Assembly: GCA_018819225.1 (NCBI GenBank) | Contig: JAHJQN010000002.1 | Coordinates: 913-64,912, forward strand | DNA length: 64,000 bases | Direction: 5' to 3' | Source: Candidatus Micrarchaeota archaeon | GTDB lineage: Archaea > Micrarchaeota > Micrarchaeia > Norongarragalinales > SBBD01 | Shown here: piece by piece, positions 1 to 64,000 of the stretch | Numbering within the stretch: position 1 is the first letter of the stretch | How the letters are laid out: each line of letters begins with the position of its first letter | The notes under the pieces: generated by a model | Told to the model about the DNA's origin: nothing | Databases searched by the model: none | Seen by the model: only the letters and a program-made list of their open reading frames with translations | Made by a program: the position numbers and the translations under genes

Positions 1-1263
1 AAGCTCTCTCGCTTTGCCATCATAATCTTCTGCACGGTGGAGAGTGTTTTGCTGGACTATGCCTCCGCGCCCGTCGCCGACTATTGCCATATATGCCTTC
101 GCGATTTTGACTAAATCAATTTCCTTGTCTATGCCGAAAAAGCATTTTTCGGCGACTTCTCTTTTCATTCGCTCTAATTCAGAGCTTCCGCGATACTTCT
201 TGCTGTTTTCCATTTCGCGCCAGACATGTTCAAGCGCGTAAATCAAGAACCCACCAGAGCCGCAAGCAGGGTCGAAAACCCGTTGTCCGGGCTTTGGATG
301 CACTAACTCGATAGCGGTTTTGACGACTTCGCGGGGAGTAAAGAACTCGCCCTTTTCACCAACGAGTTTGCTTTCTGCAAAGACTTCAAAAGCATCGCCC
401 ACTACATCTTTGTCCGTCTTCAAGAGGCTGTATCGTTCAAGTTCGCCTACCGCATATGCTACTGATTTCGCATCGAGTTTAATTTCTTCGTTTGCATCAA
501 AAACGCCGTCTCCGACTAACTCTGCTTTAACTTCTGAAAACAATGTTTCGATGCTGGCTTTCACATCCTCCGGCTTGTCTCTAAAGCCTACCTTGAACCT
601 CGGGGGCTTGTCAGTGTAATATTTTTCGTCCCAAATCTTGCAGAAAATCAGGCGCGTAAGTTCGTTTCCAAGTTTTTCTCGGCGGCTTATGTTGGTGTTG
701 GTGTAAAGCGTGTTCAACATGCGTCCGAGTATTCCTTTAAGGTTCTTGGCGGGGATTAGGTCTTTCTTGGAGAGTTTGCCTATGTCTTCAAATGTTTCCC
801 CTTTGCGTGGGATTTGAAAGATGTAGTCAGGCTTGATTTCTCCGGTTTGCAGGTCTTTGTAGATATACCCTATTTCTTCCCCGTTTGTCCAAACTCCCCA
901 TTCACAGGAGGAGGCGGACATGTAGCTCATTAGTTGGCGCACTCCATCCTTGCGTTCCCGTCTTTTCGTTTCGACGATACCGAAGATATCGCGGTTTTGG
1001 TCGTGCTTGGATTTGTCGGCTGTTTTGTAAATTACGATGTCCGCAAAGTCCGTTTCTCCCTTCGGTTTTGTTTTTGAACCGCGCTGGATTTGGACTTCAA
1101 TATCCATTTGTCCGAGTTCGTAATCGTAGTCATCATTTAGGGTTCTCTCATATGCCTGCCTAACTTTTTCTTCTGGTTTTCGTATGTCCACCGGCTTGCC
1201 AGTAGCGAAGTCGTAATCATAGCCTTCTTTCAAAGCTGGTTTTGAATCAGAGGCAGAGGGCAT
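1..1263 (-). CDS. Fused restriction endonuclease (HsdR_N-like PD-(D/E)xK) / N6-adenine DNA methyltransferase, type IIG/IIB-like; C-terminus beyond the left edge
   Basis: Not in the ORF track because it has no stop in the window. Manual translation from ATG 1263: MPSASDSKPALKEGYDYDFATGKP...PEEKVRQ...FADIVIY...IVETKR...QLMSY (nuclease), then GEFFTPREVV and motif I FDPACGSGGFL (methyltransferase). Confidence 0.85.
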   Translation of the reverse strand, partial: MPSASDSKPALKEGYDYDFATGKPVDIRKPEEKVRQAYERTLNDDYDYELGQMDIEVQIQRGSKTKPKGETDFADIVIYKTADKSKHDQNRDIFGIVETKRRERKDGVRQLMSYMSASSCEWGVWTNGEEIGYIYKDLQTGEIKPDYIFQIPRKGETFEDIGKLSKKDLIPAKNLKGILGRMLNTLYTNTNISRREKLGNELTRLIFCKIWDEKYYTDKPPRFKVGFRDKPEDVKASIETLFSEVKAELVGDGVFDANEEIKLDAKSVAYAVGELERYSLLKTDKDVVGDAFEVFAESKLVGEKGEFFTPREVVKTAIELVHPKPGQRVFDPACGSGGFLIYALEHVWREMENSKKYRGSSELERMKREVAEKCFFGIDKEIDLVKIAKAYMAIVGDGRGGIVQQNTLHRAEDYDGKAREL

Positions 1264-1270
1264 GAGTGGG

Positions 1271-1474
1271 TTACAGCGTATGCCTTTTAGAACTTTTCGA
1301 TTGCCCTGTTCCGCTGGAAATGCTTACTTTGACGAGGCTTCCGATGAACGGAGCGAGTTTAGGATTATGGATGCTTATAGAGCCATAACGATACTCTTGT
1401 AGCCCTGATTTTGTATTCTTTCGGTGCGTCTTTTCCGAGACTTTGAGTTCAAGTTCCAGTATTGGTTTAGCCAT
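1271..1474 (-). CDS. Small basic transposon-associated protein, possible regulator
   Basis: Likely start MAKPILELELKV (ATG 1474). Divergent from the transposase and 7 bp upstream of the R-M gene on the same strand. Confidence 0.5.
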   Translation of the reverse strand: MAKPILELELKVSEKTHRKNTKSGLQEYRYGSISIHNPKLAPFIGSLVKVSISSGTGQSKSSKRHTL

Positions 1475-1479
1475 ACTTC

Positions 1480-1533
1480 TTTCTACGGTAGAAGCATTTA
1501 TATACTTTGCCATCCATATTTCTACCGTAGAAG
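1480..1533. promoter_or_regulatory. Two palindromic operator-like sites flanking a TATA box in a divergent promoter
   Basis: TTCTACGGTAGAA (1481-1493) and TTCTACCGTAGAA (1520-1532) surround TTTATATA (1497-1504). Confidence 0.65.
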
Positions 1534-1539
1534 AAAAAG

Positions 1540-2766
1540 GTGGTCGAAATGGAAATGCGTCAAATTCGTGGGCTGGAAATCGCTCGCCAAAAGCAGGTCA
1601 AGCCGACTGAAAACGGTTGGTTCGTCAAGTCTCAAAGCGGGGCTGGCAGCTACCGCGTGGATGAACTCTTTAACTGCAATTGCCCCGATAGCCAGAAGAG
1701 ACAAGCTACCTGCAAACACGCTTTCGCAGTCCGGTATTTCTTGCAGGTGGAAAAAGAGACTGCGACAGGTGTGCAAGTCGAAAAAGTGCGGATTACCTAC
1801 AAGCAGGCTTGGAAAGCCTATGATGCCGCCCAGACGCAGGAAATCAAGCTGTTTGACGAACTTCTAAAGGATTTGGTTCAAGGCATTGATGAGCCAGCGC
1901 AGGCATTCGGAAGACCGCGCCTTTCTTTGAGAGAGACTGCCTTCTGCTCAATCCAGAAGGTCTATAGCCAACTATCTTGCCGCCGTGCCGTTTCACTATT
2001 TGGCAACGCGGTAGAGCGCCAGCAGATTACGCACAAACCGCACTTTTCGGCGACTTCAAGGCTATTGAACCGCCCAGAAATAACGCCAATATTGCACGAG
2101 CTAATCCGCGTAACCGCCGCTCCACTAATTGGGGTCGAAACGGATTTCGCCGTGGATTCAAGCGGTTTTAGGACTACTTGTTTCGGGGCATACGCCGAAC
2201 AGAAGTATGCCTTGAACCGTGACCACAAGTTCATCAAGGCTCATGCCATCGTGGGGGTAAAGACGAACATCATTACGGGAGTAGAGGTCTTGGAGGGAAA
2301 CAGCGCGGATTGCCCGCAGTTGCCGGTTCTCGTTGAAAAGACCGCCAACGGTGGCTTCACGGTAAAAGAATTGAGCGCCGACAAGGCTTACAATTCAGCC
2401 GACAACTACAACGCCGTAGCCGCCATAGGTGGGCAAGCGTATATCCCGTTCAAGGAAAACGCCACAGGGCAGTCTCACGGCTTGAAATACCGCCTGTGGC
2501 GCAAAGCCTTCCACTACTTTCAGCTAAACTCCCAAGAGTTCTATGAGCATTACCATAAGAGAAGCAATATCGAGACGACTTTCGGCGCGGTCAAAAAGAA
2601 GTTCGGCGATACCTTGAAATCCAAGAACCCGAAGGCGCAAGAAAACGAGCTATTGTGCAAGCTGATTGCCTACAACATAACCGTCTTGATTCACGAAATG
2701 CACGAACTCGGCATCAAACCCGATTTCAGTAGCCAAAGTCCGGCGGGTGTCGCTAATGTCGCTTGA
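1540..2766 (+). CDS. DDE transposase (IS5 family, IS903-like core) with N-terminal SWIM zinc finger
   Basis: SWIM CNCPD...CKH; DDE motifs AVDSSGF, SADKAY, YHKRSNIETTFGAVKKKFG. Confidence 0.9.
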   Translation: MVEMEMRQIRGLEIARQKQVKPTENGWFVKSQSGAGSYRVDELFNCNCPDSQKRQATCKHAFAVRYFLQVEKETATGVQVEKVRITYKQAWKAYDAAQTQEIKLFDELLKDLVQGIDEPAQAFGRPRLSLRETAFCSIQKVYSQLSCRRAVSLFGNAVERQQITHKPHFSATSRLLNRPEITPILHELIRVTAAPLIGVETDFAVDSSGFRTTCFGAYAEQKYALNRDHKFIKAHAIVGVKTNIITGVEVLEGNSADCPQLPVLVEKTANGGFTVKELSADKAYNSADNYNAVAAIGGQAYIPFKENATGQSHGLKYRLWRKAFHYFQLNSQEFYEHYHKRSNIETTFGAVKKKFGDTLKSKNPKAQENELLCKLIAYNITVLIHEMHELGIKPDFSSQSPAGVANVA

Positions 2767-2790
2767 AAGTCAGACTTTAGCTACAAAGCT
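2729..2790. repeat. Terminal inverted repeat plus subterminal repeats
   Basis: GTAGCCAAAGTC (2729-2740), GTCGCTAATGTC (2749-2760), and inverted copy GACTTTAGCTAC (2773-2784) within the terminus 2773-2790 (reverse complement AGCTTTGTAGCTAAAGTC). Confidence 0.6.
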
Positions 2791-2809
2791 GGCCGTTTCC
2801 GTGAAAAAA

Positions 2810-3469
2810 TCAGATGATGCGTTTGTTCGAAAACGCGCCCTTCGCGTATTCGTATTCGATGAATCGGTCGAACGGAATCTCCAGCGCTTGCACTTGCTCT
2901 TCGTTTAAGCCATCGAGTTCCATGACGATGGATCGCAAACTGTTTCCATGCGCGACCACGAGCACGTTCTCGCCTTTTTTCAAGCGTGGCAGGATGCGAG
3001 ACTGAAAGAATTTCAGCGTTCTTTTAGCGGTGTCCGCCAGATTTTCGCCTCCGGGAGGCCGAACGGTGAAGCTCCGTCTCCATAAGTGCACTTGCTCTTC
3101 CCCGTATTTTTCCTTCATTTCCTTCTTGTTCAATCCCTGGAGTTTCCCATAGAACCGTTCGTTGATCGCTTCGCTCAAGTGCACGGGTATTTCGTCGTCA
3201 CGGGGCGCATGGGCTTCCCATTTTCCGCCGTGCTCGAACACCACCGTCTTTCCGTTCGAGAACCCGGAGCACGCATGCAGCAAGGTTTCGTGCGCTCGGA
3301 TCAATTGGGAAGTGAACACGATGTCGAACGAATAATCCTTCAATTTCTTGGCCACGTTCAACGCGTCTTTCACGCCTTCACGCGCCAGCGGCACGTCCAC
3401 CCATCCCGTAAACAGGTTTTTCACGTTCCACGTGGACCGTCCGTGCCTCAATAAAACGAGTCGTGCCAT
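2810..3469 (-). CDS. gpmA: 2,3-bisphosphoglycerate-dependent phosphoglycerate mutase
   Basis: LLRHGRSTWN, FTGWVDVPL, NERFYGKLQGLNK, WRRS, PPGGE, AHGNSLR. Confidence 0.93.
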   Translation of the reverse strand: MARLVLLRHGRSTWNVKNLFTGWVDVPLAREGVKDALNVAKKLKDYSFDIVFTSQLIRAHETLLHACSGFSNGKTVVFEHGGKWEAHAPRDDEIPVHLSEAINERFYGKLQGLNKKEMKEKYGEEQVHLWRRSFTVRPPGGENLADTAKRTLKFFQSRILPRLKKGENVLVVAHGNSLRSIVMELDGLNEEQVQALEIPFDRFIEYEYAKGAFSNKRII

Positions 3470-3505
3470 TCTTAATCGCCGTTAGCGTCTACGCCGCTAC
3501 CGCTT

Positions 3506-4156
3506 TTATTTGTTTTCACGCGAATGCATCTTTCCCACGAAATGCTTTTGTTGGATGTGACAGGTGTCATTGATGACCGTGACGCGCACGCGTTTGTTGC
3601 GAATACTCAACCGGTTGATGCACGCGTTGTGCTGCCGGAACACGAAGCTTTTTTGGATGGGTAACCCCAACAAACCGGAAAGAATCATGCGATTCGTTCC
3701 TCCGTGGGCCGCCACGAACACGGTATCATTCGCATGCTGTTGAACGATTTTTCGAATGACTTTCATGGCGCGATGACGGACTTCATTCCAGCTCTCTCCT
3801 TTCTCCGGCTTGTAGTGGTGGTCGAGAATGGCGTCGGCTTCACTTAAGATTCCGGGATACTTTTGAAGCTCCCGGCCGGAAAAACCTTCCGCAATACCGA
3901 AACTGCGTTCGTTTAACTCTGAAAAACAATGTAAGCGCAGGCGTTTGTGGTATTTCAATACTTCTTTGGCGGTTTGTTTCGCCCGATAGAGGTTGCTGCA
4001 GTAAGCGGCATCAATGGGTTCGCGCGCCAGTTTTTTCCCCAGATCTTTCGCCTGGCCGATCCCTTCCTTCAACAGGCTGGTTTCCAGCGATCCCTGCACT
4101 CTCCGGTCTACGTTGTATTTTGTGACGCCGTGTCGCACCAAGATCAATTCCGTCAT
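3506..4156 (-). CDS. Histidine phosphatase family protein
   Basis: LVRHG, LNERSFG, GES, AHGG motifs. Confidence 0.88.
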   Translation of the reverse strand: MTELILVRHGVTKYNVDRRVQGSLETSLLKEGIGQAKDLGKKLAREPIDAAYCSNLYRAKQTAKEVLKYHKRLRLHCFSELNERSFGIAEGFSGRELQKYPGILSEADAILDHHYKPEKGESWNEVRHRAMKVIRKIVQQHANDTVFVAAHGGTNRMILSGLLGLPIQKSFVFRQHNACINRLSIRNKRVRVTVINDTCHIQQKHFVGKMHSRENK

Positions 4157-4157
4157 A

Positions 4158-5336
4158 TCATTTTCCTCCTTTCGCCGAAACGATTTTTACGATCTGCCCG
4201 TCGTGCAAAGCACTATCTTTTCCAATGCGCATCCGTTTTTCCGCATCAACGGCGTACAGCAAGCCTTTGGCCAGGTCCGTGTGGATCTTCTCCGCCAACT
4301 GGGTGGGCGTGGTGCCTTGATCCAACAATATGGCGTCTGGAAGCACTTTACCGAAATGGTTCGCATAATGCACCTCGTCCTCCACCGGATAAACGACCAT
4401 TTGGTTCAGTAAGCGGAACGTGCATTCGTTCACGACGCGTTGCACGCCCGTTGACCCCCACTCTTTGATTAACTTCCGGAAGGTTTCCAACGCGTTCACG
4501 ATACGCGGATCCAAGCCTTCCTGCTTTATTTGAAGTTGTTTTCCGTCGTATTCCACCCACCCTTTTTCCCTGGCCTTCTTGAGTGCCAGTTCCGCATCGG
4601 CGGCCACCGGTATCACGGTCCACTCGGGGAACGCCGTTTTCAATTTGGCGACGTTTGCTTTTGCTGACGGCAAATCGATCTTGTTTGCGGCAATCACGAG
4701 CGGTTTACCGGCTTTTCTTAATGCCCTCGCCAACTGCAAATATTCTTCATCCGTATGCCCGGCAAACCCGTCTTCAGGAAGCTCCGTTTCTTTATACGCT
4801 TGCTTGACATGATTTCCCGTTATCTTGATTCCGGAAAGCAGTCCCTCGAATTCGTTCACTGGTTTCCCTTTCACTTTTTTCGCGTTACGCTTTAACACGT
4901 CTGCCAGCCAATAATCCACTTCCTTCAACACGATCTCCACGTCTTGAACCGGATCGTGTCGCCCTTCCGGACACGGGTGGCCTTCCGAGTCCGTGGACCC
5001 CGAGGCATCCGCGACGATCACCAGGGCATCCGCAGGCGCCACATCCGCCAGAAACTGGTTTCCCATGCCTTTTCCTTCGTGCGCGTTCTCTACGAGCCCG
5101 GCCACATCCAGCACGTTCACGGGAATCTGACGCCATCCGTTCTCGCACGGCGCGTTGTTCGGATGGCATTTTTTATTTAAGCGTACGTGGGGGCATTCCT
5201 TGGAAGCGAACCCGATGCCTTGGTTCGGTTGGATCGTGGTAAACGGATAGTTCGCGACTTGCGCGTCCGCGGACGACATGGCATTCAATAGCGTGCTCTT
5301 GCCTTTGTTCGGTAACCCGATGATGCCTATCTGCAT
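4158..5336 (-). CDS. ychF: Archaeal YchF-related OBG-family GTPase/ATPase with TGS domain
   Basis: GLPNKGKST, NYPFTTIQPN, DVAGLV, GMGNQFL, NKID, C-terminal IHTDL. Confidence 0.9.
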   Translation of the reverse strand: MQIGIIGLPNKGKSTLLNAMSSADAQVANYPFTTIQPNQGIGFASKECPHVRLNKKCHPNNAPCENGWRQIPVNVLDVAGLVENAHEGKGMGNQFLADVAPADALVIVADASGSTDSEGHPCPEGRHDPVQDVEIVLKEVDYWLADVLKRNAKKVKGKPVNEFEGLLSGIKITGNHVKQAYKETELPEDGFAGHTDEEYLQLARALRKAGKPLVIAANKIDLPSAKANVAKLKTAFPEWTVIPVAADAELALKKAREKGWVEYDGKQLQIKQEGLDPRIVNALETFRKLIKEWGSTGVQRVVNECTFRLLNQMVVYPVEDEVHYANHFGKVLPDAILLDQGTTPTQLAEKIHTDLAKGLLYAVDAEKRMRIGKDSALHDGQIVKIVSAKGGK

Positions 5337-5393
5337 ACCGTCTCACAAACATTAGCAGCCAAAGCGTTTAAAGTCCTGCTCCTAAAATCGGTC

Positions 5394-5672
5394 ATGGACC
5401 ATTTGCTGAAAGACGTTCTGACCCATGCGCGCATTCCGATGATGGTCGCTTCGGGGTCCATGCTTTCCTTGCACATTGTATCGGGTTCTCCCGAGAACGT
5501 GCGAGCAGATTTGAACCGGTTCCTCGAACGAACCCCGCGCACGTCCTATCTACTCGAGCGGTTGCAAGCCCCTTCAAACTTCATCGCCCGCATTCACTTC
5601 CGCAGACCCTTGTTGCGAAATGAAATAAGGGATCTTGCCTTGAAACACGAGCTCCACTTTCGGGTTCACTAG
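5394..5672 (+). CDS. Hypothetical basic protein
   Basis: 92-aa ORF filling the gap between ychF and rfcL, downstream of a TTTAAA box. Confidence 0.5.
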   Translation: MDHLLKDVLTHARIPMMVASGSMLSLHIVSGSPENVRADLNRFLERTPRTSYLLERLQAPSNFIARIHFRRPLLRNEIRDLALKHELHFRVH

Positions 5673-5706
5673 CCTTTTTTTAAATGCCGGTCCGCTCTAT
5701 CCTATC

Positions 5707-6948
5707 ATGCTCTGGTTACAGAAACATGCTCCTTCCACTCTGCAGGACTTTCTCGGCAATCCGGAAGCCGTCGAGGAAGTCGCGCGCTGGAGTTTGGACG
5801 CGTCCCGCGGAAAACGCGTCAAGCCTCTCCTGCTTCACGGACCTCCCGGGACCGGGAAGACGACGCTCGTGCACTTGCTCGCGCGCGAAAACGGTTGGAA
5901 TCTCGTTGAATCCAACGCCGCGGATTTAAGGGATGCGAACAGCTTGGAGCGACTCTACGGAGCCAGCATGTCTTCCGCGGGTTTGTACGGCCAACCGCTC
6001 TTGTTCATCGACGAAGTCGATTCCGTTGCCGACCGAAAAGAATTTCCGGTTCTACAGAAATTATTGAAAGAGAGCCTGCAGCCGGTCATTCTCGTCGCGA
6101 ACGACGTCTGGAATTCCAAGCTTTCGGGACTCCGATTCACTTGCAAGCTCGTTCCCTTCAAGCGCATTAATTCCGCCAGCATACGCAAGCGATTGAAACA
6201 CATTGCAAAGGAAGAAGGGTTGCGCGAGGAACTCGCGGAACAAATTACGGCACTGGCTTCCGGAGATGTGCGTTCCGCTATCAACGATCTTCAGGCACTC
6301 GCGTTCCTGAAACCCGACGAATTAGCACCTTTTGAATCCGAGTTGGAACACGGCGAGACTCCCCTGTCTCGTTTGAGCGGACGGGACCGCGATGAAAACC
6401 AGTTCAATGCGGTTCGCAAGGTCTTCAAGACCATGCACTACCAAAGTGCCTTGGATTCCGCGAAACTGCTCAACACCATCGAATTCGACTTTTTCCTGCG
6501 CTGGCTCGAACAAAACATTCCCGCGGAGTACGAAAAGAGTGAGGAAATTGCGGAAGCGTTTCATTGGCTTTCCAGAGCGGATATGTTTCAAGGTCGCATC
6601 CGCTCTCGACAACACTGGGGCTATCTGCGATACGTTCGCGCGCTTTCTTTGGCGGGCGTGGCATTAAGCAAAAAGGAAACGTACCGCAAGTTCACGAAGT
6701 ACGAGTTCCCTCAAGTCATTCGCCAGATGGGCAGCACGCGCGCGAAACGCGCGTCTCGTCGCAACGCCACCTCGAAAGCCGCCGCTCGATTGCATGTATC
6801 TCTCGAGGATGCGAATGATGCGCTGGCTCGCCTGAGCGTCTGTGAAGGCGTTCCCGAGTACCTTGATTTCTCGGACGATGAAGCGGATTGGATGAAAGAG
6901 CGTTTTGGGAGCAGAAGAAAAAAGAGAAAGAAGTCACCGTCCGGTTGA
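5707..6948 (+). CDS. rfcL: Replication factor C large subunit
   Basis: W-x-KHAP, GPPGTGKT, ESNAADLR, IDEVD, GDVRSAINDLQ, WLSRAD...WGYLRY. Confidence 0.92.
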   Translation: MLWLQKHAPSTLQDFLGNPEAVEEVARWSLDASRGKRVKPLLLHGPPGTGKTTLVHLLARENGWNLVESNAADLRDANSLERLYGASMSSAGLYGQPLLFIDEVDSVADRKEFPVLQKLLKESLQPVILVANDVWNSKLSGLRFTCKLVPFKRINSASIRKRLKHIAKEEGLREELAEQITALASGDVRSAINDLQALAFLKPDELAPFESELEHGETPLSRLSGRDRDENQFNAVRKVFKTMHYQSALDSAKLLNTIEFDFFLRWLEQNIPAEYEKSEEIAEAFHWLSRADMFQGRIRSRQHWGYLRYVRALSLAGVALSKKETYRKFTKYEFPQVIRQMGSTRAKRASRRNATSKAAARLHVSLEDANDALARLSVCEGVPEYLDFSDDEADWMKERFGSRRKKRKKSPSG

Positions 6949-7003
6949 GTCCATTCTGGAACGCGTTTCGCGTCCATCGGATTGAATGGCGGGCGCGCCC
7001 TTC

Positions 7004-7747
7004 CTACTTTCTGCCGTATTTCACGAGAATGAATACGAGGACGAGGAGGAGCACGACGAGTAGGATGAGCGGGAAGAATTCCTGCACTTGTCGGAACGCA
7101 TCCTCAAAGAATTCGTTGACCTCTTGGCTTAAGGGGATTTCCCGGGCGAACGATAGCTCCCATGCGCGCGCGATCGGGCCATTCCACTCCATGCGATTCC
7201 CTTCGTGGTTATCCGGAGTCGGCGCGACTAATAACAAATCCGCATCCCGCGGAATCTCCACCGTGAGTTTCATGTTGTTGCCGAGAATGGTTTCCCCGGT
7301 TTTCGTCGTATCAAACGCCAAGGCTTTGGGATTCAAGCTGTAGATCGTCCGACGGCTGCCTTCCGGTTTCGTGTCGAATAGGGGGGTTTGCACGAAATAG
7401 TCGATGATGACCGTACCTGCGGAAAAGCTGACGGCAAACTCTTTTTTCGCCGTAATGCGCGTATTGGCAATGCCTCCCCGCATGTGGAATTTGATCTTCG
7501 GCGAAAATTTTTGCCATTCCAGGATCGTGCTTTCCCCCAGATTCAGCTTGTATTCGAATTCCTGGCGCTCTTCATTGTTCTCAAACAAGAACACGGTTTT
7601 TTCGGTGACGTGTGCGGTTCCATCGGGCTGTACTTGTATCACGGCCTCGTACGAATAGTCGCTATACGCCTGCGTTACCGTAAGCCATACCGCCATTACC
7701 GCGATGAATGTCATGAGTTTCATATGCATGCCCTTCCTTCCACGCAT
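7004..7747 (-). CDS. Exported protein with C-terminal membrane anchor
   Basis: N-terminal hydrophobic signal, beta-rich body, C-terminal TM helix followed by KYGRK. Confidence 0.7.
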   Translation of the reverse strand: MRGRKGMHMKLMTFIAVMAVWLTVTQAYSDYSYEAVIQVQPDGTAHVTEKTVFLFENNEERQEFEYKLNLGESTILEWQKFSPKIKFHMRGGIANTRITAKKEFAVSFSAGTVIIDYFVQTPLFDTKPEGSRRTIYSLNPKALAFDTTKTGETILGNNMKLTVEIPRDADLLLVAPTPDNHEGNRMEWNGPIARAWELSFAREIPLSQEVNEFFEDAFRQVQEFFPLILLVVLLLVLVFILVKYGRK

Positions 7748-7791
7748 TTATTAAAGGTTGTTTTACTTTAAGAATTTGATGGAGGCGAATC

Positions 7792-8406
7792 GTGATTCGC
7801 TTGAAAGGTTGGGCCTCCTTCCTGTTGCTCGTCGGTTTCTCGACCGTCCTGTTGTCCGCACTCGCTTTTCAATATCAATTGCAGCAGGACCACGACGCGT
7901 TTCTGGAAACGCTGGCCGCTCAGCATCGTTTGCATTCCGTCGAGCTCGAGTTTAAACACGCCGTTCAATCCGCCTTTCATTCAACGCCTGGCGCGGATCG
8001 GGAAACGCGCATTAAGGCTGTGTCGTTAAAGCTGGTTCTCCTCGAATCATTTTTCGAGAACGCGCTTAACGATGACCAGATGGATGCCGATGTTTGGGCC
8101 GGTGCGGTTTCTGAGCGTGAATTGCGGGAACTGCCTCAACGAATGATTTCCGAGAAGCAAGCTCTTGCGTGTTCCACCTGCCGCGATTGGTTTCTTCCTA
8201 CGGTGGATTCCCGGGAGGAGCCATCGTTTTACGTTCAAGGCTTTCTGGATGTGGAAAACAATGCGGTTCGCGTTTCCAGGGGCGGCGCGTCGTTTATTCC
8301 TGAACTCTACGGCCCGTCCTTTACATCCGACGCGTACGCACTAGGCCTTTCCATTTATTTCCACGGACACGCGGCCGTGTTCTTAGCGCCAGAGGGCTTT
8401 TCATGA
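7792..8406 (+). CDS. Pilin-like membrane-anchored hypothetical protein
   Basis: Basic N-terminus RLKG followed by a hydrophobic helix; 4-bp overlap with the next gene. Confidence 0.6.
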   Translation: MIRLKGWASFLLLVGFSTVLLSALAFQYQLQQDHDAFLETLAAQHRLHSVELEFKHAVQSAFHSTPGADRETRIKAVSLKLVLLESFFENALNDDQMDADVWAGAVSERELRELPQRMISEKQALACSTCRDWFLPTVDSREEPSFYVQGFLDVENNAVRVSRGGASFIPELYGPSFTSDAYALGLSIYFHGHAAVFLAPEGFS

Positions 8407-8675
8407 GGACACGCGGCCAACTCTCATTAGAGCTTTTACTGCTCCTATCCGTTTATTTCGCATTCATTCTGGTTTTCATTCAATTCACGGATTCATTGAT
8501 CGAATCCAGTAACGGGAAAACGGGCGATCTGTTAGTGCAAACGCACTCGAGGCAGCGCTGTTGGCTTTCCGCCGACTTTTCCGCTCGTTTTTCTCATGCC
8601 CGCTTTCTCGCTCCCTTCATGCAAGGAATGCCTCGTGATTGTACGGTCAATCGCTCTTCATTTTACTGGCGCTAG
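8403..8675 (+). CDS. Class III signal peptide (type IV pilin-like) protein
   Basis: MRTRGQLSLELLLLL matches the archaeal prepilin (K/R)GQxSxE pattern. Confidence 0.75.
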   Translation: MRTRGQLSLELLLLLSVYFAFILVFIQFTDSLIESSNGKTGDLLVQTHSRQRCWLSADFSARFSHARFLAPFMQGMPRDCTVNRSSFYWR

Positions 8676-10486
8676 ACGATCTCGTTTCCCAGAAACGCTT
8701 GCACGTGCTTCCATGGTTCGCGCGTCCGTATGGCCTCGAATCCATTCGGGAAACACTTTCGATAATTTTTCCACAGGTACCGCTCATCCAAGAACACGAC
8801 GACGCATTGGTCGGATTCACTGCGAATGCCTCTCCCGCTGGCTTGCAGCGCCTTGTTGACCGCCGGGTACAAGTACCCGTAATCCCATCCTCGTTCAAAC
8901 TGATTTTCGAAGTACGCAATTAACGCTTCCTGCTCCAAATTCATTTCCGCTAACGGAATGCCGACCACGACAATGCATTTGATTTGTTGCCGGTCATAAT
9001 CCACGCCTTCGGCCAGTGAGCCTCCCGCTACCGCGCACAGCACGCCCTGCCCTTTCTCGAACTGAAGCAACAACCTGTTCTGTTGCGCGGATCCCATGCA
9101 CTCCTCTTGCTGCACGAGATTCGCCGTATTCAATCGCTTCGTAATCGCGGCCTGCACTTGAAACGACGGGAAGAACAAGGCGGTTTTTCCTCCGGCGGCA
9201 TCGATGATTTGCTGTATCTTATACGCCATGGCATCGAACGCCTCCTTCGTTCTCCTCGAATATCGCGTGCTCGTCCCATCCACGAACACGTTCAATTGAT
9301 TTTCGGGCGGAAACGAGCTACGGTATTCTTTGAGAAGGGTTCGTTCTCCATCGAATCCCAGCACCGTTCGATGCATTTCCAGGGGCAACAAGGTCCCGCT
9401 CATCGCAATGCAGGAGGACGCTTCATTGACAATGGACGTGAACTTTCGCACGTCTAAACTCTTGACCATTAGCCCTTTCTCGTTGTGCACGAGGCGCGCA
9501 TAGGATTCCTTGTCTCCTTGAAGCCAGATTTCCAGAAAGCGCGCCATGCCTCCGCTGACGCTGCGTTTCGCATCCCCGAATTTGGTCAAATATTCGTCCG
9601 CGTTCTTTTCCAGTTCTTCTTGAAGGGTTAACGGCGCGTCCACGATCGCGAACAACTCCTCTTTTTCAAGAACGGTTTCCTTTTGGTTCCCGAGTTTTTC
9701 TCGTGCGAACGCCTGCAAATCAAAGTCGATGCCTTCCAGTTTTTCCGCGAGGTCATGCGCCCCTGTTTTACGCGCTTCCTCTCTTGCTTTCCGCAGCGAC
9801 GGCAATCCCATGGACGCGCTCATCGCACTGCGTATCCTCTCGAACACGTTGTGGGCTTCATCCACGATGAGGATACTGGTTTCCAGGTTCTTGCGCAACC
9901 GGTGCAGGAACGGTTTTCGAAAATACGGAAGGAACACGTGATTGTAATCGGCGATCACGAGCCGGCTTTCTCGTGCCAGATCCAGCGCGAGTTCGTACGG
10001 ACAACACGCCTGTACCCGACCCTCTTCCTTCAGCTGAAGGTGCGCGAAACTCTGGTCTTTCAATGAGTTGACCGCCTCCTTTCTTCGGTGCGTGTACGTT
10101 TCGTAAAACAAACACGCCTCGTTCTTCCGCAACCGTTCGCACGCCCGGTGAAACTCGTCGCTTCGATACGCCGTTGGCTCTAAACATACGCGTCGCTTGC
10201 CCACGAAATCGATTGCAGTAATGGGTTCCTGGTACTTTCTTCGAATTCCTTTGGCGACTTCCAGAGCAATCGCATGCTGTGAAATCTTAGGCGTCAGAAA
10301 GAACACGGACCGGTCTTCCTGCAGCGCGTAGGTGAGCGCCGCCGATAACGCCGCATCGGTTTTACCATTTCCCGTTGGCACGTGCGCCATCACGTGCTTT
10401 TTTTCATTCAATGCTTTCCAACAATCCGCCGCAAACGGTTTTTGTTCTCGGCGAAACTTGGCATGTCGAAACAATAAATCCGTCAT
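8672..10486 (-). CDS. XPD/Rad3/DinG-family Fe-S DNA helicase
   Basis: PTGNGKT, Cys cluster ending CPY, DEAHN, MSGTL, EGVDY, QASGRGIRS. Confidence 0.9.
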   Translation of the reverse strand: MTDLLFRHAKFRREQKPFAADCWKALNEKKHVMAHVPTGNGKTDAALSAALTYALQEDRSVFFLTPKISQHAIALEVAKGIRRKYQEPITAIDFVGKRRVCLEPTAYRSDEFHRACERLRKNEACLFYETYTHRRKEAVNSLKDQSFAHLQLKEEGRVQACCPYELALDLARESRLVIADYNHVFLPYFRKPFLHRLRKNLETSILIVDEAHNVFERIRSAMSASMGLPSLRKAREEARKTGAHDLAEKLEGIDFDLQAFAREKLGNQKETVLEKEELFAIVDAPLTLQEELEKNADEYLTKFGDAKRSVSGGMARFLEIWLQGDKESYARLVHNEKGLMVKSLDVRKFTSIVNEASSCIAMSGTLLPLEMHRTVLGFDGERTLLKEYRSSFPPENQLNVFVDGTSTRYSRRTKEAFDAMAYKIQQIIDAAGGKTALFFPSFQVQAAITKRLNTANLVQQEECMGSAQQNRLLLQFEKGQGVLCAVAGGSLAEGVDYDRQQIKCIVVVGIPLAEMNLEQEALIAYFENQFERGWDYGYLYPAVNKALQASGRGIRSESDQCVVVFLDERYLWKNYRKCFPNGFEAIRTREPWKHVQAFLGNEIV

Positions 10487-10541
10487 AGCGCTACCATTCG
10501 CGATGCAGGTTTAAAAGCAAGTGGCAGATCGCTTCCGGTGA

Positions 10542-10865
10542 CTAGCGGTTATACCACCAGAACACGATCAGCAGCACTTCCAGTACGACGAACCAAGAGA
10601 AACTAAATATCGTGAGCACGGCGAGCAGCAGCAATAGCGCGGTGCCGCCCAAAAAGAACGTCAAAGGATCCGTTCCCAGAATGGTTTTAGATTGATACGC
10701 CACCGGTCCCTGTCCCGGCGCCGCTCCTCCGGGCGCCAACGGCGTCACGTCCCCTGACTGTGGGTCCACGCGTACTGCGAAACCACAGCTCTTGCAGTAG
10801 ACCACGGAATTCGCGGCATCCACGTCTAAATTGGGGTTCCCGCACTGCGGGCACGATACATCCAT
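10542..10865 (-). CDS. TFIIB-type zinc-ribbon membrane protein
   Basis: CPQCG...CKSCG followed by a Pro/Gly linker and two hydrophobic helices. Confidence 0.7.
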   Translation of the reverse strand: MDVSCPQCGNPNLDVDAANSVVYCKSCGFAVRVDPQSGDVTPLAPGGAAPGQGPVAYQSKTILGTDPLTFFLGGTALLLLLAVLTIFSFSWFVVLEVLLIVFWWYNR

Positions 10866-10907
10866 TCCACTCGCAGCTATTACGTTCCCTCTTTTATAAG
10901 TCTTTTC

Positions 10908-11705
10908 CTACGCGATGCTATTATCCGCGCACTCGTAGTCCGCACGTACTTCTTCAGGAGTCAGAGCCCGGTCATAAATGACGACTTGATCGATGGCCCC
11001 TCCGTGATAACTCCCCATTGGCTTCCCCAAGATTTGAAGATTTCCGCTATCGTATGTTAAGCTTCCCGAAGCCGCCAGCGGCCCGCCATCCACTTCCCCA
11101 TTCACGTACAACGTAATCGCATTATCCTTATCGTACACGCAAGCGACGTGGTACCATTGTCCGGGAACGGCTACACTGCCTCCGTTAAGACTGCTTGGAA
11201 CGACGCCGGTCATGGCACAACGAAACGAGTTGACAAAACTTTGAAGGATGCGGTAACCGTTCGCGCCTTTGTTGATGAATGGCTTCAGTCCTGCGGTTGT
11301 TGATCCCTGCACCCATGCGGAAACCGTTATGGAATTCGGCGTGTAACGGGGATGATCCGAGATGGCGACCCTGTCCCCTGTCGCTACTCCGGCAACGGCT
11401 CCATGAAGTCGCCCGTCCACCCATTGGATATTTCCTTGAAGTGTTCCTGAATTTCCAATCCCGCTATCATCCCTCGCCCACATTCCGGCTCCATCATCCA
11501 ATCTCCAGAAACCAGCCACCTCATGCGGTTTTTTTATGTAGGTGGGAAGGCACACGAGTTGACCGATAACCGCAGAATTATTGGTGAGTTGTGATGATGC
11601 CGTTGGTAAAATGCTCGAGCGCAGAATGATGGTGATTAATACGACGATCAACAGCACGCCTCCAATCAATATAATATACTCGAACGCTCCTTGTCCGCGC
11701 TTCAT
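10908..11705 (-). CDS. Class III signal peptide pilin fused to a LamG/concanavalin-like domain
   Basis: Start MKRGQGAFEYIILIGG; LamG motifs GFWRLDDG, ITVSAWV, WYHVACVYD, LYVNG, IDQVVIYDRALT. Confidence 0.85.
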   Translation of the reverse strand: MKRGQGAFEYIILIGGVLLIVVLITIILRSSILPTASSQLTNNSAVIGQLVCLPTYIKKPHEVAGFWRLDDGAGMWARDDSGIGNSGTLQGNIQWVDGRLHGAVAGVATGDRVAISDHPRYTPNSITVSAWVQGSTTAGLKPFINKGANGYRILQSFVNSFRCAMTGVVPSSLNGGSVAVPGQWYHVACVYDKDNAITLYVNGEVDGGPLAASGSLTYDSGNLQILGKPMGSYHGGAIDQVVIYDRALTPEEVRADYECADNSIA

Positions 11706-11833
11706 GAACTTTAAATTATTCCTTCGTTTAAAAAGTGTATCTTGCATTCCATGCGAGTTCAACCCATTCTTTTTATACCCTCAAACATATCGTTTACTTG
11801 GAATAGCCGTTTCTCATTTGAGGTGAGCGTCTC

Positions 11834-12451
11834 ATGCGCGATAAAGGATCTAAAGAACACGCCGTTAAGGCAATGAAGTATACCGAACTTGAAGGGTTTA
11901 CGGAAAAACAATTGCAGCAGCATCATGGCGTGCTCTATACGGGATACGTGAAAAAACTGAATCAGATCGAGCCCGATCTTGAAAAAGCGGATCGTTCGAA
12001 AGCGAACGCCACGTTCAGCGAAATCGGGGAGCTCAAGCGCCAGCAGGTGTTTGCCACGAACGCCATCAAACTCCACGAAGGCTATTTCGATAACTTGGGC
12101 GGCGACGGAAAACCATCCGGAGCACTGTTGGATCTCATTATACGGGATTTCGGGAGCATCGAAAAATGGGAAGAGGATTTGGTGGCTGCCGGAATCGCCT
12201 CGCGGGGATGGGTGGTTCTCGCGTACGATTGGGACGATCGAAAACTTCACCACTATTCATCCGATTACCATTCGCAAGGGGTTTGGAATTGCACGGCTCT
12301 GTTGGTACTCGATGTCTACGAGCACGCGTACTTCATTGATTTTGCCACGGCTCGGAAAAACTACATTGAAACGTTCTTGAAAAACGTGGACTGGACGTTT
12401 TTGGGCGAACGCGTGAAACAATTGCGCATTCTCGAGCACCGCAACGGCTGA
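11834..12451 (+). CDS. Fe/Mn superoxide dismutase family protein
   Basis: QHH, LHEGYFDNL, DFGS, GWVVL, DVYEHAY. Confidence 0.88.
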   Translation: MRDKGSKEHAVKAMKYTELEGFTEKQLQQHHGVLYTGYVKKLNQIEPDLEKADRSKANATFSEIGELKRQQVFATNAIKLHEGYFDNLGGDGKPSGALLDLIIRDFGSIEKWEEDLVAAGIASRGWVVLAYDWDDRKLHHYSSDYHSQGVWNCTALLVLDVYEHAYFIDFATARKNYIETFLKNVDWTFLGERVKQLRILEHRNG

Positions 12452-12488
12452 ACACAACGCATTTATTTAACGCCCGGTTCCTTTCTTC

Positions 12489-14969
12489 ATGAACGGGCGA
12501 ATCTTCGGTCTCTTCTTCGTTCTATTGCTTGGCGTCGGTGCGGCATTTGATCATTATCCTTGGATTCATACCGCGCTATATCAATTGGATAACAGTTGGA
12601 CGAATTCCGAACAAGATTTTGTTGCGGATCATTATGATGTTGTTGGCGGGTCCCTACATAACGTGATCCAGCGCATCCATTCCCGCAACCCCGTCATCCT
12701 CATGTTCCAATTCATATCCCCCGGATACTTAACCGACTACTATATCGATCGCATGCACGCCTTTCTTCAACAATCCCATGATTACACGACGCAAGAAATC
12801 GAGGAAGCCTATCTTCACTATGAATGTGATTGGACGATATCCGGTCAATATTTTCCGGGATGCAATGTCTTGAATCCCGCCATGGGTACGTGTACCCAAC
12901 AAGCGTCCGCATACTGTCAAAGCAAGGGCTTGCTTTCCAATGCCCTGCAAATCAGCCAATCGCGCATGCCAGACACCTGGCGGTTTCCCAACTTTCAAAC
13001 GAACTGGCGGGTTCCTCATTTCAACAATCGCGTCTTACGTGATTTCAGCGTATGGCGTATTCAGGAAGTGTTATCGTATTACCCGTCGGACTACCCTCCC
13101 GATGGACTCTTCTGGGACAACATCATTTCCAGCCTTGGCACCGTTGACAAAATTGAGTACTCGATTGAATACACGGGCGTTCCCTACGATTTGAATCTTC
13201 AACACCCCCGAGATGTGGACTATCACGCGTTTTACAACCTCATCAAAAACCAGGTTGAGCAAGCACAAGGTCGCACCTATCGTTGGCTTGGCAATGTCAA
13301 CAACATGTTTTATATTCGGGCGACCGGACCGTGGACGGAATGGGCGCTACAGAATTTGGAATACCTCTCCGTAGAAAGTTGGGTGAACCCCATCAACACG
13401 CAACAAGGCGAGTACGCGATGCCGTCGTGGATAGTGGATTGCAGTGACATGAAAGAAATTTGGGATTATACCGTGAATCGAGGCCGCTTCGTTCACGTCG
13501 ATACGTATAATTTTGACGTCAACGGAGAAAATCCGGACATGCGCACCCGCGTGTTTTCCATAGGGAAATATTATCTCGCCAAAAATCCGAAACTATTCTA
13601 TGGGACATCCGAAGCCGCCACATGGGACTCGGATCACAGCGTCCCCGAATATTATTGGAATCCCATGGCAGAAATTAATATTGGTATGCCCAAAACAAAT
13701 CCGTCGGGCGTTGTTGATTTTTTGGGGCAACCAAATACCAACCGATTTTTCGACTGGAACCACCCATCTACGACGCTTTCTTGCTCGTATTATGACGCCT
13801 CGAATGTCGTCATGGCCCGCCATTATGACAACGGGTTAGTGCTTGTGCGATGGAAAGGCAATCGATGCTCGAATCCTGGATCCGAATGCAATTCCTATAT
13901 CGAAGCCCGGCCTTATGCGCTGGCTAATATCCATAATCCGTCCGGCGAATACTATCCAATCCTTTTCGATGGCTCCCTATCGTCTGAACCCATTACGGAA
14001 GTCACGCTGCTCACCAATGAAGCCACACTATTGTTAAACGCGTGCGATGAAGGCAAAGCCCTTCCAGGTGTTACTTGCGGTTGCGGCGGTGAAGTGGTCA
14101 ATGAGAATGACTGGTGCTGTAACGGAGCCAAAACATTTGTTTGTACAGACGATATTCAATGTGCGATCCAAGGGCCTGAATACCTTTGTGATAACCCCGG
14201 TACGTGTGAAGCCGAATGCGTGGATGGCACACCGACCGAGTCTCCGACGCCGACTCCTTGCGCGAATTATGGGGGAAACTGCTTGCCGGAATGTGACGGA
14301 TTAGATGATTGCCGTTTAGAGGAAGACGGGTATTGTGAAACCGGTGCGTGCTGCATTGGCACGTGCACCGAACCCTCCTCTTCTCCAACCGCGTCCGATT
14401 CACCGACTCCTTCGCCTTCCATTGACCCTAGTCTTCCTCCCGACGGAAACGGAGGCAACGGCAATGGCTATTATCCCACCCTGACTCCCACGCCTACTTC
14501 CCCCCCTTCAACGCCCTCCGTCATTTCGTCTCCAACTCCCGAATGGCGGGAAATGGACGCCGACGTGCAAAATCAACTACGGGAAGTGCATGATTCCGGC
14601 GAGGACACGATGGAAGTCGAGCGCATGATGGAAGAGGCCTTGAAACTGAAGGACGCGGGCCGCGAGGAAGAAGCGATTTCGCTGATGGAAAAGGCGCGTG
14701 GCCGCTTGCAGGATGTATTAAAACGCGTGCGTTCCTCGCGAGCCGCGTTCAACTGGCAGTACGCGCTCGCCGGAATCATTCTCATCGTGTTGCTATCCAT
14801 CTACTACGCTTCCTCTCTCCGAAAGAAGCCGCCTCAAGCGCCGCTTTCCATTCCGCCTGACGAACAGGAACTCGCCGAACGAGGATCCCGAATAGCTCCC
14901 GAGATTCCTTCATTGCCTGAAAATCCTTCGGATATAAATACTTCAACCGGTTGGAACGAATCGAGTTAA
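12489..14969 (+). CDS. Membrane-anchored surface protein with a putative glycoside-hydrolase-like domain, Cys-rich region and Pro/Thr linker
   Basis: Signal peptide; DGLFWDN and aromatic-rich catalytic-like domain; Cys-rich repeats; PTPTP linker; helical segment; TM helix followed by RKK. Confidence 0.65.
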   Translation: MNGRIFGLFFVLLLGVGAAFDHYPWIHTALYQLDNSWTNSEQDFVADHYDVVGGSLHNVIQRIHSRNPVILMFQFISPGYLTDYYIDRMHAFLQQSHDYTTQEIEEAYLHYECDWTISGQYFPGCNVLNPAMGTCTQQASAYCQSKGLLSNALQISQSRMPDTWRFPNFQTNWRVPHFNNRVLRDFSVWRIQEVLSYYPSDYPPDGLFWDNIISSLGTVDKIEYSIEYTGVPYDLNLQHPRDVDYHAFYNLIKNQVEQAQGRTYRWLGNVNNMFYIRATGPWTEWALQNLEYLSVESWVNPINTQQGEYAMPSWIVDCSDMKEIWDYTVNRGRFVHVDTYNFDVNGENPDMRTRVFSIGKYYLAKNPKLFYGTSEAATWDSDHSVPEYYWNPMAEINIGMPKTNPSGVVDFLGQPNTNRFFDWNHPSTTLSCSYYDASNVVMARHYDNGLVLVRWKGNRCSNPGSECNSYIEARPYALANIHNPSGEYYPILFDGSLSSEPITEVTLLTNEATLLLNACDEGKALPGVTCGCGGEVVNENDWCCNGAKTFVCTDDIQCAIQGPEYLCDNPGTCEAECVDGTPTESPTPTPCANYGGNCLPECDGLDDCRLEEDGYCETGACCIGTCTEPSSSPTASDSPTPSPSIDPSLPPDGNGGNGNGYYPTLTPTPTSPPSTPSVISSPTPEWREMDADVQNQLREVHDSGEDTMEVERMMEEALKLKDAGREEEAISLMEKARGRLQDVLKRVRSSRAAFNWQYALAGIILIVLLSIYYASSLRKKPPQAPLSIPPDEQELAERGSRIAPEIPSLPENPSDINTSTGWNESS

Positions 14970-14972
14970 GTC

Positions 14973-15704
14973 ATGCGCGTGGATTACCGCGGAATTCCGC
15001 ATAAAAAACATGCCGAAGAACATTCGCGTATCGGTGAGGCGTTGCGTGACATCATTCTCGGCGGGCAAGACGGTCTCGTCAACATTCTCGGTTTAGTTCT
15101 TGGAGTCGCCAGCGCCACGATGGACACGGGCATCGTATTGGTAGCCGGTTTAGCGAGCTTGTTTGCTGAAAGCGTTTCCATGGCCGCTGTTGCGTATACG
15201 TCGGCTCGCGCAGAAATCGACTATTACTTCAAGGAACGCCACCGCGAAATGCGTGAAGTCGAAGAATTGCCTGAAGAAGAACGCGAAGAGATCCGCCGCA
15301 TCTACCGCGCGAAAGGATTGAGCGGAAAACTTTTGGAGGACGTTGTGAACGTCATCACATCCGACCCAACGCGTTGGGTGGACGAGATGATGACCGACGA
15401 ATTGAATCTCGCACCCGTATCCCATCGCAACCCCGTCAAAGAAAGCATGGTCGTTGGATTCGCTTCCGTCGTCGGCTCGTTCATTCCATTGATCGCCTTC
15501 TTTCTCATGCCCGTTTCCGAAGCCATTCCCGTCGCCGTGTTCATTTCCGTATTCGTATTATTCGTCGCCGGTGCGGTCAAAGCGAAGATCACGGTCGGTA
15601 CGTGGTGGAAATCCGGTTTGGAGATGGCTTTCGTCGGATTCGTGGCCGCACTGCTTGGCTATTGGATCGGCGCCATTCTCGGCAGCACGCCCTTGTTCGG
15701 TTAA
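14973..15704 (+). CDS. VIT1/CCC1 family Fe/Mn transporter
   Basis: LRDIILGGQDGLV, SMAAVAY, Glu-rich cytosolic metal-binding insert, MMTDEL. Confidence 0.92.
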   Translation: MRVDYRGIPHKKHAEEHSRIGEALRDIILGGQDGLVNILGLVLGVASATMDTGIVLVAGLASLFAESVSMAAVAYTSARAEIDYYFKERHREMREVEELPEEEREEIRRIYRAKGLSGKLLEDVVNVITSDPTRWVDEMMTDELNLAPVSHRNPVKESMVVGFASVVGSFIPLIAFFLMPVSEAIPVAVFISVFVLFVAGAVKAKITVGTWWKSGLEMAFVGFVAALLGYWIGAILGSTPLFG

Positions 15705-15772
15705 ATCGTTCTTCACGGCCATAAACTCACTCTTTTTATAGATTGTCCGGCCGATACATTGTCTACTATTTG

Positions 15773-15997
15773 ATGTCTATGGCGAAGAAGGTTCCTTTCG
15801 TTGATCCGGAAACGTGTATTGGGTGTAGTGCGTGTTCGGCCGTTTGTCCCGACGTGTTCGAGATGCAAGAGGACGGGAAAAGCAAGGCCGTGAACGAGGC
15901 CAGTGATTCTGAAGAGAACATTCAAAACGCGATTGACACATGTCCCGTGCAAGCCATCCGCTGGAAGCAAAAGAACGAGCCAGCCGAGAAAGGCTAA
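15773..15997 (+). CDS. Ferredoxin (single cluster)
   Basis: CIGCSACSAVCP...CPVQAI. Confidence 0.88.
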   Translation: MSMAKKVPFVDPETCIGCSACSAVCPDVFEMQEDGKSKAVNEASDSEENIQNAIDTCPVQAIRWKQKNEPAEKG

Positions 15998-16005
15998 TGA
16001 CTTTT

Positions 16006-16668
16006 TCACAATCGAATGCAGATCGTGGTGATGAAGTGGTGTTTGCCTTGTTTGATTCCTTTGAGCTTACGCGTGGCCTGGTACGGACGATGGATGTTCA
16101 TCACTAATTTCATGGCGGTGTGCTTGTCCGCTACAAACAAGTCCATGCCTTCCCGACGCGTTTCTATTTTCGTGACTAAACTCTCTTTTTCTATTATGCG
16201 CTGCATTTTCATCGCGGTTTGCTGCACGATATCCGCGGACCCTCTCAACTGCAGAATCGCTTCATGATATCCGGAAGCCATTTTCTTGCATTCCTCGCAT
16301 GGCTTCTTTTCCAGTTGAAGCGGCACGGTCACCCGTTTGTCCAACGATTTTCCATCCACCGATAATTGAACTCGCAATTCGATGGTCCACACGTTTCGCA
16401 CTTTTTTCGCCATAACGAGTTTCGCGTCTTCGATATCGTGGCGGCTCTTCAGCTTGGAGACCGCCAGATCCCGCAACAACTCATTGCTTTCCTCATGCCA
16501 CGCATTCGCGATACGTATGCGTTCACATCGCGGGCACTGAACCAAGCGGATGGTTTTCGTCAGACGGAACAGTTCGTCATCATTAATGGCACATTTCGGG
16601 CAAAAGGCGCCGACGAACTCGCCCGCTTGTTCTTCAAGACCGCACTGGACGCAGGTTTTTGTTCTCAT
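16006..16668 (-). CDS. nmd3: NMD3 family ribosome biogenesis protein
   Basis: Four CxxC pairs and YHEAILQLR. Confidence 0.85.
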   Translation of the reverse strand: MRTKTCVQCGLEEQAGEFVGAFCPKCAINDDELFRLTKTIRLVQCPRCERIRIANAWHEESNELLRDLAVSKLKSRHDIEDAKLVMAKKVRNVWTIELRVQLSVDGKSLDKRVTVPLQLEKKPCEECKKMASGYHEAILQLRGSADIVQQTAMKMQRIIEKESLVTKIETRREGMDLFVADKHTAMKLVMNIHRPYQATRKLKGIKQGKHHFITTICIRL

Positions 16669-16729
16669 GGGATATGCACGGTTGCGTGGTTTTTTATTTG
16701 TTGCCTTCGTTATTCAGGTGGGAGGCTTT

Positions 16730-16942
16730 ATGGAAAACCTGGAAGAACTGTCGGCCGTCAATTCCGAATTGCGCTTTTTAACGCTCGAGCTCATGAAGAT
16801 TGCCGTCGAACAAAACAAGAGCTTCGACCAAGTGCTCTCTGAATACTTCGTGAATGCGCACAAGCTCAAACGCCGTCTGTTGTGGAACGCCGCTCCAAAG
16901 CTCTACCGCATTCGAAAACCCCGCGTTCGACTCAAACCGTAA
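16730..16942 (+). CDS. Small hypothetical protein
   Basis: GGAGG RBS before ATG 16730; MENLEELSAVNSELRFLTLELMKIA. Confidence 0.6.
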   Translation: MENLEELSAVNSELRFLTLELMKIAVEQNKSFDQVLSEYFVNAHKLKRRLLWNAAPKLYRIRKPRVRLKP

Positions 16943-16955
16943 CGCTTAGCTGTTT

Positions 16956-17639
16956 ATGCCTCCCCTCATTCACCATCCCAACTGGATTCGTTCCCGTGTA
17001 CGCGGAACCTATATTGAGCATTGGAAAAACGTGAATCCGCGGGAAGTATTATCGACCTTATCCAACGCCCCCCTCGAGAAACGCGGGAGTGGTATGGTAA
17101 CTATTCATGAACTTGGAACGCGGCGTGTCAGCGTTCGCACCGTCCCGTCCCATGTTACTAAAAACTATCTTCCTCTTTTTGAAACCGTTAATCGAAAAGC
17201 GGCTCTCATCGGTTTGCCACTCGCCGTCGTTCGTACTCGAAAGGAATGGAAAGTCGTCATGCATTGGAAACCGCACCGTCACTCCATGCGTGATTATGTA
17301 AGGGATGCTCCCCTTCCAAACGTGCGGAAAGCACTCTGGTCCGCCGCCACTCAATTAGGAAAGCTTCACGGTGCCGGATTCATCCATGGGCATGCGCAGG
17401 TGATTGGGAATTTAGTGGTGAACGACCGAATGAACACTCAATTAGTGGATCCAAAATTCTTATACGAATCGACGGCGCGCGCCGAACAATACGCGGAATA
17501 CCGCATTTTCATCCAAGACATTCACCATCCATTACAACGAAGAATGAATCCCGGGCAATTTCTTAAGCTGCGCCGCCTGCTTCGCCATCAGTACAATCGG
17601 GCTTTTGAACGCGCCCGAAAACCGGCTTCTTCAGAGTAA
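16956..17639 (+). CDS. Basic protein-kinase-like fold protein (Kdo/RIO/Bud32-like), atypical catalytic loop
   Basis: LGKLHGAGFIHGHAQVIGNLVV...LVDP. Confidence 0.6.
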   Translation: MPPLIHHPNWIRSRVRGTYIEHWKNVNPREVLSTLSNAPLEKRGSGMVTIHELGTRRVSVRTVPSHVTKNYLPLFETVNRKAALIGLPLAVVRTRKEWKVVMHWKPHRHSMRDYVRDAPLPNVRKALWSAATQLGKLHGAGFIHGHAQVIGNLVVNDRMNTQLVDPKFLYESTARAEQYAEYRIFIQDIHHPLQRRMNPGQFLKLRRLLRHQYNRAFERARKPASSE

Positions 17640-17675
17640 GGCCTAAAGCCTTTAAAGCCCCGAATTCCCACTTGT

Positions 17676-19526
17676 TTGATAATAATTTCCAGAGGGTTCC
17701 ATGTGGATGAGATAGACGATAAGGCGGTTTCGATTAGCCGTCTCGCGATCCGCCTGCCGACCTACAAGCGCACGTTCGTCTACTTGTTTGCCGTCAGTTT
17801 TCTCGCCGGCTTCCTTTTGCGTCTCCTCATTTTTCCTGAAGCGCGCGTGCTTTCCAGCCTCAGCAACTCCTTGTTGTTCGGAGGCGCCGAAGGATTGTTG
17901 TTCATCGGCCTGCCCGCCCTGTTTGCGTCGGTGCTGGCGGCCAGCTTTACCCGAAAAGAAGACTTCTCGTTGCGCATGAAGCACTTCAGCTTCGTCGCAT
18001 TGTTAGCGACGATCGTCTCCTCGATGTTATATTTCATCGGCGTGGCAGGGTATGCCCGCTTTGCGGACCTCGAATCATTTATCCTGCTGGCCAACTCCGT
18101 CGTATTTCTCATCTGGTTCGCCGCCCTCTTCATTACGTTGAATTTTGGATGGAAGACCGTGCTCATGGCCTCCTTTCATCCCGCTCTCAATCTCTCGTTT
18201 CTCGTCATCTGGGAGTCCTTTTTGCTCGCCGGCCTGACGGATCCCGTCCTGTTGTTCCTCAAATTCGTGGTTTCCTCCGGAGTTCTGTTGCTCGCCCTCG
18301 CGTCCGTATTCTACGTCTTAAACGCGCCCGCCAAACGCAATTTCGGCATTTCGACATTGCAGGCGGCCACGCTCTTCTTCGCTCAGCTTGTTTACGGGAA
18401 AAAGGATTTGGAGAACGTGCTGGCTGAAATGGGGGAGCGCGTGGAAACCCTTATGGGCGTTGTTTCGTTCCGTACGATAAAAGGAAAGCAAAAAGCGGTG
18501 TTCATTGTCCCTCATCTTCATTACGGTCCGTTTGGCAACATCGGCGGCAGCGAATTCCCCCACTTGATTTCCTTTAACGTAAAAGAAAAACTGAAATGCC
18601 CGGTTTTCGTGTTCCACGGTCTCGCCAACCACGATTACAACCCGATTTACTCGTTTACATCGAGCCGCATCTCTTCCGAGCTCGTGCAAACCGTCAAAAA
18701 CTTTAAGGCGTCGGATTACACGTCCCGCGCCGCGTTCGTGAGCGCGTCCTACCGTACCGCCAAAGTGCTTGGAGTCGGCTTCGACAAACAACAACTGTTC
18801 TTGGCGATGTCGCGCGCTCCGGAAACCACGGAAGACATCTCGGCTCCCATCGGCATTTCGTTCATGGAGCAATTACGTGGAAACGGTTTCCGTGAAATCG
18901 TTCTCACCGACATGCACAATTCGGCAGGCGAAGAATCGAAAATGGGGGCGGGAAGCCCCGAATACTTCGAGTTCTACGATTTGTACAAAACGATTTCGGA
19001 TCCGCAGAACAAAAAACCGTTCAAGTTGGGGGTGTCGCACGATTCCTTAACGGATTTCACGACGACGGAAGGCATCGGGAAAGCCGGGCTCAATGTCGCC
19101 GTGTTTGAAGTCAGCGGCAAACGCGCTTGCTTCGTGCTGTTCGACGCGAACAATGTACTCCCTTCGTTCCGCCGGGAACTACTGCTTCAACTCCTTTCCA
19201 CTTTTAAGTTCGATTACTGCGACATGTTAACGACGGACACGCATTCCGTTAACAACTTCAGCATGGTTCACAATCCCCTGGGAGGCCGTATTGACCGCGA
19301 AAAGATCGCGAACCGCGTCGAGCAAACCACGCGCGAAGCCGTAAAGGATTTGGAGTTTTGTCAAGCCGCTGCCGTGAACCGCCGTACCGCTTTAGACGTC
19401 TGGGGAGCCGGCCGCGTATCCGAACTGCTTTCCACAGTCAGCGCGATTGTCGCGATGGCCAAGATTTTCGCGCCCCTGATCTTCCTCGCCTCCATCGTCT
19501 TGGCGCTCTTACTCTTATCTCTCTAA
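17676..19526 (+). CDS. DUF2070 family archaeal membrane protein
   Basis: Multiple N-terminal TM helices; PHLHYGPFGNIGGS, HGLANHDYNP, DMHN, DANN, TTDTH. Confidence 0.85.
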   Translation: MIIISRGFHVDEIDDKAVSISRLAIRLPTYKRTFVYLFAVSFLAGFLLRLLIFPEARVLSSLSNSLLFGGAEGLLFIGLPALFASVLAASFTRKEDFSLRMKHFSFVALLATIVSSMLYFIGVAGYARFADLESFILLANSVVFLIWFAALFITLNFGWKTVLMASFHPALNLSFLVIWESFLLAGLTDPVLLFLKFVVSSGVLLLALASVFYVLNAPAKRNFGISTLQAATLFFAQLVYGKKDLENVLAEMGERVETLMGVVSFRTIKGKQKAVFIVPHLHYGPFGNIGGSEFPHLISFNVKEKLKCPVFVFHGLANHDYNPIYSFTSSRISSELVQTVKNFKASDYTSRAAFVSASYRTAKVLGVGFDKQQLFLAMSRAPETTEDISAPIGISFMEQLRGNGFREIVLTDMHNSAGEESKMGAGSPEYFEFYDLYKTISDPQNKKPFKLGVSHDSLTDFTTTEGIGKAGLNVAVFEVSGKRACFVLFDANNVLPSFRRELLLQLLSTFKFDYCDMLTTDTHSVNNFSMVHNPLGGRIDREKIANRVEQTTREAVKDLEFCQAAAVNRRTALDVWGAGRVSELLSTVSAIVAMAKIFAPLIFLASIVLALLLLSL

Positions 19527-19533
19527 CCTTACT

Positions 19534-20526
19534 TCAGACAGCTTGGCGAGCTCTTCGGAACCTTCTCTTGAATTTCATGAGCACCAATGATTTTCCAGCG
19601 GGAAACGTTCCAATATGTTTTAGAGTTTCGCGGCCCGCTTCCCGAATGGATTCTTCCCATTCTTTCGGTACTCGCAATACCACCGCGCTTCCTGGTCGCA
19701 GGGTCCGCGACGTTTCTAAAAGCGTATCCCTTGCCAGCGCGATGGGATGTTCCTCTTTGAAATATTTCCCGTGAGGGGGATCGAACAGTGCACCATCCAT
19801 CGATTGGTTACGAAGGGGGAGATGGCGGGCATCCCATCGATTGTACAACACGTTCTCTAACCGATTGATTTTCACTCCCCGTCGCCTCAGAAGACGTTTG
19901 CTTTCTATCAGCATGGCTCTGAAGACTCGGGATAGCCCGAGTTTCGATTTTCCGGTATACAATTCCGAACGATGTTTTCCAGTGGTTACCCATTTCATGA
20001 TGTCTCCACCGATCACTTGATGGCCTGCCAACGCAGCCGCATATGCTTCGTTGTTGAAGCCTAACACTGGCACCACGATGCGTTTTCCTGAACGCGCTTT
20101 TATGGGAATCCCCAATAGGTTCACCATCAACATCGTTATTTTTGAAGCGGTAACACCTCTCGTTGGAGAATACATCATACGCACGTTTCCTGCTTCATCA
20201 AAAAGAGGGGCTTTCAGTTCATGGGGGTGAACAAACGGTTTTTCTGCGTTGAGAACTGTACTGAAGCCAGCGGCCATGAGGCTGCCGCTTACCAGTCTCG
20301 ATAACTGATTTCCAACGGATTGGGTTCTGTTTCGCGGGATGAACATGTTGAATGCAGCGATCTCACGGGTCGTTGAACTTCTTGATCGTGTTCGTCTTCG
20401 CTCTACTAATCGGTAGGGGATTCCATGCGGTTCGAGCAGGCTCCTCACTTCTTCCCTCAATAACGCTTTGGAATTCTGATTCGTCGTCAGCGTGAACCGA
20501 TGTTCTTTATTCCTTGATAAGATCAT
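19534..20526 (-). CDS. Basic protein with a divergent Trm11/N6-type SAM methyltransferase domain
   Basis: WDARHLPL...ALFDPPHG, IGGDI, RTLRPG; motif I degenerate. Confidence 0.55.
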   Translation of the reverse strand: MILSRNKEHRFTLTTNQNSKALLREEVRSLLEPHGIPYRLVERRRTRSRSSTTREIAAFNMFIPRNRTQSVGNQLSRLVSGSLMAAGFSTVLNAEKPFVHPHELKAPLFDEAGNVRMMYSPTRGVTASKITMLMVNLLGIPIKARSGKRIVVPVLGFNNEAYAAALAGHQVIGGDIMKWVTTGKHRSELYTGKSKLGLSRVFRAMLIESKRLLRRRGVKINRLENVLYNRWDARHLPLRNQSMDGALFDPPHGKYFKEEHPIALARDTLLETSRTLRPGSAVVLRVPKEWEESIREAGRETLKHIGTFPAGKSLVLMKFKRRFRRARQAV

Positions 20527-20580
20527 ACGTCATTTCGCGACGCGGTCATTTTTAATTTCTTCCTTCCGTCAATATACTGG

Positions 20581-22200
20581 ATGCGCATGGATTTCAGTGA
20601 ATTACCGACCATAATTGAAAAACGTTTGTTGGGCACCGATGTTTGGAAACCATCGGCTGAAGAACTCAAAGCCGCAGCCGAACCCTTTGCGCGAAAAACG
20701 GAGTACGGGAGCCTTGCATTTGCCAGCAACGTCAAAAACCGTTCCGCAAAAGTCACCGCGGTATTGGGATCCAGAGAGGTCGCGTCCACGAACCACTCGG
20801 AACGACAATCGCAGATTGTGCGGAACGCGGAAAAAACCATTGAAAAGGCGTTGGCCTACCTTCGAGACGCGCCGCTTCTATCCATCGAACGCACCATGGG
20901 CGACAACGCCGAGTTCGCACCGCGCTGCACGTTATTGCTGTCGACGTATCGAAAAGAATGCGTTCGGCTCGCGCACTTATGGGGTGAAACGTTGGCCGTC
21001 GAAGCGCCGTCGACTCCCCCTCGTTTATACCTCATCTGCATCCCGGAATGGCCTGAATCCGATCGGCAAGTGCTTTCGTTACCGGAACAAAATTGCGTCG
21101 TCGTGCTGGGATCGGATTACGCGGGGGAAATCAAGATGGGTTTTCTGCGCACGGCGATGTGGCACGCCAAGCAGCGCGGTTTGTTGGGGTTGCATGCCGG
21201 ATCCAAAATCGTGAACGCGGTTGGGGATGACGGGAAGAAACGTCGTTATGGCGTTCTGTTGTTTGGGTTAAGCGGAACGGGCAAGAGTACTCACAGCTGT
21301 CATGCCCACGGCTTGAACCGTGAAGGGGAAGGCATTGAAATTCTTCAAGATGACATCGTGTTTTTGAAAAAGGATGGCGGCGCGTTTGGAACGGAACGAG
21401 GGTTCTATTTGAAAACAGACAGCCTTTCTCCGGACATTCAACCGCTTCTCCACAACGCCGCGATCCAACCGCGAGCCGTTTTTGAAAACGTGCGAGTGGA
21501 TTACGAGAATTGTTTGCATTTTCAGGACGTGACGTTGACCAGCAACGCCCGCGGCGTCATTCAATTCACTGATTTGGCTCCTTACGCGGGAAAAAGCATT
21601 AACTTGCCTTCATTGGATTCGCTGGACGGGCTCCTCGTCTTATTCATTACGCGTCGCAACACCGTGATTCCCGTCATGAGTCGTTTGACGGCCGAACAAG
21701 CCGCAGCAACCTTCATGCTCGGCGAGTCCGTTGAAACCTCCGCCGGTGATCCCACCCAAGCAGGCAAATCCCTGCGCGTCGTGGGCACGAATCCCTTCAT
21801 TATTGGCGATCCCTCTCTCGAAGGGAATTATTTCTACGATTTCGTGAAAAAGCACGGAAGCAACGTTCAGTGCTTCTTGATGAATACGGGTGGACTCGGC
21901 GAAGTACGCAATTCCGGCGTTATCGAGAGAAAATCCCGTCGGATCACGATCCCGGAAATGGCGTCCGTCATTCGGGCTCTCGTACGGGATCAAATACGAT
22001 GGACTCCCGAGCCCTTATTTGGCATGCAGGTCCCTGAGAAAGTGGAGGGAGTGGATGATGCGTTCTTCAACGCGTTGGCGCATTACTCGAAAGAAGACGC
22101 TCTAAAGCTCGCGTCTCAAATGAAGAAAGAACGCGCAGAGCACTTGAAGAAGTTCAAGAAATTGAATCCGGTGATTGGAAACCAATCCCTTTCCGGCTAG
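20581..22200 (+). CDS. pckA: Phosphoenolpyruvate carboxykinase (ATP)
   Basis: YAGEIKMG, LHAGSK, GLSGTGKST, QDD, TERGFYLK, LMNTG. Confidence 0.88.
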   Translation: MRMDFSELPTIIEKRLLGTDVWKPSAEELKAAAEPFARKTEYGSLAFASNVKNRSAKVTAVLGSREVASTNHSERQSQIVRNAEKTIEKALAYLRDAPLLSIERTMGDNAEFAPRCTLLLSTYRKECVRLAHLWGETLAVEAPSTPPRLYLICIPEWPESDRQVLSLPEQNCVVVLGSDYAGEIKMGFLRTAMWHAKQRGLLGLHAGSKIVNAVGDDGKKRRYGVLLFGLSGTGKSTHSCHAHGLNREGEGIEILQDDIVFLKKDGGAFGTERGFYLKTDSLSPDIQPLLHNAAIQPRAVFENVRVDYENCLHFQDVTLTSNARGVIQFTDLAPYAGKSINLPSLDSLDGLLVLFITRRNTVIPVMSRLTAEQAAATFMLGESVETSAGDPTQAGKSLRVVGTNPFIIGDPSLEGNYFYDFVKKHGSNVQCFLMNTGGLGEVRNSGVIERKSRRITIPEMASVIRALVRDQIRWTPEPLFGMQVPEKVEGVDDAFFNALAHYSKEDALKLASQMKKERAEHLKKFKKLNPVIGNQSLSG

Positions 22201-23198
22201 ATTTTGGATTTCGCAATCTCGATGCCGGCTTCCCGGAGCATTTTCAACGCCGTATCGTTCAACGGATACGCCTCGTTGTAAACCACGCGCGTCAAACCCG
22301 AGTTAATAATCATTTTACTGCACAATAAGCACGGGGAAAACGTGCTGTAGATCGTGGCGCCTTTCACGCTGATACCGTGGTAAGCCGCTTGCACGATCGC
22401 ATTTTCTTCGCCGTGCGAGCACAGGCATTCTTCCAATGCTTTCCCGCTTTCCGCAAAATTGTTGCATCGCGGACAACCCCCTTCATTGCAGTTCTTGACG
22501 CTTCGCGGCGTTCCGTTATATCCCGTGCTGATGATGCGCTTGTCTTTCGCTATGATGGCGGCGACCTGCCGTTTCATGCAGTTCGAGCGAACCGCCACCT
22601 GCTTTGCAATCCCCATAAAATATTCGTCCCATGACGGACGCGAGAACGAAACCTCCAGTTCTTTGAGCGCGGCATCCAGTTCCTTCTGGAACCTTTCGAG
22701 TTCTCCGTTGTTTTCAATCATGCGGTTCGACATGCGCTCGCATTCGAGCAACTGTTGAGCGGCCACGTTCGAGCTCTGGAACTCTTTTTCTTCCAAGCGA
22801 ATGAATTCCTGAAGCGTCTGGGGGTCTCCCACGCGTTGACGTTCGAGCGTGCGTTTGAACCGTTTTTCCACGGGGGCGAAAATGTGAAACAGCGAGAAGT
22901 TGCCGGCTGCCTTCAATGCGAGCGCTTCCGCCGGATGACGGATGCTGTCCACCACGTAATTCTTACCGGATTCCATGCGCTGCAATGTGAGTTCCGAGAG
23001 CGCCGCCACACCGTGCTTTTCCCTCAGTTCATTTCCGATGGCGATCAAGTTCTCTCTCGTGGACTCCATGCCCCGCTTTTTCGCTTCCTCACGAATCACG
23101 TCCGACAACGACTTGTAGTAGAATCCTTTTTCCGTCAGGTATTTCGTGGCCGTGGTTTTCCCAGCGGCATTCCGGCCCGTAAAACCAATGATGATCAT
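22197..23198 (-). CDS. P-loop nucleotide-kinase-like domain fused to dCMP deaminase
   Basis: GRNAAGKT, DSIRHPAE; RPSWDEYFM, RSNC, TGYNG, HGEEN, SPCLLC. Confidence 0.9.
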   Translation of the reverse strand: MIIIGFTGRNAAGKTTATKYLTEKGFYYKSLSDVIREEAKKRGMESTRENLIAIGNELREKHGVAALSELTLQRMESGKNYVVDSIRHPAEALALKAAGNFSLFHIFAPVEKRFKRTLERQRVGDPQTLQEFIRLEEKEFQSSNVAAQQLLECERMSNRMIENNGELERFQKELDAALKELEVSFSRPSWDEYFMGIAKQVAVRSNCMKRQVAAIIAKDKRIISTGYNGTPRSVKNCNEGGCPRCNNFAESGKALEECLCSHGEENAIVQAAYHGISVKGATIYSTFSPCLLCSKMIINSGLTRVVYNEAYPLNDTALKMLREAGIEIAKSKI

Positions 23199-23243
23199 AC
23201 GTTATGATTCCCCTCTCGGCATGGGAAAGACGAATGGAATTTA

Positions 23244-24398
23244 TTAAAGCTTGTGCCCGCGCGCCTCGTCTGCTTCCAGGCGTTCCATGACGGCCTTGAC
23301 GACGAGCGGCCACGCGATGCTGGCATCCGCATACACTTCCGTCCACTGGCCTCCATCCTTCGGAGACAAGAACTTGCCCCACGACACGCCTTCCGAATAC
23401 GTGCACCCGCTCAATCCGCCCCAATGCGTGGGCTCCGGACAGATGCGTACTCCGTACGAGTACCGCTTGTCGTATTTACTGCCGGTTTCCAATCGATACC
23501 GTTCCGGTTCCGCGGTATGGAAACGAATCAAATCAATATAGGGAGCGACTTGCTGCGCCCAGTTTCTTGGAACGCCTCCCCCGATCGTGAAAATTCCCAA
23601 TCGTTTCTGCTCCATAATAAAGTCCTTGAAATGGTTCAAGTCCAGGAACGGATCAAATACGAGTCGGGATTCGCCCCGTCTTTCCCGATCCATATTGTAG
23701 AACGAGAAATCCAGCCCGAACTCGGAATCCGTGAATGCCGGAATATATATCGGAACGTTTTTCTCGTGCGCGCTTTTCAGAATGGCCCGTCCTTCCGTTG
23801 TTTCCTTTAAGTGTTTTCCGAGGGCTTGATTGATTTCCCTGCTGCACGTCGGCTTGCGGTGATCCATCGAACTCAATACCGTGGCCATGATTTTTTCCGC
23901 GTCATCCAGATTCTTTTCCAATTCAATGGTATCGTACACGCGGTTGTACCCGATTTGGTACATGTCCGCGTCCTTCATTCCCGGCTTGTATTTGAAGTGC
24001 GTCATGCCCGCGCCTTCCACGAATCCATGCGCCATCAATGCGCCCGTGCTCACGATCGCCTGCACCATTCCGCGGTCGATCATTTCGCACATCACTAACC
24101 CCATTTTCGCGATCGTCATCGCCCCCGAGACCGTTAACACGACCGCACACTCGGAGTCTTTTACCATCGTATACAACGTATCCGCGGCCTCGCCCACGTT
24201 TCGGCCGGCGAAAGCCGTTTTTTCCATACCGCGCACCAACTCGTCCACGCTGTTGATTTTACTTAGGTCGAGTGGATGAACGGGTTGCAAGTGATCGACG
24301 AATCCATCGTGAAGCGACTCCTTAAATCGCGTTAATTTCGGTCGCTTGGTTTCTGCCGGATTTTTTTCCGGTATCGATTCAGCCATGGCATCCAACAC
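23244..24398 (-). CDS. Deoxyhypusine synthase-like protein
   Basis: VSTGA, NRVYD, PAFTDSEFG, GGGVPRNW, GGLSGCTYSEGVSWGK, ADASIAWP. Confidence 0.85.
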   Translation of the reverse strand: MLDAMAESIPEKNPAETKRPKLTRFKESLHDGFVDHLQPVHPLDLSKINSVDELVRGMEKTAFAGRNVGEAADTLYTMVKDSECAVVLTVSGAMTIAKMGLVMCEMIDRGMVQAIVSTGALMAHGFVEGAGMTHFKYKPGMKDADMYQIGYNRVYDTIELEKNLDDAEKIMATVLSSMDHRKPTCSREINQALGKHLKETTEGRAILKSAHEKNVPIYIPAFTDSEFGLDFSFYNMDRERRGESRLVFDPFLDLNHFKDFIMEQKRLGIFTIGGGVPRNWAQQVAPYIDLIRFHTAEPERYRLETGSKYDKRYSYGVRICPEPTHWGGLSGCTYSEGVSWGKFLSPKDGGQWTEVYADASIAWPLVVKAVMERLEADEARGHKL

Positions 24399-24589
24399 AA
24401 CACGCGTTTTTTTAATTCCATACGTTTTCCATTTATTTTTTGAACCGTTTTTATTGCGTTTGATTGAACATCGCAGAACGACGTAGTTTATTCCATGTTG
24501 GTTTTTTTCCTAAACTCGTTTACGTCATTCGTGAACCGAGCGATCCATTTTTATATTTCATCCTTCTCCGCTATTGGTGGTCGGCGAAT

Positions 24590-26521
24590 ATGGTTGCGAC
24601 ACTTGTCGAAAAGATTTTGAAGGCGCATCTGGTGGACGGTGAGCTGACGCCCGGAACGGAAATCGGTCTCCGTATCGACCAAACCCTTACCCAGGACGCG
24701 ACGGGAACGATGGCGTACCTGCAGTTTGAAACCATTGGAATTCCTCGAGTCAAAACCGAGCTTTCGGTGAGTTATGTTGACCACAACATGCTTCAAACAG
24801 GGTTCGAGAACATGGACGACCACCGATTCCTGCAGAGTGTGGCATCCAAATACGGAATTTATTTCTCGAAAGCCGGAAACGGCATCTGCCATCAAGTGCA
24901 CCTCGAACGCTTTGCTGCCCCTGGAAAAACCTTGCTCGGTTCCGATTCGCATACGCCTACTGCCGGTGGCATGGGCATGCTCGCGATCGGCGCCGGCGGC
25001 CTCGATATTGCGGTGGCCATGGGCGGCTCGCCGTTCTTCCTGAAAGTCCCGAAAGTCCTTGGCGTGAAATTGCTTGGAAAACTTTCCCCGTGGGTTTCCG
25101 CAAAGGACGTCATATTGGAGGTGCTTCGGCGCCTGAAAGTGAAGGGTGGCGTCGGAAAAGTTTTAGAGTACTACGGAGAAGGCGTGACCACGCTTTCCGT
25201 TCCCGAACGATCGACGATCACGAACATGGGCGCCGAACTCGGTGCGACGTCCTCGATTTTTCCCTCGGATGAAATGACGCGCGATTACTTGAAAAAACAA
25301 GGCCGCGAAACGGTATGGCGGGCGCTCAGCGCGGATGAAGGCGCCGTCTATGACGAAACGCTCGAAATCGATTTGAGTCACGTCGAGCCCTTGGTCGCTC
25401 AACCCTCGTCGCCCGACAACGTCGTACCCATTTCGCAAGTGGAAGGGAAGAAAGTGCAGCAGGTGATCATTGGCTCGTGCACCAATTCCTCCTACAAAGA
25501 TTTAATGGTGGCCGCGGAAATGGTGAAGGGAAAGAAAGTGCATCCCGACGTGAGTTTTGTCGTAGCGCCAGGCTCGCGGCAAGTGCTCGAACAGATTACG
25601 AAAGCCGGGGGCTTAACGTATTTGATTGCCGCTGGCGCTCGCCTCATCGAAAGCGCCTGCGGGCCCTGCATCGGCATGGGTCTGGCCCCCGCATCAAACA
25701 CGATTACCGTACGCACGTTCAATCGCAACTTCAAGGGAAGAAGCGGCACCAAAGACGACCAGTCCTATCTCGTGGGCCCGGAAGTGGCCGTGGCGTGCGC
25801 ACTGGCGGGCGAATTCAAGGACCCGCGAAAACTCGGCGAGCTTCCCCGCGTGGAGTGGCCCGAGCGATTCGATGTCGATGATTCCATGATACTCCGGCCC
25901 GCAACAGACGGTTCGGCGGTCGAGATTTTACGCGGCCCCAACATCAAGGAAGTGCCGATTCGCGGTCCAATGGATCAAACGATTTCCGGAGATATTTTAT
26001 TGAAATTATCCGATAACATTACGACGGATGGCATCATGCCGGCCGGAGCAAAGATACTGCCTTTGCGCAGCAATATCCCTGCGATTTCCGAATTCGTGTT
26101 CTGCAATATCGATCCCACGTTCGTGCAACGCATCAAGGAAAAGAAAGGAGGACTGATCGTTGGAGGCGAGAATTACGGACAGGGTTCGAGCCGTGAACAC
26201 GCTGCTCTGGCGCCCATGTATCTAGGCGTCCGAGCGGTCATCACGAAAAACTTTGCCCGCATTCATAAGGGCAATCTCGTTAACTTCGGAATTCTTCCTC
26301 TCGAGTTCAAGGACGCCGAGGATTACCATCGCGTGAATCAAGGCGATGTGCTCGAGATTCCGGACGCGAGAACGCAATTAGAAAACGGAAAGACTGAGTA
26401 CGTTTGCCTCAATATCACGCAAAACCGTTCGTTTCCTGTTGTGCTCACCGTCTCCAAGCGCCAGCAAGGCATTCTTCTGGCCGGAGGCCTGTTGAACCAA
26501 GTCAAACAATCAGGTGATTGA
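24590..26521 (+). CDS. acn: Aconitate hydratase
   Basis: QDATG, DHN, GNGICHQ, GSDSHT, GSCTN, CGPCIG, NRNF, GSSREHA; start [10 protein letters not shown]. Confidence 0.92.
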
Positions 26522-27776
26522 AATTCCCGAATACCAGTTTCTGAAACCGCCTTCCGATGGACAATTGATTTCTTTCCAAAACGGAAAGCTGAACATTCCC
26601 GACCGGCCGATCATACCTGTCATTGAAGGGGATGGCGTCGGTCCCGACGTGAGCCGGGCGGCCCGCATCGTATTTGACGCCGCTGTACAGACCGCGTATG
26701 GCGGCGAGCGCAAAATAGTCTGGTTCGATGTACCGGCAGGAGAAAAAGCGTTCCAAGAGCACAAGGAATACCTTCCGAATGATACGCTGGAAGCGATTCG
26801 GCTCCACCGCATCGCCATCAAAGGCCCGTTAACCACTCCCGTGGCCGGAGGCATTCGCAGCCTGAACGTGACGCTGCGCCAAGTGCTCGACTTGTATGCC
26901 TGCGTACGACCCGTCCGCTACTACGACGGCATTCCCAATCCCATGAAACACCCCGAAAAACTGAACGTCATCATTTTCCGAGAGAATACCGAAGATGTTT
27001 ATGCGGGCATTGAATGGATGGCCGAAAGCAAGGAAGCGAACGAGGTTATTGCGTTCTTGAACACGAAAACCAAGAAAACGATTCGCGAGAATAGCGGGAT
27101 CGGCATCAAGCCCATCAGCGCGTTCGGAACCAAGCGGTTGGTCGCTTCCGCGATTCAAAACGCTATTCGGTATCGTCGTCCGTCCGTGACGCTCGTGCAC
27201 AAAGGTAATATCATGAAGTTCACGGAAGGCGCGTTCATGAAATGGGGGTATGAAGTCGCCAAGGAACGATTTGCCGAAGAAACCATTACGGAAAAAGAAG
27301 TGGCCGAACAGCATAACGGCCAAATTCCGGAAGGAAAAATCGTGATCAAGGATCGTATTGCGGACGCGATGTTCCAGCAATTGCTGTTACGGCCGGACGA
27401 GTATTCCGTGATTGCCACGCCCAACTTGAACGGGGATTATATCAGCGACGCCTGTGCCGCGCAAGCGGGCGGTTTAGGCATTGCTCCCGGCGCCAACATC
27501 AACTATTCGGAAGGAACCGCCGTCTTCGAGGCCACGCACGGAACCGCTCCAAAATACGCGGGACAAGACAAAGTGAACCCGGGCTCGTTGATTCTTTCGG
27601 GCGTCATGATGTTCCGTTATATGGGTTGGAGGGAGGCCGCGGATCTCATTGATACCGCATTCGGAAAAACCATTCAACAAAAGCGCGTGACCTACGATTT
27701 GCACCGACAGATTTCGGATGCAAAACTCCTGAAATGCTCGGAGTTCGCGAACGCGATCGTGGAAAACATGAAATAG
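26514..27776 (+). CDS. icd: NADP-dependent isocitrate dehydrogenase
   Basis: [53 protein letters not shown]. Confidence 0.95.
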
Positions 27777-27789
27777 GTGAAAACCATAT

Positions 27790-29058
27790 TTGGCTCAGCG
27801 GAGTATACGCGAGTTTGACTGCAAGCAATTCCTGGCTCAATACGCGTCCCAGAAGCCAAGCGGTTTCGCGCTTTCCTCAAAACAGGTGCTCGTGGATGCG
27901 GAAACGGATTGGAATGCGCTTAAGAAATCCCATCCGTGGCTTCTCAAGGAGAAACTCGTGGTCAAGCCCGATCAACTATTCGGAAAACGCGGTAAACACC
28001 ATCTCGTGCGATTAAACGCCTCGTTCGATGATTGCCGTGCATTCGTTTCCGGGCGCCTCGGGAAAGAAATCGAGGTCGGCAAAGCGCGCGGAACCCTGAC
28101 TCATTTCCTGATCGAGCCGTTCGTTCCCCACGACGAAGAATATTATTTGGCGTTCCGCACGTTGAACGATGCGGATGAAATACTTTTTTCGCTGCGCGGC
28201 GGAGTGGATGTGGAAGCGAATTGGGAGAACGTGATTTCTTTGCGGGTGCCCATTCTCCGTTCTCTTCAAGAGAATGCGCTATCCGAGAAATTGCTTTCAT
28301 CGGTTCCATCCGAGCGCCGCGGCCCCCTCGCTTCCTTTATCGCATCGCTCTATCGCGCGTTTGCGGATCTGGATTTCGCGTATCTAGAGTTCAATCCACT
28401 GGCGTGGTCGAAAAACGGCCCCGAATTATTGGATGCCGTTGCGCGTTTGGATGACACCGCTGCTTTTCAACACGTGGAAGACTGGAAAACGATTTCATTC
28501 CCGACCCCGTTCGGCCGAACCATGAAAAAAGAGGAGGCATTTATTGCTTCTTTGGATGCGAAAACCGGCGCTTCGCTCAAGCTCACGGTCCTGAATCCGG
28601 AAGGCAGCGTTTGGCTGCTCGTCGCCGGAGGCGGGGCCAGCGTCATCTACACGGATACCGTCGCGGACATGGGATTCGGCGACCAGCTCGGCAATTACGG
28701 GGAATATAGCGGCGATCCGAACGAGGAACTCACCTACTTGTACGCGAAAACCGTTCTGCAATTGGTCACGCGTTCTCCTGCCAAGAAAAAATCAGTCATC
28801 ATTGGAGGCGGCATTGCCAATTTTACGGATGTCGCGAAAACCTTCAAGGGAATTGTTCGCGCGCTCACCGAGGACGCGGAGGCGATTCGGAAAGCCCACG
28901 TCAAGCTTTTTGTTCGAAGGGGCGGACCTAATTATCCCGAAGGATTAAAGCGCATGAAAGAAACCGGCGAGACGTTAAAGATTCCGATCGAGGTCTACGG
29001 CCCCGAAATGCACATGACCTCCGTGGTGCCCAAAGCCATTGACTGGGTGAGATCATGA
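27790..29058 (+). CDS. aclB: ATP citrate lyase, ATP-grasp/citrate-binding subunit
   Basis: TTG start; KPDQLFGKRGK, AGGGASV, NYGEYSG, GGGIANFT, RRGGPNY. Confidence 0.92.
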   Translation: MAQRSIREFDCKQFLAQYASQKPSGFALSSKQVLVDAETDWNALKKSHPWLLKEKLVVKPDQLFGKRGKHHLVRLNASFDDCRAFVSGRLGKEIEVGKARGTLTHFLIEPFVPHDEEYYLAFRTLNDADEILFSLRGGVDVEANWENVISLRVPILRSLQENALSEKLLSSVPSERRGPLASFIASLYRAFADLDFAYLEFNPLAWSKNGPELLDAVARLDDTAAFQHVEDWKTISFPTPFGRTMKKEEAFIASLDAKTGASLKLTVLNPEGSVWLLVAGGGASVIYTDTVADMGFGDQLGNYGEYSGDPNEELTYLYAKTVLQLVTRSPAKKKSVIIGGGIANFTDVAKTFKGIVRALTEDAEAIRKAHVKLFVRRGGPNYPEGLKRMKETGETLKIPIEVYGPEMHMTSVVPKAIDWVRS

Positions 29059-30875
29059 ATTCCATTTTATTCGATGAAACGACTACGGCCTTCGTGTACG
29101 GGCTGCAAGCGAATCCCATTCAGCGCATGCTCGATTTTGATTTCCTGAGCCGCCGAAAAATTCCTTCCGTGACGGCGGTCATCAATCCGTCGGCATCCGG
29201 CATACACCAAGCGTTTTTCGGGAGCCGAGAAATCTTCATTCCCATGTACCGCACCATCACCGAAGCATGCAAAAAACATCCCCCGGTTTCCGTGCTCGTT
29301 AATTTTGCCTCCTTCCGCTCCGCGTTCGAAACCACTCAAGAAGCATTAAATCAAAAGACGTTGAGAACCATCATCATTATAGCGGAAGGCGTTCCCGAAC
29401 GCCAAACCCGCGAATTGGCCGCGCAAGCAAAAAAAGATGGGAAGTGGTTGATTGGTCCGGCAACGGTTGGAGGAATGCTCGCTGGCGGGTTCCGCATCGG
29501 AAACACGGGCGGCTCTCTCGACAACATTATCGCATCCAGACTTTACCGTCCGGGTAGTGTGGGATTCGTTTCCAAAAGCGGCGGAATGAGCAATGAAATG
29601 TTTAACGTGATTGCGCGGAATTCGAACGGCATTTACGAAGGAATAGCGATCGGCGGCGACAAGTTCCCCTGCACGTCCCTACTGGATCATCTGCTTCGCT
29701 TTGAACAAAACCCCCGCATTTCCATGTTGGTGGCGCTCGGAGAGCTCGGCGGGGAGGACGAGTATGACATCGTGGACGCGCTACAACAAAAGAAGATTTC
29801 CAAACCGCTGGTGATCTGGGTCACGGGCACGTGCGCATCCGTATTCCCATCCGAAGTCCAATTCGGACACGCGGGAGCCAAATCCGGCGCTCGAAAAGAA
29901 TCCGCGGAAGCCAAAAACGAGGCGTTGCGAAAAGCCGGCGCTATGGTCCCTTCATCGTTTGACGGATTGCCAAATGCCATTTCCCAAACCTACGAAAAAC
30001 TCTTGAAAATGGGCCAAGTGAAAAAAATGGTTGAACCTCCCGTTCCTGCCCTTCCCATCGATTTCAAAACCGCATTAGCCGAAGGAAAAATCCGCAAGCC
30101 CGCGGGCATCGTTTCCTCGATTTCCGACGACCGCGGGAACGAGGTCACGTACAACAAAGTGCCATTGAGCAAACTATTTGAAGAGGATGCAAGCATCGGA
30201 GACGTCATTTCCTTGTTATGGCTGAAGAAACGCTTGCCAAAATACGCTTCCCGCTATATCGAACTCGTACTCATGACCGTCGCGGATCACGGGCCGGCTG
30301 TTTCCGGCGCACACAACGCCATTGTCGCTTCCAGAGCCGGAAAAGATTTAGTATCCTCTCTGGCGTCCGGGATGTTGACTATCGGTCCGCGATTCGGGGG
30401 CGCCATCGATGACGCGGCGCGCTATTTCAAGATGGGAAAGGAAAGCGGGATGACGCCTCGCGAATTCGTGAACGACATGAAACGGAAAGGCATGCTCATT
30501 CCCGGCATTGGGCATCGCATCAAAAGCGTTCAGAATCCGGATGCGCGCGTCGAGCTCTTGAAGGCCTACGCGAAAAAGCATTTCCCGAAAACCGACTACC
30601 TGGATTTTGCGCTGGAGGTTGAAAAAATCACTACCAGCAAGCGCAACAACCTCATCCTCAACGTGGATGGAAGCATCGGCGTCATGTTTCTCGATTTATT
30701 GAGCTCGTGTCCTGAAATCAGTCCAGACGAATTTGAGGAAGCCATTGATCTCGGTATCCTCAACGGTCTCTTCGTCATCGGCCGCAGCATCGGCATGGTG
30801 GGTCACGTCATCGACCAGAAGCGCCTGAAGCAACGCTTGTACCGTCATCCGTTCGACGACATCTTATACGTCTGA
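29055..30875 (+). CDS. aclA: ATP citrate lyase, CoA-binding plus citryl-CoA lyase subunit
   Basis: QRMLDFD, GPATVGG, SKSGGMSNE, FGHAGA, ADHGPAVSGAHN, PGIGHRIKS, LNVDG. Confidence 0.93.
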   Translation: MNSILFDETTTAFVYGLQANPIQRMLDFDFLSRRKIPSVTAVINPSASGIHQAFFGSREIFIPMYRTITEACKKHPPVSVLVNFASFRSAFETTQEALNQKTLRTIIIIAEGVPERQTRELAAQAKKDGKWLIGPATVGGMLAGGFRIGNTGGSLDNIIASRLYRPGSVGFVSKSGGMSNEMFNVIARNSNGIYEGIAIGGDKFPCTSLLDHLLRFEQNPRISMLVALGELGGEDEYDIVDALQQKKISKPLVIWVTGTCASVFPSEVQFGHAGAKSGARKESAEAKNEALRKAGAMVPSSFDGLPNAISQTYEKLLKMGQVKKMVEPPVPALPIDFKTALAEGKIRKPAGIVSSISDDRGNEVTYNKVPLSKLFEEDASIGDVISLLWLKKRLPKYASRYIELVLMTVADHGPAVSGAHNAIVASRAGKDLVSSLASGMLTIGPRFGGAIDDAARYFKMGKESGMTPREFVNDMKRKGMLIPGIGHRIKSVQNPDARVELLKAYAKKHFPKTDYLDFALEVEKITTSKRNNLILNVDGSIGVMFLDLLSSCPEISPDEFEEAIDLGILNGLFVIGRSIGMVGHVIDQKRLKQRLYRHPFDDILYV

Positions 30876-30938
30876 GTCCCGCTCTGGGTTCGTCGACGCC
30901 CGCATGTGTTAAAAGCCAACCCGATCAGAAATGCATGC

Positions 30939-31229
30939 ATGGACCGCAGAAAGTTCCTGCAAATATTCGGGCTATCATCCGCATTAGCCGTTTTTTCCAG
31001 TTTTCCCCTGCACGAATTGGTATCGTATTTTGGCCGCCAGCCCCCTGGTTCCGCTCATTTCAACGGAATACGCGTCTCTACCGAGCGGCCGGTGCCGAGA
31101 AGCAAGCTGAGGGAGCTCACGCGAGAAATCGCTTTACTGCAGCCTTTGATTCGAAGCAAAGATTTTCGAGCCGGAAGTGCCCGAGTACGTGAAAAGAGCG
31201 CGCGTCCGGGAATGATTCTTCAGCCGTGA
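30939..31229 (+). CDS. Hypothetical protein with a twin-arginine-like N-terminus
   Basis: MDRRKFLQIFGLSSALAVF. Confidence 0.5.
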   Translation: MDRRKFLQIFGLSSALAVFSSFPLHELVSYFGRQPPGSAHFNGIRVSTERPVPRSKLRELTREIALLQPLIRSKDFRAGSARVREKSARPGMILQP

Positions 31230-31329
31230 CTGCCTTTTTCCTCACGATTCTCGAGCCGCTATGATGTGCTTCCCGTTCCTCGAATCCAGCATACCCTCAT
31301 TGGAATTCGCGTGCCGAAAGCTTAATAAG

Positions 31330-31345
31330 TTATAACTAGTTATAA
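31330..31345. promoter_or_regulatory. Perfect 16-bp palindrome, probable toxin-antitoxin autoregulatory operator
   Basis: TTATAACTAGTTATAA directly upstream of the antitoxin start. Confidence 0.7.
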
Positions 31346-31359
31346 TTCCGGTGGGGGCA

Positions 31360-31569
31360 ATGGCATCGGTGGTTAGCGTGAAAATTCGGCCGGTCGGCAA
31401 TTCGCTGGGCTTCATCCTTCCAAAAAAACTGATCCGGGAAGAACGCATCCGCGAAGGGGATGACGTGGAGTTCATTCTCGTGAAACGCCGGAAAATAGAC
31501 GTGCAAAGCCTTTTGGGAATTGCAAAGGGTACTCCTCCTTTCGTTCGAAGGCACGGTCATCGGGACTAG
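31360..31569 (+). CDS. AbrB/MazE/SpoVT family antitoxin
   Basis: KIRPVGNSLGFILPKKLI...EGDDV. Confidence 0.85.
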   Translation: MASVVSVKIRPVGNSLGFILPKKLIREERIREGDDVEFILVKRRKIDVQSLLGIAKGTPPFVRRHGHRD

Positions 31570-31579
31570 GTCGGAATCC

Positions 31580-31960
31580 ATGTTGCTGGACACGCATGCC
31601 TGGATCGAACTGCTTCGAGGAAGCGCTCTCGGAAATGAGGTCGCCACCCTCCTTTCGGAACAACCGTGCTTTACCGCCATGCCCACACTCACCGAACTGG
31701 GATCCTGGACGCTTCGTCGGAGATTCGACCACGCGTTCATCCTCAAAAAGGTGCGATCCCTTTCCACGCTTCTTCCGCTTTCGGAAGATGGAGCGATTCT
31801 GGCTGGAAAACTTCACTTCGAATTCCGTAAGTCCATTTCCGATTGGGGAATGCTCGATTCCTTGATTTATGCGACCGCCTTGCTGCACGGCCAAGAACTC
31901 GTCACGGGCGACCCGCACTTCAAGGGAAAGCCGCACGTGATTTTTCTCGGCGAGTCCTGA
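31580..31960 (+). CDS. vapC: PIN domain (VapC-like) toxin
   Basis: LLDTHAWIE, TLTEL, DSLIYATA, VTGDPHF. Confidence 0.9.
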   Translation: MLLDTHAWIELLRGSALGNEVATLLSEQPCFTAMPTLTELGSWTLRRRFDHAFILKKVRSLSTLLPLSEDGAILAGKLHFEFRKSISDWGMLDSLIYATALLHGQELVTGDPHFKGKPHVIFLGES

Positions 31961-32394
31961 AAGCCGTTCCCCTTATCCGTCTTTCTTCTTCCACTCGACA
32001 ACCATTTTTCATGCCCTTGGAGTCCTTTCGTTCTCAAATCGGCGGAATATCCTGCTCGCCGGAATTGGTGTACGATTTCGTCTAGGGCGCGATCCGCGTC
32101 TGGTTTCGGTACGGTTTCGACAATTTTAATGTACGGTTCTTCGGAATAGCCGCCAGTATCCCTGGATACGTGGACTTCGATTGCAGCTTTATTCGGATGC
32201 CTCCACTTCCAAATTCCCGCGCGAAATCCGAGTTTCTTAAAATGGGGTTCCGGATTTGGTAGGTGGTCAAGCAAATGGATTTTAAGAAGGAACATGACCT
32301 CTTTTTCATCCCGTCCTGAAGTAGCCCGTTCCAACGTCATCTTTACTGCTTTAGGAACAATTTTTTCACGAATCCATTGCGTGGTCTGAAACAT
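31867..32394 (-). CDS. Hypothetical protein at the end of the PDH operon
   Basis: Starts 12 bp after the lpd stop; its 3' end overlaps vapC antisense. Confidence 0.5.
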   Translation of the reverse strand: MFQTTQWIREKIVPKAVKMTLERATSGRDEKEVMFLLKIHLLDHLPNPEPHFKKLGFRAGIWKWRHPNKAAIEVHVSRDTGGYSEEPYIKIVETVPKPDADRALDEIVHQFRRAGYSADLRTKGLQGHEKWLSSGRRKTDKGNGFQDSPRKITCGFPLKCGSPVTSSWPCSKAVA

Positions 32395-32406
32395 GCCGGA
32401 CCCTTT

Positions 32407-33807
32407 TTACGAGTGCACGCCTTTTCCCAACGCGTTTTCGACTGCTTCCATGATCGCTTCCGAAAGCGAGGGGTGCGGGTGAATCGTCTTTCCTACGTCT
32501 TCCGCGAGCGCGCCCATCTCGATCGCCAAAGTGGCTTCGCTGATGAGATCCGAGGCGTTCGGCCCCACGATATGAATTCCCAGAATCTCTTTCAACTCTT
32601 CTCCAATGATCACTTTCACGAATCCATCGTTTTCCTGCATCGTCATCGCCCTTCCAAGCGCCCGGAAAAAGTATTTGCCTACCCTGATTTTCTTCCCTTC
32701 TTTTTGCGCCTCCCACTCGTGCATTCCCACGGAAGCGATTTCGGGATCCGAGTATACGACGGCCGGGATGGCTTGCGCGTCAAACGCCGCTGGTTCTCCT
32801 GAAATGGCTTCTGCCGCCACTTTTCCTTCCGCGCTCGCCTTATGCGCGAGCATGGGGTGACCAATAACGTCCCCGATCGCGTAAATGCGAGGGTCATGCG
32901 TGCGCCGCTGTTCGTTGACTTTCACGAATCCTTTCGCGTCCACCTGCACCCGCGTATTTTGCAAACGCAAATTCTCGGTTAACGGTTTTCTTCCGACGGC
33001 CACCAAAACCAAGTCGCAAGGCACGCGCTTTTCCCCTTGAACCGTCTCAATCACCAGCTCTTTTTTTGCCCGGTCCGCTGATTTCGCTTTGGCTTGCGTA
33101 ACGATTTCCGCGCCGGATGCTTGAAGTTTTTTTACGGCGACTTCCTTCACGTCGTTGTCCAAACCCCCCAGCACATGCGCCGAAGCCTCCACGAGCGTGA
33201 CGTGGCTCCCGAGGCGCGCGAACACGGTTCCGAGCTCGAAACCAATGTACCCGCCGCCGACGATGGCCAATCGCTTGGGGACTTCCTGAAGTTTTAATGC
33301 ATAACGCGAGCTGATCACGAATTCTCCGTCGAACGTTATATTCGGTAACTCGACGGATTTGCTTCCCGTTGCAATAATGGCTCGCTCGAATTCAATGGCC
33401 TTGATGCCTTCCCCTTGCTGAACCACGACGCGCTGCGAGGAATCAAAGGAAGCCGTTCCTTTGACGAGCTCTATCTTGTATTTGCGAAACAGCGAGGCAA
33501 TGCCCGACCGCAATTTTTTTAAAACGCCTTCCTTCCAAGCCTGCATCTTTTCCGCGTTCAGGCTTTTTGCCGAAACCGTGATTCCCAGTTCTTCGAGCTT
33601 CCCGATGCCCGCGTATTCCGCACTCGCGTGAATGATCGCTTTCGAAGGAATGCATCCGTGGTTCAGGCAAATACCTCCCAGCTCTTCGGATTCCACGCAA
33701 ATGACTTTTTTTCCAAGCTGGGCCGCGCGAATCGCAGCCACGTACCCCCCGGGTCCTGCCCCAATCACTACCACGTCCGTGCTTTGAGCCATTTCGCCTA
33801 CGACCAT
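32407..33807 (-). CDS. lpdA: Dihydrolipoamide dehydrogenase (E3)
   Basis: GAGPGGY, GGICLNHGCIPSK, GGGYIG, HPHPSLSE. Confidence 0.95.
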   Translation of the reverse strand: MVVGEMAQSTDVVVIGAGPGGYVAAIRAAQLGKKVICVESEELGGICLNHGCIPSKAIIHASAEYAGIGKLEELGITVSAKSLNAEKMQAWKEGVLKKLRSGIASLFRKYKIELVKGTASFDSSQRVVVQQGEGIKAIEFERAIIATGSKSVELPNITFDGEFVISSRYALKLQEVPKRLAIVGGGYIGFELGTVFARLGSHVTLVEASAHVLGGLDNDVKEVAVKKLQASGAEIVTQAKAKSADRAKKELVIETVQGEKRVPCDLVLVAVGRKPLTENLRLQNTRVQVDAKGFVKVNEQRRTHDPRIYAIGDVIGHPMLAHKASAEGKVAAEAISGEPAAFDAQAIPAVVYSDPEIASVGMHEWEAQKEGKKIRVGKYFFRALGRAMTMQENDGFVKVIIGEELKEILGIHIVGPNASDLISEATLAIEMGALAEDVGKTIHPHPSLSEAIMEAVENALGKGVHS

Positions 33808-33809
33808 TT

Positions 33810-35024
33810 CTATCCCTTTTCCATCCACGCCGGATTCTCCAGCTTTTCCACGAGATCTTTCATGAATCGCGCGGCGTCGGCCCCGTCGCCCACGCGGTGA
33901 TCGAATGTGAGCCCCAGATACGTCATGGGCCGGATCACGATTTTTCCGTCTCGTACCACGGGACGATCCTTCATGCGGTTCACTCCGAGGATCGCGGACT
34001 CCGGGGGATTCAATACCGCGGTAGCCAATACCCCGCCCACGCTTCCGATGTTCGTAACCGTAAACGTACTGGCTCTCAGTTCGTCTAACGACAATTTTCT
34101 CGCCCGCGCCTTTTCCGACAGCCCTCCGATCTCTTTAGCGATATCGAACACGCTTTTCTGGTCCGCGTTTTTTAAGACGGGCGCAATCAGGCCTTCCTCC
34201 GTATCCACACCTACTGCCACATTGATTTCATCATGCAGAATTAATTCCGCTTTCTCTTCATCGAGCGAAGCGTTGAAGCGCGGGTATTGTTTTAATGTCG
34301 TGGCCACGGCCTTCACCATATACGCCAGCGGCGTGAGCTTGAAGCCCATCTGCTCCGCTTTCGGCTTGTTCCGTCCCCGCAATTCCTTGAGCGCTCCGAA
34401 ATCGACTTCTTCAATGTAGGTCACGTGCGCGACATGTCTCCACGACCATGACATGCGCTCGGAAATCGTTTTCCTCAAATGCGTCAGCGGCACGCGTTTT
34501 CCTTTCCCGTAATCGAATGACAACGTTTTCTCTTGATGCGTGCTTGCAGGTGCTGCGAGTGCGCCTCCTTTTGCCTTCTCCAAATCCTCTGCAGTTATTC
34601 GGCCTCCCGGACCGCTTCCGCTCACCTTGCTTAAGTCGATTCCTGCTTTTCTTGCAGCTGCTCGCACGCTCGGCGGGGCTAAAATTCTTTCCGGAGCCGC
34701 CGACGCTTCTTTTTTGGGCACTTCCACTTTCTTCTCGTTTGATTCCGTTATAGCTTCTTCCGCATCCGGCATGGGTTCGCCGGGTTCTCCCACGGTCATC
34801 AACGGCTTTCCAACGAGAATGACGTCTCCTGGTTTACCGTACAGTTTCAGGACCGTGCCATGATCCCTAGAAGGTATTTCCACGACCGCTTTATCCGTTT
34901 CCACTTCCGCGATCGGTTGATCTTCTTTCACCGGGTCGCCTTCTTTCACGAGCCATTTGACGAGCGTTCCTTCGCGAATGCCTTCTCCCACGTCCGGAAA
35001 CAACATGTGTTTTGCCACATTCAT
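33810..35024 (-). CDS. pdhC: Dihydrolipoamide acyltransferase (E2)
   Basis: Lipoyl motif ETDKA, E3-binding GSGPGGRI, catalytic DHRVGDG. Confidence 0.93.
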   Translation of the reverse strand: MNVAKHMLFPDVGEGIREGTLVKWLVKEGDPVKEDQPIAEVETDKAVVEIPSRDHGTVLKLYGKPGDVILVGKPLMTVGEPGEPMPDAEEAITESNEKKVEVPKKEASAAPERILAPPSVRAAARKAGIDLSKVSGSGPGGRITAEDLEKAKGGALAAPASTHQEKTLSFDYGKGKRVPLTHLRKTISERMSWSWRHVAHVTYIEEVDFGALKELRGRNKPKAEQMGFKLTPLAYMVKAVATTLKQYPRFNASLDEEKAELILHDEINVAVGVDTEEGLIAPVLKNADQKSVFDIAKEIGGLSEKARARKLSLDELRASTFTVTNIGSVGGVLATAVLNPPESAILGVNRMKDRPVVRDGKIVIRPMTYLGLTFDHRVGDGADAARFMKDLVEKLENPAWMEKG

Positions 35025-35028
35025 CCAC

Positions 35029-35994
35029 CTAGTATTTCATGATTTCCTCCACTGCTTTTCCGATGCGTGCCGTATCCGGCAAATAATAATCCTCCAGTTT
35101 GGCCAACGGAATCGGCACGTCATAACCGCTGACGCGCAAGATCGGCGCATTAAGCGACATCAACGCCTTTTCAGCGATGCGCGCGCTGATTTCCGCCGCG
35201 AACCCGCCGGATTTCGGGGATTCCGAAACGATAATGGCTCGCCCGGTTTTCTTCACGCTCGCGAGGACGGTATTCTCATCAAATGGGCTCAACGAGCGAA
35301 TATCGATTATTTCAATGCCGTATTTCGCGTTTTGCACGTATTCCATGCACGTCCTCGTCAAAGATCCCCACGTGATCATCGTTATATCCTTTCCTTCCTG
35401 CAGGATGCGGGCCTCTCCCAGAGGAATGGTGTACGGTTCCTCTGGCACCTCTTCCTTGAACGCGCGATAGAGGCGTTTGGGTTCGAAGAATACCACGGGA
35501 TCCGGGTCCCGAATCGCGGAAATCAATAATCCTTTTGCCTCTTTCGGGCTGGAAGGAATCACGGTTTTCACGCCCGGAATGTGCGCATAGATGGCTTCCA
35601 TGCTTTCCGAATGGTGTTCCAGTGCGCGCACGCCGCCTCCCCACGGAGCCCTCATCACGAGCGGAACCGTGTACTTGCCGCGCGATCGCATGCGCATGCG
35701 CGCCGCGTGCGAGATTAACTGGTTCAGCGTGATATACGTAAAACCATCGAATTGAATTTCCAGCACGGGTCTCATTCCGTTGACCGCCAGTCCAATGGCC
35801 GTGCCCATGATACCGGCTTCTGCCAGCGGCGTATCCACGACGCGCGCTTCCCCGAATTTTTCCAGCAATCCCTGCGTCACCCTGAACACGCCCCCGTCTT
35901 TTCCCACGTCTTCCCCCATTACCATCACGCTTTTATCGCGCTCCATCTCCTGATACATGGCTTGGTTAATGGCTTGAACCAAATTCAATTGCAT
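35029..35994 (-). CDS. pdhB: 2-oxoacid (pyruvate) dehydrogenase E1 beta
   Basis: Start MQLNLVQAINQ; GEDVG, DTPLAE, EHHSES, EPKRLY. Confidence 0.92.
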   Translation of the reverse strand: MQLNLVQAINQAMYQEMERDKSVMVMGEDVGKDGGVFRVTQGLLEKFGEARVVDTPLAEAGIMGTAIGLAVNGMRPVLEIQFDGFTYITLNQLISHAARMRMRSRGKYTVPLVMRAPWGGGVRALEHHSESMEAIYAHIPGVKTVIPSSPKEAKGLLISAIRDPDPVVFFEPKRLYRAFKEEVPEEPYTIPLGEARILQEGKDITMITWGSLTRTCMEYVQNAKYGIEIIDIRSLSPFDENTVLASVKKTGRAIIVSESPKSGGFAAEISARIAEKALMSLNAPILRVSGYDVPIPLAKLEDYYLPDTARIGKAVEEIMKY

Positions 35995-35996
35995 GC

Positions 35997-37067
35997 CTAT
36001 CCCTCTAGCGACTGCTTCATCTCCTGCATTTGCTGTCGGAGATCCGGAGTCAAGTCCTGATACAAGTATTTGAACATATCCTCTGGATTCGCTTGAAACC
36101 CTTCCGCTTTTTTCACGGCCTCCTCCACTTCCCGTGCGGCCTTTTCTTGCACTTCCTTTTCGTACGCCTCGTTCCAGAACCCGTTTTTCTTCAAGTACGT
36201 TTGAAAGCGCGCGATCGGATCCTTTTTCCGCCATGCCTCGACTTCGGCTTCGTCCCGATAGCGCTTCGGGTCATCGGAAGTCGTGTGCGCCGCGATTCGA
36301 TAGGTAATCGCTTCAATGAGCGTCGGGCCTTTGCCCGCATACCCTTTCTCGAGCGCTTTCTTGGTCGCAACGTACATGGCCAGCACATCGTTTCCATCCA
36401 CTTGAATGCCTTCAAATCCGTACGCAATGGCTTTCTGCGCAATCGTTTCGCTACGCGTTTGCCTTGCGCGCGGAGTCGAAATCGCATACTGGTTGTTTTG
36501 ACAAATAAACACGCATGGGATTTGGAACACGCCGGCGAAATTCGCGGATTCGTGAAAATCTCCTTCCGAGGACGCCCCGTCTCCGAAAAACGTTATCGCG
36601 GCTTGCCTTTTCCCTTGAATCTTCGCGGCCCAAGCGAGTCCTACGGCGTGCCCCACTTGCGATCCCACGGGAATGGATACCGGAAAACAATTCTGGTCTT
36701 TTTCAAACCGACTGCCTTCCTCATGACCCATCCAATACAGGAATAGGGTGCGCATCGACACGCCTTTCGCCAAATACGCCGCGTTTTCCCGGAACGCGGG
36801 CACCATCCAATCCTCTTTCTTGGAAGCCATTACGCTTCCCACTTGCGCGGCTTCCTGTCCTTCGGTCGGCACGTACGTATAGCACCGGCCTTGCCGCTGC
36901 AAGGAAATCGCTTTCTTGTCCATGGCGCGCGACCGCACCATCGTCTCGTACATTTTTTTGAGCGTGAGTTCATCCAGCTTGGGGTCGAGACTCGCGTCCA
37001 CGTTTCCCTTCTCGTCCAATATCTGCAAGTATTCGATTTGCGCTTCAAACACTTTTTTCCGGCTCAT
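35997..37067 (-). CDS. pdhA: 2-oxoacid (pyruvate) dehydrogenase E1 alpha
   Basis: LQRQGR, GQEA, TPP motif GDGASSEGDFHE...NNQYAIS, HTTSDDP. Confidence 0.92.
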   Translation of the reverse strand: MSRKKVFEAQIEYLQILDEKGNVDASLDPKLDELTLKKMYETMVRSRAMDKKAISLQRQGRCYTYVPTEGQEAAQVGSVMASKKEDWMVPAFRENAAYLAKGVSMRTLFLYWMGHEEGSRFEKDQNCFPVSIPVGSQVGHAVGLAWAAKIQGKRQAAITFFGDGASSEGDFHESANFAGVFQIPCVFICQNNQYAISTPRARQTRSETIAQKAIAYGFEGIQVDGNDVLAMYVATKKALEKGYAGKGPTLIEAITYRIAAHTTSDDPKRYRDEAEVEAWRKKDPIARFQTYLKKNGFWNEAYEKEVQEKAAREVEEAVKKAEGFQANPEDMFKYLYQDLTPDLRQQMQEMKQSLEG

Positions 37068-37981
37068 TTCGTTTTCCCTCCTGATGGTTGAATGGCATGC
37101 TTCAAGAATAATTCTCCGGCACGGTACGAGCTCCTCACGAACGGGCCGCTGGCCACGAACGCGAATCCCTTGTCCAACGCCACTTTCTTATATGCCTCGA
37201 ATTGTTCCGGCGTCACATACTCGCGAATCTCCAATTGTTTTTGGCTCGGCCGCAAATATTGGCCGATGGTTAACACTTGCACTCCTTTCTCGCGCAAATC
37301 ATCCATGGCCTGTTCCACGTCCTTCTGCGTTTCTCCTAGCCCGACCATGATTCCGCTCTTCGTGTATATCCGCGAATCCATTTGCTTCACGTTCTCCAGC
37401 ACGCGCAGGCTTTGGCGGTAGTTCGCCCGCGGGTCCCTCACCTTCGGGGTCAACGTTTCCGTGGTTTCAATGTTGTGAGAAATCACGTCGGGTCTCGCGT
37501 CCACCATTTTTTTCAGGCAGGACTCGTCGCCCCGGAAATCCGGAATCAATACTTCGATCAAGCAAAACGGGGCTTTGTCTTTGACTGCTTTGATGCACGC
37601 CGCAAAATGGCCGGCGCCTTGATCCGGCAAATCATCGCGGTCCACGCTCGTAATCACCACGTAATCCAGCTTCATTTCCACTACGGCCTGAGCCACGTTC
37701 TCGGGTTCCATGGGATCCAACGGCCGGCCGGTTTTCCACGTTTTCACGGCACAAAAACGACAGCCGCGCGTGCACGTGTCCCCCATGACCATGAACGTCG
37801 CGGTTCCCGTGCTCCAGCACTCGTTAATGTTCGGGCATTTCGCCTCCTCGCACACCGTCACCAAACGCTTTTCGTTCAGCGTTCCGCGTACGCTCTGATA
37901 GCTTTGCGGTACGGTCGGTGGTCTTATTTTCAGCCAGGCGGGTTTCATGTCGAGGGATCTCCTCTGGTGACCTTGTTGCAT
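37064..37981 (-). CDS. lipA: Lipoyl synthase
   Basis: CEEAKCPNINEC, CTRGCRFC, VRSSY. Confidence 0.95.
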   Translation of the reverse strand: MQQGHQRRSLDMKPAWLKIRPPTVPQSYQSVRGTLNEKRLVTVCEEAKCPNINECWSTGTATFMVMGDTCTRGCRFCAVKTWKTGRPLDPMEPENVAQAVVEMKLDYVVITSVDRDDLPDQGAGHFAACIKAVKDKAPFCLIEVLIPDFRGDESCLKKMVDARPDVISHNIETTETLTPKVRDPRANYRQSLRVLENVKQMDSRIYTKSGIMVGLGETQKDVEQAMDDLREKGVQVLTIGQYLRPSQKQLEIREYVTPEQFEAYKKVALDKGFAFVASGPFVRSSYRAGELFLKHAIQPSGGKTK

Positions 37982-38050
37982 ACTCTCCCAAGATATAAAA
38001 ACGCTTGCCGCCGATCGCTTTTACGACGCGAGACGAAGCCATTCAACTCG

Positions 38051-39121
38051 TTATTTTTCATTGGCTTTGAGCGACTTCAACACGCGTTTATTTGCTCCCG
38101 GGAATGCGAATTTTTTTAGCTCCTTAATTGGTACCCAGCGCGCCTTAATATGCTCCCGGTTGACTTTCGTTTGTCCGCTTAAATACTTGCAATCGAAGAC
38201 GTGCATCGTCATCCGGAAATGCGAGTACGCATGCCGAACGACCACGCGAAGCTTTCCTACCCGAACTCTCACCCGTGTTTCCTCAAGGATCTCGCGCTTG
38301 CACGTCTCTTTCAAGGATTCGCCGGGTTCCTGCTTTCCTCCCGGGAACTCCCACAAGCCCCCTAGCAGCTTCTCGAACGGACGCTGGACAATCAATATTC
38401 GTCCGTGTTTGCGAATGATCCCCGTGACCACGTCATAATGAGGCACCCTCCCTTTTTTTCTCTTGACGGGATAGGCTTCTTGCGTTCCTTCTTTACGTGC
38501 CTTACACTGATTCCTAACGGGGCATTCCTTGCAGCGTGGCCTTCTTGGGGTGCAGACCGTTGCCCCCAAATCCATCATCGCCAAGTTGAATGCGCGCGAC
38601 TCACCCTTTATGACTAACCCTTGGGCCTTCCTTTGAAGCCAGCGCTTGGAAGAGGCTTTTGAAACCTCCTTTCCATATCCATATACGCGTGTGAGCACGC
38701 GCTCCACGTTCCCATCCACTGCCGCGTAATCCTTCCTGTACGCCAGGCTCAACACTGCAGCCTGGACGTATGGCCCTACTCCAGGTAGCTTCATTAATTC
38801 ATGCGCATCCGAAGGCACTTTCCCGCCATGCTTCTGCATCATGATGCCTGCGGCCTTGTGCAAATTCCTCGCTCTCCCATAATATCCCGCGCCTTCCCAA
38901 GCCTTCAATACGTCATTCAGATCCGCGGAAGCCAGCGCTGAAACCGAAGGAAATTTTTTCAAAAATTTGCGGTAAAACGGCCATGCATGTTGCACTTGAG
39001 TTTGCTGTAACAGGATTTCAGACACCCAGATTTCGTACGGATTTTTAGTCGTTCTCCAAGGCATGTTCCGGTAATGTTTTTTGCCCCATTTCAGCAACGG
39101 TTTTGCACTCATTTTTTGCAT
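38051..39121 (-). CDS. mutY: A/G-specific adenine glycosylase with C-terminal NUDIX domain
   Basis: SEILLQQT, GYYGRARNL, LPGVGPY, DGNVERV, Fe-S CTPRRPRCKECPVRNQC, WEFPGGK...REILEET. Confidence 0.93.
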   Translation of the reverse strand: MQKMSAKPLLKWGKKHYRNMPWRTTKNPYEIWVSEILLQQTQVQHAWPFYRKFLKKFPSVSALASADLNDVLKAWEGAGYYGRARNLHKAAGIMMQKHGGKVPSDAHELMKLPGVGPYVQAAVLSLAYRKDYAAVDGNVERVLTRVYGYGKEVSKASSKRWLQRKAQGLVIKGESRAFNLAMMDLGATVCTPRRPRCKECPVRNQCKARKEGTQEAYPVKRKKGRVPHYDVVTGIIRKHGRILIVQRPFEKLLGGLWEFPGGKQEPGESLKETCKREILEETRVRVRVGKLRVVVRHAYSHFRMTMHVFDCKYLSGQTKVNREHIKARWVPIKELKKFAFPGANKRVLKSLKANEK

Positions 39122-39512
39122 GCGAAATCCAATTCTCTGGGGCCTATTATCCTTTTCGCTTGCGAAAACGCCTTGTTCACTAACTGTTCAGGTTATACCT
39201 GTTTGGTATGTAAAAGGGGGGTCAAAGGGGAAAGAAACAGTTAACGATGAGATTGGCCCTCCGGCAGCCTTTGGAGGCCTTTCCAGCTAGCAGGCTCCTG
39301 AAACCGGTTTGAGCAGGGCTTTGGCCTGTTTTTTCAACTTCTTTTTCCCGCCACAACTTTTAGTCATGTGCAAAAAAAGGAATCAATAAAAGACTTGAAA
39401 TGGGGATTAAAAATCGGCAAATAAATCAGTAAAAAAGGGCTCAAAAAACAAGCCGAAAAAAGAAGGATGAAAGAAAAAGAAGCGGGAAAAATGATGTTCA
39501 AAAAAAGGAGCT

Positions 39513-39698
39513 TCAGCCGCACGCGTGGGCTTCGCCTTCCCTGACTTCGCCTTGACACTCGTCGCAGACCATGCGCTTTTCCAGCGGCTCACCATGCTTT
39601 TCGCATCCTTCCGTACCGCACGTTTTTGCACCCTGGTTATACTCTTCTTCAGTCGCTTCCCCGTGGCAGGATCCGGTACAAACGTATTTCGTTGTCAT
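39513..39698 (-). CDS. Small Cys/His-rich metal-binding protein
   Basis: GGTGA RBS; MTTKYVCTGSCHG...CGTEGC...CDEC...HAC. Confidence 0.65.
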   Translation of the reverse strand: MTTKYVCTGSCHGEATEEEYNQGAKTCGTEGCEKHGEPLEKRMVCDECQGEVREGEAHACG

Positions 39699-39804
39699 AT
39701 TCGGTTCACCTTGCAAGCCCTACGGGCCACTTGTTTAATAACGCGGCCTTTAAGAATTCAAGAGTCCCCGAGGGATTTAGACGATTGTCTAAGTCTTTCC
39801 CTCC

Positions 39805-40029
39805 TTACAGTTTTTCCTTTTTGAGTACGGGGAGCGCGGTTTTCGGGCTTTCCACCACGTAATACCCCTTCGGCAGCGGAATGGCCTTGTCCTCCACCTT
39901 ATTGAAAAAGTAGAGCGTCACTTTATGGGATTGCGTTTCGTGAAGCCAGTACGTCTGGTTGTTTTTATTCACGTAACTGAACGCGGAACTTCCGAGCATC
40001 ACGTCCTTCAAAACGCTTAAGACTCCCAT
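39805..40029 (-). CDS. Small hypothetical protein
   Basis: YVNKNNQTYWLH...LYFF...LPKGYYVVESPKTALPVLKK; resembles a small uncharacterised prokaryotic family (recalled, not searched). Confidence 0.65.
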   Translation of the reverse strand: MGVLSVLKDVMLGSSAFSYVNKNNQTYWLHETQSHKVTLYFFNKVEDKAIPLPKGYYVVESPKTALPVLKKEKL

Positions 40030-40123
40030 GGCTTTCTCTCCCAAAAGAGGGTTTGCTGCCATAGCTTTTAAAGGGAACTCGCTCTACCCATTCCATTGGT
40101 TTAAATACCATTTTGGGTTGACC

Positions 40124-43100
40124 GTGGCATTGGGTATTCGTAGAAAGGGGCTACTACTACTTGGAATTTTCGTATTCCTCTCCTTCTCTCTCCCGGTGTC
40201 GGCAGCCGACGAATGGTCCAACAATACGTGGCATTACCGCATGCGCATGGAAATCAATGCCACCTCTTACAATCGAACGAACTGGACGGTTGAAAGAGAT
40301 CTCAACTTCACGTATTTGCTCAACCAGTTGAACGGGACGGGAAGCGCATTCGACAACAACAGCGTCCGCGTTTTCGAATACAACGCGTCGGGGGGCTTGG
40401 TGCGGGAAGTGCCATCGCAATTCGATTTGCTTCCCGGTTATGACAACACGTCGAACGCAATTGGAACGCTCTTGTTCCAGATGAACGGCACCACCTACCA
40501 GAACACAAGTCGCATTTACTACGTCTACTTCGATGAATCGTTCTACGGCGCGAAGCCCGTTCCAAGCTATCCCTCCGCCATCAACTATTCCACTTCAGAA
40601 GACGAATTTTACATCAACAACTCCATGTTGGAAATCGGGGTGGACACGAACCGAAACCAAAATACTTCCGGAATTTTCCGCATCATTGGACGCGAGCCGC
40701 CCTTCAACACCATGTTTGATGTGCCTGCTTCGGGCATGACCGCCGAATACTCGCAATTCTCGGACGGTACGAACAATTTGACCTTCAACTTTTCCGGTAA
40801 CATTTCAGTGGTTCAAGGCCCGGTTCGAACCGCGGTCACGCTCGTCGGCGACGAAATTTATTGGAACGACCCCGAGAATTACACGTATGCCGGCCACATG
40901 GTGAAAACGTACTACTTCTACGCGACTTCCGGCTGGATCAAAGTCCATTTGAATTACACGAATTTGAACGATACGGCGGTCAACAGAAGCTCGACGGACA
41001 GCGGCGCATTGGGATTCGATATTTCGGCCGCGGCCCCGCGAGGATTCAGTTCCACGTATTCCAGCTTCGGAAATCCCGTTGACCCGAATTCGTGGAGTAT
41101 GGCGTATCCTCCCGGATCGTTCATGGAAGTCGGTTTGGTGCATCTCAACGAGTCCGGCACCACGAACTTCTCGATCCGAAATGACTCCACGTACGGACGC
41201 ATCGGAGTCCATTTCAACTATTCGACGGTCGCACCCAACGAATCCATTGCCGATACCGCTTTGATTAAAGTGAATACGTCGGAAGCACGGCTGGCCGCGT
41301 TCCAAGATTTCCGGAACAGTTGGGCGGATCGTGAATCCTACAATGAATCGCTCGAGCGATGGAACGTCACGCTCGAGACGAATACGACGTTCAACTTCTA
41401 CAACCGGAACGAAACCGTCGTCATTAACGCGACCATCCTCTCGGACATCTACAATCTCGCGAGCATGGTCAACGTGAGCATCGACAACGGTACGCCGGGC
41501 GTTCCCGGAGACGATTTCAGCGTCATCCTGTACGACGACGGCACGCACGGCGACGCGGTTTCCGGGGACTTGGTGTTCACGCACAACTTCACGCTCAACG
41601 ATTCCGCGAACATCACGAGCAACTGGACGCTCAATGCCTCCGCATGGGACGCCTCCAACTTATTCCTCGGATTCGACGTCTACAGCTTCAACGTCACCGA
41701 GATTTACAACGTCACGATGACGGTGTTGACTCCTCTCGTGCTCGCCAACAACCCCGTGAACGCCTCTCTCCATGTTCAAAACTACCGGCTTGATACCGTC
41801 ATAACCGGCGCGAGCGTCAGTTGTAACTACACCGTTCAAAACACGTTCGATTTCAATAACGGAACGTACATGGTCACGTTCACCGCTCCCTCGACCCCGA
41901 ATACGGACTATCTCGTGATGTGCAATGCCACGCGAAACGGCAACTATGGGGAAGACGCCGATTCGTTTGCAGTCGACGCCGATAAAACGAACATGAGTAT
42001 TTCAGTGGAACCCGGCGTCTACAACGCGAGCAGCATCACGCAAGCGGACAACGAATCTTACGTATTATTGGTTTACTCGAACAACACCGGCAATGGGACG
42101 GCCGTTCAAGCGAATCTTTCGCTGGCCCTTCCGTCCGGCTGGAGCGCGAATTCGACCCTATTTTCTTGCGGAAACGTGAGTGTTGGAGGAAATTGCTCGG
42201 CCGCTTTCCTCGTCACCATACCCAATGCCACGGGGCCCGGGAATTATTCCATCAACGTTTCGGCGTTGTGGGGTAACCCGGATGCGACGAGCTCCTCCAA
42301 CCTCACGGCCGCCAATGTTTCCGTGCTCTCGAACCCCGTCATGAACCTGTCCGTTTTCTTCTTGTTCGATTACGTGGCTCCGAATGCGGAAAAGATTTTC
42401 GGCTATTTCAACATCTCCTCGCTCGGAAACGACGATCTCAGCAACGTGACGTTCAACGTCTCCAATCTCGACGACTTCACTATTACCTTCGCCCCGCCGA
42501 GTTTCACCAATATTTCTGGCGGCACCAACCAAGCCGTTCAAATCAACGTCACGGCTCCGTTGGGGCAACCCACGGGCAATTATACGGGAACATTAAACGT
42601 GTCCGCGAACAATTCCGGATACATCAATCTCACACTCGTCATTGCGGTTTCGGGAACGAATCTCACGATTTCCATCAATCCCAACAACCACACCACGACC
42701 AACATCACGCAAACGAACAATAACACGTTTGTCCTCGAAGTCAATTCAACGAATCCGGGCAACATGACGGCGTTCGATGCCAACATTTCTCTTTCTCTTC
42801 CAGCCAATTTCACTTCCAACAGCTCGCTGTACTCGTGCGGAAACCTCAACGTTTCCGATAACTGCAGCGCGCAATTCTTCCTCACGGTCTTAGCCGGAAC
42901 GCCTCCCGGAAACGTGTCAGTCAACGCGAGCCTGACCTGGAACAACCCCGAGGCCGGGAATACGTCCAATCAAACTCCGCTCGACGTCACCGTTGCGTCG
43001 AACCCCGTGCTGACGGTCTCTCCCGCGAATCTATCCGCAAATGCCACGCATGGGAATACGACTACGATTGCGAATTTCACGCTCAACAGCACGGGAAACG

Positions 43101-46100
43101 ATGAAGTCCAGAACATCACGTACGCCCTATCCAATTACCCGAACTTCAGCGTGACGCTGATCAACAACGTCTCGAACTTAACGGCGGGCACGAACGTAAC
43201 CATTTCCATCAACGTGTCGGTTCCGTTATTCCATGACCCCGGCGCGACTTCCGGATCATTGTACATGAATTCGACGAACGCGCCCCCTCACAACATGAGT
43301 CTCGAGATCAACGTGTCCGAAGACCGCAGCTGGAGCATGACGCCCACCGAATGCGAGAAAACCGAGAGCCCCGACTTTGGAACGGTTTGTGAAGTATTCA
43401 TCAACAACACGGGTAACACGTACATCAATTTCACCCTGGACCCTCAAAGCGCGAACTTTTCCGAATTGAATATCACGACGCTCAACTTGACCAAATTCGG
43501 AAATTATTTGTTCCTCGCCTCCTACAATGTTACCGGCGAGCCCAAAATCAATTACACGGCGATTTACACGATCAATGTGACGGATGTTAGCGGTTCGCCG
43601 CTCAACCGTTCGCTGACCATTCGCTTGATTCCGTTCGCATCCCTTTCCGTCAATATTTCCGTTATTTCAAACCGGACGGAACAATTGGGTTCCGTTACCG
43701 TTTACGGAAACGTGACGGACGCAAACCTCGTCGGCATCGTCAACATGACGATGAACATCACCGACCCCACTGGAAATACCTCAACGAACAACATGACGCT
43801 CATCAACGTATCCAACAATACGTATCAATTCACGTCCACGTTCCCGAATGTTTCCGGCAACACGATTCACAGAGGGAATTACACGGTCGTCATTACGGCC
43901 ACGGACACGATTTTGGTTCAGGGAAATCAAACCAACTACTTTTTCGTCTACACCCACATCGTGGTCAGCGTGCAAACCCTTTCAAATAATTATTATCCCG
44001 GGGACACCGCGTCCGTTTTCTATCAAGTGCAGGAGGCGGCCAATTCGACGCTGTATCCCGTCAACGCAACGGTTTCCGTGACGAATCCCAATAATATCAC
44101 GTTCTTCAATCAAACGTATGCCGTCGGAACGTCGGGTCTCATTGAACCGCTTCCCACGTTCGTGATCGGAAACGACCAGCCCCTCGGCAATTACACCTTA
44201 TCCGCGTATTCCATTTACGATGATACCAACGTGTCTTTGGTGGTAAACGATACGCAAAATTATACGTTTGAAGTCATCGAATCGGCTCCCAGCAACGTCA
44301 CGTTCAGCGGTTTACTTGCGGAAATCGATGCCGGCGACCTGTGGTACATTGGAGACACGGTCGAGACCGTCGTCTCTGTTTTTGACGTGAACGGAACGCC
44401 TCTGGATCCGGACTCCATGAACCTCACGGTTTTCGCTCCCAACGATACCATCATCTCCAATGCATCACTCGCCAATTTCACGAAATACGGAACGGGGTTG
44501 TACCGTTTTGCTCCCTTTACCGTCTCGACGGAAACGGAATCCGGCGTCTACATCGTGCTCTTGAATGTCAGCAAAGGGAACTTCTCGACGTCCCGTCTAA
44601 CGTATTTCCGTATTGCCTCTTCTCTCACGGCCGACATCGAAACGCAGGTGATCTGGTACCCTAACAGCGTCATGCAGTTCGACGTCGTGGTTCACGCTCT
44701 CGAAGGCTTGCCGTTGGATCCCGACAGCATGAACATCACCGTCTACGATCCTGCGGAGGCCATTTACTTCCAGGCGAACCTCACGAACTTTACGCGCGTC
44801 GGGGAAGGATTCTACATTCTCGAGTACGCGATGCCCATAAACACGGCGACGGGAGATTACCTCGCGTTCTTGAATGTCAGCAAGGGCAACATGCACACCA
44901 ATGCCATCCACCCCTTCCGCGTTTCTTCGGGAGGGCCGTACGACGTACGGTTGGAGATGCTCGAGAACGAAGTGGAACAAGGCGATTATTTGGATTTCCG
45001 CATCGTCGTCGAGAACATGGGCGATGTGTCGCAGGACGTGTTCCTTGAGTACTGGACGGAGGACGCCAGCGAACAAACCTGGTACTTTGCTTCGGAAGCC
45101 GTTTTCGTGGCTTCCGGACAACAACAATCGTTCCTTCGATCCGCGTTCATCTACACGTCCCAACCCGCGGGCTCGTACTTCATGAAAGTGCGCATGTCGT
45201 ACAGCGTCATCCAGCCCCCCATTTTCGCCAACGAAACGTTTTTAGTCACCGGAGCCGATGTGCCGACCACCACTCCGACTCCGCCATCCGGCGGCGGTCC
45301 GCCGACTTCCATTAGCGTCACGCCGACGCCGCCCCCCGGAGATATCTCGGGATCCCCGTCGGCGACGCCTCTCGTGGATCTATCCCAATTAACGATTGTC
45401 TCGGTTCCCGATGAAGTCGTGGTGGAAAGCGGGGATACAAAGTATTTGAAGATCGAGGCGCGAAACGACGGACTCACGGTTCTCCATAATTTGACGCTCT
45501 TGTTTTCCGGGCTTCCGCTTTCCTGGACGGAGATCCGGCCTTCCCAAGTCAACGCGCTCGCGCAGAACGACATTGCGAGTTTCGTGGTCAAAGTCGTGAT
45601 TCCCAAGAGCGAGAAAACCGGCATTAAAAGCGTGCGGGCGCTCGTGGTAGCCGATGAAGCCCAAGACGAAAAACAATTCAATCTCGTGGTGTTTGAATCC
45701 CGCGTTTCCTTAGTGGAATACGAACTGCAGCGCCTGGAAGAACGGTTGCGCAAGCTCGCAAAAAATACCAAGGAAGCCGAGGATGTGGGGAAAGAGGTGA
45801 ATGCGGTTTGGGCGCTCATTGAAGACGCAACCGCCTACAAGAACCTCGCGCAAGAACAATTGCGGCGCGAACAATTGGATGACGCCTTGACGAACACGAA
45901 ACTCGCCACCGTTTCCCTCGCAAAAGCAACGGCTCTTCTTGCCGCGTCCGGTTACCGCCCGCCGCCGTTTGCCGGCATCCCCGTTATTGTGCTCGTCGTG
46001 TCCGTGTTCAGTGCCATTGGTCTCGCATTCCTCATCTTCTTGCTGGCAAAGAAACGCGGTTGGCTGAACAAGAAACTCTCATTGAACGAGGTCATCAAGC

Positions 46101-46312
46101 CATCGTCTCCCGCCCAAGTTCCGCCGCCCACGGATTACAGGGACGTGGAAGGATTGGAGAAAGAAAAGGAGAAAATCCTGCGCGTCCTCAACCTGCTCGA
46201 GGAGGAATTGCATCAGGGCGTGATTTCCCAAACCGCGTACCGGGAACTGAAAAAACGCAATGAACGCAAGCTTCAAGGCCTAGAGAAACAGTTAAAAAAA
46301 GCGAGGTATTGA
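40124..46312 (+). CDS. Large (~2060 aa) membrane-anchored surface glycoprotein with Ig-like repeats
   Basis: Signal peptide after TATA box 40100-40107 (true start likely 40124 or 40130, not 40028); very dense N-x-S/T; LYDDGTHGD motif; internal repeats; PT linker; coiled segment; TM; cytoplasmic tail GVISQTAYRELK. Confidence 0.85.
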   Translation: MALGIRRKGLLLLGIFVFLSFSLPVSAADEWSNNTWHYRMRMEINATSYNRTNWTVERDLNFTYLLNQLNGTGSAFDNNSVRVFEYNASGGLVREVPSQFDLLPGYDNTSNAIGTLLFQMNGTTYQNTSRIYYVYFDESFYGAKPVPSYPSAINYSTSEDEFYINNSMLEIGVDTNRNQNTSGIFRIIGREPPFNTMFDVPASGMTAEYSQFSDGTNNLTFNFSGNISVVQGPVRTAVTLVGDEIYWNDPENYTYAGHMVKTYYFYATSGWIKVHLNYTNLNDTAVNRSSTDSGALGFDISAAAPRGFSSTYSSFGNPVDPNSWSMAYPPGSFMEVGLVHLNESGTTNFSIRNDSTYGRIGVHFNYSTVAPNESIADTALIKVNTSEARLAAFQDFRNSWADRESYNESLERWNVTLETNTTFNFYNRNETVVINATILSDIYNLASMVNVSIDNGTPGVPGDDFSVILYDDGTHGDAVSGDLVFTHNFTLNDSANITSNWTLNASAWDASNLFLGFDVYSFNVTEIYNVTMTVLTPLVLANNPVNASLHVQNYRLDTVITGASVSCNYTVQNTFDFNNGTYMVTFTAPSTPNTDYLVMCNATRNGNYGEDADSFAVDADKTNMSISVEPGVYNASSITQADNESYVLLVYSNNTGNGTAVQANLSLALPSGWSANSTLFSCGNVSVGGNCSAAFLVTIPNATGPGNYSINVSALWGNPDATSSSNLTAANVSVLSNPVMNLSVFFLFDYVAPNAEKIFGYFNISSLGNDDLSNVTFNVSNLDDFTITFAPPSFTNISGGTNQAVQINVTAPLGQPTGNYTGTLNVSANNSGYINLTLVIAVSGTNLTISINPNNHTTTNITQTNNNTFVLEVNSTNPGNMTAFDANISLSLPANFTSNSSLYSCGNLNVSDNCSAQFFLTVLAGTPPGNVSVNASLTWNNPEAGNTSNQTPLDVTVASNPVLTVSPANLSANATHGNTTTIANFTLNSTGNDEVQNITYALSNYPNFSVTLINNVSNLTAGTNVTISINVSVPLFHDPGATSGSLYMNSTNAPPHNMSLEINVSEDRSWSMTPTECEKTESPDFGTVCEVFINNTGNTYINFTLDPQSANFSELNITTLNLTKFGNYLFLASYNVTGEPKINYTAIYTINVTDVSGSPLNRSLTIRLIPFASLSVNISVISNRTEQLGSVTVYGNVTDANLVGIVNMTMNITDPTGNTSTNNMTLINVSNNTYQFTSTFPNVSGNTIHRGNYTVVITATDTILVQGNQTNYFFVYTHIVVSVQTLSNNYYPGDTASVFYQVQEAANSTLYPVNATVSVTNPNNITFFNQTYAVGTSGLIEPLPTFVIGNDQPLGNYTLSAYSIYDDTNVSLVVNDTQNYTFEVIESAPSNVTFSGLLAEIDAGDLWYIGDTVETVVSVFDVNGTPLDPDSMNLTVFAPNDTIISNASLANFTKYGTGLYRFAPFTVSTETESGVYIVLLNVSKGNFSTSRLTYFRIASSLTADIETQVIWYPNSVMQFDVVVHALEGLPLDPDSMNITVYDPAEAIYFQANLTNFTRVGEGFYILEYAMPINTATGDYLAFLNVSKGNMHTNAIHPFRVSSGGPYDVRLEMLENEVEQGDYLDFRIVVENMGDVSQDVFLEYWTEDASEQTWYFASEAVFVASGQQQSFLRSAFIYTSQPAGSYFMKVRMSYSVIQPPIFANETFLVTGADVPTTTPTPPSGGGPPTSISVTPTPPPGDISGSPSATPLVDLSQLTIVSVPDEVVVESGDTKYLKIEARNDGLTVLHNLTLLFSGLPLSWTEIRPSQVNALAQNDIASFVVKVVIPKSEKTGIKSVRALVVADEAQDEKQFNLVVFESRVSLVEYELQRLEERLRKLAKNTKEAEDVGKEVNAVWALIEDATAYKNLAQEQLRREQLDDALTNTKLATVSLAKATALLAASGYRPPPFAGIPVIVLVVSVFSAIGLAFLIFLLAKKRGWLNKKLSLNEVIKPSSPAQVPPPTDYRDVEGLEKEKEKILRVLNLLEEELHQGVISQTAYRELKKRNERKLQGLEKQLKKARY

Positions 46313-46340
46313 TGCGCATGGTTGCAAGGGGTGAAAGGGG

Positions 46341-47141
46341 TTGAGCCGGGTCATCGGCGTCGTCTCCGGCAAAGGGGGAGTCGGTAAGACGACCGTCGTA
46401 GTCAACGTCGGCGCAGCGCTCGCGCACCGTTTCAAGAAGCGCGTGGCCGTAGTCGACTGTAACGTGACGACGTCTCACCTGGGGGTCTCCCTCGGTTTTT
46501 CCTATCTCTCGAAGACGCTTAACCACGTTTTGCGAGGGGAAAGCACGATCCACCAAGCCATTTACGATCATCATTCCGGCATGAAAGTCATTCCGTCGTC
46601 GATGAAACTGAAAGACCTGAAAGGCATTGACTTTGCTCGATTGAAGCCTGCGATTCGCGATCTCGAAAAGTCGTTCGATATCGTCTTGTTGGATGCGGGC
46701 CCGGGTTTGGGTCGGGAGGGCGTGGGCGCGCTCCTGGCGTCGCAAGAACTGCTTTTTGTTTCTCAACCGACGCTTCCCGCGATCATGGATATTGTCCGTT
46801 GTCAGGAAGCGGTCAAAGGAACGGACAAGCCGCATCTCGGCATCGTCTTAAATCTCGTGGAGAATCACGGACATCATCTCACGAAGGAGAACGTCGAAAA
46901 TCTTTCGAGCTTGGAAGTGGTTTCCGTGATTCCGCGTGATGACCGCGTGCCGGAGAGTCTAGCGGCCCAAACCCCGGTCGTGCTCTCGCATCCTCAATCG
47001 CCGGCGGGTCAAGAGCTTTTAGCCTTGGCGGCTCGAATCATCGGAGAACCCGTGCAACGCGTGCCCACGCCTTCGGAACACGTCCGTTCGCGCTTTAAGG
47101 GCGCGTTAAGTTCCATCAACCGCGCCATCGGCATCGACTGA
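46341..47141 (+). CDS. minD: MinD/ParA family ATPase
   Basis: Deviant Walker A SGKGGVGKTT, VVDCN, LLDAGPGLG, amphipathic C-terminus. Confidence 0.88.
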   Translation: MSRVIGVVSGKGGVGKTTVVVNVGAALAHRFKKRVAVVDCNVTTSHLGVSLGFSYLSKTLNHVLRGESTIHQAIYDHHSGMKVIPSSMKLKDLKGIDFARLKPAIRDLEKSFDIVLLDAGPGLGREGVGALLASQELLFVSQPTLPAIMDIVRCQEAVKGTDKPHLGIVLNLVENHGHHLTKENVENLSSLEVVSVIPRDDRVPESLAAQTPVVLSHPQSPAGQELLALAARIIGEPVQRVPTPSEHVRSRFKGALSSINRAIGID

Positions 47142-47209
47142 TTTTTTTACTTAAGCAAATCCGTGTCTTTTTATTTACGCCCAGCCGTTTCCACGTCGGT
47201 GGTATTGAC

Positions 47210-47608
47210 ATGGATGAAAAAAAGTGGTTTGTTTTAGCGATGGTCGCGCTATCCGGTCTCGTTCTCGCGGGTTCCCTCGCGGATTCCGGGGAAATTCCAG
47301 TGCTTCCGGAAGACGACGTCTATTACCGTACGGGAAATGCGTTCCACGACGATTTTCGCCTGGACATCGGCGAGCGCATCGAGTTCCGTTTCCGTAACGA
47401 CGATATCCGCAGCGTGCAACTGATCAACATCACGCCGGAAGGCCAGGCCGAGATTGTCTATGGCTTCGTGAACGGGCACGGCGGCGGCGCCATGGTTTTC
47501 TTTGCGGGCATCGAGGACATGGGGTTTCCCGTCGAGGTCGTCAAGATGACGGAGAACAAGGCGTTATTGGTTATCCCCCACCCCATCACTCAAACATTTC
47601 CCGACTAG
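47210..47608 (+). CDS. Exported hypothetical protein
   Basis: Signal-like MDEKKWFVLAMVALSGLVLAG; acidic beta-rich body. Confidence 0.65.
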   Translation: MDEKKWFVLAMVALSGLVLAGSLADSGEIPVLPEDDVYYRTGNAFHDDFRLDIGERIEFRFRNDDIRSVQLINITPEGQAEIVYGFVNGHGGGAMVFFAGIEDMGFPVEVVKMTENKALLVIPHPITQTFPD

Positions 47609-47628
47609 TTTTTTTTCTCTTTTTTTTT
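47609..47628 (+). terminator. Archaeal oligo-T terminator
   Basis: T8-CTC-T9 directly after the stop codon. Confidence 0.6.
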
Positions 47629-47672
47629 CCCTCGAGGAAAACCATAATAACCTCCCTACTGTATCTCATTTT

Positions 47673-48323
47673 ATGGATTATGCCCAATACGCCGATCCCC
47701 TCGTTTCCTTTGCGTCCACGATTTACGCGTACGGGGATGCCGTGCTGGGGAGCATGGGCATGACCATTGCCGTGCTAGCCATCGGGATGGCAGTCTACGC
47801 GGCGATTGTCGGCACGTTTTACACCTTTCTTTCCCGGCGCGTGTTATTCGATGTCAAGGATCAAAAGAAAACCGGCGTCCTGGGATTCTTATCCAAACTG
47901 ACGGGTATCGTAGGGTTGATCGTCAATTACACGATCATTTTCCCTCTCATCGTATTCATCTGGTTCGTGCTGCTCTCTTCATTCCTTTTCTTCCTTTCCC
48001 GCACGCTCACTCTTGAGACGGTGTTCGTGCTTTCTCTTTCCGTGGTCAGTGCGATCCGCATTCTCGCATATTACAAGCAGGAAATTGCCGTGGATTTATC
48101 GAAAATGTTACCGCTCGCACTGCTGGGAGTGTTGATCGTCGAGCCCACGCTTTTTTCTCAAACGCTTTTCGAGGACCGTCTAATGCAACTCCTTTCCGCG
48201 TTGCCTCGCTTTGCTCCCTTTCTTTTGCTCGTCATCGGTTTGGAATGGACGCTTCGCATTGGTTACGCGGTTTCCAAAATATTCGTTCGCAAGAAAGACG
48301 ACGCATCCTCTCCCTCGGAGTAA
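47673..48323 (+). CDS. Polytopic membrane protein
   Basis: Several hydrophobic helices; RILAYYKQEIAVDLSKMLPLALL. Confidence 0.75.
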   Translation: MDYAQYADPLVSFASTIYAYGDAVLGSMGMTIAVLAIGMAVYAAIVGTFYTFLSRRVLFDVKDQKKTGVLGFLSKLTGIVGLIVNYTIIFPLIVFIWFVLLSSFLFFLSRTLTLETVFVLSLSVVSAIRILAYYKQEIAVDLSKMLPLALLGVLIVEPTLFSQTLFEDRLMQLLSALPRFAPFLLLVIGLEWTLRIGYAVSKIFVRKKDDASSPSE

Positions 48324-48376
48324 CTTTTTTTCCCGCAACGCATACGCTTTAATTCCGTCTTTTCCTTCGTTATTTC

Positions 48377-49405
48377 ATGCGCTTGCCCGCCATCGCGCTG
48401 TTACTCGCCTCGATTCTGGTCAGCGTCCACGCGCTTTCCATTGAAGACGAAGCGAGCTTCTACGCGGAGCCCGGGGAAAAATCGGCGTATGCCCCCTTGT
48501 TATACGACGGACAAGACTATTTCTTGATTCTCGTCGATAATCGTCCGGTGGCTTTGCTGACGCGGGAGGGAATAGATCTCGTGATCGTTCAAGACACACG
48601 ATTCATTGACCTCATTCTCCGGGAATTCGTTGCCGCAGGCTTTCCATCCATCCTACTGGTTACGGAGGAAGGAAAGTCTTATGCATCCGTTCTGAAAAAC
48701 GAGCAGTTTTTACGCCAGCCCGCTGCGGAAAGACGAAAGATCATTTACTCGCGCGACATCGCCTATCGCGACCTGTTAGTGCGGCGCGATATCCTGTTCA
48801 AAAAATTGAACGCTTTGAGGGAAGTCGAGCTCGTGGCCCTGGATGACGATCTCGTGATTCTCAACCAGTTATTGCGCGACATGCGGCAGGCGCATTCGTT
48901 GGAGGCCGTGGAAAAATTTGCTTCGCGTTTCGATACCCGTTTGGAGCCCGCGGTCGATCGCGTCGAAAACTTGGAATCCATTGTCGAAGCGCATTACCTG
49001 GCTTCAAGAGGCATAGCGAACGCGTCGCGTGCCATCGATAAGGCGCTCATTCGTTTCGGAACGGATTCCGAGCTCTTAAAAGAGCTTAAACGGGATCTGC
49101 TGGCTCTGGAGTACGACATGACGCAGTTGGAAGCGAGCATCAGCACCGGCAAACCCCTTGAAACGCGCGATTTTTCTCCCATTGCCACGGGCGCGCGAGT
49201 CATTCTCCGCGAATCGGAAGGAAAAACCGCATTCCCCTGGGTATGGTACGCCTTCTCTCTCATATTGCTTGGGCTCTTGGTTGCAGGAAGTTATTTGTTC
49301 TATAAGAAATACCGTCCGCGCTCGCCGAAAGAAGCATTGACAATAGGCCAGCGCATCCTGCGCAACTTTCGCTTGTTTGAAGAAAAAGAGGAACGGAACT
49401 CTTAA
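48377..49405 (+). CDS. Exported helical protein with C-terminal TM anchor
   Basis: Signal peptide, coiled-coil-like middle, TM followed by KKYR. Confidence 0.7.
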   Translation: MRLPAIALLLASILVSVHALSIEDEASFYAEPGEKSAYAPLLYDGQDYFLILVDNRPVALLTREGIDLVIVQDTRFIDLILREFVAAGFPSILLVTEEGKSYASVLKNEQFLRQPAAERRKIIYSRDIAYRDLLVRRDILFKKLNALREVELVALDDDLVILNQLLRDMRQAHSLEAVEKFASRFDTRLEPAVDRVENLESIVEAHYLASRGIANASRAIDKALIRFGTDSELLKELKRDLLALEYDMTQLEASISTGKPLETRDFSPIATGARVILRESEGKTAFPWVWYAFSLILLGLLVAGSYLFYKKYRPRSPKEALTIGQRILRNFRLFEEKEERNS

Positions 49406-49671
49406 GGCGAGGTTGGCTCGGCCACGTGTTCGGCGACAATCTCGAAATCCTTGTCCCGCGCGGAACGCGTTGAGGTCTTGTTTTTCATATCCTCTTTCAG
49501 CTGCTTCGCCTCCCCCATGATTTTATCCGCATACGTTTCCATTTCCTTCAGTCGGCGTTCTTGCCGCTGAAGCAAGCGCTCCTCGTTTTGTTTCATTTTC
49601 GTTAGCATGTACGCGAATACCGTTAAAGCGCCTGCCAGCCACACGGCCATGAACAGAATGGAATCCGCCAT
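49402..49671 (-). CDS. Small membrane-anchored coiled-coil protein
   Basis: GGAGG RBS; MADSILFMAVWLAGALTVF followed by a charged helix. Confidence 0.65.
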   Translation of the reverse strand: MADSILFMAVWLAGALTVFAYMLTKMKQNEERLLQRQERRLKEMETYADKIMGEAKQLKEDMKNKTSTRSARDKDFEIVAEHVAEPTSP

Positions 49672-49732
49672 ATCCCTCCAGTGCTTTCTCGAGATCACTA
49701 GTTAAAAGACAAGGGGGTTTGCGCACGAAAGC

Positions 49733-50335
49733 CTACGACGCCAAGTCGAACCAAATATCGTAGCTCATATACGACGACGTTTTGGCGACAACGATTTCAT
49801 AGCTGAGCGTCCCGAACCCGTTCGTCGAGGTAAACGCGGAAATTTCCGTGCAGAAGAAGTAGTTGGACGGAGCCGCCGCATCATAGAATATTCCGGTCAA
49901 GCGGTTGTCCGTCGTATTCAATTTGTTCACGCTGGATGTATTGCATACGGTGTCCTGCGTATCGAAATGGTTGCTCGTAACGTAGTATCCGGTCAGCGAG
50001 AAGTTGCCGTCCGTGTTCGCGGTCGTTGGCGCTGCCGAGAAGGGTTCGGTCGGCGTATCCCCTTCATCGAAAAAGAATAGTTTTCCGTAATGGACGGTTT
50101 TCCGGTACATGACGTTTCCCAGAGAGGTGTCGTTTCGGACCTCGAAGCTTACGTTGCCGTAAAAGCCCACGTATTGCTGCATTCGACCCGCTACCGACAT
50201 GTTGCGCGAGGTCCCGTTATTGGTCGGCACGGGCTCCGCCGTATTATCGGATTGCTCGACTGCTGCCCAAACGAACGTCACGAGAAGCGCGAACGCTATA
50301 GGCAACGCGAGAGACAGTACTCTCTTATTCCTCAT
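49733..50335 (-). CDS. Secreted beta-rich surface protein
   Basis: Signal peptide; QQYVGFYGNVS; two Cys; several sequons; no anchor. Confidence 0.7.
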   Translation of the reverse strand: MRNKRVLSLALPIAFALLVTFVWAAVEQSDNTAEPVPTNNGTSRNMSVAGRMQQYVGFYGNVSFEVRNDTSLGNVMYRKTVHYGKLFFFDEGDTPTEPFSAAPTTANTDGNFSLTGYYVTSNHFDTQDTVCNTSSVNKLNTTDNRLTGIFYDAAAPSNYFFCTEISAFTSTNGFGTLSYEIVVAKTSSYMSYDIWFDLAS

Positions 50336-50629
50336 GTGCATCGGTCCTGTGAAACGGTTTTTCTACCAAAACAGTCGCTCCAAGACTGTCCAAAAACCTT
50401 GTTTGATGGGTACGCTTCATCAACGCAAGGTGCTTTATTAATCTTATTGTATGGGTTCCGAACGAATTTTGGTGCGATGATTAACGAATTCTTCCTCGTA
50501 GATTTTAAGGGATTCTGCACCGGGATGAAAGAGTAGGTTTTTAAGGGATTGCTCAATAACGAATGCAGGTTTTCGCGAGGCAATTTGCAGGAATTTTCGC
50601 TTCGTTGTAGGGAGGGGGTTGTACCGTAA

Positions 50630-53600
50630 GTGAAGCATGCTGAGCCACTCAGGCGGAGAAGCCAGACCACGCTACTTTTTTCCTTAGTTTGGCTCACCTT
50701 TTTCGTTGGATTCCTGTTTCAAGCCATTGGCATTGTCAGCGAAACCGCGGTCTCGAATCCCATCGCATTGCAAGAAGAACTGCAGGCCCCGACTCCAGCC
50801 CCGACCCCTGTTCCCTCGCTTCTTCCTTCACAAACTCCTTCTTCTGCTCCTTCACCTGAAACCACTACGACTCCTGTTCCTACGCCTTTCCCTCCCGATG
50901 AAGAAAACCTTTCGCTTACCCCTACTCCTTCAACGGATGCCTCGCCTGCTCCTACTCCCGATTCAACGCCCCTCCCTTCCTCAAGCGCTTATCCTTCATT
51001 GAACGTAACCGCTGCACCCACCCCGGATTCAACCGCAACTCCTTCACTGGAAGCGAATGCCACGCCCACGATCAACGTTACGGTTGCTCCCACCCCTATG
51101 ATCAACGTCACCGCGATCCCAACCATTAATGCGACTCCGACTATTCCCATTAACGCCACGCCTTCCCCTACTGCAAATGAGACGCCGACCCCTACGATCA
51201 AACCTCCAGCAAACGAAACAAACCAAACCAATGAAACGAATGACACGCTTACCTTGCTAACGCTCCAGATTTCCGAACCCGTTTATGCGGATCGGGATTT
51301 CATTGTAGACGCGGTTCTAACCACGGAACTCGGGGCCCCGGTAATGAACGCGATTATTTCTTTGGAAGTAATACGCGAGTTTCAAGCCGTTGAATACGGA
51401 AGCGACGTGCGCAATGAACCCCTTTCTGCGACAACGAATGAAGCCGGCATAGCGTCCTTCACCTTAAACTTGAACGCCGGTACGCATACCTTGAAGGCGT
51501 TGTTTGAAGGAAACGAGGCATTCCAATTACTTCCCTCGGAAGCGCGCAAAAAGCTTCGCGTCATCGCACTCGAGCCTGGTCAAGCGGCTACCCAACTCAT
51601 TCTCACCTTGAACACTACAACCCCAATCCCCAATGAGGCTATCTTAGCTGAGGGTTTTCTTTCTTTCGTGAACGGCTCGGGCATTCCGAACGAAAGCGTT
51701 CAGTTTTCTGTTGATGATGAATGGCTTGGAAATGCGGGCACGAACGAAAACGGTTCCGTCTTTATGCAATACGCGGTTCCCGAAGGAATGAACGGCACGC
51801 ATTTCCTTGAAGCCCTTTTCAATGGAACCGCGAATCTTACTTCCTCGTTTGATTCGGTTGCATTTACGATAACGATTCCTTCCTCGAATGAAACCAACCA
51901 GACCAACCAAACGAATCAGACGAACCAAACCAACGGAACGGATCTTAACGGAACCCACCAGACGTTCTTGAAATTGGATGTTCCGGCCCTGCACTTGCGA
52001 AACGACCCTCTACACGTTCGCGTGCGCGCGTCCGTTCCCAACACCTCGTTCGTTTTGTGGCTGGAGGTTCCCGAAACCTTTTTTGCAGTCAATCGAACCG
52101 CCACCTCCTGCGAGAACTCGTGCGCGTGGGACGTCGAACTCGATGCCTCCCAATCCTGGCCCGGTGAAAAAGAAATTACGGTGCACTTGGAGTCTCCTGA
52201 ACAGAACCTTTCCGAAAGCGCTTCTCTGGCTTTGCTGGGCCGCTCCGAGTTGCACCTTTCGTTGAACGCTTCTTCCGTGCGAGCTAATGAAACCGTTCAA
52301 GCCCGCGTTTACCTGCAGCTCGACAGCGAAGACGTACTGGAAGCGTATCCCGTCGAGTTCTTTGTAGACAATGAAAGCGCGGGAAAGAACGAAACCAATG
52401 AAACCGGGGAAGCGCTCTTCGATTACGCGCCCCCTTCATCCAAGAAACGCGTGCGCGCCCTGCAAGCGGTTTTCGCGGGAACGGATTACATTCTACCGGC
52501 TTCTTCCATCGCCCTCTTCGAGAACGCGGACGCGCCCTCCCTGTTGACTGCGGACATCCGAGGCCTGCGTTCCCATTACACGGCCGGCGAAGAAATAGCG
52601 TTCGAGGTCCTAGCGCTCAACCAATACGCGGAAAAAGTTGATTCGGCAGGCATTGCGGTTTTACTTGAATACCCGGATGGAAATCAAACCTCTCTTCGCA
52701 TTAAGGAAAAAGAGGGCGTGCGATACGTTTCCTTCCCAAGAGGAGAACTGACGCTTCCCGGAATCTACAAAGTGAAAGTAGTCGCTTCTTATGTGAAAGG
52801 CGAGCCCACGCTTCAAGCCGCAACGGAAATCAGCGAAACCATCATTACCCCTTCGCCGACTTCCGGTTTCAAGGCCATTGAACGCATGCGCGAAATCGAG
52901 TCCTTGCAGCAAAACGTCCGCGCCACGGACTTGATTCCCACGCCTCTTGCGTTCGACGAACCCGAGGCCGGCGTTTCCATTTATCCGAATGTTGCGGGAT
53001 TCGATTCCCTCTCAATCGGAGAAAGCGTGGAGGGCGCTGCTGAAAAGGAATTTGCTCTCGGGCTCGTCAACATCAACACGAACCAAACCGTTTACGCCCC
53101 TTCATCCCTGGTCAACGTATTCGTTGGAGTGGTGGCGAACGACGGAGCGCGAGTTGACGGGGCAAACGTCAGCGTCAACATCACCTCTCCATCCGGACTC
53201 AACCAAAGCTTTTCCACAACGGACTACACGATCACGGACAACTGGAACGGCATCTACGATCTGAGCTACTTTGCAACGGAAGTCGGCGCGTATACTATCA
53301 CGGCGCATGCCGAGCGCTTCGATGTCAATCAAGTCGCCAACAGCACGTTTGAAATCCGCGCCTCTTTTCCCATGGATATTGACCGCGAGTTCTCTACGGT
53401 TATATGGCCCCAGCCGCAACTCGCGATATTCAATCTTCACGCCCGGGAAACGCTCCTGAATGCCTCGTTCACGGAATTCGTTCCGCACGGATTCGAAGTC
53501 TATTCGAGTCCCGAAGCCATCATCCAAAACAATTCCGAAAACGTTTCCATCACGTGGCCGCTTGGCGATGTGGCAGCCGGAACGGACCTGCAATTGTTTT

Positions 53601-56600
53601 ACCGTTACACGCCTCCCCCTGAATCGCCTCGCCTCTATCCCTTGGGTGCGGCACGCCTGGATTACGATCTCGGCGGCTTCGAGGAAACGCGTCCCTTCTC
53701 GCTTTCCGTGGACGACTGGGGGTTCATCCACGACTTCACGTTCTACTACGATTCCTCGTTCGGAGGTTCCAATCCGACGCCGTGGCATCCCATGGCGTTA
53801 TGCGCCAACACTTCCTACAACGTCAGCGTCGGCATCACGAACCTGCATTCAGGCGCGGACACCGACGAGGACATCATCATCCAGAGCGCTACGGGCGCCG
53901 TGTTTTCCGCGCTGCCTTCCAACGGCTGGAATCTTGGCGCGGGGGACACCGGGACCCACAAACTGCGGCTCTGCGACTCGGACGGAGGTACCGGAGGGTG
54001 CGCCGACCCGGTCTATGCACGCAACCGCACGGACTACAACGTTTCCGCGAACAAGACCGGCACGTTTACGCTGCGCTCGTACATGATTCAGCGGAACGGA
54101 GTCGTGCAGTTCTTCAGCAACCGACAGCAAGTGCAAGTGTTCCAGTGTACGGGAGTCGCGCAAGCCAATCGTCCTTTACGCGCGCTTGGAACGGACGGCC
54201 ACCCCAACCAGCTCATCCGGGGAACCGTAAACACGATCGCCATGCCCTTGTTCAACTACGAAACCAGCGCTCAAAACGCGGTCAACGTCACGCTCGAAGT
54301 CAAGGACGTTACCCTCTCGACCATGGATTGGTGGACGGAGGAAAATCTTACGCAGACGCGCGACTTTTCCGGCTCAACGCTTGGTGTCAATCCCTCGTTC
54401 AACGAAAGCGTTGTTCGTTGGCGAGTACACGTTCCCGCTGACGCCGACGACGTAACCTTCACGGCGAACGTGAACGTGAGCTACTCTGGCGGCTCGCGCG
54501 TTTACTCTACGCAATTCACGCTTCAACCGCTACCCATCGTGTTATACACGGGCCTTGCAAACTATACGACGGACACAACATCGAACGTAAACGATCGAAC
54601 CAACCAGACCATCGGCTTCTGCAACTTCTACGATCGTCCGGTTAATGCGACGCTGCGAGAGGAATGTCCGGGAGCGTATTTCTGCAGGACGAGCAACCCC
54701 GTTGTATCCGATCCCATGCCCGACGTAAACCTTGAAGGATTTCTCGAATGGCAGAACCGTAGTCTGGATCCCAGCCAATGCTTCGGAACGGCCATCGAGT
54801 ATTATCACGCCGATGAAAACCCGGGAGTGCATACGTTCGTGCAGACCGTGATCTGGGACGATGGATTGCTTGGAATCGATGAGTTCCTTTCTGTTTCCCA
54901 ATACAATGCGGATCAAACCGCCCCCTATGCCATCATCTCCAATGATAATGTGTCTGAAAACGCGAACACGTCCGTAGCACAGAACGCTACTTTCTCACCA
55001 GTGCTCCGAATCGTCAACCGCGGAGGCGCGCAAGGCAATAATATGCTCCGCATGCACTACAACGAGCTATGGGTTCCGCAAGGCTTCTCTCGGCCGCAAG
55101 CTTTCGTCGGTATCCCCTCTGGATCCGGAGGTTCTTCACCGCTGCTACCCGGTTTCCCCATCGGCTCCGAGGAAGAAGGCTGGTGGAGCAAGTTCGTGAG
55201 CTTTTCGGAAGAAAACGAATTGGCCGAGGCAACTGGCGAACTCTACGTGAATTTCAAGACCAACGCGTCCTTCACCGTAGATTATCCTCCCGGAGGAAAG
55301 CTCTTCCAGTTCTGGAGCAACGGAGGTGTTGACTCCCCGCTTCCGCGCCAGTACCGCATGATGCAGCAGAAGTACGTCGTAGAGGTCAAAGGCCCGGAAA
55401 TCAAGACCGTTCGAAGAATTTACAACGAGAGCACGGGCCAGTGGACGAAAAACATTCCGGACACGCTGACCTGCGGAACCTACAATTTCAGCATCGAGGT
55501 CATCAACCGCGGCAACTGGAACGTGACTGGAGCCATTGTAAACGAAACGTTCCCATCACAAGTGTCGGCAGGCAACTTCACTCCCTCGAACGATTCCGGA
55601 GGCGATTATTTCGCGTACTGGAACGAGGGAAGCGGCTTGAATTTGTACGCGAACGGAACCTTGGGCTCCCGGTTCTACAACTACACGTTCACGCTTCCCC
55701 TCGGAACCGCGAACGATACCGTCTTCAGAGTCAACGTCACGAACGGGTCCAATTACGTGGACCATTACGGCCAATTTTATTCCATTGATCTGGTTTGCAC
55801 GGACATTCCGCAGTTCCGTAGCGTGAACGTCACGAACCAGACCATGGGCTGGGGGTTCACGAAAAACTTTTCCGTTGAAGTCTTCAGCCAATTCCACAAC
55901 CTGACCGTCAACTTGTCGGTTTCCCAAAATCCTGCAAGCGGTTTCCAGACCATCAACTGGACTTTCGTGAACGATTCGGGGAACTGGGGGTGGGCGAACT
56001 TCACGCAAAGCTTCAATTCTACCGATGTGGGCACGTGGTACTTCAAGTTCCAGGCGTGGGACGAGGATGACAACAGCAACTCGAGCATCGTTGACGTCGT
56101 CGAAACCTTTTACGTTGTCCAAAAGGACACCGTAACCGCGCAGCACATTTTCGGTAACCTCAGTACATCCAACCGTTCAGGTTCCCAAGTCGCGCCGTTG
56201 ATCGTGCGCCTGACGGACACGAACGGCTCCGTGCTGGACGGACAGGAAATCAACGTTTCCGTTACCACGGACGGAATTTCCTTCGGCTCCGCCACGGCCA
56301 ACATCACTAACGGGTCCGGCGACGTTCACCTGGATTTCGATGCCACATGCGTTCCGCTGTATTCGGTCGGGACCCAGCGATGGAAAGTAGAAATTTCCGG
56401 CAGTGCAGCGTACAACGACTTCACGAGCGAATTGTATTATCTCTATGTACGGGGCAATCTGCTCAACAACCAGTCGGATCCCACGGGCGCCAGCAATTTC
56501 ACTGAAGGGGACGACGTCACGATTCTGGGGAGCGTGACCGACGACTGCACCACCTACCAGCCAGGGGCTACGGTCCAGTTCAATTTGACGGGCGACTGGA

Positions 56601-59600
56601 AATACTATCAATGCACTCCGACGAACGATCTGGGAGGGGGATTCTATCGATGTATTTGGGAAACAAATGGCTTGTATGGCGGATGGTACAACGTCACTCA
56701 GAACTCCTCGCTTGCGAATCATTACCAAAACTTCAGCGTTGCAAACAACTACTCGAATCCCGGAGGCAGTTTGTTCTACTTGTACGGAAAAGTCAAGCTA
56801 TCCGGACCCAACGCAACGCCTACCGGAGAAGGCTGGGGGCGGGCGGTCAACTACAGCGTCAATTATACCGCCCCGCATCCGGATGTGGCATCCACGGCTC
56901 GCCTGGAGCTCGAGTGTCCTGGTTGCAGCCCCGAAGTGCTTCCGTTCGAAGTCTCTCCGCAATACGATTGCGTGGGCTGCGACAACGTATCCGCGAGCTG
57001 GAATTACAATTATTCTTGTACGACGATCGGAACGTGGTATTACACGTTCCGAGGAAATACGTCGGAAGGAACGAGTTCCGCGACTTCGCAATTCAATCAC
57101 TTGGTTACGAAAGACACGGAGACCATTGATTATTACGCGGGAAATAATACGATCGCTAATCGATCCGGCAGCCAAGTCCGAGCCATTTCAGTTATCGTTA
57201 ACGATACCGATCGAAATCTGGCTCCGGATCCCGCGGCAACGGTCTGGTTTAATGTAAGCACCAATTCTTCCGCCAATGTCTCGTTGGGAAGCAATTCCAC
57301 GAATACGACGGGAGTCGCTTTTTACGATTTCAACCCGTCTTGCGATTACGGTGTGGGGTATCGGAACTGGAGCGCGTTCATCAATTCAACTGAAGCGTGT
57401 TATGCCGTAAACGGGACGAGCATCCTAAACGTTTCCGTGTACGGAGATTTCGCTTTCAACGTCACGGATCCCAACGGCGACGAATACGTTGCGGGAAACA
57501 TCACGAACATCAGCGTGGAAGTGCAGGACGAGTGCGGCTTGCTTCTCACGGATATCGCAACCAACCGCATCTGGTTCTCGATCGCAGGGCCTTTCAACAC
57601 GACGGTATGCGATTCCACGAACATCACCAGCATGGGAAACGGCACCTACATTTGTACGTGGAATACGACGAATTACTGGGCCGGCTATTACGATGTGACG
57701 ATCAACGCCACAAAAGATTTCTACAACTACTATGAGCACTTGGACAACAACACGGTGCGCTTGTTGTCCCCCAACAACACCGCGCCCCTCGTATTGAACG
57801 AAAGCGTTTCCCCGGATCCCGGCGGCTGGAGCGACTCGTTCAATTTCTCTGTTCGCGTCCAGGACGCGGAGAGCAACAACGTGTTCGTCGCATTATACGA
57901 TGCGAACACGACCGTGGGTCCGTTCCGTCATTTCGAGAACCAGACTTGCACTTCCTGTAACGATCAGCAAGTCAATTTCACGATCGACAAGACCATACAC
58001 AATTACACGTGCGCCGACATGGGGACGAAGTACTATAAGTTCAATGCCACGGACGATGAGGGCATCACGAACGAGTCCGTGGTTTCAAACTGGACGATCG
58101 AGGAAGACAATACGACTGCGTTGCACTACGCGGGAAACGAATCGTATGTCAACCGGTCGGGCACGAACTCCACCTTATTGTACATTCAAGTCAACGACAC
58201 CGACAACCAGTCGTTCGTTCCCGCTGAAGTGAATTCCACGGTTTGGATTACGACGGACGGAAGCAATTACGATTTGGGAGGCGTCAACGTCACGAACGCG
58301 TCCGGAGTCACGAACCGGTCCTTCGATCCCTCGTGCAGTTACGCGGTGGGAGAACAGCGTTGGAAAGGAGGCGCCAGGGATGAAACGTGTTACGAGGACA
58401 CGAACTCCACGGACTACCTATCCGTTTACGTCGTCGGAGACTTTGTCCTCAACATTTCCGAACCCGTCAATCAGAATACGAGTAACATAACGGCAGGAAA
58501 CAACATCACGCTGAAGGCGGAGGTGCAGGACGAGTGCGGATTGCTGGTGGACGCGGCTTCGGTCAATTTCAGCGTCGAACACCGTGGAACCATATACGAT
58601 TGTCCCCTAACCGAAGAAAACGGCACGGGAATCTACAACTGCACGTTGCAGACGGACAATTTCATTGCGGGTTCCTACCAAGTGCACGTCGACGTCAACA
58701 AGACGTTCTACAATAATGCATCGACTACGAAGGATTACGCGTTCCACATCGAGAATGGAACGAACTTAACGGTTCAGAATGTAACTCCTCGCAGTTCGTA
58801 TTGGGGAGACACCTATAACTTCACTGTAAACGTCACGGATCCGGATGACAACACGACGGTTTACTTGTGGCAGAAGCGACCGGGGGGCACGTGGACATTC
58901 ATTTCGCAACAGGATTGTTTCAACTGCACGAACTCGCAGCTGCTTTTCCAAGACAGTTCGCACAGCGCGTGCTCGTTCTTCGGTAACTGGACGTGGAAAT
59001 TCAATGCCACGGACTCGTTTGGAAACCTTTCCTCGCTTTCGGATGACTGGTTCAACCTCACGAAACGAAATCTTATTACCGCATCTCGCGAAGGGGATTT
59101 GGATGCCTGGAAGCGTAACACGAATTCTTCGCAGATGACCATCGCGTTTATCGATGCAGTTGACCCGGATCTCGATATAGGAAGCGGAGTCGTTGGAACG
59201 CTTTACGTGACTACGAACAATTACACGTATGTTGGAAACGGCTCCAATACATCGGTCAATGGAAATGTATCGCGTATTTGGCAGCCCGCATGCGGTTTCG
59301 ATGTCGGACAACACGTGTTCAGCATCGGAGTAGCGGAAACCTCTTGTTATTTCGCAACGAATTCTTCAAACTACAGCGCCGAACTCTGGGCCCCTCCGTT
59401 GAACAACAATGCGACGCAGCCCCATAATGGCGCATGTTATTTGGTCGGCGATTCCATTACGATGAACGGAACCATTCACGATGAATGTGAAGCAGTGGTG
59501 GGAGCGTCCCCCGTTAACTTCTACGCGCAACGCAGCTCGTATTTCGCTGCAGGCGCCACGACGGATTTGGGCGCCGGAAACTACAGTGCAGACTGGGATT

Positions 59601-62600
59601 CCTCTGGACGATCCTACGGCGTCTACAACATTTCATTGAACAGCTCGAAATCCTACTACGATAAAGGAGAAAACAAGAGCATGGATGCGTTGCGCTTAGC
59701 GTCCGTTCCTCAACTCTGGAACCACACCGTCGATATTTCGAGTGATGGATGGGGAGTTCAGCGCCAAGTCAACGTCACGGCGCGCAACGGCGACGGAGAA
59801 AACTTCGATATTTTCTTCTGGGCGCGCGCTGCCGATGAAGCCTGGGAGCTCATGGATTCCCAGACGTGCAGCAATTGTCTCTTCGAGGAAGTGAAGACGT
59901 TCTATTTCATGAGCTCGTGCTCGAACTTGACGGCGAACGCCACGTGGGAGTACAAGTTCAACACTTCGGGAAGCAGCTCGTGCGGATCCTTCAGCAATGA
60001 AACCTCGGTTCAAAACTTCACGCTCGAAAAGGATAACGTATCCGTTTCCTTGCTGTCCATTGACACGAATGTTTCCCGAATTGATAGCAACCGGATTCAG
60101 CTTTCCGCTCGCGTGAACGACACGGACAACGGAACGCTCGTTGGCGCCAGCGTTAATTCCACGTTCTGGGTTACGTACAACTTCACTGCCTATGACCCGG
60201 GTTGGACGAACTTAACGAATGCCTCTGGAGAAACCATGTATTTCTTCAATCCGTGGTGTGCCTATAACGCCTCGATTCACTATTGGAAAGTGGGCGTATT
60301 GAACGATAGCTGCTACTCGAATAAGAATTCCACCGAGGGCTCCTTTGATGTCATCGGGCGCATGAATGTCACGATTGAAATTCCGCCCATTGAAGATACT
60401 TTCAATGTCACGGACGATATACCGATTTCTTGGAACGTCCAAAGCGATTGTTCGGAGGAAGGCTATTTACCGGATCTGGAGCCGACCACGGGATTCACGA
60501 ACGTCACCTTAATCTTCAATACCACGGGCAATCCTTCCTCGAATGCGTGTTCCCCGGTCAACAACTCGTACAACGGAACATACAATTGCTCGTGGAATAC
60601 CTCGGAGGAGCCTCAAGGCAATTGGACGATCCGCATTTTCGGAAACAGGACCTATTACGATGAGAACCAAACCGACTTCACGAACTGGATCAATCTTTCC
60701 AACCGGCAGACCAACGCGACGGATCCCATTGTCAACGTTTCCATGGACGGGTGGGGCGCCGTATTCCAGTTCAACACAACGGTGAGCGACCCCGAAGCGG
60801 ATGATGTTACTTGCAAGCTATTCGTTAACTCGGGAAGCGGATGGAAGGAGTTTGGTTCCGATGTGGTATACGGGGGGAGCGGAAACTGCAGCGTCGTTGT
60901 CAATAATTTCGCGTGCGGTGACATAAACAACGAATCCTCTTTCTTGTTCCAAATCGATGACAACGCGTCCGCCAAGCAATTCAATACCACTACCAACACG
61001 TCACTGAACTTGACGGAAGACGAGCTCATCGTATACTATATTTCAGGAAACTTCACGGATGTCAACCGAACCGGAACGAATACTTCCCTGTATCGAATGC
61101 GGGTTTATGACAATGACAATTTAGCGTTTGCTCCCGCGGGCGTCAATACTTCGGTCTGGGTGACCTTGAACAACGGCATCGCGTGGGATTCCGGCAACTA
61201 CTCGACGACGGATTCCAGCGGCTATATCGACTATAATTTCAATCCGACCTGCAGCTATACTGTCGGACAACAAAACTGGGTAGGCGGAGTGAGTAACGAC
61301 AATTGTTACTTGGATACGAACATCACGGAAACCATGAATCTCACGATTAATGGAACCATTAACTCGTACTTGGTCGGCCCCAACGGAACCGAAGTGCTTC
61401 GTGGAGACAATGTCACCATTCGGGTCAACGCCACGGATGATTGTAGCGTGGCTATGGAGAACGCGTCCTCCATGTTCTATGCCGTTCACCGGAATTCCTC
61501 AACGGGTTATGCGTGCGGCGATCCGCAAAATGAAGCCACGGGTTTCTACAACTGTACGCTCAACACCACGAGTTTCGCTCTCACGCACGGCGGCGGATTC
61601 TACAGCGCCATCAACCTCTCGCAGCCGTATTACATCAACGCCACGCTCAACATTTCTTATAACGCAACGAATTCATCGTTCTGGCATGAGCTGATTCCCC
61701 TTCTTTCCGACGAAGCCGTTACGCCTTCAACAGGAGGCTGGGGAGAAACGTTCTATTTCACCGTAAACGGAACGGACTACGACAATGACACGATCACGAT
61801 TTACGCGTACTTCAAGCAATTGACTCCCGTGGCGGGATCGTGGACCCTCTTAGGTTCGCAAGCCGTCACCGGATTCAACCAGACCGCGAATTTCACGAAA
61901 ACCTTCTCCACCGATCCCGCGAACATTGGCAACTGGAGCGTACGATTTAATGTAACGGAAGATGATGTCTGGAACTTTACGGCTCCGGATGTGAATTTCA
62001 CGGTGGAGAAAGACGATACGAATGTCACGTACGTTTCCGGCAACCTTTCGAACGTGAGCCGAATCGGCACCAACTTTACTACGCTGCGCTCGAGGGCTTT
62101 TGACGAGGACAAGGTGACTCAGAATATTGGGTCGCATGAAGGACGCTTCTGGATGACGAAAGACGGAACAAACTGGGATGCCGGCACGCAGATTTACACG
62201 AACGCATTCGGCAATTTCACGGTAACGAACGCGCAATTCGAACCGGATTGTACTTATGAAGTGGGTCCGCAGCAATGGAAGATGGGCTTGCTGGAAGCCG
62301 ACTTGTATAAAGCCTCCAACATGACGGCTAATGCGACTATTGATTTGCGCAGCGAATTCGATCCAGAAATGATCGGTCCGCGTAATGCCACGTACATCAA
62401 GGGTTCCGATGATGTTCCGTTGTACGCGAATCTATCGGATCTGGGCGGGTGCGGGCTCGTGAACGACAGTACGGTATATTTCCAAGTGGATTCCGCATAC
62501 GCCTGCGGGCAAGCAACGGATCTCGCGAACAATGGCACCTACAATTGTACGATTCCGGCAGCGATTATGGGTTCATGGGCATACGGATGGTATAACGTCA

Positions 62601-64000
62601 CTGTTAATGCTACTCGACCGTATTACAATTACACGTATGAAGCATTCAATTACTCGTTCTATCTTGCAAGCAGTCCTTCGCTCAACACGCCGACCATTGA
62701 TACGTCTTCCGGAGGTTGGGGAAGAAACTGGACATTTACCGTTCGAGCAACGGACCTAGACGACAATAATCTTACCGTGCAGGTTTGGAGAAACTTCTCG
62801 GGAACGCATCAATTGCTGGGAACGCAATGGTGCACTTCCTGTTCGAATACCCTCCTTACTTTCTACTACTGGGACTTCACGTGCGGTGATATCGGAGGAG
62901 GAGAATACTTCTTCAATGCAACGGACGAGTTCAACCTCACCGCGAATACGACTCCGGCTGCATTTACTGTAGATAAGAATTCCATCGTGATGGAGCTCGT
63001 TGAAGGAAACGGCGGAAATATCGGTCGGCCGGAAGTCAACGCGACTCCCTTGGTCGTCCGGGCATTCGACAGCGTCTTGAACGATTATGTGGGAGCAGGA
63101 GTCAATGGTTCGTTCAACATCACGGTGAACGGAAGCGATTGGGGCGACTCCATTTACAACACCACGAATTCTTCCGGGCACTTGGTATTGAATTGGGATC
63201 CGGTATGCGGTACCGTCGCAGGTCAACAGAAGTGGCGAGGCGGGGTATTCAACGATTCATGTTACTCGAATTCATGGACGGCTAACTTCAGCAAGAACGT
63301 AACGGGCGGCTTGAATCTAACGGTGGAAATCCCCGAATACGATACGAACTTCAATACCTCGCAACCCGTAGAGACGTTCTTCAACATCACGTCCGAGTGC
63401 GTGGTGGACGGGCCCATTGGCAGCGGGTCCACGAGCGTGGAATTCATACCGATTTCGGGCTCCGTGAATTCCTGCGGTACCATTAACGACTTCGGCAATG
63501 GAACCTATAATTGCACGTGGCCAGGCGGAACCGAGCTTGGAAAATGGGATATCCGAATCAACGCAAGCGTCAATAACCTGTACTTCTTCAACAGCACGAC
63601 GTTTGATGATTGGATCAATCTCAGCAACGCCGTTTCTTCCTATACCAACCTATCCGTTACCCCGAAAGATGATGGCTGGAGTCACGTGTACACGTTCTCC
63701 GTGAATGTCAGCGATCCCGATAACAACAACATAAACTGTACGTTGTGGACCAGCACGAATGGCGGAGCGGATTGGGTCATGCGCGGAAACGGAACGGTTT
63801 CCGAAGGGCAAGGTGTTTGTGCCGTAAACTATTCCGGATTTTCTTGCGGGGACATCGGCACCGACAATTCATTCCAATTTACGGTAACGGACTGGAACAC
63901 GACCGAGATTTACAATACGATTAACACGACGAATGCGAGCGGTCCGAACCTGACGCAAAGTTTAGTTGGAATTAACTACACCGTCGGAAATGAAACCTCG
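50630..64000 (+). CDS. Giant surface glycoprotein/adhesin (>=4457 aa, continues beyond the right edge)
   Basis: GTG 50630 after GGAGG; N-terminal hydrophobic segment and P/T-rich stalk. Every segment I translated is in frame +2 through to 64000, and the track lists no frame +2 ORF here, as expected when the frame has no stop. Confidence 0.88.
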   Translation, partial: MKHAEPLRRRSQTTLLFSLVWLTFFVGFLFQAIGIVSETAVSNPIALQEELQAPTPAPTPVPSLLPSQTPSSAPSPETTTTPVPTPFPPDEENLSLTPTPSTDASPAPTPDSTPLPSSSAYPSLNVTAAPTPDSTATPSLEANATPTINVTVAPTPMINVTAIPTINATPTIPINATPSPTANETPTPTIKPPANETNQTNETNDTLTLLTLQISEPVYADRDFIVDAVLTTELGAPVMNAIISLEVIREFQAVEYGSDVRNEPLSATTNEAGIASFTLNLNAGTHTLKALFEGNEAFQLLPSEARKKLRVIALEPGQAATQLILTLNTTTPIPNEAILAEGFLSFVNGSGIPNESVQFSVDDEWLGNAGTNENGSVFMQYAVPEGMNGTHFLEALFNGTANLTSSFDSVAFTITIPSSNETNQTNQTNQTNQTNGTDLNGTHQTFLKLDVPALHLRNDPLHVRVRASVPNTSFVLWLEVPETFFAVNRTATSCENSCAWDVELDASQSWPGEKEITVHLESPEQNLSESASLALLGRSELHLSLNASSVRANETVQARVYLQLDSEDVLEAYPVEFFVDNESAGKNETNETGEALFDYAPPSSKKRVRALQAVFAGTDYILPASSIALFENADAPSLLTADIRGLRSHYTAGEEIAFEVLALNQYAEKVDSAGIAVLLEYPDGNQTSLRIKEKEGVRYVSFPRGELTLPGIYKVKVVASYVKGEPTLQAATEISETIITPSPTSGFKAIERMREIESLQQNVRATDLIPTPLAFDEPEAGVSIYPNVAGFDSLSIGESVEGAAEKEFALGLVNINTNQTVYAPSSLVNVFVGVVANDGARVDGANVSVNITSPSGLNQSFSTTDYTITDNWNGIYDLSYFATEVGAYTITAHAERFDVNQVANSTFEIRASFPMDIDREFSTVIWPQPQLAIFNLHARETLLNASFTEFVPHGFEVYSSPEAIIQNNSENVSITWPLGDVAAGTDLQLFYRYTPPPESPRLYPLGAARLDYDLGGFEETRPFSLSVDDWGFIHDFTFYYDSSFGGSNPTPWHPMALCANTSYNVSVGITNLHSGADTDEDIIIQSATGAVFSALPSNGWNLGAGDTGTHKLRLCDSDGGTGGCADPVYARNRTDYNVSANKTGTFTLRSYMIQRNGVVQFFSNRQQVQVFQCTGVAQANRPLRALGTDGHPNQLIRGTVNTIAMPLFNYETSAQNAVNVTLEVKDVTLSTMDWWTEENLTQTRDFSGSTLGVNPSFNESVVRWRVHVPADADDVTFTANVNVSYSGGSRVYSTQFTLQPLPIVLYTGLANYTTDTTSNVNDRTNQTIGFCNFYDRPVNATLREECPGAYFCRTSNPVVSDPMPDVNLEGFLEWQNRSLDPSQCFGTAIEYYHADENPGVHTFVQTVIWDDGLLGIDEFLSVSQYNADQTAPYAIISNDNVSENANTSVAQNATFSPVLRIVNRGGAQGNNMLRMHYNELWVPQGFSRPQAFVGIPSGSGGSSPLLPGFPIGSEEEGWWSKFVSFSEENELAEATGELYVNFKTNASFTVDYPPGGKLFQFWSNGGVDSPLPRQYRMMQQKYVVEVKGPEIKTVRRIYNESTGQWTKNIPDTLTCGTYNFSIEVINRGNWNVTGAIVNETFPSQVSAGNFTPSNDSGGDYFAYWNEGSGLNLYANGTLGSRFYNYTFTLPLGTANDTVFRVNVTNGSNYVDHYGQFYSIDLVCTDIPQFRSVNVTNQTMGWGFTKNFSVEVFSQFHNLTVNLSVSQNPASGFQTINWTFVNDSGNWGWANFTQSFNSTDVGTWYFKFQAWDEDDNSNSSIVDVVETFYVVQKDTVTAQHIFGNLSTSNRSGSQVAPLIVRLTDTNGSVLDGQEINVSVTTDGISFGSATANITNGSGDVHLDFDATCVPLYSVGTQRWKVEISGSAAYNDFTSELYYLYVRGNLLNNQSDPTGASNFTEGDDVTILGSVTDDCTTYQPGATVQFNLTGDWKYYQCTPTNDLGGGFYRCIWETNGLYGGWYNVTQNSSLANHYQNFSVANNYSNPGGSLFYLYGKVKLSGPNATPTGEGWGRAVNYSVNYTAPHPDVASTARLELECPGCSPEVLPFEVSPQYDCVGCDNVSASWNYNYSCTTIGTWYYTFRGNTSEGTSSATSQFNHLVTKDTETIDYYAGNNTIANRSGSQVRAISVIVNDTDRNLAPDPAATVWFNVSTNSSANVSLGSNSTNTTGVAFYDFNPSCDYGVGYRNWSAFINSTEACYAVNGTSILNVSVYGDFAFNVTDPNGDEYVAGNITNISVEVQDECGLLLTDIATNRIWFSIAGPFNTTVCDSTNITSMGNGTYICTWNTTNYWAGYYDVTINATKDFYNYYEHLDNNTVRLLSPNNTAPLVLNESVSPDPGGWSDSFNFSVRVQDAESNNVFVALYDANTTVGPFRHFENQTCTSCNDQQVNFTIDKTIHNYTCADMGTKYYKFNATDDEGITNESVVSNWTIEEDNTTALHYAGNESYVNRSGTNSTLLYIQVNDTDNQSFVPAEVNSTVWITTDGSNYDLGGVNVTNASGVTNRSFDPSCSYAVGEQRWKGGARDETCYEDTNSTDYLSVYVVGDFVLNISEPVNQNTSNITAGNNITLKAEVQDECGLLVDAASVNFSVEHRGTIYDCPLTEENGTGIYNCTLQTDNFIAGSYQVHVDVNKTFYNNASTTKDYAFHIENGTNLTVQNVTPRSSYWGDTYNFTVNVTDPDDNTTVYLWQKRPGGTWTFISQQDCFNCTNSQLLFQDSSHSACSFFGNWTWKFNATDSFGNLSSLSDDWFNLTKRNLITASREGDLDAWKRNTNSSQMTIAFIDAVDPDLDIGSGVVGTLYVTTNNYTYVGNGSNTSVNGNVSRIWQPACGFDVGQHVFSIGVAETSCYFATNSSNYSAELWAPPLNNNATQPHNGACYLVGDSITMNGTIHDECEAVVGASPVNFYAQRSSYFAAGATTDLGAGNYSADWDSSGRSYGVYNISLNSSKSYYDKGENKSMDALRLASVPQLWNHTVDISSDGWGVQRQVNVTARNGDGENFDIFFWARAADEAWELMDSQTCSNCLFEEVKTFYFMSSCSNLTANATWEYKFNTSGSSSCGSFSNETSVQNFTLEKDNVSVSLLSIDTNVSRIDSNRIQLSARVNDTDNGTLVGASVNSTFWVTYNFTAYDPGWTNLTNASGETMYFFNPWCAYNASIHYWKVGVLNDSCYSNKNSTEGSFDVIGRMNVTIEIPPIEDTFNVTDDIPISWNVQSDCSEEGYLPDLEPTTGFTNVTLIFNTTGNPSSNACSPVNNSYNGTYNCSWNTSEEPQGNWTIRIFGNRTYYDENQTDFTNWINLSNRQTNATDPIVNVSMDGWGAVFQFNTTVSDPEADDVTCKLFVNSGSGWKEFGSDVVYGGSGNCSVVVNNFACGDINNESSFLFQIDDNASAKQFNTTTNTSLNLTEDELIVYYISGNFTDVNRTGTNTSLYRMRVYDNDNLAFAPAGVNTSVWVTLNNGIAWDSGNYSTTDSSGYIDYNFNPTCSYTVGQQNWVGGVSNDNCYLDTNITETMNLTINGTINSYLVGPNGTEVLRGDNVTIRVNATDDCSVAMENASSMFYAVHRNSSTGYACGDPQNEATGFYNCTLNTTSFALTHGGGFYSAINLSQPYYINATLNISYNATNSSFWHELIPLLSDEAVTPSTGGWGETFYFTVNGTDYDNDTITIYAYFKQLTPVAGSWTLLGSQAVTGFNQTANFTKTFSTDPANIGNWSVRFNVTEDDVWNFTAPDVNFTVEKDDTNVTYVSGNLSNVSRIGTNFTTLRSRAFDEDKVTQNIGSHEGRFWMTKDGTNWDAGTQIYTNAFGNFTVTNAQFEPDCTYEVGPQQWKMGLLEADLYKASNMTANATIDLRSEFDPEMIGPRNATYIKGSDDVPLYANLSDLGGCGLVNDSTVYFQVDSAYACGQATDLANNGTYNCTIPAAIMGSWAYGWYNVTVNATRPYYNYTYEAFNYSFYLASSPSLNTPTIDTSSGGWGRNWTFTVRATDLDDNNLTVQVWRNFSGTHQLLGTQWCTSCSNTLLTFYYWDFTCGDIGGGEYFFNATDEFNLTANTTPAAFTVDKNSIVMELVEGNGGNIGRPEVNATPLVVRAFDSVLNDYVGAGVNGSFNITVNGSDWGDSIYNTTNSSGHLVLNWDPVCGTVAGQQKWRGGVFNDSCYSNSWTANFSKNVTGGLNLTVEIPEYDTNFNTSQPVETFFNITSECVVDGPIGSGSTSVEFIPISGSVNSCGTINDFGNGTYNCTWPGGTELGKWDIRINASVNNLYFFNSTTFDDWINLSNAVSSYTNLSVTPKDDGWSHVYTFSVNVSDPDNNNINCTLWTSTNGGADWVMRGNGTVSEGQGVCAVNYSGFSCGDIGTDNSFQFTVTDWNTTEIYNTINTTNASGPNLTQSLVGINYTVGNETS
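55847..64000 (+). repeat. Tandem ~325-aa protein repeat, at least 8 full units plus a partial ninth
   Basis: Trp of the recurring G-W-G-like motif at 55850, 56834, 57827, 58802, 59750, 60752, 61739, 62717 and 63677. Confidence 0.85.

Follow-up and report, generated by a model that had tools for sequence, protein, structure and literature searches.

Several described systems resemble parts of the locus analysed here. IS903 is 1057 bases long (PMC12670165), and a 9-base target duplication is described as "expected for the IS903 group" (PMC10376468). Composite transposons of the Tn903 type contain cargo moved by an IS903-type transposase, again with a 9-base duplication (PMC12670165). The element described below is similar to IS903 and IS102 in its DDE_Tnp_1 domain, its Y-2-R-3-E-6-K signature and its 9-base duplication, and probably in its inverted repeats of about 18 bases starting with (A/G)GC; the nearest annotated bacterial matches of its transposase are IS5-family transposases. 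It differs from IS903 in its length of about 4.4 kb, its three passenger genes, its repeated subterminal motifs and its transposase, which has 405 residues instead of about 300 and an extra N-terminal SWIM-type finger. By contrast with Tn903-type composites, in which two full IS copies flank the cargo, it has a single transposase gene within a single pair of ends. Its organization is like that of a tIS (in ISfinder usage), with one transposase, one inverted-repeat pair and passenger genes inside; however, tIS are described, in the texts available, as single members of otherwise cargo-free families, whereas here all 17 bounded elements carry cargo, mostly restriction-modification (R-M) genes, and this cargo differs between close copies.

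In 2010 Furuta, Abe and Kobayashi reported R-M units that were bounded by imperfect inverted repeats, showed a short target duplication and corresponded to an empty site in a relative; one such Neisseria unit combines a type IIG gene with a transposase-like remnant (PMC2853133). Those units are bacterial, have 8-base duplications and contain no intact transposase, and their mover was left unexplained by the authors (PMC2853133). The element studied here, by contrast, is archaeal and contains an intact transposase of a defined family, and its pattern recurs across a family. In the literature surveyed, neither SWIM-bearing IS5 elements nor archaeal IS5-type transposons with R-M cargo are described; relatives may be named in ISfinder and in the supplements of papers, and the word "passenger" is absent from the accessible part of a 2026 survey of archaeal IS (PMC13343696).

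Extent, ends and target site of the element

The window, i.e. the whole stretch of 64,000 nucleotides that was analysed, lies on contig C8 of assembly G000, from a Micrarchaeota archaeon. Positions 1-2790 are, with high confidence, the right-hand part (2.8 kb) of a unit transposon (an IS with passenger genes). This transposon is about 4.4 kb long, is placed in an archaeal branch of the IS5 family and has ends that are probably of the IS903 type. In order, this unit comprises the left inverted repeat, a 74-aa zinc-ribbon ORF, the R-M gene, the 67-aa small gene, the control region, the SWIM-DDE transposase gene and the right inverted repeat (Table 1). It extends past the first base of the window, its halves being carried by contigs C8 and C6 of the same assembly, and no overlap joining the two contig ends was found. 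An assembly gap of about 235 bases interrupts the R-M gene, so that it is read in two pieces and the length of the element is approximate.

Table 1. Features of the element (window positions unless a contig is named)
Feature	Position	Strand	Remarks
Left terminal inverted repeat AGCTTTGTAGCAGAAGTC	G000:C6:173018-173035		16/18 identical to right end
R-M gene, 5' part (first 421 codons)	1..1263	-	725 codons open to contig start; then ~235-base gap; resumes at G000:C6:173316-173455
67-aa small gene	1274..1474	-	divergent from transposase gene; 8 bases upstream of R-M start codon
Divergent control region	1481..1532		two perfect 13-base palindromes: TTCTACGGTAGAA (1481-1493) and TTCTACCGTAGAA (1520-1532)
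SWIM-DDE transposase gene	1549..2766	+	405 aa from ATG at 1549; 408 aa from GTG at 1540
Two subterminal end-motif copies (..GTAGCCAAAGTC, ..GTCGCTTGAAAGTC)	2725..2771	+	inverted relative to terminal copy; overlap 3' end of transposase gene
Right terminal inverted repeat AGCTTTGTAGCTAAAGTC (read from outside)	2773..2790	-	...CAAAGC(T/C) end common to relatives
Target duplication, right copy GGCCGTTTC, 9 bases	2791..2799		left copy directly before left repeat, G000:C6:173009-173017

The original prediction had noticed an IS903-like terminus on the right only, had placed the small divergent gene and the nuclease-methyltransferase inside a single-transposase element, and had proposed to search upstream for a matching repeat and for a duplication of the right flank. 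Each of these points was borne out. The 18-base terminus occurs a single time in the window (up to 3 mismatches allowed; 0.04 occurrences expected), its partner is found on C6 beyond the R-M gene, and GGCCGTTTC stands on both outer sides as a perfect 9/9 duplication of the length typical of the IS903 group. We take these terminal repeats to be similar to IS903's own repeat. Between positions 1263 and 1540, where a left end would have left the R-M gene outside the element, the 25 longest inverted pairs, out of 132, include no left repeat, and none was found in the search for the terminus with up to 3 mismatches.

The state of the locus before insertion is represented by a single 51-base contig in run X1, which is probably the assembly's own source. 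The first 21 bases of this contig are identical to C6:172988-173008 and the remainder corresponds to C8:3703-3732; none of its 21 31-mers is present in the assembly. It joins both flanks with one copy of GGCCGTTTC, as expected of an empty site, and the insertion is therefore polymorphic in the probable source sample. The empty-site contig, the element contig and the flank contig have depths of 9.3, 7.65 and 16, respectively; the first of them could originate from a sister strain. Taken together, the left repeat, the matching 9-base flank beyond the R-M gene and the empty site place the small gene, the R-M gene and the zinc-ribbon ORF inside one single-transposase element. Its G+C content is 0.43-0.47 in the cargo versus 0.51-0.53 in the flank. 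Passenger genes within one pair of ends, a single transposase and a target duplication are the attributes of a tIS or unit transposon; the cargo is not surrounded by two complete IS copies, as in a composite transposon, and with four genes in about 4.4 kb the element is not a simple transposase-only element of about 1 kb. It is classed as an IS5/IS903-related passenger-carrying transposon.

The end motif is repeated inside both ends. In addition to the two copies at the right (Table 1), the left end on C6 contains three direct copies spaced 18-20 bases apart, and in 13 other elements the left end likewise contains repeats of a variant particular to each element, the exception being the element on G000:C5, in which the second copy is degenerate. 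The subterminal copies are probably extra binding sites for the transposase. The transposase would bind the motif of 12-14 bases present in both ends, cut the target with a 9-base stagger and mobilise the whole unit.

A real insertion might nonetheless now be a fossil, the filled and empty alleles corresponding to two co-existing strains, the event being old and the transposase no longer moving the unit. The genome contains one full copy of the element; its other matches are a copy on C2 that is truncated at the 5' end and, on C1 and C5, distant paralogues. Because a second full copy is absent there is no direct sign of recent copying; moreover, the two repeats differ at 2 of 18 positions and contig data cannot date the insertion. 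We consider this reading unlikely, since the transposase has an uninterrupted frame and retains every catalytic residue, the duplication is perfect over its nine bases, a run from a different study holds a 186-base contig identical to window positions 1407-1592, and many independent perfect duplications are found among the relatives.

Transposase, small gene and control region

The description of the transposase as a DDE enzyme with an N-terminal SWIM-type finger, which the original prediction had put forward, holds: the frame is intact, its product matches DDE_Tnp_1 of Pfam (E 4e-24), and the CxCx9CxH motif (C43, C45, C55, H57) is invariant in 34/34 relatives. The SWIM profile (PF04434) matched the window's transposase at 16.2 bits (E 0.0076), below the Pfam cut-off of 19.6, and matched 27 of the 34 relatives at E<=0.01, with 2.7e-6 as the best value. 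Residues D203, D278, E342, K349, Y335 and R338, which form the D, D, E and the Y-2-R-3-E-6-K signature, are likewise invariant in all 34. The best NCBIfam model, NF033579, scored 125.6 bits, under the IS5 cut-off of 140. The closest annotated bacterial IS5 transposases are about 25% identical, in an alignment covering only residues 88-376, and one of them (306 aa) has DDE_Tnp_1_5 and DDE_Tnp_1 domains without a SWIM match at E<=0.1. The AlphaFold model of the transposase (mean pLDDT 84) has the ISCth4 and Tn5 transposases as its best fold matches; comparison of the transposase profile with PDB sequences gave no match at E<=0.1. Mutator-like (MULE) transposases also carry a SWIM finger, and the combination of a DDE transposase with a CxCxnCxH finger is common to both. 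However, the catalytic family is here DDE_Tnp_1 of the IS4/IS5 type and the finger is N-terminal. That the finger helps in choosing targets or recognising ends, as the original prediction suggested, is speculative.

The small protein is conserved over residues 1-53. Its only relatives among 1.84 billion representatives number four, and homologues in the same divergent position are present in L029 (60% identity), L008 (37%) and the G000:C5 element. Searches of Pfam, NCBIfam and PADLOC gave no match for it, and its Atlas scores were at most 0.83. AlphaFold predicted a hairpin and a short helix (pLDDT 77.7 for the best model, 49-60 for the four others), for which Foldseek found nothing in the PDB at E<=0.001. 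A DNA-binding fold is thus not recognisable by Atlas, AlphaFold or Foldseek.

Between the two palindromes of the control region lies a TATA-like sequence, TTTATATA (1496-1503). This layout is kept in L029, L008 and the G000:C5 element, and the strict palindrome motif occurs five times in the genome, three of them at the window and C5 modules. The small protein may bind the paired palindromes around the shared TATA box, and such binding would regulate both the transposase gene, to one side, and the operon formed by the small, R-M and zinc-ribbon genes, to the other.

Related elements and their cargo

Ends with perfect 9/9 duplications were identified at 14 of 22 related loci, compared to one hit in a reversed-arm control, when the scan extended to 1500 bases beyond the gene; a right-end scan of 400-450 bases gave 3-4 of 22. 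No ends were accepted at the 8 other loci, several of which are limited by contig ends. The ends of the relatives are of the (A/G)GCTTTG type, with AGCGTTG in L068. Within 700 bases upstream of the transposase gene, inverted repeats were clearly above shuffles at 0 of 14 loci, L026 being tied with the highest shuffle; when 12 loci were searched up to 3 kb upstream, only L025 and L028 were clearly above shuffles. In the same search a repeat pair at L029 exceeded the shuffle maximum by one point and was not accepted.

Tabulation of the cargo of homologues, which had been suggested as a check, was in line with the predicted passenger organization. The 17 bounded elements (the 14 loci, the present element and two metagenome elements, L025/L026 and L028) all carry cargo, have sizes of 2.6-7.3 kb and in 11 cases contain DNA methyltransferase or R-M genes. 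The two copies in genome G047 are alike only in the transposase (84% over 1190 bases) and in the outermost 50-63 bases or so on either side, and their cargo is unrelated. Matches to N6_Mtase were found within 5 kb of 14 transposase places versus 0.95 expected.

Defence genes and transposases generally co-occur in islands, and the association of this transposase with R-M genes at the level of the family could be mere clustering of this kind and not carriage as cargo. The related genomes are non-independent, and L085 and L072 have an R-M or methyltransferase gene upstream with no ends found. This explanation is nevertheless very improbable, as 11 elements hold their methyltransferase or R-M genes between the repeats, each with its own perfect 9-base duplication, and ribosomal-protein genes are located just outside the left end of L087.

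The transposase has more than 4,382 homologues; many of them are on contigs of only 1.3-1.5 kb and may be copies without cargo. That the locus itself is a simple IS of 1.3-1.5 kb (the transposase with or without the small gene) next to a resident R-M gene of the host is scarcely credible: IS903-group elements are indeed about 1 kb long with one gene (PMC12670165), many homologues come from contigs of about 1.3 kb and the window holds one terminus only, but no left repeat was found between the R-M and transposase genes among the 25 longest inverted pairs or with up to 3 mismatches to the terminus, it is past the R-M gene that the matching repeat and the same 9 flanking bases are located, and the whole segment is absent from the empty-site contig. 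No relative was found with this R-M gene beside gpmA; had the transposase been missing there, such an arrangement would have contradicted the passenger organization. The only clear gpmA orthologue in the family, 65% identical and located in G008, is flanked by other genes on either side and is therefore uninformative on the empty site.

The R-M gene and a possible spread of defence cargo

Pfam detected HSDR_N_2 and N6_Mtase in the window part of the R-M protein and, over the 725 residues read, HSDR_N_2 (64 bits), N6_Mtase (121.9 bits) and Eco57I (47.6 bits). The D...ExK and NPPF motifs are readable in the translation and are kept in P0121-P0123. The fragment at the C6 end aligns to the C-termini of homologues and resembles those of P0121 and P0122; in L093 it aligns 237 bases after residue 725. 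The protein would have about 850 residues, of which about 79 are unassembled, and its homologues have 877-910. PADLOC scored its MTase_II and MTase_I models far above its IIG models. From these domains the gene is putatively a single-chain, type IIG-like enzyme with nuclease, N6-adenine methyltransferase and specificity parts. It may guard the host from foreign DNA, and may penalise loss of the element through post-segregational killing.

R-M genes are known to be mobile, although what carries them is usually unclear. The present locus combines an intact transposase from a defined family with its ends, a target duplication and an empty site, and the same vehicle recurs in many Micrarchaeota genomes with varied R-M and other defence cargo. 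The chances seem to us about even that these elements form an undescribed family of archaeal IS5-derived unit transposons in which a defence module, mostly R-M, is normal and is swapped while the transposase, the ends and a small repressor are kept; such a family would spread R-M genes among ultra-small groundwater organisms, with R-M serving as an addiction module by which tiny genomes retain the transposon. The element and its relatives offer a concrete system for the travel of defence genes in archaea with very small genomes, natural variants of ends and transposases as a resource on end recognition by a SWIM-bearing IS5-type transposase, and a candidate compact cargo-carrying transposon for archaeal genetics. 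For annotation, the locus is a warning that contig breaks can conceal the other end of such elements.

At 0 of 80 genome loci with close relatives of the R-M gene did the transposase, the small gene or the zinc-ribbon ORF occur within 5 kb. The closest relatives of the R-M protein belong to Saccharibacteria, Patescibacteria and Dehalococcoidia, and the two closest proteins, P0121 and P0122, are encoded on metagenome contigs of 6.2 and 4.3 kb.

Ends, target duplication and empty site of the element

For the window's element, we found its ends, its target duplication, an empty allele and intact catalytic residues. In the window, the 18-base terminus has a single occurrence (2773-2790), and the DNA separating the R-M gene from the transposase gene holds no match to it, in agreement with the original prediction of an IS903-like terminus on the right only. 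When the whole assembly of G000, the Candidatus Micrarchaeota genome (1.37 Mb, 8 contigs) that contains the window at C8:913-64912, was searched with up to 4 mismatches, eight places were obtained, three of them tied to the transposase family: the window terminus, the right end of a truncated transposase copy on contig C2, and C6:173018-173035. This last site, which differs from the terminus at 2 positions, is the left end and lies 438 bases short of where contig C6 ends; directly before it stand the nine bases GGCCGTTTC, identical to window 2791-2799, so that the left repeat and target duplication expected upstream of the window are both present, the duplication on the outer side of the repeat. 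The left end contains three direct copies of a 12-14-base motif spaced by 18-20 bases, and the right end a terminal copy and two inner copies, inverted. In 13 of 14 other elements (described below), the element's own motif variant is repeated inside the left end, the exception being the element on contig C5 of G000, in which the second copy is degenerate. This fits the repeated motifs being putative transposase-binding sites that co-vary with the transposase, read perhaps by the SWIM finger or by the helical part that follows it.

Inside the left terminus, the end of C6 carries a 74-aa zinc-ribbon ORF and the final 46 codons of a protein running off the contig, which match the C-terminal ends of the R-M protein's nearest homologues, themselves 877-910 aa long. 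The R-M reading frame is open up to the first base of contig C8 (725 codons in total), and at a related locus the C6 fragment aligns 237 bases beyond the point where the C8 part stops. The R-M gene therefore spans an assembly gap of about 235 bases, and the element measures 438 + 235 + 3702 = about 4.4 kb. With the left end and the R-M C-terminus on C6, the small gene and the R-M gene lie, as had been proposed, inside one single-transposase element. Run X1 has the R-M gene as several pieces of unequal depth (6 for G000:C8:1-678, 3.9 for 699-939 and 7.65 for 919-3732); this may come from variants of the gene in the sample, and may account for the assembly break inside it.

Contigs of three sequencing runs with parts of the element DNA were compared against C8:1-4000. 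Run X1, which is probably the source of the assembly, contains a 51-base contig that ends in the 30 bases of C8:3703-3732; the 21 bases before these depart from the element sequence and are identical to C6:172988-173008, directly left of the left duplication copy. The flanks are therefore joined with one GGCCGTTTC; none of the 21 31-mers of this contig was found in the assembly. The contig depths (9.3 for the empty site, 7.65 for the element at C8:919-3732 and 16 for the flank from 3703 on) fit a mix of filled and empty alleles. The evidence for the empty site is a single short contig; the run that gave it and the assembly are not independent of each other, and the contig may derive from a sister strain.

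Features of the window and further transposase copies in G000 (unprefixed positions are those of the window)
Feature	Position	Strand	Remarks
R-M gene, 5' part	1-1263	-	first 421 codons
Small gene, conserved form	1274-1474	-	67 aa; 8 bases upstream of R-M gene, same strand
Transposase gene	1549-2766	divergent from small gene	405 aa; DDE_Tnp_1 match
Adjoining gene	2810-3469	-	reads like histidine-phosphatase/phosphoglycerate-mutase protein, RHG motif near start; element located 19 bases past its stop
Adjoining gene	3506-4156	-	reads like histidine-phosphatase/phosphoglycerate-mutase protein, RHG motif near start
Second cargo transposon	C5:32521-36306 (L090:205-3990)		3,786 bases
Truncated transposase copy	C2:10559-11429 (L002:1162-2160)		5'-truncated
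Third, distant paralogue	C1:186345-187283 (L091)		

Transposase, small gene and R-M protein

The original prediction of a DDE transposase with a SWIM finger is supported by 34 relatives, in all of which the four CxCx9CxH residues and the catalytic D, D, E and K are invariant and 27 of which match SWIM at E<=0.01, the window protein itself being sub-threshold (16.2 bits versus a cut-off of 19.6). Among annotated bacterial transposases, the nearest belong to the IS5 family; they are about 25% identical and align from residue 88 onwards, and one of them has 306 aa and no SWIM. The top NCBIfam model is an IS5 model, scoring under its cut-off, and the AlphaFold model (pLDDT 84) is most like the ISCth4 and Tn5 transposases. 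By source names, the closest homologues belong to Micrarchaeota; of 8,000 candidates scored, at least 4,382 are homologues at E<=0.001. In a phylum sample of 401 genomes, 67 contain the transposase, with the unpublished G202 counted in.

The small-gene family is rare, with 4 relatives in 1.84 billion representatives. The gene holds the same divergent position in two related loci (L029 and L008) and in the C5 element, and each occurrence is accompanied by TTCTA-N2-3-TAGAA palindromes around a TATA-like box. We read the small protein as the element's putative repressor, with the transposase gene and the cargo operon both as targets. In other family members its place is taken by a ribbon-helix-helix-like, AbrB-like or zinc-ribbon gene; apart from zinc-ribbon matches given by a family scan, these labels come from reading translations. 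A 186-base contig in run X2, from a different groundwater study, has no differences from window 1407-1592, which comprises the small-gene start, the control region and the transposase-gene start.

The R-M protein matches HSDR_N_2, N6_Mtase and Eco57I; D...ExK and NPPF motifs are readable in its translation and kept in the closest homologues.

Related elements, their cargo and known counterparts

First, narrower repeat searches found almost no ends. A scan for a 9-base duplication with an 18-base inverted repeat, covering 8 kb on the upstream and 1.5 kb on the downstream side of the transposase gene, was positive at 14 of 22 loci: the ends are of (A/G)GCTTTG type (AGCGTTG in L068), each pair with a perfect 9/9 duplication, the repeats being identical at 13-18 of 18 positions; a control with a reversed arm gave 1 match. 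L075 and a second pair in L083, with AT-rich or non-matching ends and imperfect duplication, were dropped as apparent chance matches. L025/L026, one element in two metagenome records, has a 19-base perfect repeat and the duplication GGAAAGAAA, and L028 has a 15-base repeat, its right end lying at the contig end so that no duplication is visible. Together with the window's element, these make 17 bounded elements of 2.6-7.3 kb, and all 17 have content beyond the transposase.

Cargo of the bounded elements with DNA methyltransferase or R-M genes (11 of 17)
Element	Cargo
Window	type IIG-like R-M gene
L087	N6_N4_Mtase + GIY-YIG
L068	EcoRI_methylase + GmrSD_N/HNH, also NYN
L069	HSDR_N_2/N6_Mtase/Eco57I + Methylase_S
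L070	Eco57I/N6_Mtase
L081	N6_Mtase + Methylase_S, also DUF3800
L080	N6_N4_Mtase + AIPR + SocA_Panacea
L082	N6_N4_Mtase fused to Mrr_cat
L083	Eco57I/N6_Mtase
L084	HNH + D12 methyltransferase
L086	C-5 methylase + NgoPII endonuclease

The cargo of the other six (L071, L074, L077, the C5 element, L025/26 and L028) showed no clear Pfam family, that of L074 giving an FtsL_2 match under cut-off. L029, covered without its left end, contains an N6_Mtase/Eco57I gene, a fragment of a specificity subunit and a small gene of 60% identity, ordered as in the window. In the phylum sample, among the matches listed, PF02384 was found within 5 kb of at least 14 transposase places in at least 13 genomes, for about 0.95 expected from random placement; pairing was by eye with G202 left out, and a Poisson treatment overstates this co-location because it counts related genomes as independent. 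In G376, the R-M-carrying element also contains a 97-aa ORF (L084:5997-6287) with a weak TATA-binding-protein repeat match (E 0.0044, under cut-off).

L080 and L081, two elements of genome G047, have transposase genes 84% identical over 1,190 bases and ends of 86% identity over 50-63 bases each, and nothing else in common, their cargo being unrelated. This pair is direct evidence that a constant backbone swaps its cargo. None of 80 genomic relatives of the window R-M gene has the transposase nearby and the cargo G+C is low, both of which point to a mobile R-M gene having been picked up by the element. The closest of these relatives (L092-L098, 60-66% identity) are from Saccharibacteria, Patescibacteria, Dehalococcoidia and one archaeon; this suggests that the R-M gene moved between domains among groundwater organisms.

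We judge the overall reading of the element in the original prediction to be right. It resembles the IS903 group in its DDE_Tnp_1 transposase and its 9-base duplication, given in PMC10376468 as the expectation for that group, and probably in its ends, which start with (A/G)GC. It is larger and has more genes than the definition of a simple IS allows; its transposase is distant, with a further domain. The tIS category of ISfinder, as worded in PMC7986276, fits the element, which is also similar to the transposon-like R-M units that Furuta et al. described (PMC2853133); those units are without intact transposase and have a mover that the authors could not identify. In the literature passages searched, no account was found of IS5-type elements bearing SWIM, or of an archaeal IS5-type family that carries R-M genes. 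Taken singly, the window's element is a member of an already known kind; new at the family level are the cargo, always present and mostly R-M, its modular exchange and the dedicated putative small regulator.

Type II R-M systems are known to kill cells that have lost them; by analogy, the R-M gene would stabilise the element through the death of cells left without it. Given a transposase of IS4/IS5 type and the knowledge of IS903, we propose that the element would move by DDE-catalysed transposition with target cuts staggered by 9 bases; IS903 possibly has more than one transposition pathway (PMC7986276).

Other copies in the G000 genome

In the second cargo transposon, on C5, the repeats begin with GGCTTTGCCTCTA and the target duplication is TTCTCTTGA. 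The transposase there shares 41% identity with that of the window, with a CxxC...CxxC zinc-ribbon N-terminus in place of SWIM, and the element carries a 61-aa small-gene homologue with the same palindrome type; its two cargo genes (337 and 226 aa) gave no Pfam or PADLOC match. The paralogue on C1, 42% identical and also with a zinc-ribbon N-terminus, is accompanied by a divergent small gene whose translation resembles a ribbon-helix-helix protein, and no ends were found within 9 kb of it. The copy on C2 is 68-72% identical and without the SWIM part; it has kept the right end AGCTTTGCTCTTAAAGTC and adjoins a large ORF that reads helicase-like.

Follow-up and report, generated by a model that had tools for sequence, protein, structure and literature searches.

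The N-terminal half of a probable SPEARE-type giant gene at a contig end in a Micrarchaeota genome

The window, a 64,000-nucleotide stretch of contig C8 from a Candidatus Micrarchaeota genome, ends inside a giant gene whose first 4,457 codons occupy 50630..64000 on the + strand and which very probably resumes on contig C5. Frame +2 has no stop from the GTG at 50630 to the window edge at 64000 and is 3'-open, and when translated past the edge it continues without a stop as far as contig C8 extends, giving 4,722 codons in total. The chance of zero stops in 4,457 codons at the region's own base composition is ~1e-83, and 50630-64000 is real coding sequence. A sequence-only reading of this DNA had described one frame running from GTG 50630 to the edge and encoding at least 4457 amino acids, and had proposed translating it past 64000, and on both counts it is borne out. 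It had also presented the gene as hidden and missing from the list of ORFs. Under default settings the list does indeed contain nothing of at least 230 aa in 50000-64000; this is an artefact of the listing and not a concealed gene, because frames running off the source sequence are left out. Among the 12 other ORFs of 150-228 aa listed over 48000-64000, nine lie inside the giant frame, in a different frame or on the opposite strand, and these are the shadows that it had described. Directly upstream is a divergent intergenic region (50342..50629, no strand assigned) with, as read from the sequence, a GGAGG-like stretch located ~14 nt upstream of the GTG, which a TAA immediately precedes, and any promoter here is only putative. 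Beyond this, on the - strand, lies the gene of a 202-aa secreted-type protein (49733..50341), a conserved neighbor of the 5' end of the giant gene, for which no Pfam family was matched.

The encoded polypeptide opens with a basic stub (RRR) followed by an N-terminal hydrophobic segment (residues 14-37; 50669..50740, +), which in a Kyte-Doolittle scan is the sole hydrophobic segment among the 4,722 residues of the C8 half and is predicted to be either a signal peptide or a signal anchor. A P/T/S-rich stalk with sequons comes next (residues 46-215; 50765..51274, +; P 22%, T 21%, S 10%), and a relative of the same family, here G006, has a comparable but longer one. Ahead of its own hydrophobic segment the G006 orthologue carries a cytoplasmic-looking N-domain of ~70 aa, hinting at an uncleaved anchor, with a weak Pfam match to MazE_antitoxin (E 0.058, below the cut-off); a search for an AbrB-like N-domain of this kind found no match in the 1 kb upstream of GTG 50630 or elsewhere in the genome. 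The stalk leads into Ig-like/macroglobulin-like domains (residues 216-899; 51275..53326, +) with Pfam matches to MG4 at 230-288, MG2 at 647-717 (39.3 bits, cut-off 32.8) and Filamin at 832-892 (34.6 bits, cut-off 26.9). The N-terminal hydrophobic segment and a stalk of ~170 aa had thus both been read correctly from the letters, the stalk being confirmed by composition, and the Ig-like segments are recovered by Pfam as MG4, MG2, Filamin, Big_7 and Big_1. Assignment to the alpha-2-macroglobulin/thioester proteins was rejected, as neither half of the gene contains a C[GLAS]EQ motif and the modeled parts have no helical domain, and only MG-type sandwiches are shared with those proteins.

Residues 900-1730 (53327..55819, +) form a conserved non-repetitive all-β module, defined by its homologues, an AF2 model and fold matches. 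It corresponds to the non-repetitive Cys-containing region of the earlier reading, now placed at ~53.3-55.8 kb and holding 10 of the 12 cysteines in the first 1,750 residues. The AF2 model is composed entirely of strands (pLDDT 74.9, pTM 0.75), and in fold searches it matches pilins, MSCRAMM adhesins and the Ig-like domains of integrin and transglutaminase, with Z up to 11.6; an Atlas match is DUF11/CARDB-like (0.92). On the strand pattern of this model, the module is read as several adhesin-type β-sandwich domains. Its identification as an enzyme, a lectin or a distinct catalytic module was discarded, as fold searches, in which model residues 271-688 were the best-tested part, matched Ig-like sandwiches only. 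An exhaustive library search of 1.84 billion representatives yields 39 homologues at E<=0.001, the full-span ones mostly beginning 240-860 residues into long proteins and the other rows being fragments. Residues 200-1620 searched against proteins of 2,451-7,800 aa in a 5.8-billion-protein collection give no match at E<=0.001, the protein itself included.

From 55823 onward the chain consists of the long tandem repeats that had been noticed in the sequence, in units of ~322 aa. Segmentation with hmmsearch and alignment define eight complete super-repeats (residues 1732-4337; 55823..63640, +) and the first 120 codons of a ninth cut by the window edge (63641..64000, +), which in full covers residues 4338-4662 (L004:18846-19820, 975 bases from window position 63641). 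The units are 25-39% identical to the reference unit in the alignment and follow a higher-order block pattern by repeat typing. The AF2 model of one unit (57791-58765, pLDDT 94.4) shows three β-sandwich domains to each super-repeat, and Foldseek ranks macroglobulin domains and the extender repeats of giant bacterial adhesins best (6xi3, TMq 0.50; 5irb; 4p99). The proposal to predict structure domain by domain has thereby been carried through for the modeled ectodomain parts, all of which are β-sandwich. Taking modeled and Pfam-matched parts together, the ectodomain is β-sandwich of adhesin type throughout, P/T-rich linkers aside, with no enzyme fold found by Pfam or by fold searches on the modeled parts. 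The sequon density is 6.4 per 100 aa compared with 0.49 in crude background ORFs, with 571 sequons in total, and the genome encodes an STT3 homologue (50.2 bits, cut-off 24.5).

Misassembly, raised at the outset as a threat to the frame, was examined against a second assembly. A 61,894-base Logan contig from run X1 spans L004:5001-19889 with 0 differences and 0 gaps over 14,889 bases and covers the whole C8 part of the gene, stopping 111 bases short of the contig end; run X1 may be the source sample, in which case the agreement is between two assemblies of one read set, with no independent DNA involved. Short contigs of two other studies match the gene at >=99% (7/7 and 5/5), and just short stretches of it are recovered from runs X2 and X3 (shares 0.11 and 0.06). 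The metagenomic origin of the genome, the repeat-rich gene and the contig break could point to a chimera of the assembly or to a gene that is dead; this is rendered scarcely credible by the identity of the second assembly, the matches in the two other studies and the complete lack of stops in 4,722 + 4,205 codons, the latter count being that of the C5 frame described below. The repeats are also unlikely to collapse because the units are just 25-39% identical.

At the end of contig C5, on the reverse strand, a further 4,205 codons run without a stop. The C8 and C5 frames are, with high confidence, one gene of SPEARE type, and it is equally probable that the C8 frame is the N-terminal half of that gene with the assembly break falling inside the repeat array. 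Evidence for this comes from G006, in which a single ORF of 12,373 codons is collinear with both halves: C8 residues 636-4719 align with G006 531-4601 (36.7% identity, 4,178 columns), the C8 N terminus (8-313) aligns to G006 66-425, and C5 residues 1-4205 align with G006 8167-12372 (43.8% identity, 4,250 columns). The flanks agree as well, the 202-aa divergent protein being 49% identical to a 199-aa ORF of G006 in the same position and orientation, and the 1,030-aa protein after the C5 half matching the downstream gene of G006 (37% over 739 aa); a 208-aa paralogue of the 202-aa protein is also found downstream of the C5 half. Nine full units and one cut unit are counted on C8, and one cut and five full units on C5.

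The alternative of two separate genes, an anchorless giant adhesin ending in the gap (C8) and a second gene starting there (C5), draws on the junction itself, which is without direct observation, and on a repeat type at the C8 end that differs from that at the C5 start. The C8 end shares no exact overlap with the reverse-complemented C5 end, the only DNA similarity being that of paralogous units (69% over 339 bases), and no read or contig bridging the two was seen (reads aligned on the C8 side only), so a stop, a frameshift or another gene may lie within the gap. The doubled depth at the contig end can be cited for the same alternative, and means that sequence is missing; together with repeat typing it suggests that at least one ~322-residue unit is absent from the assembly, and two would be expected should the three-type block order hold. 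A 154-base unitig reaches 87 bases beyond the C8 end. Against two genes stand the uninterrupted ORF of G006 with its shared flanking genes, the phase of the break, with C8 stopping at position 54 of the repeat model and C5 beginning at 72, and the open 5' end of the C5 frame, which begins mid-domain and has neither a stop nor a signal sequence there. Two genes are consequently very improbable. The single protein would have no fewer than 8,927 residues, with a length above 9,250 being probable, and the whole is put at roughly 9,000-12,000.

The C5 half continues the repeats and passes through ~1,900 residues of Ig-like/NEW3-type sequence, a small Cys motif and a P/G/T linker to a single transmembrane helix near the C terminus (C5 residues 3806-3830). 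Beyond the helix lie a HerA/DUF87 P-loop ATPase of ~300 aa and then a helix-rich tail, the cytoplasmic part as a whole taking up about the last 365 residues. Across both halves (8,927 residues) the Kyte-Doolittle scan finds two hydrophobic segments only, one near either terminus, as fits a single gene. The motor scores 41.2 bits with DUF87 (cut-off 23.2) and 29.6 with HerA_C (cut-off 22), matches solved HerA chains at E 8e-8 and retains intact Walker A (GGTGSGKS) and Walker B (IIYDEVH) motifs. The Walker A G..G.GK and Walker B DEVH residues are invariant in 11/11 aligned tails, in which an REFRKWG block is also conserved, and motor identity is 46-87% across DPANN phyla with 78 invariant columns. 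Tail identity to G006 is 63%, compared with 36.7-43.8% over the two halves, and the alignment indicates that the motor is under constraint. The last ~85 residues look like a coiled coil, being by eye rich in helix formers, and are conserved in the tail alignment. The tail lies below the curated cut-offs of the named functional families (HerA_Thermprot 33 vs 800, CedD 27 vs 600) and of the T4SS families (TraC-F-type 25.9 vs 567, T4SS-DNA_transf 18.6 vs 20.1, AAA_10 19.6 vs 27.5), with no CagE/TrbE/VirB4 N-domain match listed for it, and any substrate of the motor is a guess because every named functional family is scored in this way. The genome holds one copy of the motor, which also fits a single gene, and no laminin-G or peptidase family is matched in either half (Pfam, E<=0.01).

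HerA/FtsK/VirB4 proteins are membrane-anchored ring ATPases that include archaeal HerA, the Ced-system ATPases and coupling proteins such as TrwB/VirD4. The motor shares with this class the P-loop core, Walker A and Walker B (hhhhDE), and with the coupling proteins a transmembrane helix immediately N-terminal to the ATPase; it differs in being fused to an ectodomain of >8,000 aa and in passing curated cut-offs for DUF87 and HerA_C alone. The bacterial giant adhesins (the Marinomonas ice-binding adhesin, 4p99 and 5irb, and the extender of a 'large adhesion protein', 6xi3) are built on the same rod of ~100-aa β-sandwiches, to whose extenders the Foldseek matches have E 1e-8 to 2e-9, and likewise have distinct non-repeated end domains. 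There is no sequence relationship (10-14% identity), and whereas those adhesins use type I secretion and outer-membrane retention, the archaeal protein has its own transmembrane helix and motor, contains cysteines and is predicted to be N-glycosylated. Halomucin of Haloquadratum walsbyi is not known to have either a C-terminal transmembrane helix or an ATPase. This secreted glycoprotein of an archaeon is likewise giant, with a similar size (~9,000 aa; PMC6642349), and differs in being described as a sugar-binding mucin-like coat.

The protein is a large new example of the architecture published for DPANN archaea as SPEARE, or 'giant membrane-anchored extracellular protein', the likeness being set by published descriptions and by loci of Nanohaloarchaea MAGs. 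The study of Hamm et al. 2019 (PMC6642349) gives nanohaloarchaeal SPEARE proteins of 5,998-8,553 aa, describes a transmembrane helix toward the C terminus with a conserved cytoplasmic part, Micrarchaeota included, and reports at least one laminin-G domain together with serine-protease and toxin-like regions in nanohaloarchaeal members. The study of Reva et al. 2023 (PMC10266531) describes SVXNc_0300 (9,409 aa, termed the largest protein in cultivated archaea) and BNXNv_0298 (8,880 aa), lists a signal peptide, ~75 Ig-like domains, a transmembrane helix, a VirB4/TraG-like ATPase and a terminal coiled coil, and disputes the protease and endonuclease assignments. Both papers put forward a family role in host interaction without proof, and the LamG/protease/toxin-like regions are treated here as variable and not defining. 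The present protein has the huge, mostly extracytoplasmic chain with a predicted export signal and the Ig-like arrays (MG2, Filamin, Big_7, Big_1, NEW3) on its own evidence and, via the C8-C5 join, the single C-terminal transmembrane helix with a cytoplasmic, helix-rich tail and the P-loop ATPase. The two assembled halves take up 1.95% of a 1.37-Mb genome, which agrees with the large investment for a small genome that had been surmised and resembles the ~2% of a ~1-Mb-class genome seen with SPEARE proteins. The differences are the source, a groundwater-metagenome Micrarchaeota and not a halophile, the three-domain ~322-aa super-repeat with its block pattern, the long N-terminal P/T/S stalk and the lack of laminin-G, WD40-like or protease-like parts in Pfam searches of both halves; the pI of 4.25-4.38 is near the 4.0-4.1 reported for halophile SPEARE proteins.

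Homologues of the tail number 261 proteins of 2,312-7,359 aa (E<=0.001, among 3,079 candidates); among the matches listed (120 of 261), Walker A is present in 120/120, Walker B in 115/120 and a transmembrane helix within 160 aa upstream in 113/120. Relatives are encoded at 473 loci in species-representative genomes, and Nanohaloarchaea/Nanohalarchaeota MAG loci (L056, L083 and L085) have tail identities of 57-63%. Strong motor matches (E<=1e-59) occur in 13 of 40 relatives searched, many of them incomplete, and Micrarchaeota as a whole may not need the motor protein. Term searches of two Micrarchaeota papers (PMC8784108, PMC12892359) turned up nothing on giant, SPEARE, HerA or surface proteins. 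The function of SPEARE-type proteins, the largest single investment of tiny DPANN genomes, is an open question of DPANN biology, and they are favored candidates for host capture and material transfer. The present case brings no new principle. It newly defines a rare conserved distal module of ~830 aa and the three-domain super-repeat, both suited to binding tests, and exemplifies annotation loss, the gene being split over two contigs and its C8 half not found as a 2,451-7,800-aa protein in the 5.8-billion-protein collection. It also points to a Micrarchaeota lineage in which the ORF of G006 (12,373 codons) exceeds the 9,409-aa protein of PMC10266531.

The reading we prefer, at a probability of about 70%, is that 50630-64000 belongs to the N-terminal half of a SPEARE-family giant gene encoding an exported, glycosylated fiber for cell contact with the ATPase as its motor. 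The polypeptide would be exported and N-glycosylated at many of the 571 sequons by the AglB/STT3 homologue of the genome, forming a fiber of roughly 75-80 β-sandwich domains anchored in the membrane through the C-terminal helix and, as estimated from domain size, extending a few hundred nm, comparable to the size of the cell itself. Such a fiber would most likely make or stabilize contact with a host or neighbor cell. By analogy with HerA/FtsK/VirB4-class motors, the cytoplasmic ATPase would most likely be a membrane-tethered ring translocase that links contact either with the ATP-driven transport of DNA or protein as its substrate or with remodeling of the fiber. A surface fiber serving cell contact is the reasonably probable part of this scheme, and movement of a substrate across the symbiont membrane, argued by analogy, is a tentative one. 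The suggestion of a giant adhesin or envelope-spanning structure therefore stands insofar as the chain is mostly extracellular, sequon-rich and of adhesin-type β-sandwich, with the correction that the frame is the N-terminal half only. That of a host-attachment component has in its favor the host contact proposed for the family in the literature, and attachment itself we infer from generic folds in models (TMq no higher than 0.5; Z around 11 for single domains).

The same generic β-sandwich folds, with no recognizable ligand-binding or enzymatic domain found, would also suit a passive glycoprotein coat, spacer or scaffold whose ATPase serves its own insertion, assembly or turnover with no host contact or transfer. 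The extreme sequon load and the failure to find T4SS partner genes or an adjoining second VirB4-like ATPase point the same way. This is nevertheless unlikely, as the distal N-terminal module is kept in 39 proteins as one block of ~800 aa, and conservation of that block suggests a specific function; the family is moreover concentrated in host-dependent DPANN lineages, and the literature places it, without proof, in host interaction. T4SS-like injection of effectors into the host through a VirB4/TraG-like domain, as proposed for nanohaloarchaea by Reva et al. 2023 (PMC10266531), could build on the weak matches to TraC, TraD, T4SS-DNA_transf and AAA_10. Every T4SS-family score is under its cut-off, no CagE/TrbE/VirB4 N-domain match is listed, no further motor copy exists in the genome and, whereas nanohaloarchaeal loci have a second VirB4-like ATPase downstream, the next gene here encodes the 1,030-aa protein, which is Pfam-less and looks like a coiled coil, making this mechanism distinctly doubtful.

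A more speculative arrangement, to which we give very little weight, is anchoring at both ends, with the N-terminal segment left uncleaved, the ectodomain of ~9,000-12,000 residues forming a giant glycosylated loop, and six such loops, brought together by the ring ATPase, making a docking barrel and conduit for host nanotubes. A barrel of this kind has reportedly been seen by cryo-tomography in a cultured Micrarchaeon. Were both ends anchored, host nanotubes would deliver DNA or proteins through a gated conduit on the symbiont side, and fiber length would be tuned by gain or loss of three-unit repeat blocks. The repeat units number at least 15-17 in the present gene compared with 26 in G006.

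As the sequence-only reading had proposed, reading frame +2 from GTG 50630 runs without a stop to the last base of the window (C8:913-64912), which gives 4,457 codons. It remains open when extended to the end of contig C8 (4,722 codons). A TAA lies immediately 5' of this GTG with a GGAGG-like stretch upstream, and the probability of so long an open frame computed from the base composition of the region is ~1e-83. The gene is indeed missing from the ORF track, where the default listing shows nothing of 230 aa or more in 50000-64000, because ORF lists omit frames running off a sequence end. The order of elements described earlier is also found in the translation, with an N-terminal hydrophobic segment (residues 14-37, the only one in the C8 half), a P/T/S stalk of 170 residues (P 22%, T 21%, S 10%), Ig-like segments recognized as Ig-like Pfam domains, a non-repetitive region that contains the majority of early cysteines, and long tandem repeats from 55823 onward.

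A survey of all contig ends in the source genome (1.37 Mb, 8 contigs, 90% complete) identifies a frame of 4,205 codons, open at its 5' end, on the reverse strand at the end of contig C5. It begins mid-unit in the same kind of repeat as C8, and at its 3' end encodes one transmembrane helix (residues 3806-3830), then a P-loop ATPase and lastly a helix-rich tail. Comparison of the sequences indicates, with a probability of about 0.9, that C8:51542 to the contig end and the C5 end down to position 121909 are one gene interrupted by an assembly gap. This assignment is based firstly on the repeat profile, in which C8 ends at model position 54 and C5 starts at position 72, placing the two contig ends in phase. 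Secondly, the same-family relative G006 contains a single ORF of 12,373 codons with an orthologous motor, an N-terminal hydrophobic segment and P/T/S stalk as in the C8 half, and collinear matches to both halves (residues 636-4719 of the C8 half to 531-4601 with 36.7% identity, and residues 1-4205 of the C5 half to 8167-12372 with 43.8% identity). The neighbors also match. A secreted-type protein of 202 aa is encoded divergently at 49733-50341 (reverse strand), and its orthologue (49% identity) occupies the equivalent upstream position in G006; downstream of the C5 half lies a Pfam-less protein of 1,030 aa, whose G006 orthologue (37% over 739 aa) is likewise encoded immediately after the giant ORF. 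Finally, only one copy of the motor is found in the 90% complete genome. A 208-aa paralogue of the 202-aa protein is located beyond the 1,030-aa gene in the C5 end locus (L003:2772-3398, reverse strand); both paralogues match a lone 199-aa gene upstream of the G006 ORF (49 and 46%, respectively), and neither of these proteins flanking the split gene has a Pfam family.

On the C8 side, to which the read and contig placement on sequencing run X1 was confined, a 61,894-base Logan contig of this run matches L004:5001-19889 (the C8 end locus) with 0 differences, although this agreement tests the assembler rather than independent DNA, since X1 is possibly the source sample. Short pieces from two runs of other studies were placed at ≥99% identity in 7 of 7 and 5 of 5 cases. 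No exact overlap between the C8 and C5 ends was found. The last ~140 bases of C8, beyond the window (L004:19847-20000), are covered by short unitigs with a depth of 32-40, whereas the main contig has a depth of 16; one of these unitigs extends 87 bases past the contig end. Further unitigs of depth 17-27 match stretches near the C8 end only partly, and the assembly contains no second copy of the doubled-depth stretch. Repeat copies, both near-identical and related, thus seem to have been omitted from the assembly at the C8 end. The cut unit at the start of C5 shares 55% identity with the final complete unit of C8 and at most 39% with the other complete units, making it a paralogue of the unit preceding the cut C8 unit rather than the continuation of the cut unit itself, which again suggests sequence missing between the contigs. 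The unitig depth and the unit types together point to at least one further missing unit (~339 residues including 17 missing model positions), and to two if the three-type block order of G006 holds. The G006 orthologue has 26 units, compared with nine full and one cut on C8 and one cut and five full on C5. The assembled protein comprises at least 8,927 residues (972 kDa unglycosylated), and the full protein probably exceeds 9,250.

The ~322-residue super-repeat is predicted to fold as three β-sandwich domains (pLDDT 94.4); the solved folds closest to it are macroglobulin domains (complement and α2-macroglobulin proteins) and extender repeats from giant adhesins of bacteria. In 39 aligned units (25-39% identity to the reference unit), Arg-122 and Cys-182 are invariant and several Cys positions near-invariant, a pattern that would fit disulfide-stabilized extracellular domains. 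Residues 900-1730, the Cys-containing region, form a conserved block that is rare: a search of 1.84 billion representatives gives 39 relatives, of which 14 reach E ≤1e-30. They usually align as one ~800-residue match; full-span matches mostly begin 240-860 residues into a long protein, and other matches are fragments. The model of this region is all-β (pLDDT 74.9, pTM 0.75), and its fold matches are limited to Ig-like domains of pilins, MSCRAMM adhesins, integrins and transglutaminases (Z ≤11.6, single domains), with no enzyme fold found in these searches, no thioester motif in a sequence search and no laminin-G or protease family in Pfam. The two halves contain 571 N-X-S/T sequons (6.4 per 100 residues compared with 0.49 in crude background ORFs), and an STT3/AglB homologue is encoded in the genome.

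The C-terminal cytoplasmic tail scores above the Pfam cut-offs for DUF87 (41.2 against 23.2) and HerA_C (29.6 against 22) and below those of every named functional family tested, T4SS families included; its best sequence match among solved chains is HerA (E 8e-8). It is 63% identical to the G006 tail and 46-87% identical across Micrarchaeota, Aenigmatarchaeota, Parvarchaeota, Woesearchaeota, Pacearchaeota and Nanoarchaeota, with 78 invariant alignment columns that include Walker A and B residues, and is conserved far more strongly than the fibre. The tail is common to 261 proteins of 2,312-7,359 aa, and among the 120 matches listed Walker A is present in all, Walker B in 115 and a transmembrane helix just upstream in 113. 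Relatives are encoded at 473 loci of species-representative genomes, including Nanohaloarchaea MAGs (57-63% identity), and a strong motor match (E ≤1e-59) occurs in 13 of the 40 nearest relatives, mostly members of the window's own family, where eight of 10 genomes have a motor match. Relatives with two motor-bearing giant genes (~62-64 and 41-45% identical to the tail of the C5 half) include G003, G006, G008 and G009. A tail 63% identical to the motor is also encoded on a 3.5-kb contig (L029) assigned to a Heimdallarchaeota MAG; this may be a binning stray, not an Asgard gene.

Such proteins were named SPEARE by Hamm et al. 2019 (PMC6642349), who describe them as very long and mostly extracellular with a transmembrane helix near the C terminus and a conserved cytoplasmic part, report similar cytoplasmic parts in Woesearchaeota, Aenigmarchaeota, Micrarchaeota and Altiarchaeales, and detected the protein of Ca. 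Nanohaloarchaeum antarcticus via proteomics. For the cytoplasmic part, Reva et al. 2023 (PMC10266531) gave a new annotation, a VirB4/TraG-like ATPase with a coiled coil after it; they counted ~75 Ig-like domains, reported finding no protease or endonuclease in the giant protein and described a protein of 9,409 aa as the largest among cultivated archaea. Few archaeal proteins exceed 10,000 aa according to the preprint of West-Roberts et al. The window gene is a large, assembly-split Micrarchaeota member of this family, for which the function is putative. The earlier proposal of a giant adhesin is reasonable but incomplete.

The topology elements, folds, sequon load, intact conserved ATPase motifs and conserved neighbors are established here, and a mechanism may be envisaged around them in which the polypeptide would be exported and N-glycosylated to form an extended fibre of ~75-80 sandwiches and a few hundred nm (estimated from ~107 residues per domain and the size of Ig-type domains). 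The conserved distal module would serve contact, and the membrane-tethered ring ATPase could link contact to translocation or remodelling, with DNA, protein or the fibre itself as candidate substrates. The N-terminal hydrophobic segment would be either cleaved or the anchor of a giant loop. In the G006 orthologue this segment is preceded by a ~70-residue domain (L013:2313-2528) with a weak AbrB/MazE-like Pfam match below the cut-off (E 0.058), whereas the window gene begins without such a domain. A TATA-like box is located ~45 nt upstream of the G006 ATG. In a cryo-tomography preprint on a cultured Micrarchaeon, host-derived nanotubes enter a barrel-like dock in the symbiont envelope, for which the preprint names no protein.

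Other very long frames in the source genome (3,453, 2,926, 2,906, 2,899, 2,390 and 2,331 aa) make giant surface proteins a general feature of the organism. Within the window, 40028-47141 encodes another large surface protein, 2,094 aa long, which carries an MG2 domain as well as NEW3 domains (85.8 bits). By eye, a hydrophobic stretch at its C terminus and a tail that is charged and helix-rich can be seen in the translation; a MinD/ParA-type ATPase (46341-47141) follows this protein directly. An open frame of 548 aa with an NPPW motif on the reverse strand at the C7 end suggests a DNA methyltransferase-type protein cut at the contig break.

Follow-up and report, generated by a model that had tools for sequence, protein, structure and literature searches.

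The 3′ part of the 64,000-nt stretch of Candidatus Micrarchaeota DNA analysed here (the window) encodes, in a single open frame, a tandem array of units of about 325 residues that is probably the stalk of a giant membrane-anchored surface protein of a symbiotic, small-genome DPANN archaeon, stiff, glycan-shielded and serving host contact. Likened to the published proteins by their descriptions, the predicted protein is of SPEARE-type architecture, that of the giant membrane-anchored extracellular proteins of Nanohaloarchaeota (Hamm et al. 2019, PMC6642349; Front Microbiol 2023, PMC10266531; both drawn on here for part of their text). The protein type itself is thus already published and we describe no new kind of system; the 325-aa unit, its putative inter-domain cysteine staples, its sequon load and the X-Y-Z order of its unit types appear to be undescribed. 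How DPANN archaea are held to the other archaea on which they live is an open question, for which the main candidates are giant surface proteins with ATPase tails, so far characterised only as having 'many Ig-like domains'.

Layout of the giant frame

The giant frame (50630–64000, + strand, 3′ open; first start codon GTG) encodes 4457 aa within the window and runs past it to 4722 aa at the end of the contig (C8), which amounts to 14.2 kb without a stop. Near its N-terminus, reading of the translation by eye reveals a hydrophobic segment after an RRR cluster (aa 14–36; 50669–50737, + strand), which could act as a signal peptide or as a signal anchor. This is followed at about aa 48–200 by a Pro/Thr/Ser-rich linker with sequons (50771–51229, + strand), of the same kind as in the orthologue of a relative, G006. 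The linker and the unit array are separated by some 1,500 aa of mixed beta-sandwich domains, and in this distal non-repeat region Pfam recognises an MG2-like domain (aa 647–717; 35.4 bits, cut-off 32.8) and a filamin-like domain (aa 832–892; 35.9 bits, cut-off 26.9), together spanning 52568–53305 on the + strand. No enzymatic, lectin or ligand-binding head was found by Pfam in the first 1,700 aa, where the matches were limited to MG2, filamin, MG4 and YtkA-like sandwiches. Upstream, a divergently transcribed gene of 202 aa (49733–50341, − strand), with no Pfam match, is kept at the same place in G006 (49% identity over 200 aa).

A profile search of the genome's contigs, a MAG bin of 8, located units on C8, C5 and C3 only. 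The C5 piece (4205 aa) carries a further six units and some 2,000 aa of other beta-sandwich domains, then a single TM helix and a cytoplasmic HerA/DUF87-type P-loop ATPase; after the TM helix come RRAYKAYRRRQRK, Walker A (GGTGSGKS) and Walker B (MIIYDE) (Pfam: DUF87 36.5 bits, cut-off 23.2; HerA_C 22.3 bits, cut-off 22). The ends of C8 and C5 do not overlap, and we infer from colinearity with G006 that the C8 frame continues on C5 as one gene. In that relative the orthologue is intact, a single frame of 12,373 aa with 26 units; residues 636–4719 of C8 align to its residues 531–4601 (36.7% identity over 4178 columns) and residues 1–4205 of C5 to its residues 8167–12372 (43.8% identity), and the flanking genes are common to both genomes. 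By this colinearity the giant frame would form the N-terminal portion of a surface protein at least ~9,600 aa long; the stretch missing between the two contigs would hold 2 + 3k units, with a minimum of about 670 aa and 17 units in the whole protein. A recent duplication behind the contig break was rejected, since even the closest pair of units spanning the break is just 58% identical in DNA.

The repeat unit and its divergence

From aa 1724 to the end of the window the frame holds eight complete units, each about 325 aa long, plus the beginning of a ninth, as the original prediction had proposed from the letters of the window; beyond it the array goes on to the end of C8, by which point nine units are complete and a tenth has started, and it resumes on C5. 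G-W-G-like motifs occur at aa 1739, 2066, 2397, 2722, 3038, 3372, 3701, 4027 and 4347, the first of them mapping to nt 55844, so that the predicted start at 55847 was right. The intervals between these motifs (327, 331, 325, 316, 334, 329, 326 and 320 aa) reproduce seven of the eight unit lengths given before, the first having been put at 328 aa. The eight central motifs quoted in the prediction are all present, at aa 1903, 2234, 2565, 2884, 3206, 3537, 3870 and 4189, with a ninth at 4516 past the window and a spacing of 319–333 aa. A profile HMM built from nine units scores every unit at E 1e-100 to 4e-122, and its consensus (F.FNATD, E.D..GN..VNR.G, D.D, TN.SG, DEC, G.YNCT) bears out both the recurrent motifs listed earlier and the reality of the Cys-patterned repeat.

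All units lie on the + strand and fall into the three types X, Y and Z. Unit 1 (aa 1724–2050; 55799–56779; HMM E 1.3e-100) and unit 2 (aa 2051–2381; 56780–57772; HMM E 2.4e-103), the latter with two CxxC motifs, find their best matches in units g1 and g2 of the G006 protein, respectively, each at 43%. Unit 3 (aa 2382–2706; 57773–58747), of type X, was delimited by HMM, AlphaFold and structure comparison, and its domains A, B and C occupy 57773–58105, 58106–58438 and 58439–58747. Motif spacing, HMM and comparison with G006 units define unit 4 (type Y, aa 2707–3022; 58748–59695) and unit 5 (type Z, aa 3023–3356; 59696–60697), while motif spacing, HMM and a table of cysteines define unit 6 (type X, aa 3357–3685; 60698–61684), where a Cys38–Cys66 pair replaces CxxC, and unit 7 (type Y, aa 3686–4011; 61685–62662), which is without Cys79 and without Cys205. 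Unit 8 (type Z, aa 4012–4331; 62663–63622) rests on motif spacing and HMM, and of unit 9 (type X; 63623–64000) only the first 126 aa lie in the window, the unit being completed past it at aa 4663.

Identity between units is 21–39% in protein and 36–51% in codon-aligned DNA, with one pair at 51% and 58%, respectively. A direct-repeat scan and Tandem Repeats Finder (longest period 500) returned only 20–53 nt matches in the repeat region. The units were thus rightly described as strongly diverged in DNA, and the proposal of an old expansion agrees with the one-to-one mapping of the units onto those of the 12,373-aa orthologue and with the occurrence of common unit types in several phyla.

Each unit is predicted to form three Ig-like domains in a row

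An AlphaFold2 model of unit 3 (aa 2382–2706; pLDDT 92.4, pTM 0.75) is all-beta, and structure comparison splits it into three sandwiches, at residues 1–111, 112–222 and 223–325, in line with the three Ig-like domains per unit anticipated in the original prediction. The whole unit aligns to extended multi-Ig rods, namely 6xi3 (Z 11.8, 281 residues aligned, rmsd 6.6), invasin 1cwv (Z 11.2, 270 residues aligned) and titin I67–I69 (2rjm; Z 10.4, 263 residues aligned), and Foldseek returned E values of about 1e-8 to 4e-10 for bacterial giant-adhesin structures. A model of two units (pLDDT 89.0) has no low-confidence linker at the junction, and four-domain rods align across that junction (375 residues of 6xi3 to model residues 113–540), which supports the long rod that had been proposed; with a pTM of only 0.47 the inter-unit geometry, and hence the stiffness, is uncertain. 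A two-copy complex prediction of one unit scored 0.00 against a mark of 0.42, which speaks neither for nor against lateral packing.

In the model, domain A resembles PKD/FN3 folds, domain B macroglobulin/invasin domains and domain C Big_7. Domain A superposes on the PKD domain 4xed with Z 11.1, rmsd 2.2 and 16% identity over 97 aligned residues, a match within 1 Z of many unrelated sandwiches, and the PKD profile has no match in the protein or its units (Pfam, E <= 1). Big_7 (PF17957, cut-off 24.1 bits) reaches 27.8 bits over three stretches of the whole C8 protein and at best 20.4 bits in a single unit; it matches 5 of 15 units at E <= 1 and covers only about 70 of the 325 residues, in domain C. 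Big_1 (PF02369) stays below its cut-off of 34.9 bits, at 18.8, 21.0 and 16.1 bits, no NCBIfam family matches, and a sequence search of the PDB yielded nothing better than E 0.19. The closest ESM Atlas cluster (score 0.97) is labelled as a 'hypothetical protein' from archaea, and 17% of its members carry Big_7. That the repeat could not earlier be assigned to a named family therefore holds for the unit, in which only the third domain has marginal Big_7/Big_1 matches; the whole protein has the SPEARE architecture, which is published.

To assess the proposed disulfide stabilisation, cysteines were tabulated over 646 units in unit numbering. Cys 79 and 205 were both present in 396 units, only one in 8 and neither in 242; for Cys 187 and 254 the corresponding counts were 583, 39 and 24, for Cys 276 and 289 they were 456, 58 and 132, and for Cys 38 and 66 they were 104, 11 and 531. 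This co-occurrence points to Cys79–Cys205 (A–B) and Cys187–Cys254 (B–C) as inter-domain disulfide staples, with further pairs probably formed within domain A and within domain C. Disulfide stabilisation is thereby supported, with the difference that two of the putative pairs join neighbouring domains instead of closing within one. Of the type X units, 83% have the Cys38–66 pair, against none (0%) of types Y and Z.

Unit types recur with a nine-domain period across phyla

The three unit types follow one another in the fixed order X-Y-Z, giving a period of nine domains or about 975 aa. Identity between units is highest at lag 3, among lags 1–5, in 15/15 homologues with 8 or more contiguous units; further, the unit types are in phase with those of the giant protein in 11/11 proteins, where 0–8 of 500 order shuffles reach the observed value. 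The order is found in Micrarchaeota, Aenigmatarchaeota, Parvarchaeota, a nanohaloarchaeal MAG and others. The HMM search suggested along with the original prediction matched 913 database representatives, the nearest homologues of the giant protein being from Micrarchaeota. The nanohaloarchaeal MAG protein (P0005; 7378 aa, with DUF87 and 15 near-full unit copies) is homologous to the giant protein in both units and tail. Neither a search with a 975-aa query (range 1708–4875 aa, 29 matches) nor one with a P0002-based query (3815–12142 aa, 10 matches) returned a protein above 7378 aa or one from a cultured nanohaloarchaeon.

As to copy number among relatives, a comparison also put forward with the prediction, the G006 orthologue has 26 units and the present gene would have 17 or more, and the repeat is present in 13 of 31 close genomes, in 9 of the 17 high-quality ones and in 7 of 201 genomes of a phylum sample. 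It is thus patchy and not essential to the lifestyle. Repeat arrays are often left unassembled in MAGs, which bears on such presence counts.

Proposed role and alternatives

We propose that the export segment and Pro/Thr linker, the beta-sandwich domains, the unit array, the further sandwiches, the TM helix and the ATPase tail make up one protein, in which each unit would contribute three Ig-like sandwiches in line and successive units would abut without linkers. The predicted disulfides would staple A to B and B to C and, together with a predicted coat of about 19–29 N-glycans per unit, would yield a stiff, protease-shielded rod. An Ig-like domain is roughly 4 nm long; at ~4 nm per domain a unit would measure about 12 nm, 17 or more units about 200 nm and the 26-unit orthologue about 300 nm. 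The stalk may keep the distal N-terminal domains at a great distance from the cell, where they could make contact with a host cell, and the conserved ATPase tail would couple it to the cytoplasm. If the N-terminal segment were left uncleaved, both ends would be in the membrane and this picture of a distal tip would fail.

The glycan shield rests on the number and placement of N-glycosylation sequons, of which each unit has 19–29. The repeat region contains 241 in 2999 aa (8.0 per 100 aa) against 69 ± 6.8 in shuffles, the density is 6.6–8.0 per 100 aa across the ectodomain and zero in the 371-aa cytoplasmic tail, and sequon positions are conserved across the unit family. So extreme a density could also suit glycosylated rods that protect the cell generally, as a brush or as an envelope resembling an S-layer, instead of acting as a host-directed tether, as could the absence of any specific binding head recognised in the Pfam scan and the finding that DPANN S-layer candidates are likewise multi-Ig and heavily N-glycosylated, as the part of that preprint used here has it (bioRxiv 10.1101/2023.10.27.564410). 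We regard such a cell coat as rather unlikely, since it would not need a cytoplasmic ATPase tail that is 48–69% identical in the 19 homologues compared, across phyla, the gene occurs in only 9 of the 17 high-quality close genomes, and a single-copy gene of about 10,000 aa would be a costly coat.

The fusion of the stalk to an ATPase with intact Walker A and B motifs is what would be expected if the protein were a conduit, in which HerA/VirB4-like tails would assemble into a ring, several stalks would bundle as a tube or track, and the ATPase would power the transfer of effectors, DNA or nutrients between the host and its symbiont. HerA, FtsK and VirB4 relatives act as rings, which counts in favour of a ring of tails, and the strict nine-domain register across phyla would suit in-register lateral packing. 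This conduit was proposed in PMC10266531, which, in the part drawn on here, argues for a type-IV-secretion-like role. However, no other secretion-system gene adjoins the giant gene, and the frames downstream on C5 (269, 1030 and 208 aa) have no VirB4/TraG-family match, unlike the nanohaloarchaeal loci, where the text of PMC10266531 consulted places a second VirB4/TraG-family ATPase gene directly downstream. Moreover, about 19–29 predicted glycans per unit would hinder tight packing, and a string of beta-sandwiches lacks an intrinsic channel, and we accordingly give the conduit only a small chance. As a more speculative extension, for which we have still less confidence, the X-Y-Z period (perhaps 35–40 nm) may be a structural register, with several chains packed in phase via a HerA-type tail ring or with partners such as a free-standing single-unit protein docking periodically, giving an ordered inter-cellular fibre or conduit between symbiont and host, powered from the cytoplasm.

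Conservation of both period and unit types across phyla could likewise reflect a ruler or scaffold, in which the X-Y-Z period would be a binding register, as in titin super-repeats, with partners docking every about 35–40 nm. Candidate partners would be a secreted 377-aa paralogue encoded on C3, which is exactly one free-standing unit and 47% identical to unit b1, and the conserved, charged 1030-aa protein encoded downstream of the giant gene, which is syntenic in G006. The period is also explicable by a three-unit ancestor and unequal crossing-over between in-phase units, and we consider this reading highly improbable. Finally, the break of the gene at a contig end and the eight-contig MAG bin might suggest a chimeric assembly, a pseudogene or a frame open by chance in repetitive DNA; such an artefact is refuted for practical purposes by the 913 profile matches and the intact, colinear G006 orthologue in the same gene neighbourhood, to which may be added 14.2 kb of open frame and the lack of any DNA-level repeat able to mislead an assembler.

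Comparison with known proteins

The giant protein favoured here as a host-contact stalk shares with SPEARE proteins a length of thousands of residues in one frame (4722 aa on C8, 4205 aa on C5, 12,373 aa in G006), an N-terminal export signal (here the hydrophobic aa 14–36, by eye) with most of the length outside according to the sequon distribution, an ectodomain mostly of tandem Ig-like domains, and, on the C5 piece, a lone TM helix close to the C-terminus that leads into a cytoplasmic P-loop ATPase of HerA/VirB4 type and then a helical end, the cytoplasmic part being the best-conserved region. In the text of PMC10266531 drawn on here, the giant DPANN proteins (among them SVXNc_0300 of 9,409 aa and BNXNv_0298 of 8,880 aa) have a tandem Ig-like ectodomain, a TM helix and a VirB4/TraG-like ATPase, and PMC6642349 reports detection of a SPEARE protein by proteomics. 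The published text consulted describes tandem Ig-like domains of about 100 aa each and makes no mention of a 325-aa unit, inter-domain cysteine pairs or a nine-domain order; nor was either the three-domain unit or its nine-domain order described in the literature searched, with the proviso that relevant domain tables may exist in SI Table S2 and Fig. S17 of PMC6642349. The same paper states a laminin-G domain for all SPEARE proteins, and several of its original domain calls are disputed by PMC10266531, again as far as the parts drawn on here go. In our protein, laminin-G had no Pfam match in the C8 part (E <= 1) or the C5 part (E <= 0.1), and no WD40/PQQ propeller, protease or toxin-like region was found by Pfam in either. 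None of NAR1_1133, AOV94740.1, SVXNc_0300 and BNXNv_0298 was among the 10 matches of the 3815–12142 aa search, which used a word-based pre-filter.

MpIBP region II (4p99, 5irb), SiiE (2yn3, 2yn5) and the LapA-type 'large adhesion protein' 6xi3, whose structures are among the best structural matches to the unit, are also Ig-like extender rods that hold a binding region off the cell; only the general rod fold is common. These extenders repeat a single domain of about 100 aa, often near-identical in DNA, are stiffened by Ca2+ and are exported by type I secretion, whereas here the unit has three domains, identity is 21–39%, inferred disulfides and sequons are present and the protein carries its own TM helix and ATPase tail, with no RTX match at its C-terminus (Pfam, C5 piece). 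The rods of invasin, intimin and FdeC (Big_1; 1cwv, 1f02, 4e9l) are similarly rigid Ig-like arrays that project an adhesive tip, but here Big_1 reaches only 16–21 bits against the cut-off of 34.9, and there is no outer-membrane beta-barrel and no C-type-lectin-like tip. Super-repeats of the titin A-band follow 7- and 11-domain patterns of Ig and FN3, and the present protein is comparably hierarchical, with sandwich types recurring in fixed order along a giant rod. Titin, to which it has no sequence relationship, is a cytoplasmic protein of eukaryotic muscle without disulfides or glycans, and its period matches a partner filament.

The three-domain unit of 325 aa, with its conserved cysteine pairs and glycosylation sites and its three types in a nine-domain order, offers a grammar for these giant proteins. 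One unit or one X-Y-Z block may serve as a well-behaved fragment for structural and binding work, and the unit profile could serve to annotate proteins whose present labels are 'hypothetical', 'PEGA' or 'FixH family'. Further, in the one orthologue pair compared, the giant gene and that of G006 differ in unit count by whole three-unit blocks, which provides a rule for judging broken MAG assemblies.

Structure of the repeat unit

The giant open frame starts at position 50630 of the forward strand and runs to the window edge at 64000 (4457 aa) with its 3' end open. Within it, the original prediction had described, from sequence inspection, an old repeat of about 325 aa consisting of three disulfide-stabilized Ig-like domains and assignable to no named family. 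All of its motifs were found in place, the G-W-G-like motifs being spaced 327, 331, 325, 316, 334, 329, 326 and 320 aa apart and the central F.P.C.Y.VG.Q.W motif recurring every 319–333 aa, and an HMM-type profile built from nine units scored each unit at E-values of 1e-100 to 4e-122. Confirming an old expansion diverged at the DNA level, the units share 21–39% identity as protein and 36–51% as codon-aligned DNA, and DNA-level repeats detectable in the repeat region did not exceed 53 nt.

An AlphaFold2 model of unit 3, calculated from an alignment of 15 units, was all-beta (pLDDT 92.4, pTM 0.75) and, when compared with all structure representatives, split into three sandwiches: domain A (unit residues 1–111), which is PKD/FN3-like (4xed, Z 11.1, rmsd 2.2 over 97 residues), domain B (112–222), which is macroglobulin-like (6rpt_E, Z 11.0), and the third sandwich, domain C (223–325). 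Several extended rods aligned to the whole unit, namely the LapA-type extender 6xi3 (Z 11.8), invasin (Z 11.2), FdeC, ICAM-5 and titin I67–I69 (Z 10.4), and Foldseek concurred with complement/macroglobulin MG arrays, MpIBP and SiiE (E ~1e-8 to 6e-11, TM-scores low). Since such Z values are typical for any beta-sandwich, we take these directly computed matches as evidence of fold and extended shape, not of kinship. In a two-unit model (pLDDT 89.0; 34-row alignment from the giant gene and its orthologue in the relative G006), strands run through the junction with no low-confidence linker and four-domain rods align over it; the pTM is only 0.47, which makes the modeled inter-unit angle tentative.

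Searches of Pfam, NCBIfam and the PDB found no described repeat family that matches over the full length. Pfam gave marginal Big_7 matches in 5 of 15 units (best E 8e-4) and Big_1 in 2 of 15, all in domain C; NCBIfam returned no family for the repeat protein, the PDB searched by sequence yielded nothing under E 0.19 for the unit, and in the ESM Atlas the closest cluster carries no name beyond archaeal 'hypothetical protein'. No described family in these four resources covers the unit. The original prediction stands: the repeat is real, and the structural reading given to it is right.

Cysteine pairing was computed over 646 profile-aligned units (632 near-full units from 172 fetched proteins and 14 of the giant gene), and the residues appear or vanish in pairs. 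Cys79 and Cys205 were both present in 396 units, one only in 8 and neither in 242; the corresponding counts were 583, 39 and 24 for Cys187–Cys254, 456, 58 and 132 for Cys276–Cys289, 104, 11 and 531 for Cys38–Cys66, and 226, 57 and 363 for Cys58–Cys61 (CxxC). This pattern supports the predicted disulfide stabilization. Given the domain limits of the model, the 79–205 pair would join A to B and 187–254 would join B to C, and the modeled strand order (DSSP string) appears to place all four cysteines at facing domain ends. The unit is therefore best seen as a three-domain module, putatively stapled at both internal interfaces, whereas no staple is conserved from one unit to the next. The CxxC and 38–66 pairs are mutually exclusive (phi −0.35), and the CxxC could alternatively be a metal binder.

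The gene probably continues on a second contig

The home genome assembly (1.37 Mb in 8 contigs; the window is C8:913–64912) extends the giant frame, free of stops, to the end of contig C8, for a total of 4722 aa. Elsewhere in this genome the unit profile matches only two places, a small gene on contig C3 and a frame of 4205 aa on the minus strand of contig C5, which begins mid-unit right at the contig end. The C5 piece carries five further full units and one partial unit, then beta-sandwich sequence of other kinds (about 2,000 aa), a hydrophobic helix, RRAYKAYRRRQRK and a tail of 370 aa bearing Walker A (GGTGSGKS) and Walker B (MIIYDE) motifs. In Pfam the tail matches DUF87, 'Helicase HerA central domain' (36.5 bits, cut-off 23.2), and also HerA_C.

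Comparison of the C8 and C5 ends revealed no overlap. Genome G006, of the same family, nevertheless encodes an intact frame of 12,373 aa with 26 units (G006:C12:99310–136428), colinear with both pieces, in which an intact ATPase is fused to the stalk: C8 residues 636–4719 correspond to 531–4601 (36.7% identity) and C5 residues 1–4205 to 8167–12372 (43.8%). The two genomes also share the flanking genes, a 202-aa gene upstream (49% identity) and a 1030-aa gene downstream (37% over 739 aa). In a further relative, G016, the gene is split over the two ends of one 1.30-Mb contig (6975 and 5236 aa, 27 unit matches). Because of the intact colinear frame, the shared flanks and this end-split gene, we infer that the C8 and C5 pieces are two parts of one gene.

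Both the G006 and G016 versions exceed 9,409 aa, the length that PMC10266531 gives for the largest protein of a cultivated archaeon. In a third relative, G003, the array is broken into several frames and two in-frame TAA stops lie within a unit match (G003:C35:8262–9212, minus strand), which may reflect decay or an assembly error. In the N-terminal region of the giant protein, consecutive N-Q-T sequons arise from a 9-nt tandem repeat, AAACCAACC (4.9 copies, window 51891–51934).

Units follow a three-unit, nine-domain order

Mean identity between units of the G006 orthologue was 37.4, 40.5, 33.7, 32.7 and 31.9% at lags of 3, 6, 9, 12 and 15 units, and 27.5–29.3% at every other lag. Lag 3 was highest among lags 1–5 in all 15 homologues whose arrays run to 8 or more contiguous units, including proteins named Micrarchaeota, Nanohaloarchaea, Aenigmatarchaeota and Parvarchaeota. 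Phases also match between proteins, as a single cyclic shift relative to the units of the giant gene stood out in 11 of 11 proteins with at least 9 units, which are related to each other and hence not independent; only 0–8 of 500 unit-order shuffles reached the observed phase contrast. The three unit types, X, Y and Z, bear different cysteine signatures: the 38–66 pair is found in 83, 0 and 0% of units, respectively, CxxC in 11, 25 and 43%, and the 79–205 pair in 76, 35 and 89%. Lag-3 identity, matching phases and type signatures together show that the true period is three units, i.e. nine domains or about 975 aa, and that it is older than the split of the carrier lineages. The array would grow and shrink via unequal crossing-over between in-phase units.

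Units a1–a3 of the C8 piece map to g1–g3 of G006, a4–a6 to g4–6/g7–9 and a7–a10 to g10–g13, and in the C5 piece b0–b1 map to g15–g16 and b2–b5 to g23–g26. Given this mapping, the giant gene probably lacks whole three-unit blocks present in G006, and the unassembled gap between the contigs would hold 2 + 3k units. At the minimum, the gap would measure about 670 aa and the whole protein about 9,600 aa, with about 17 units.

Relation to SPEARE proteins and proposed working

SPEARE or 'giant membrane-anchored extracellular proteins' of Nanohaloarchaeota are described as having an export signal, a huge ectodomain, one TM helix, a cytoplasmic HerA/VirB4-like ATPase and a helical end (PMC6642349, PMC10266531). 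Hamm et al. 2019 report that conservation is highest in the cytoplasmic part and that similar sequences occur in Micrarchaeota and other DPANN assemblies (PMC6642349), and the 2023 paper describes proteins of 9,409 and 8,880 aa with 'around 75' Ig-like domains of 100 aa each, a TM helix, a VirB4/TraG-like ATPase and a coiled coil (PMC10266531). The giant protein has this architecture and, judged by the published descriptions, is very probably a homologue; as in those proteins, conservation peaks in the tail (48–69% identity among 19 fetched homologues vs. 25–45% for the units). Two features of the published examples were not found, laminin-G in a Pfam scan of the C8 and C5 parts and a directly downstream VirB4/TraG gene at the C5 locus. 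While the protein type is already published, the main-text passages of the literature searched hold no description of a stapled 325-aa unit or an X-Y-Z order, and the two together are a new level of description.

The repeat region contains 241 N-x-S/T sequons in 2999 aa (8.0 per 100 aa), against 69 ± 6.8 in composition-preserving shuffles and a genome median of 0.35 per 100 aa (open frames of 200–2000 aa); the 371-aa cytoplasmic tail is free of sequons. The gene's own units carry 19–29 sequons each (family mean 20.1), and positions N90, N210 and N288 are conserved in 62, 57 and 57% of units across the family. This enrichment fits the topology predicted from the computed markers and a dense glycan coat.

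An Ig-like domain is about 4 nm long, and on this basis the units would form a stiff rod of ~12 nm each, giving the stalk a reach of ~200 nm or more. The protein would be exported, with disulfides formed and sequons occupied by glycans, and its distal domains would make host contact. For the ATPase, roles in uptake/degradation (PMC6642349) and in type-IV-like secretion (PMC10266531) have been proposed.

Distribution and neighboring genes

Among 1.84 billion cluster representatives, the unit profile matched 913 at E ≤ 1e-3, of which 331 at E ≤ 1e-30, and the best-matching stretches nearly always cover the full profile. All 48 proteins of the first search had 3–17 near-full units spaced ~305–360 aa apart; most are labeled partial and 'hypothetical', some 'PEGA' or 'FixH family'. 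Source names are of DPANN lineages, and a few short contigs were binned as Chloroflexi, Patescibacteria, Bathyarchaeia or Halobacteria. The unit occurs in 13 of 31 relatives' genomes (8 of 10 within the same family) and in 7 of 201 genomes sampled evenly across the phylum, all of the home genome's order, counts that are lower bounds because repeats are often unassembled in MAGs.

The small C3 gene (L004:5017–6246, minus strand) encodes a free-standing protein of 377–409 aa that has a hydrophobic segment at its N-terminus and contains just one stalk unit, which shares 47% identity with unit b1. Its neighbors are a gene for a sequon-rich protein of 948 aa and a frame of 432 aa ~0.5 kb away. The 1030-aa protein encoded downstream of the giant gene (C5, L001:3417–6509, minus strand) is highly charged, Lys/Glu-rich and without a Pfam match. 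A second large surface protein of 2094 aa (NPCBM_assoc 85.8 bits, MG2 47.7 bits) is encoded 4 kb upstream of the giant gene (40028–46309, plus strand) and is followed by a ParA/MinD-type ATPase gene (46341–47138, plus strand). Finally, for an aconitase gene (24464–26518, plus strand) the closest relatives in the species-genome collection are not archaeal but bacterial MAGs, up to 64% identical and named Deltaproteobacteria, and the gene may have been acquired horizontally.
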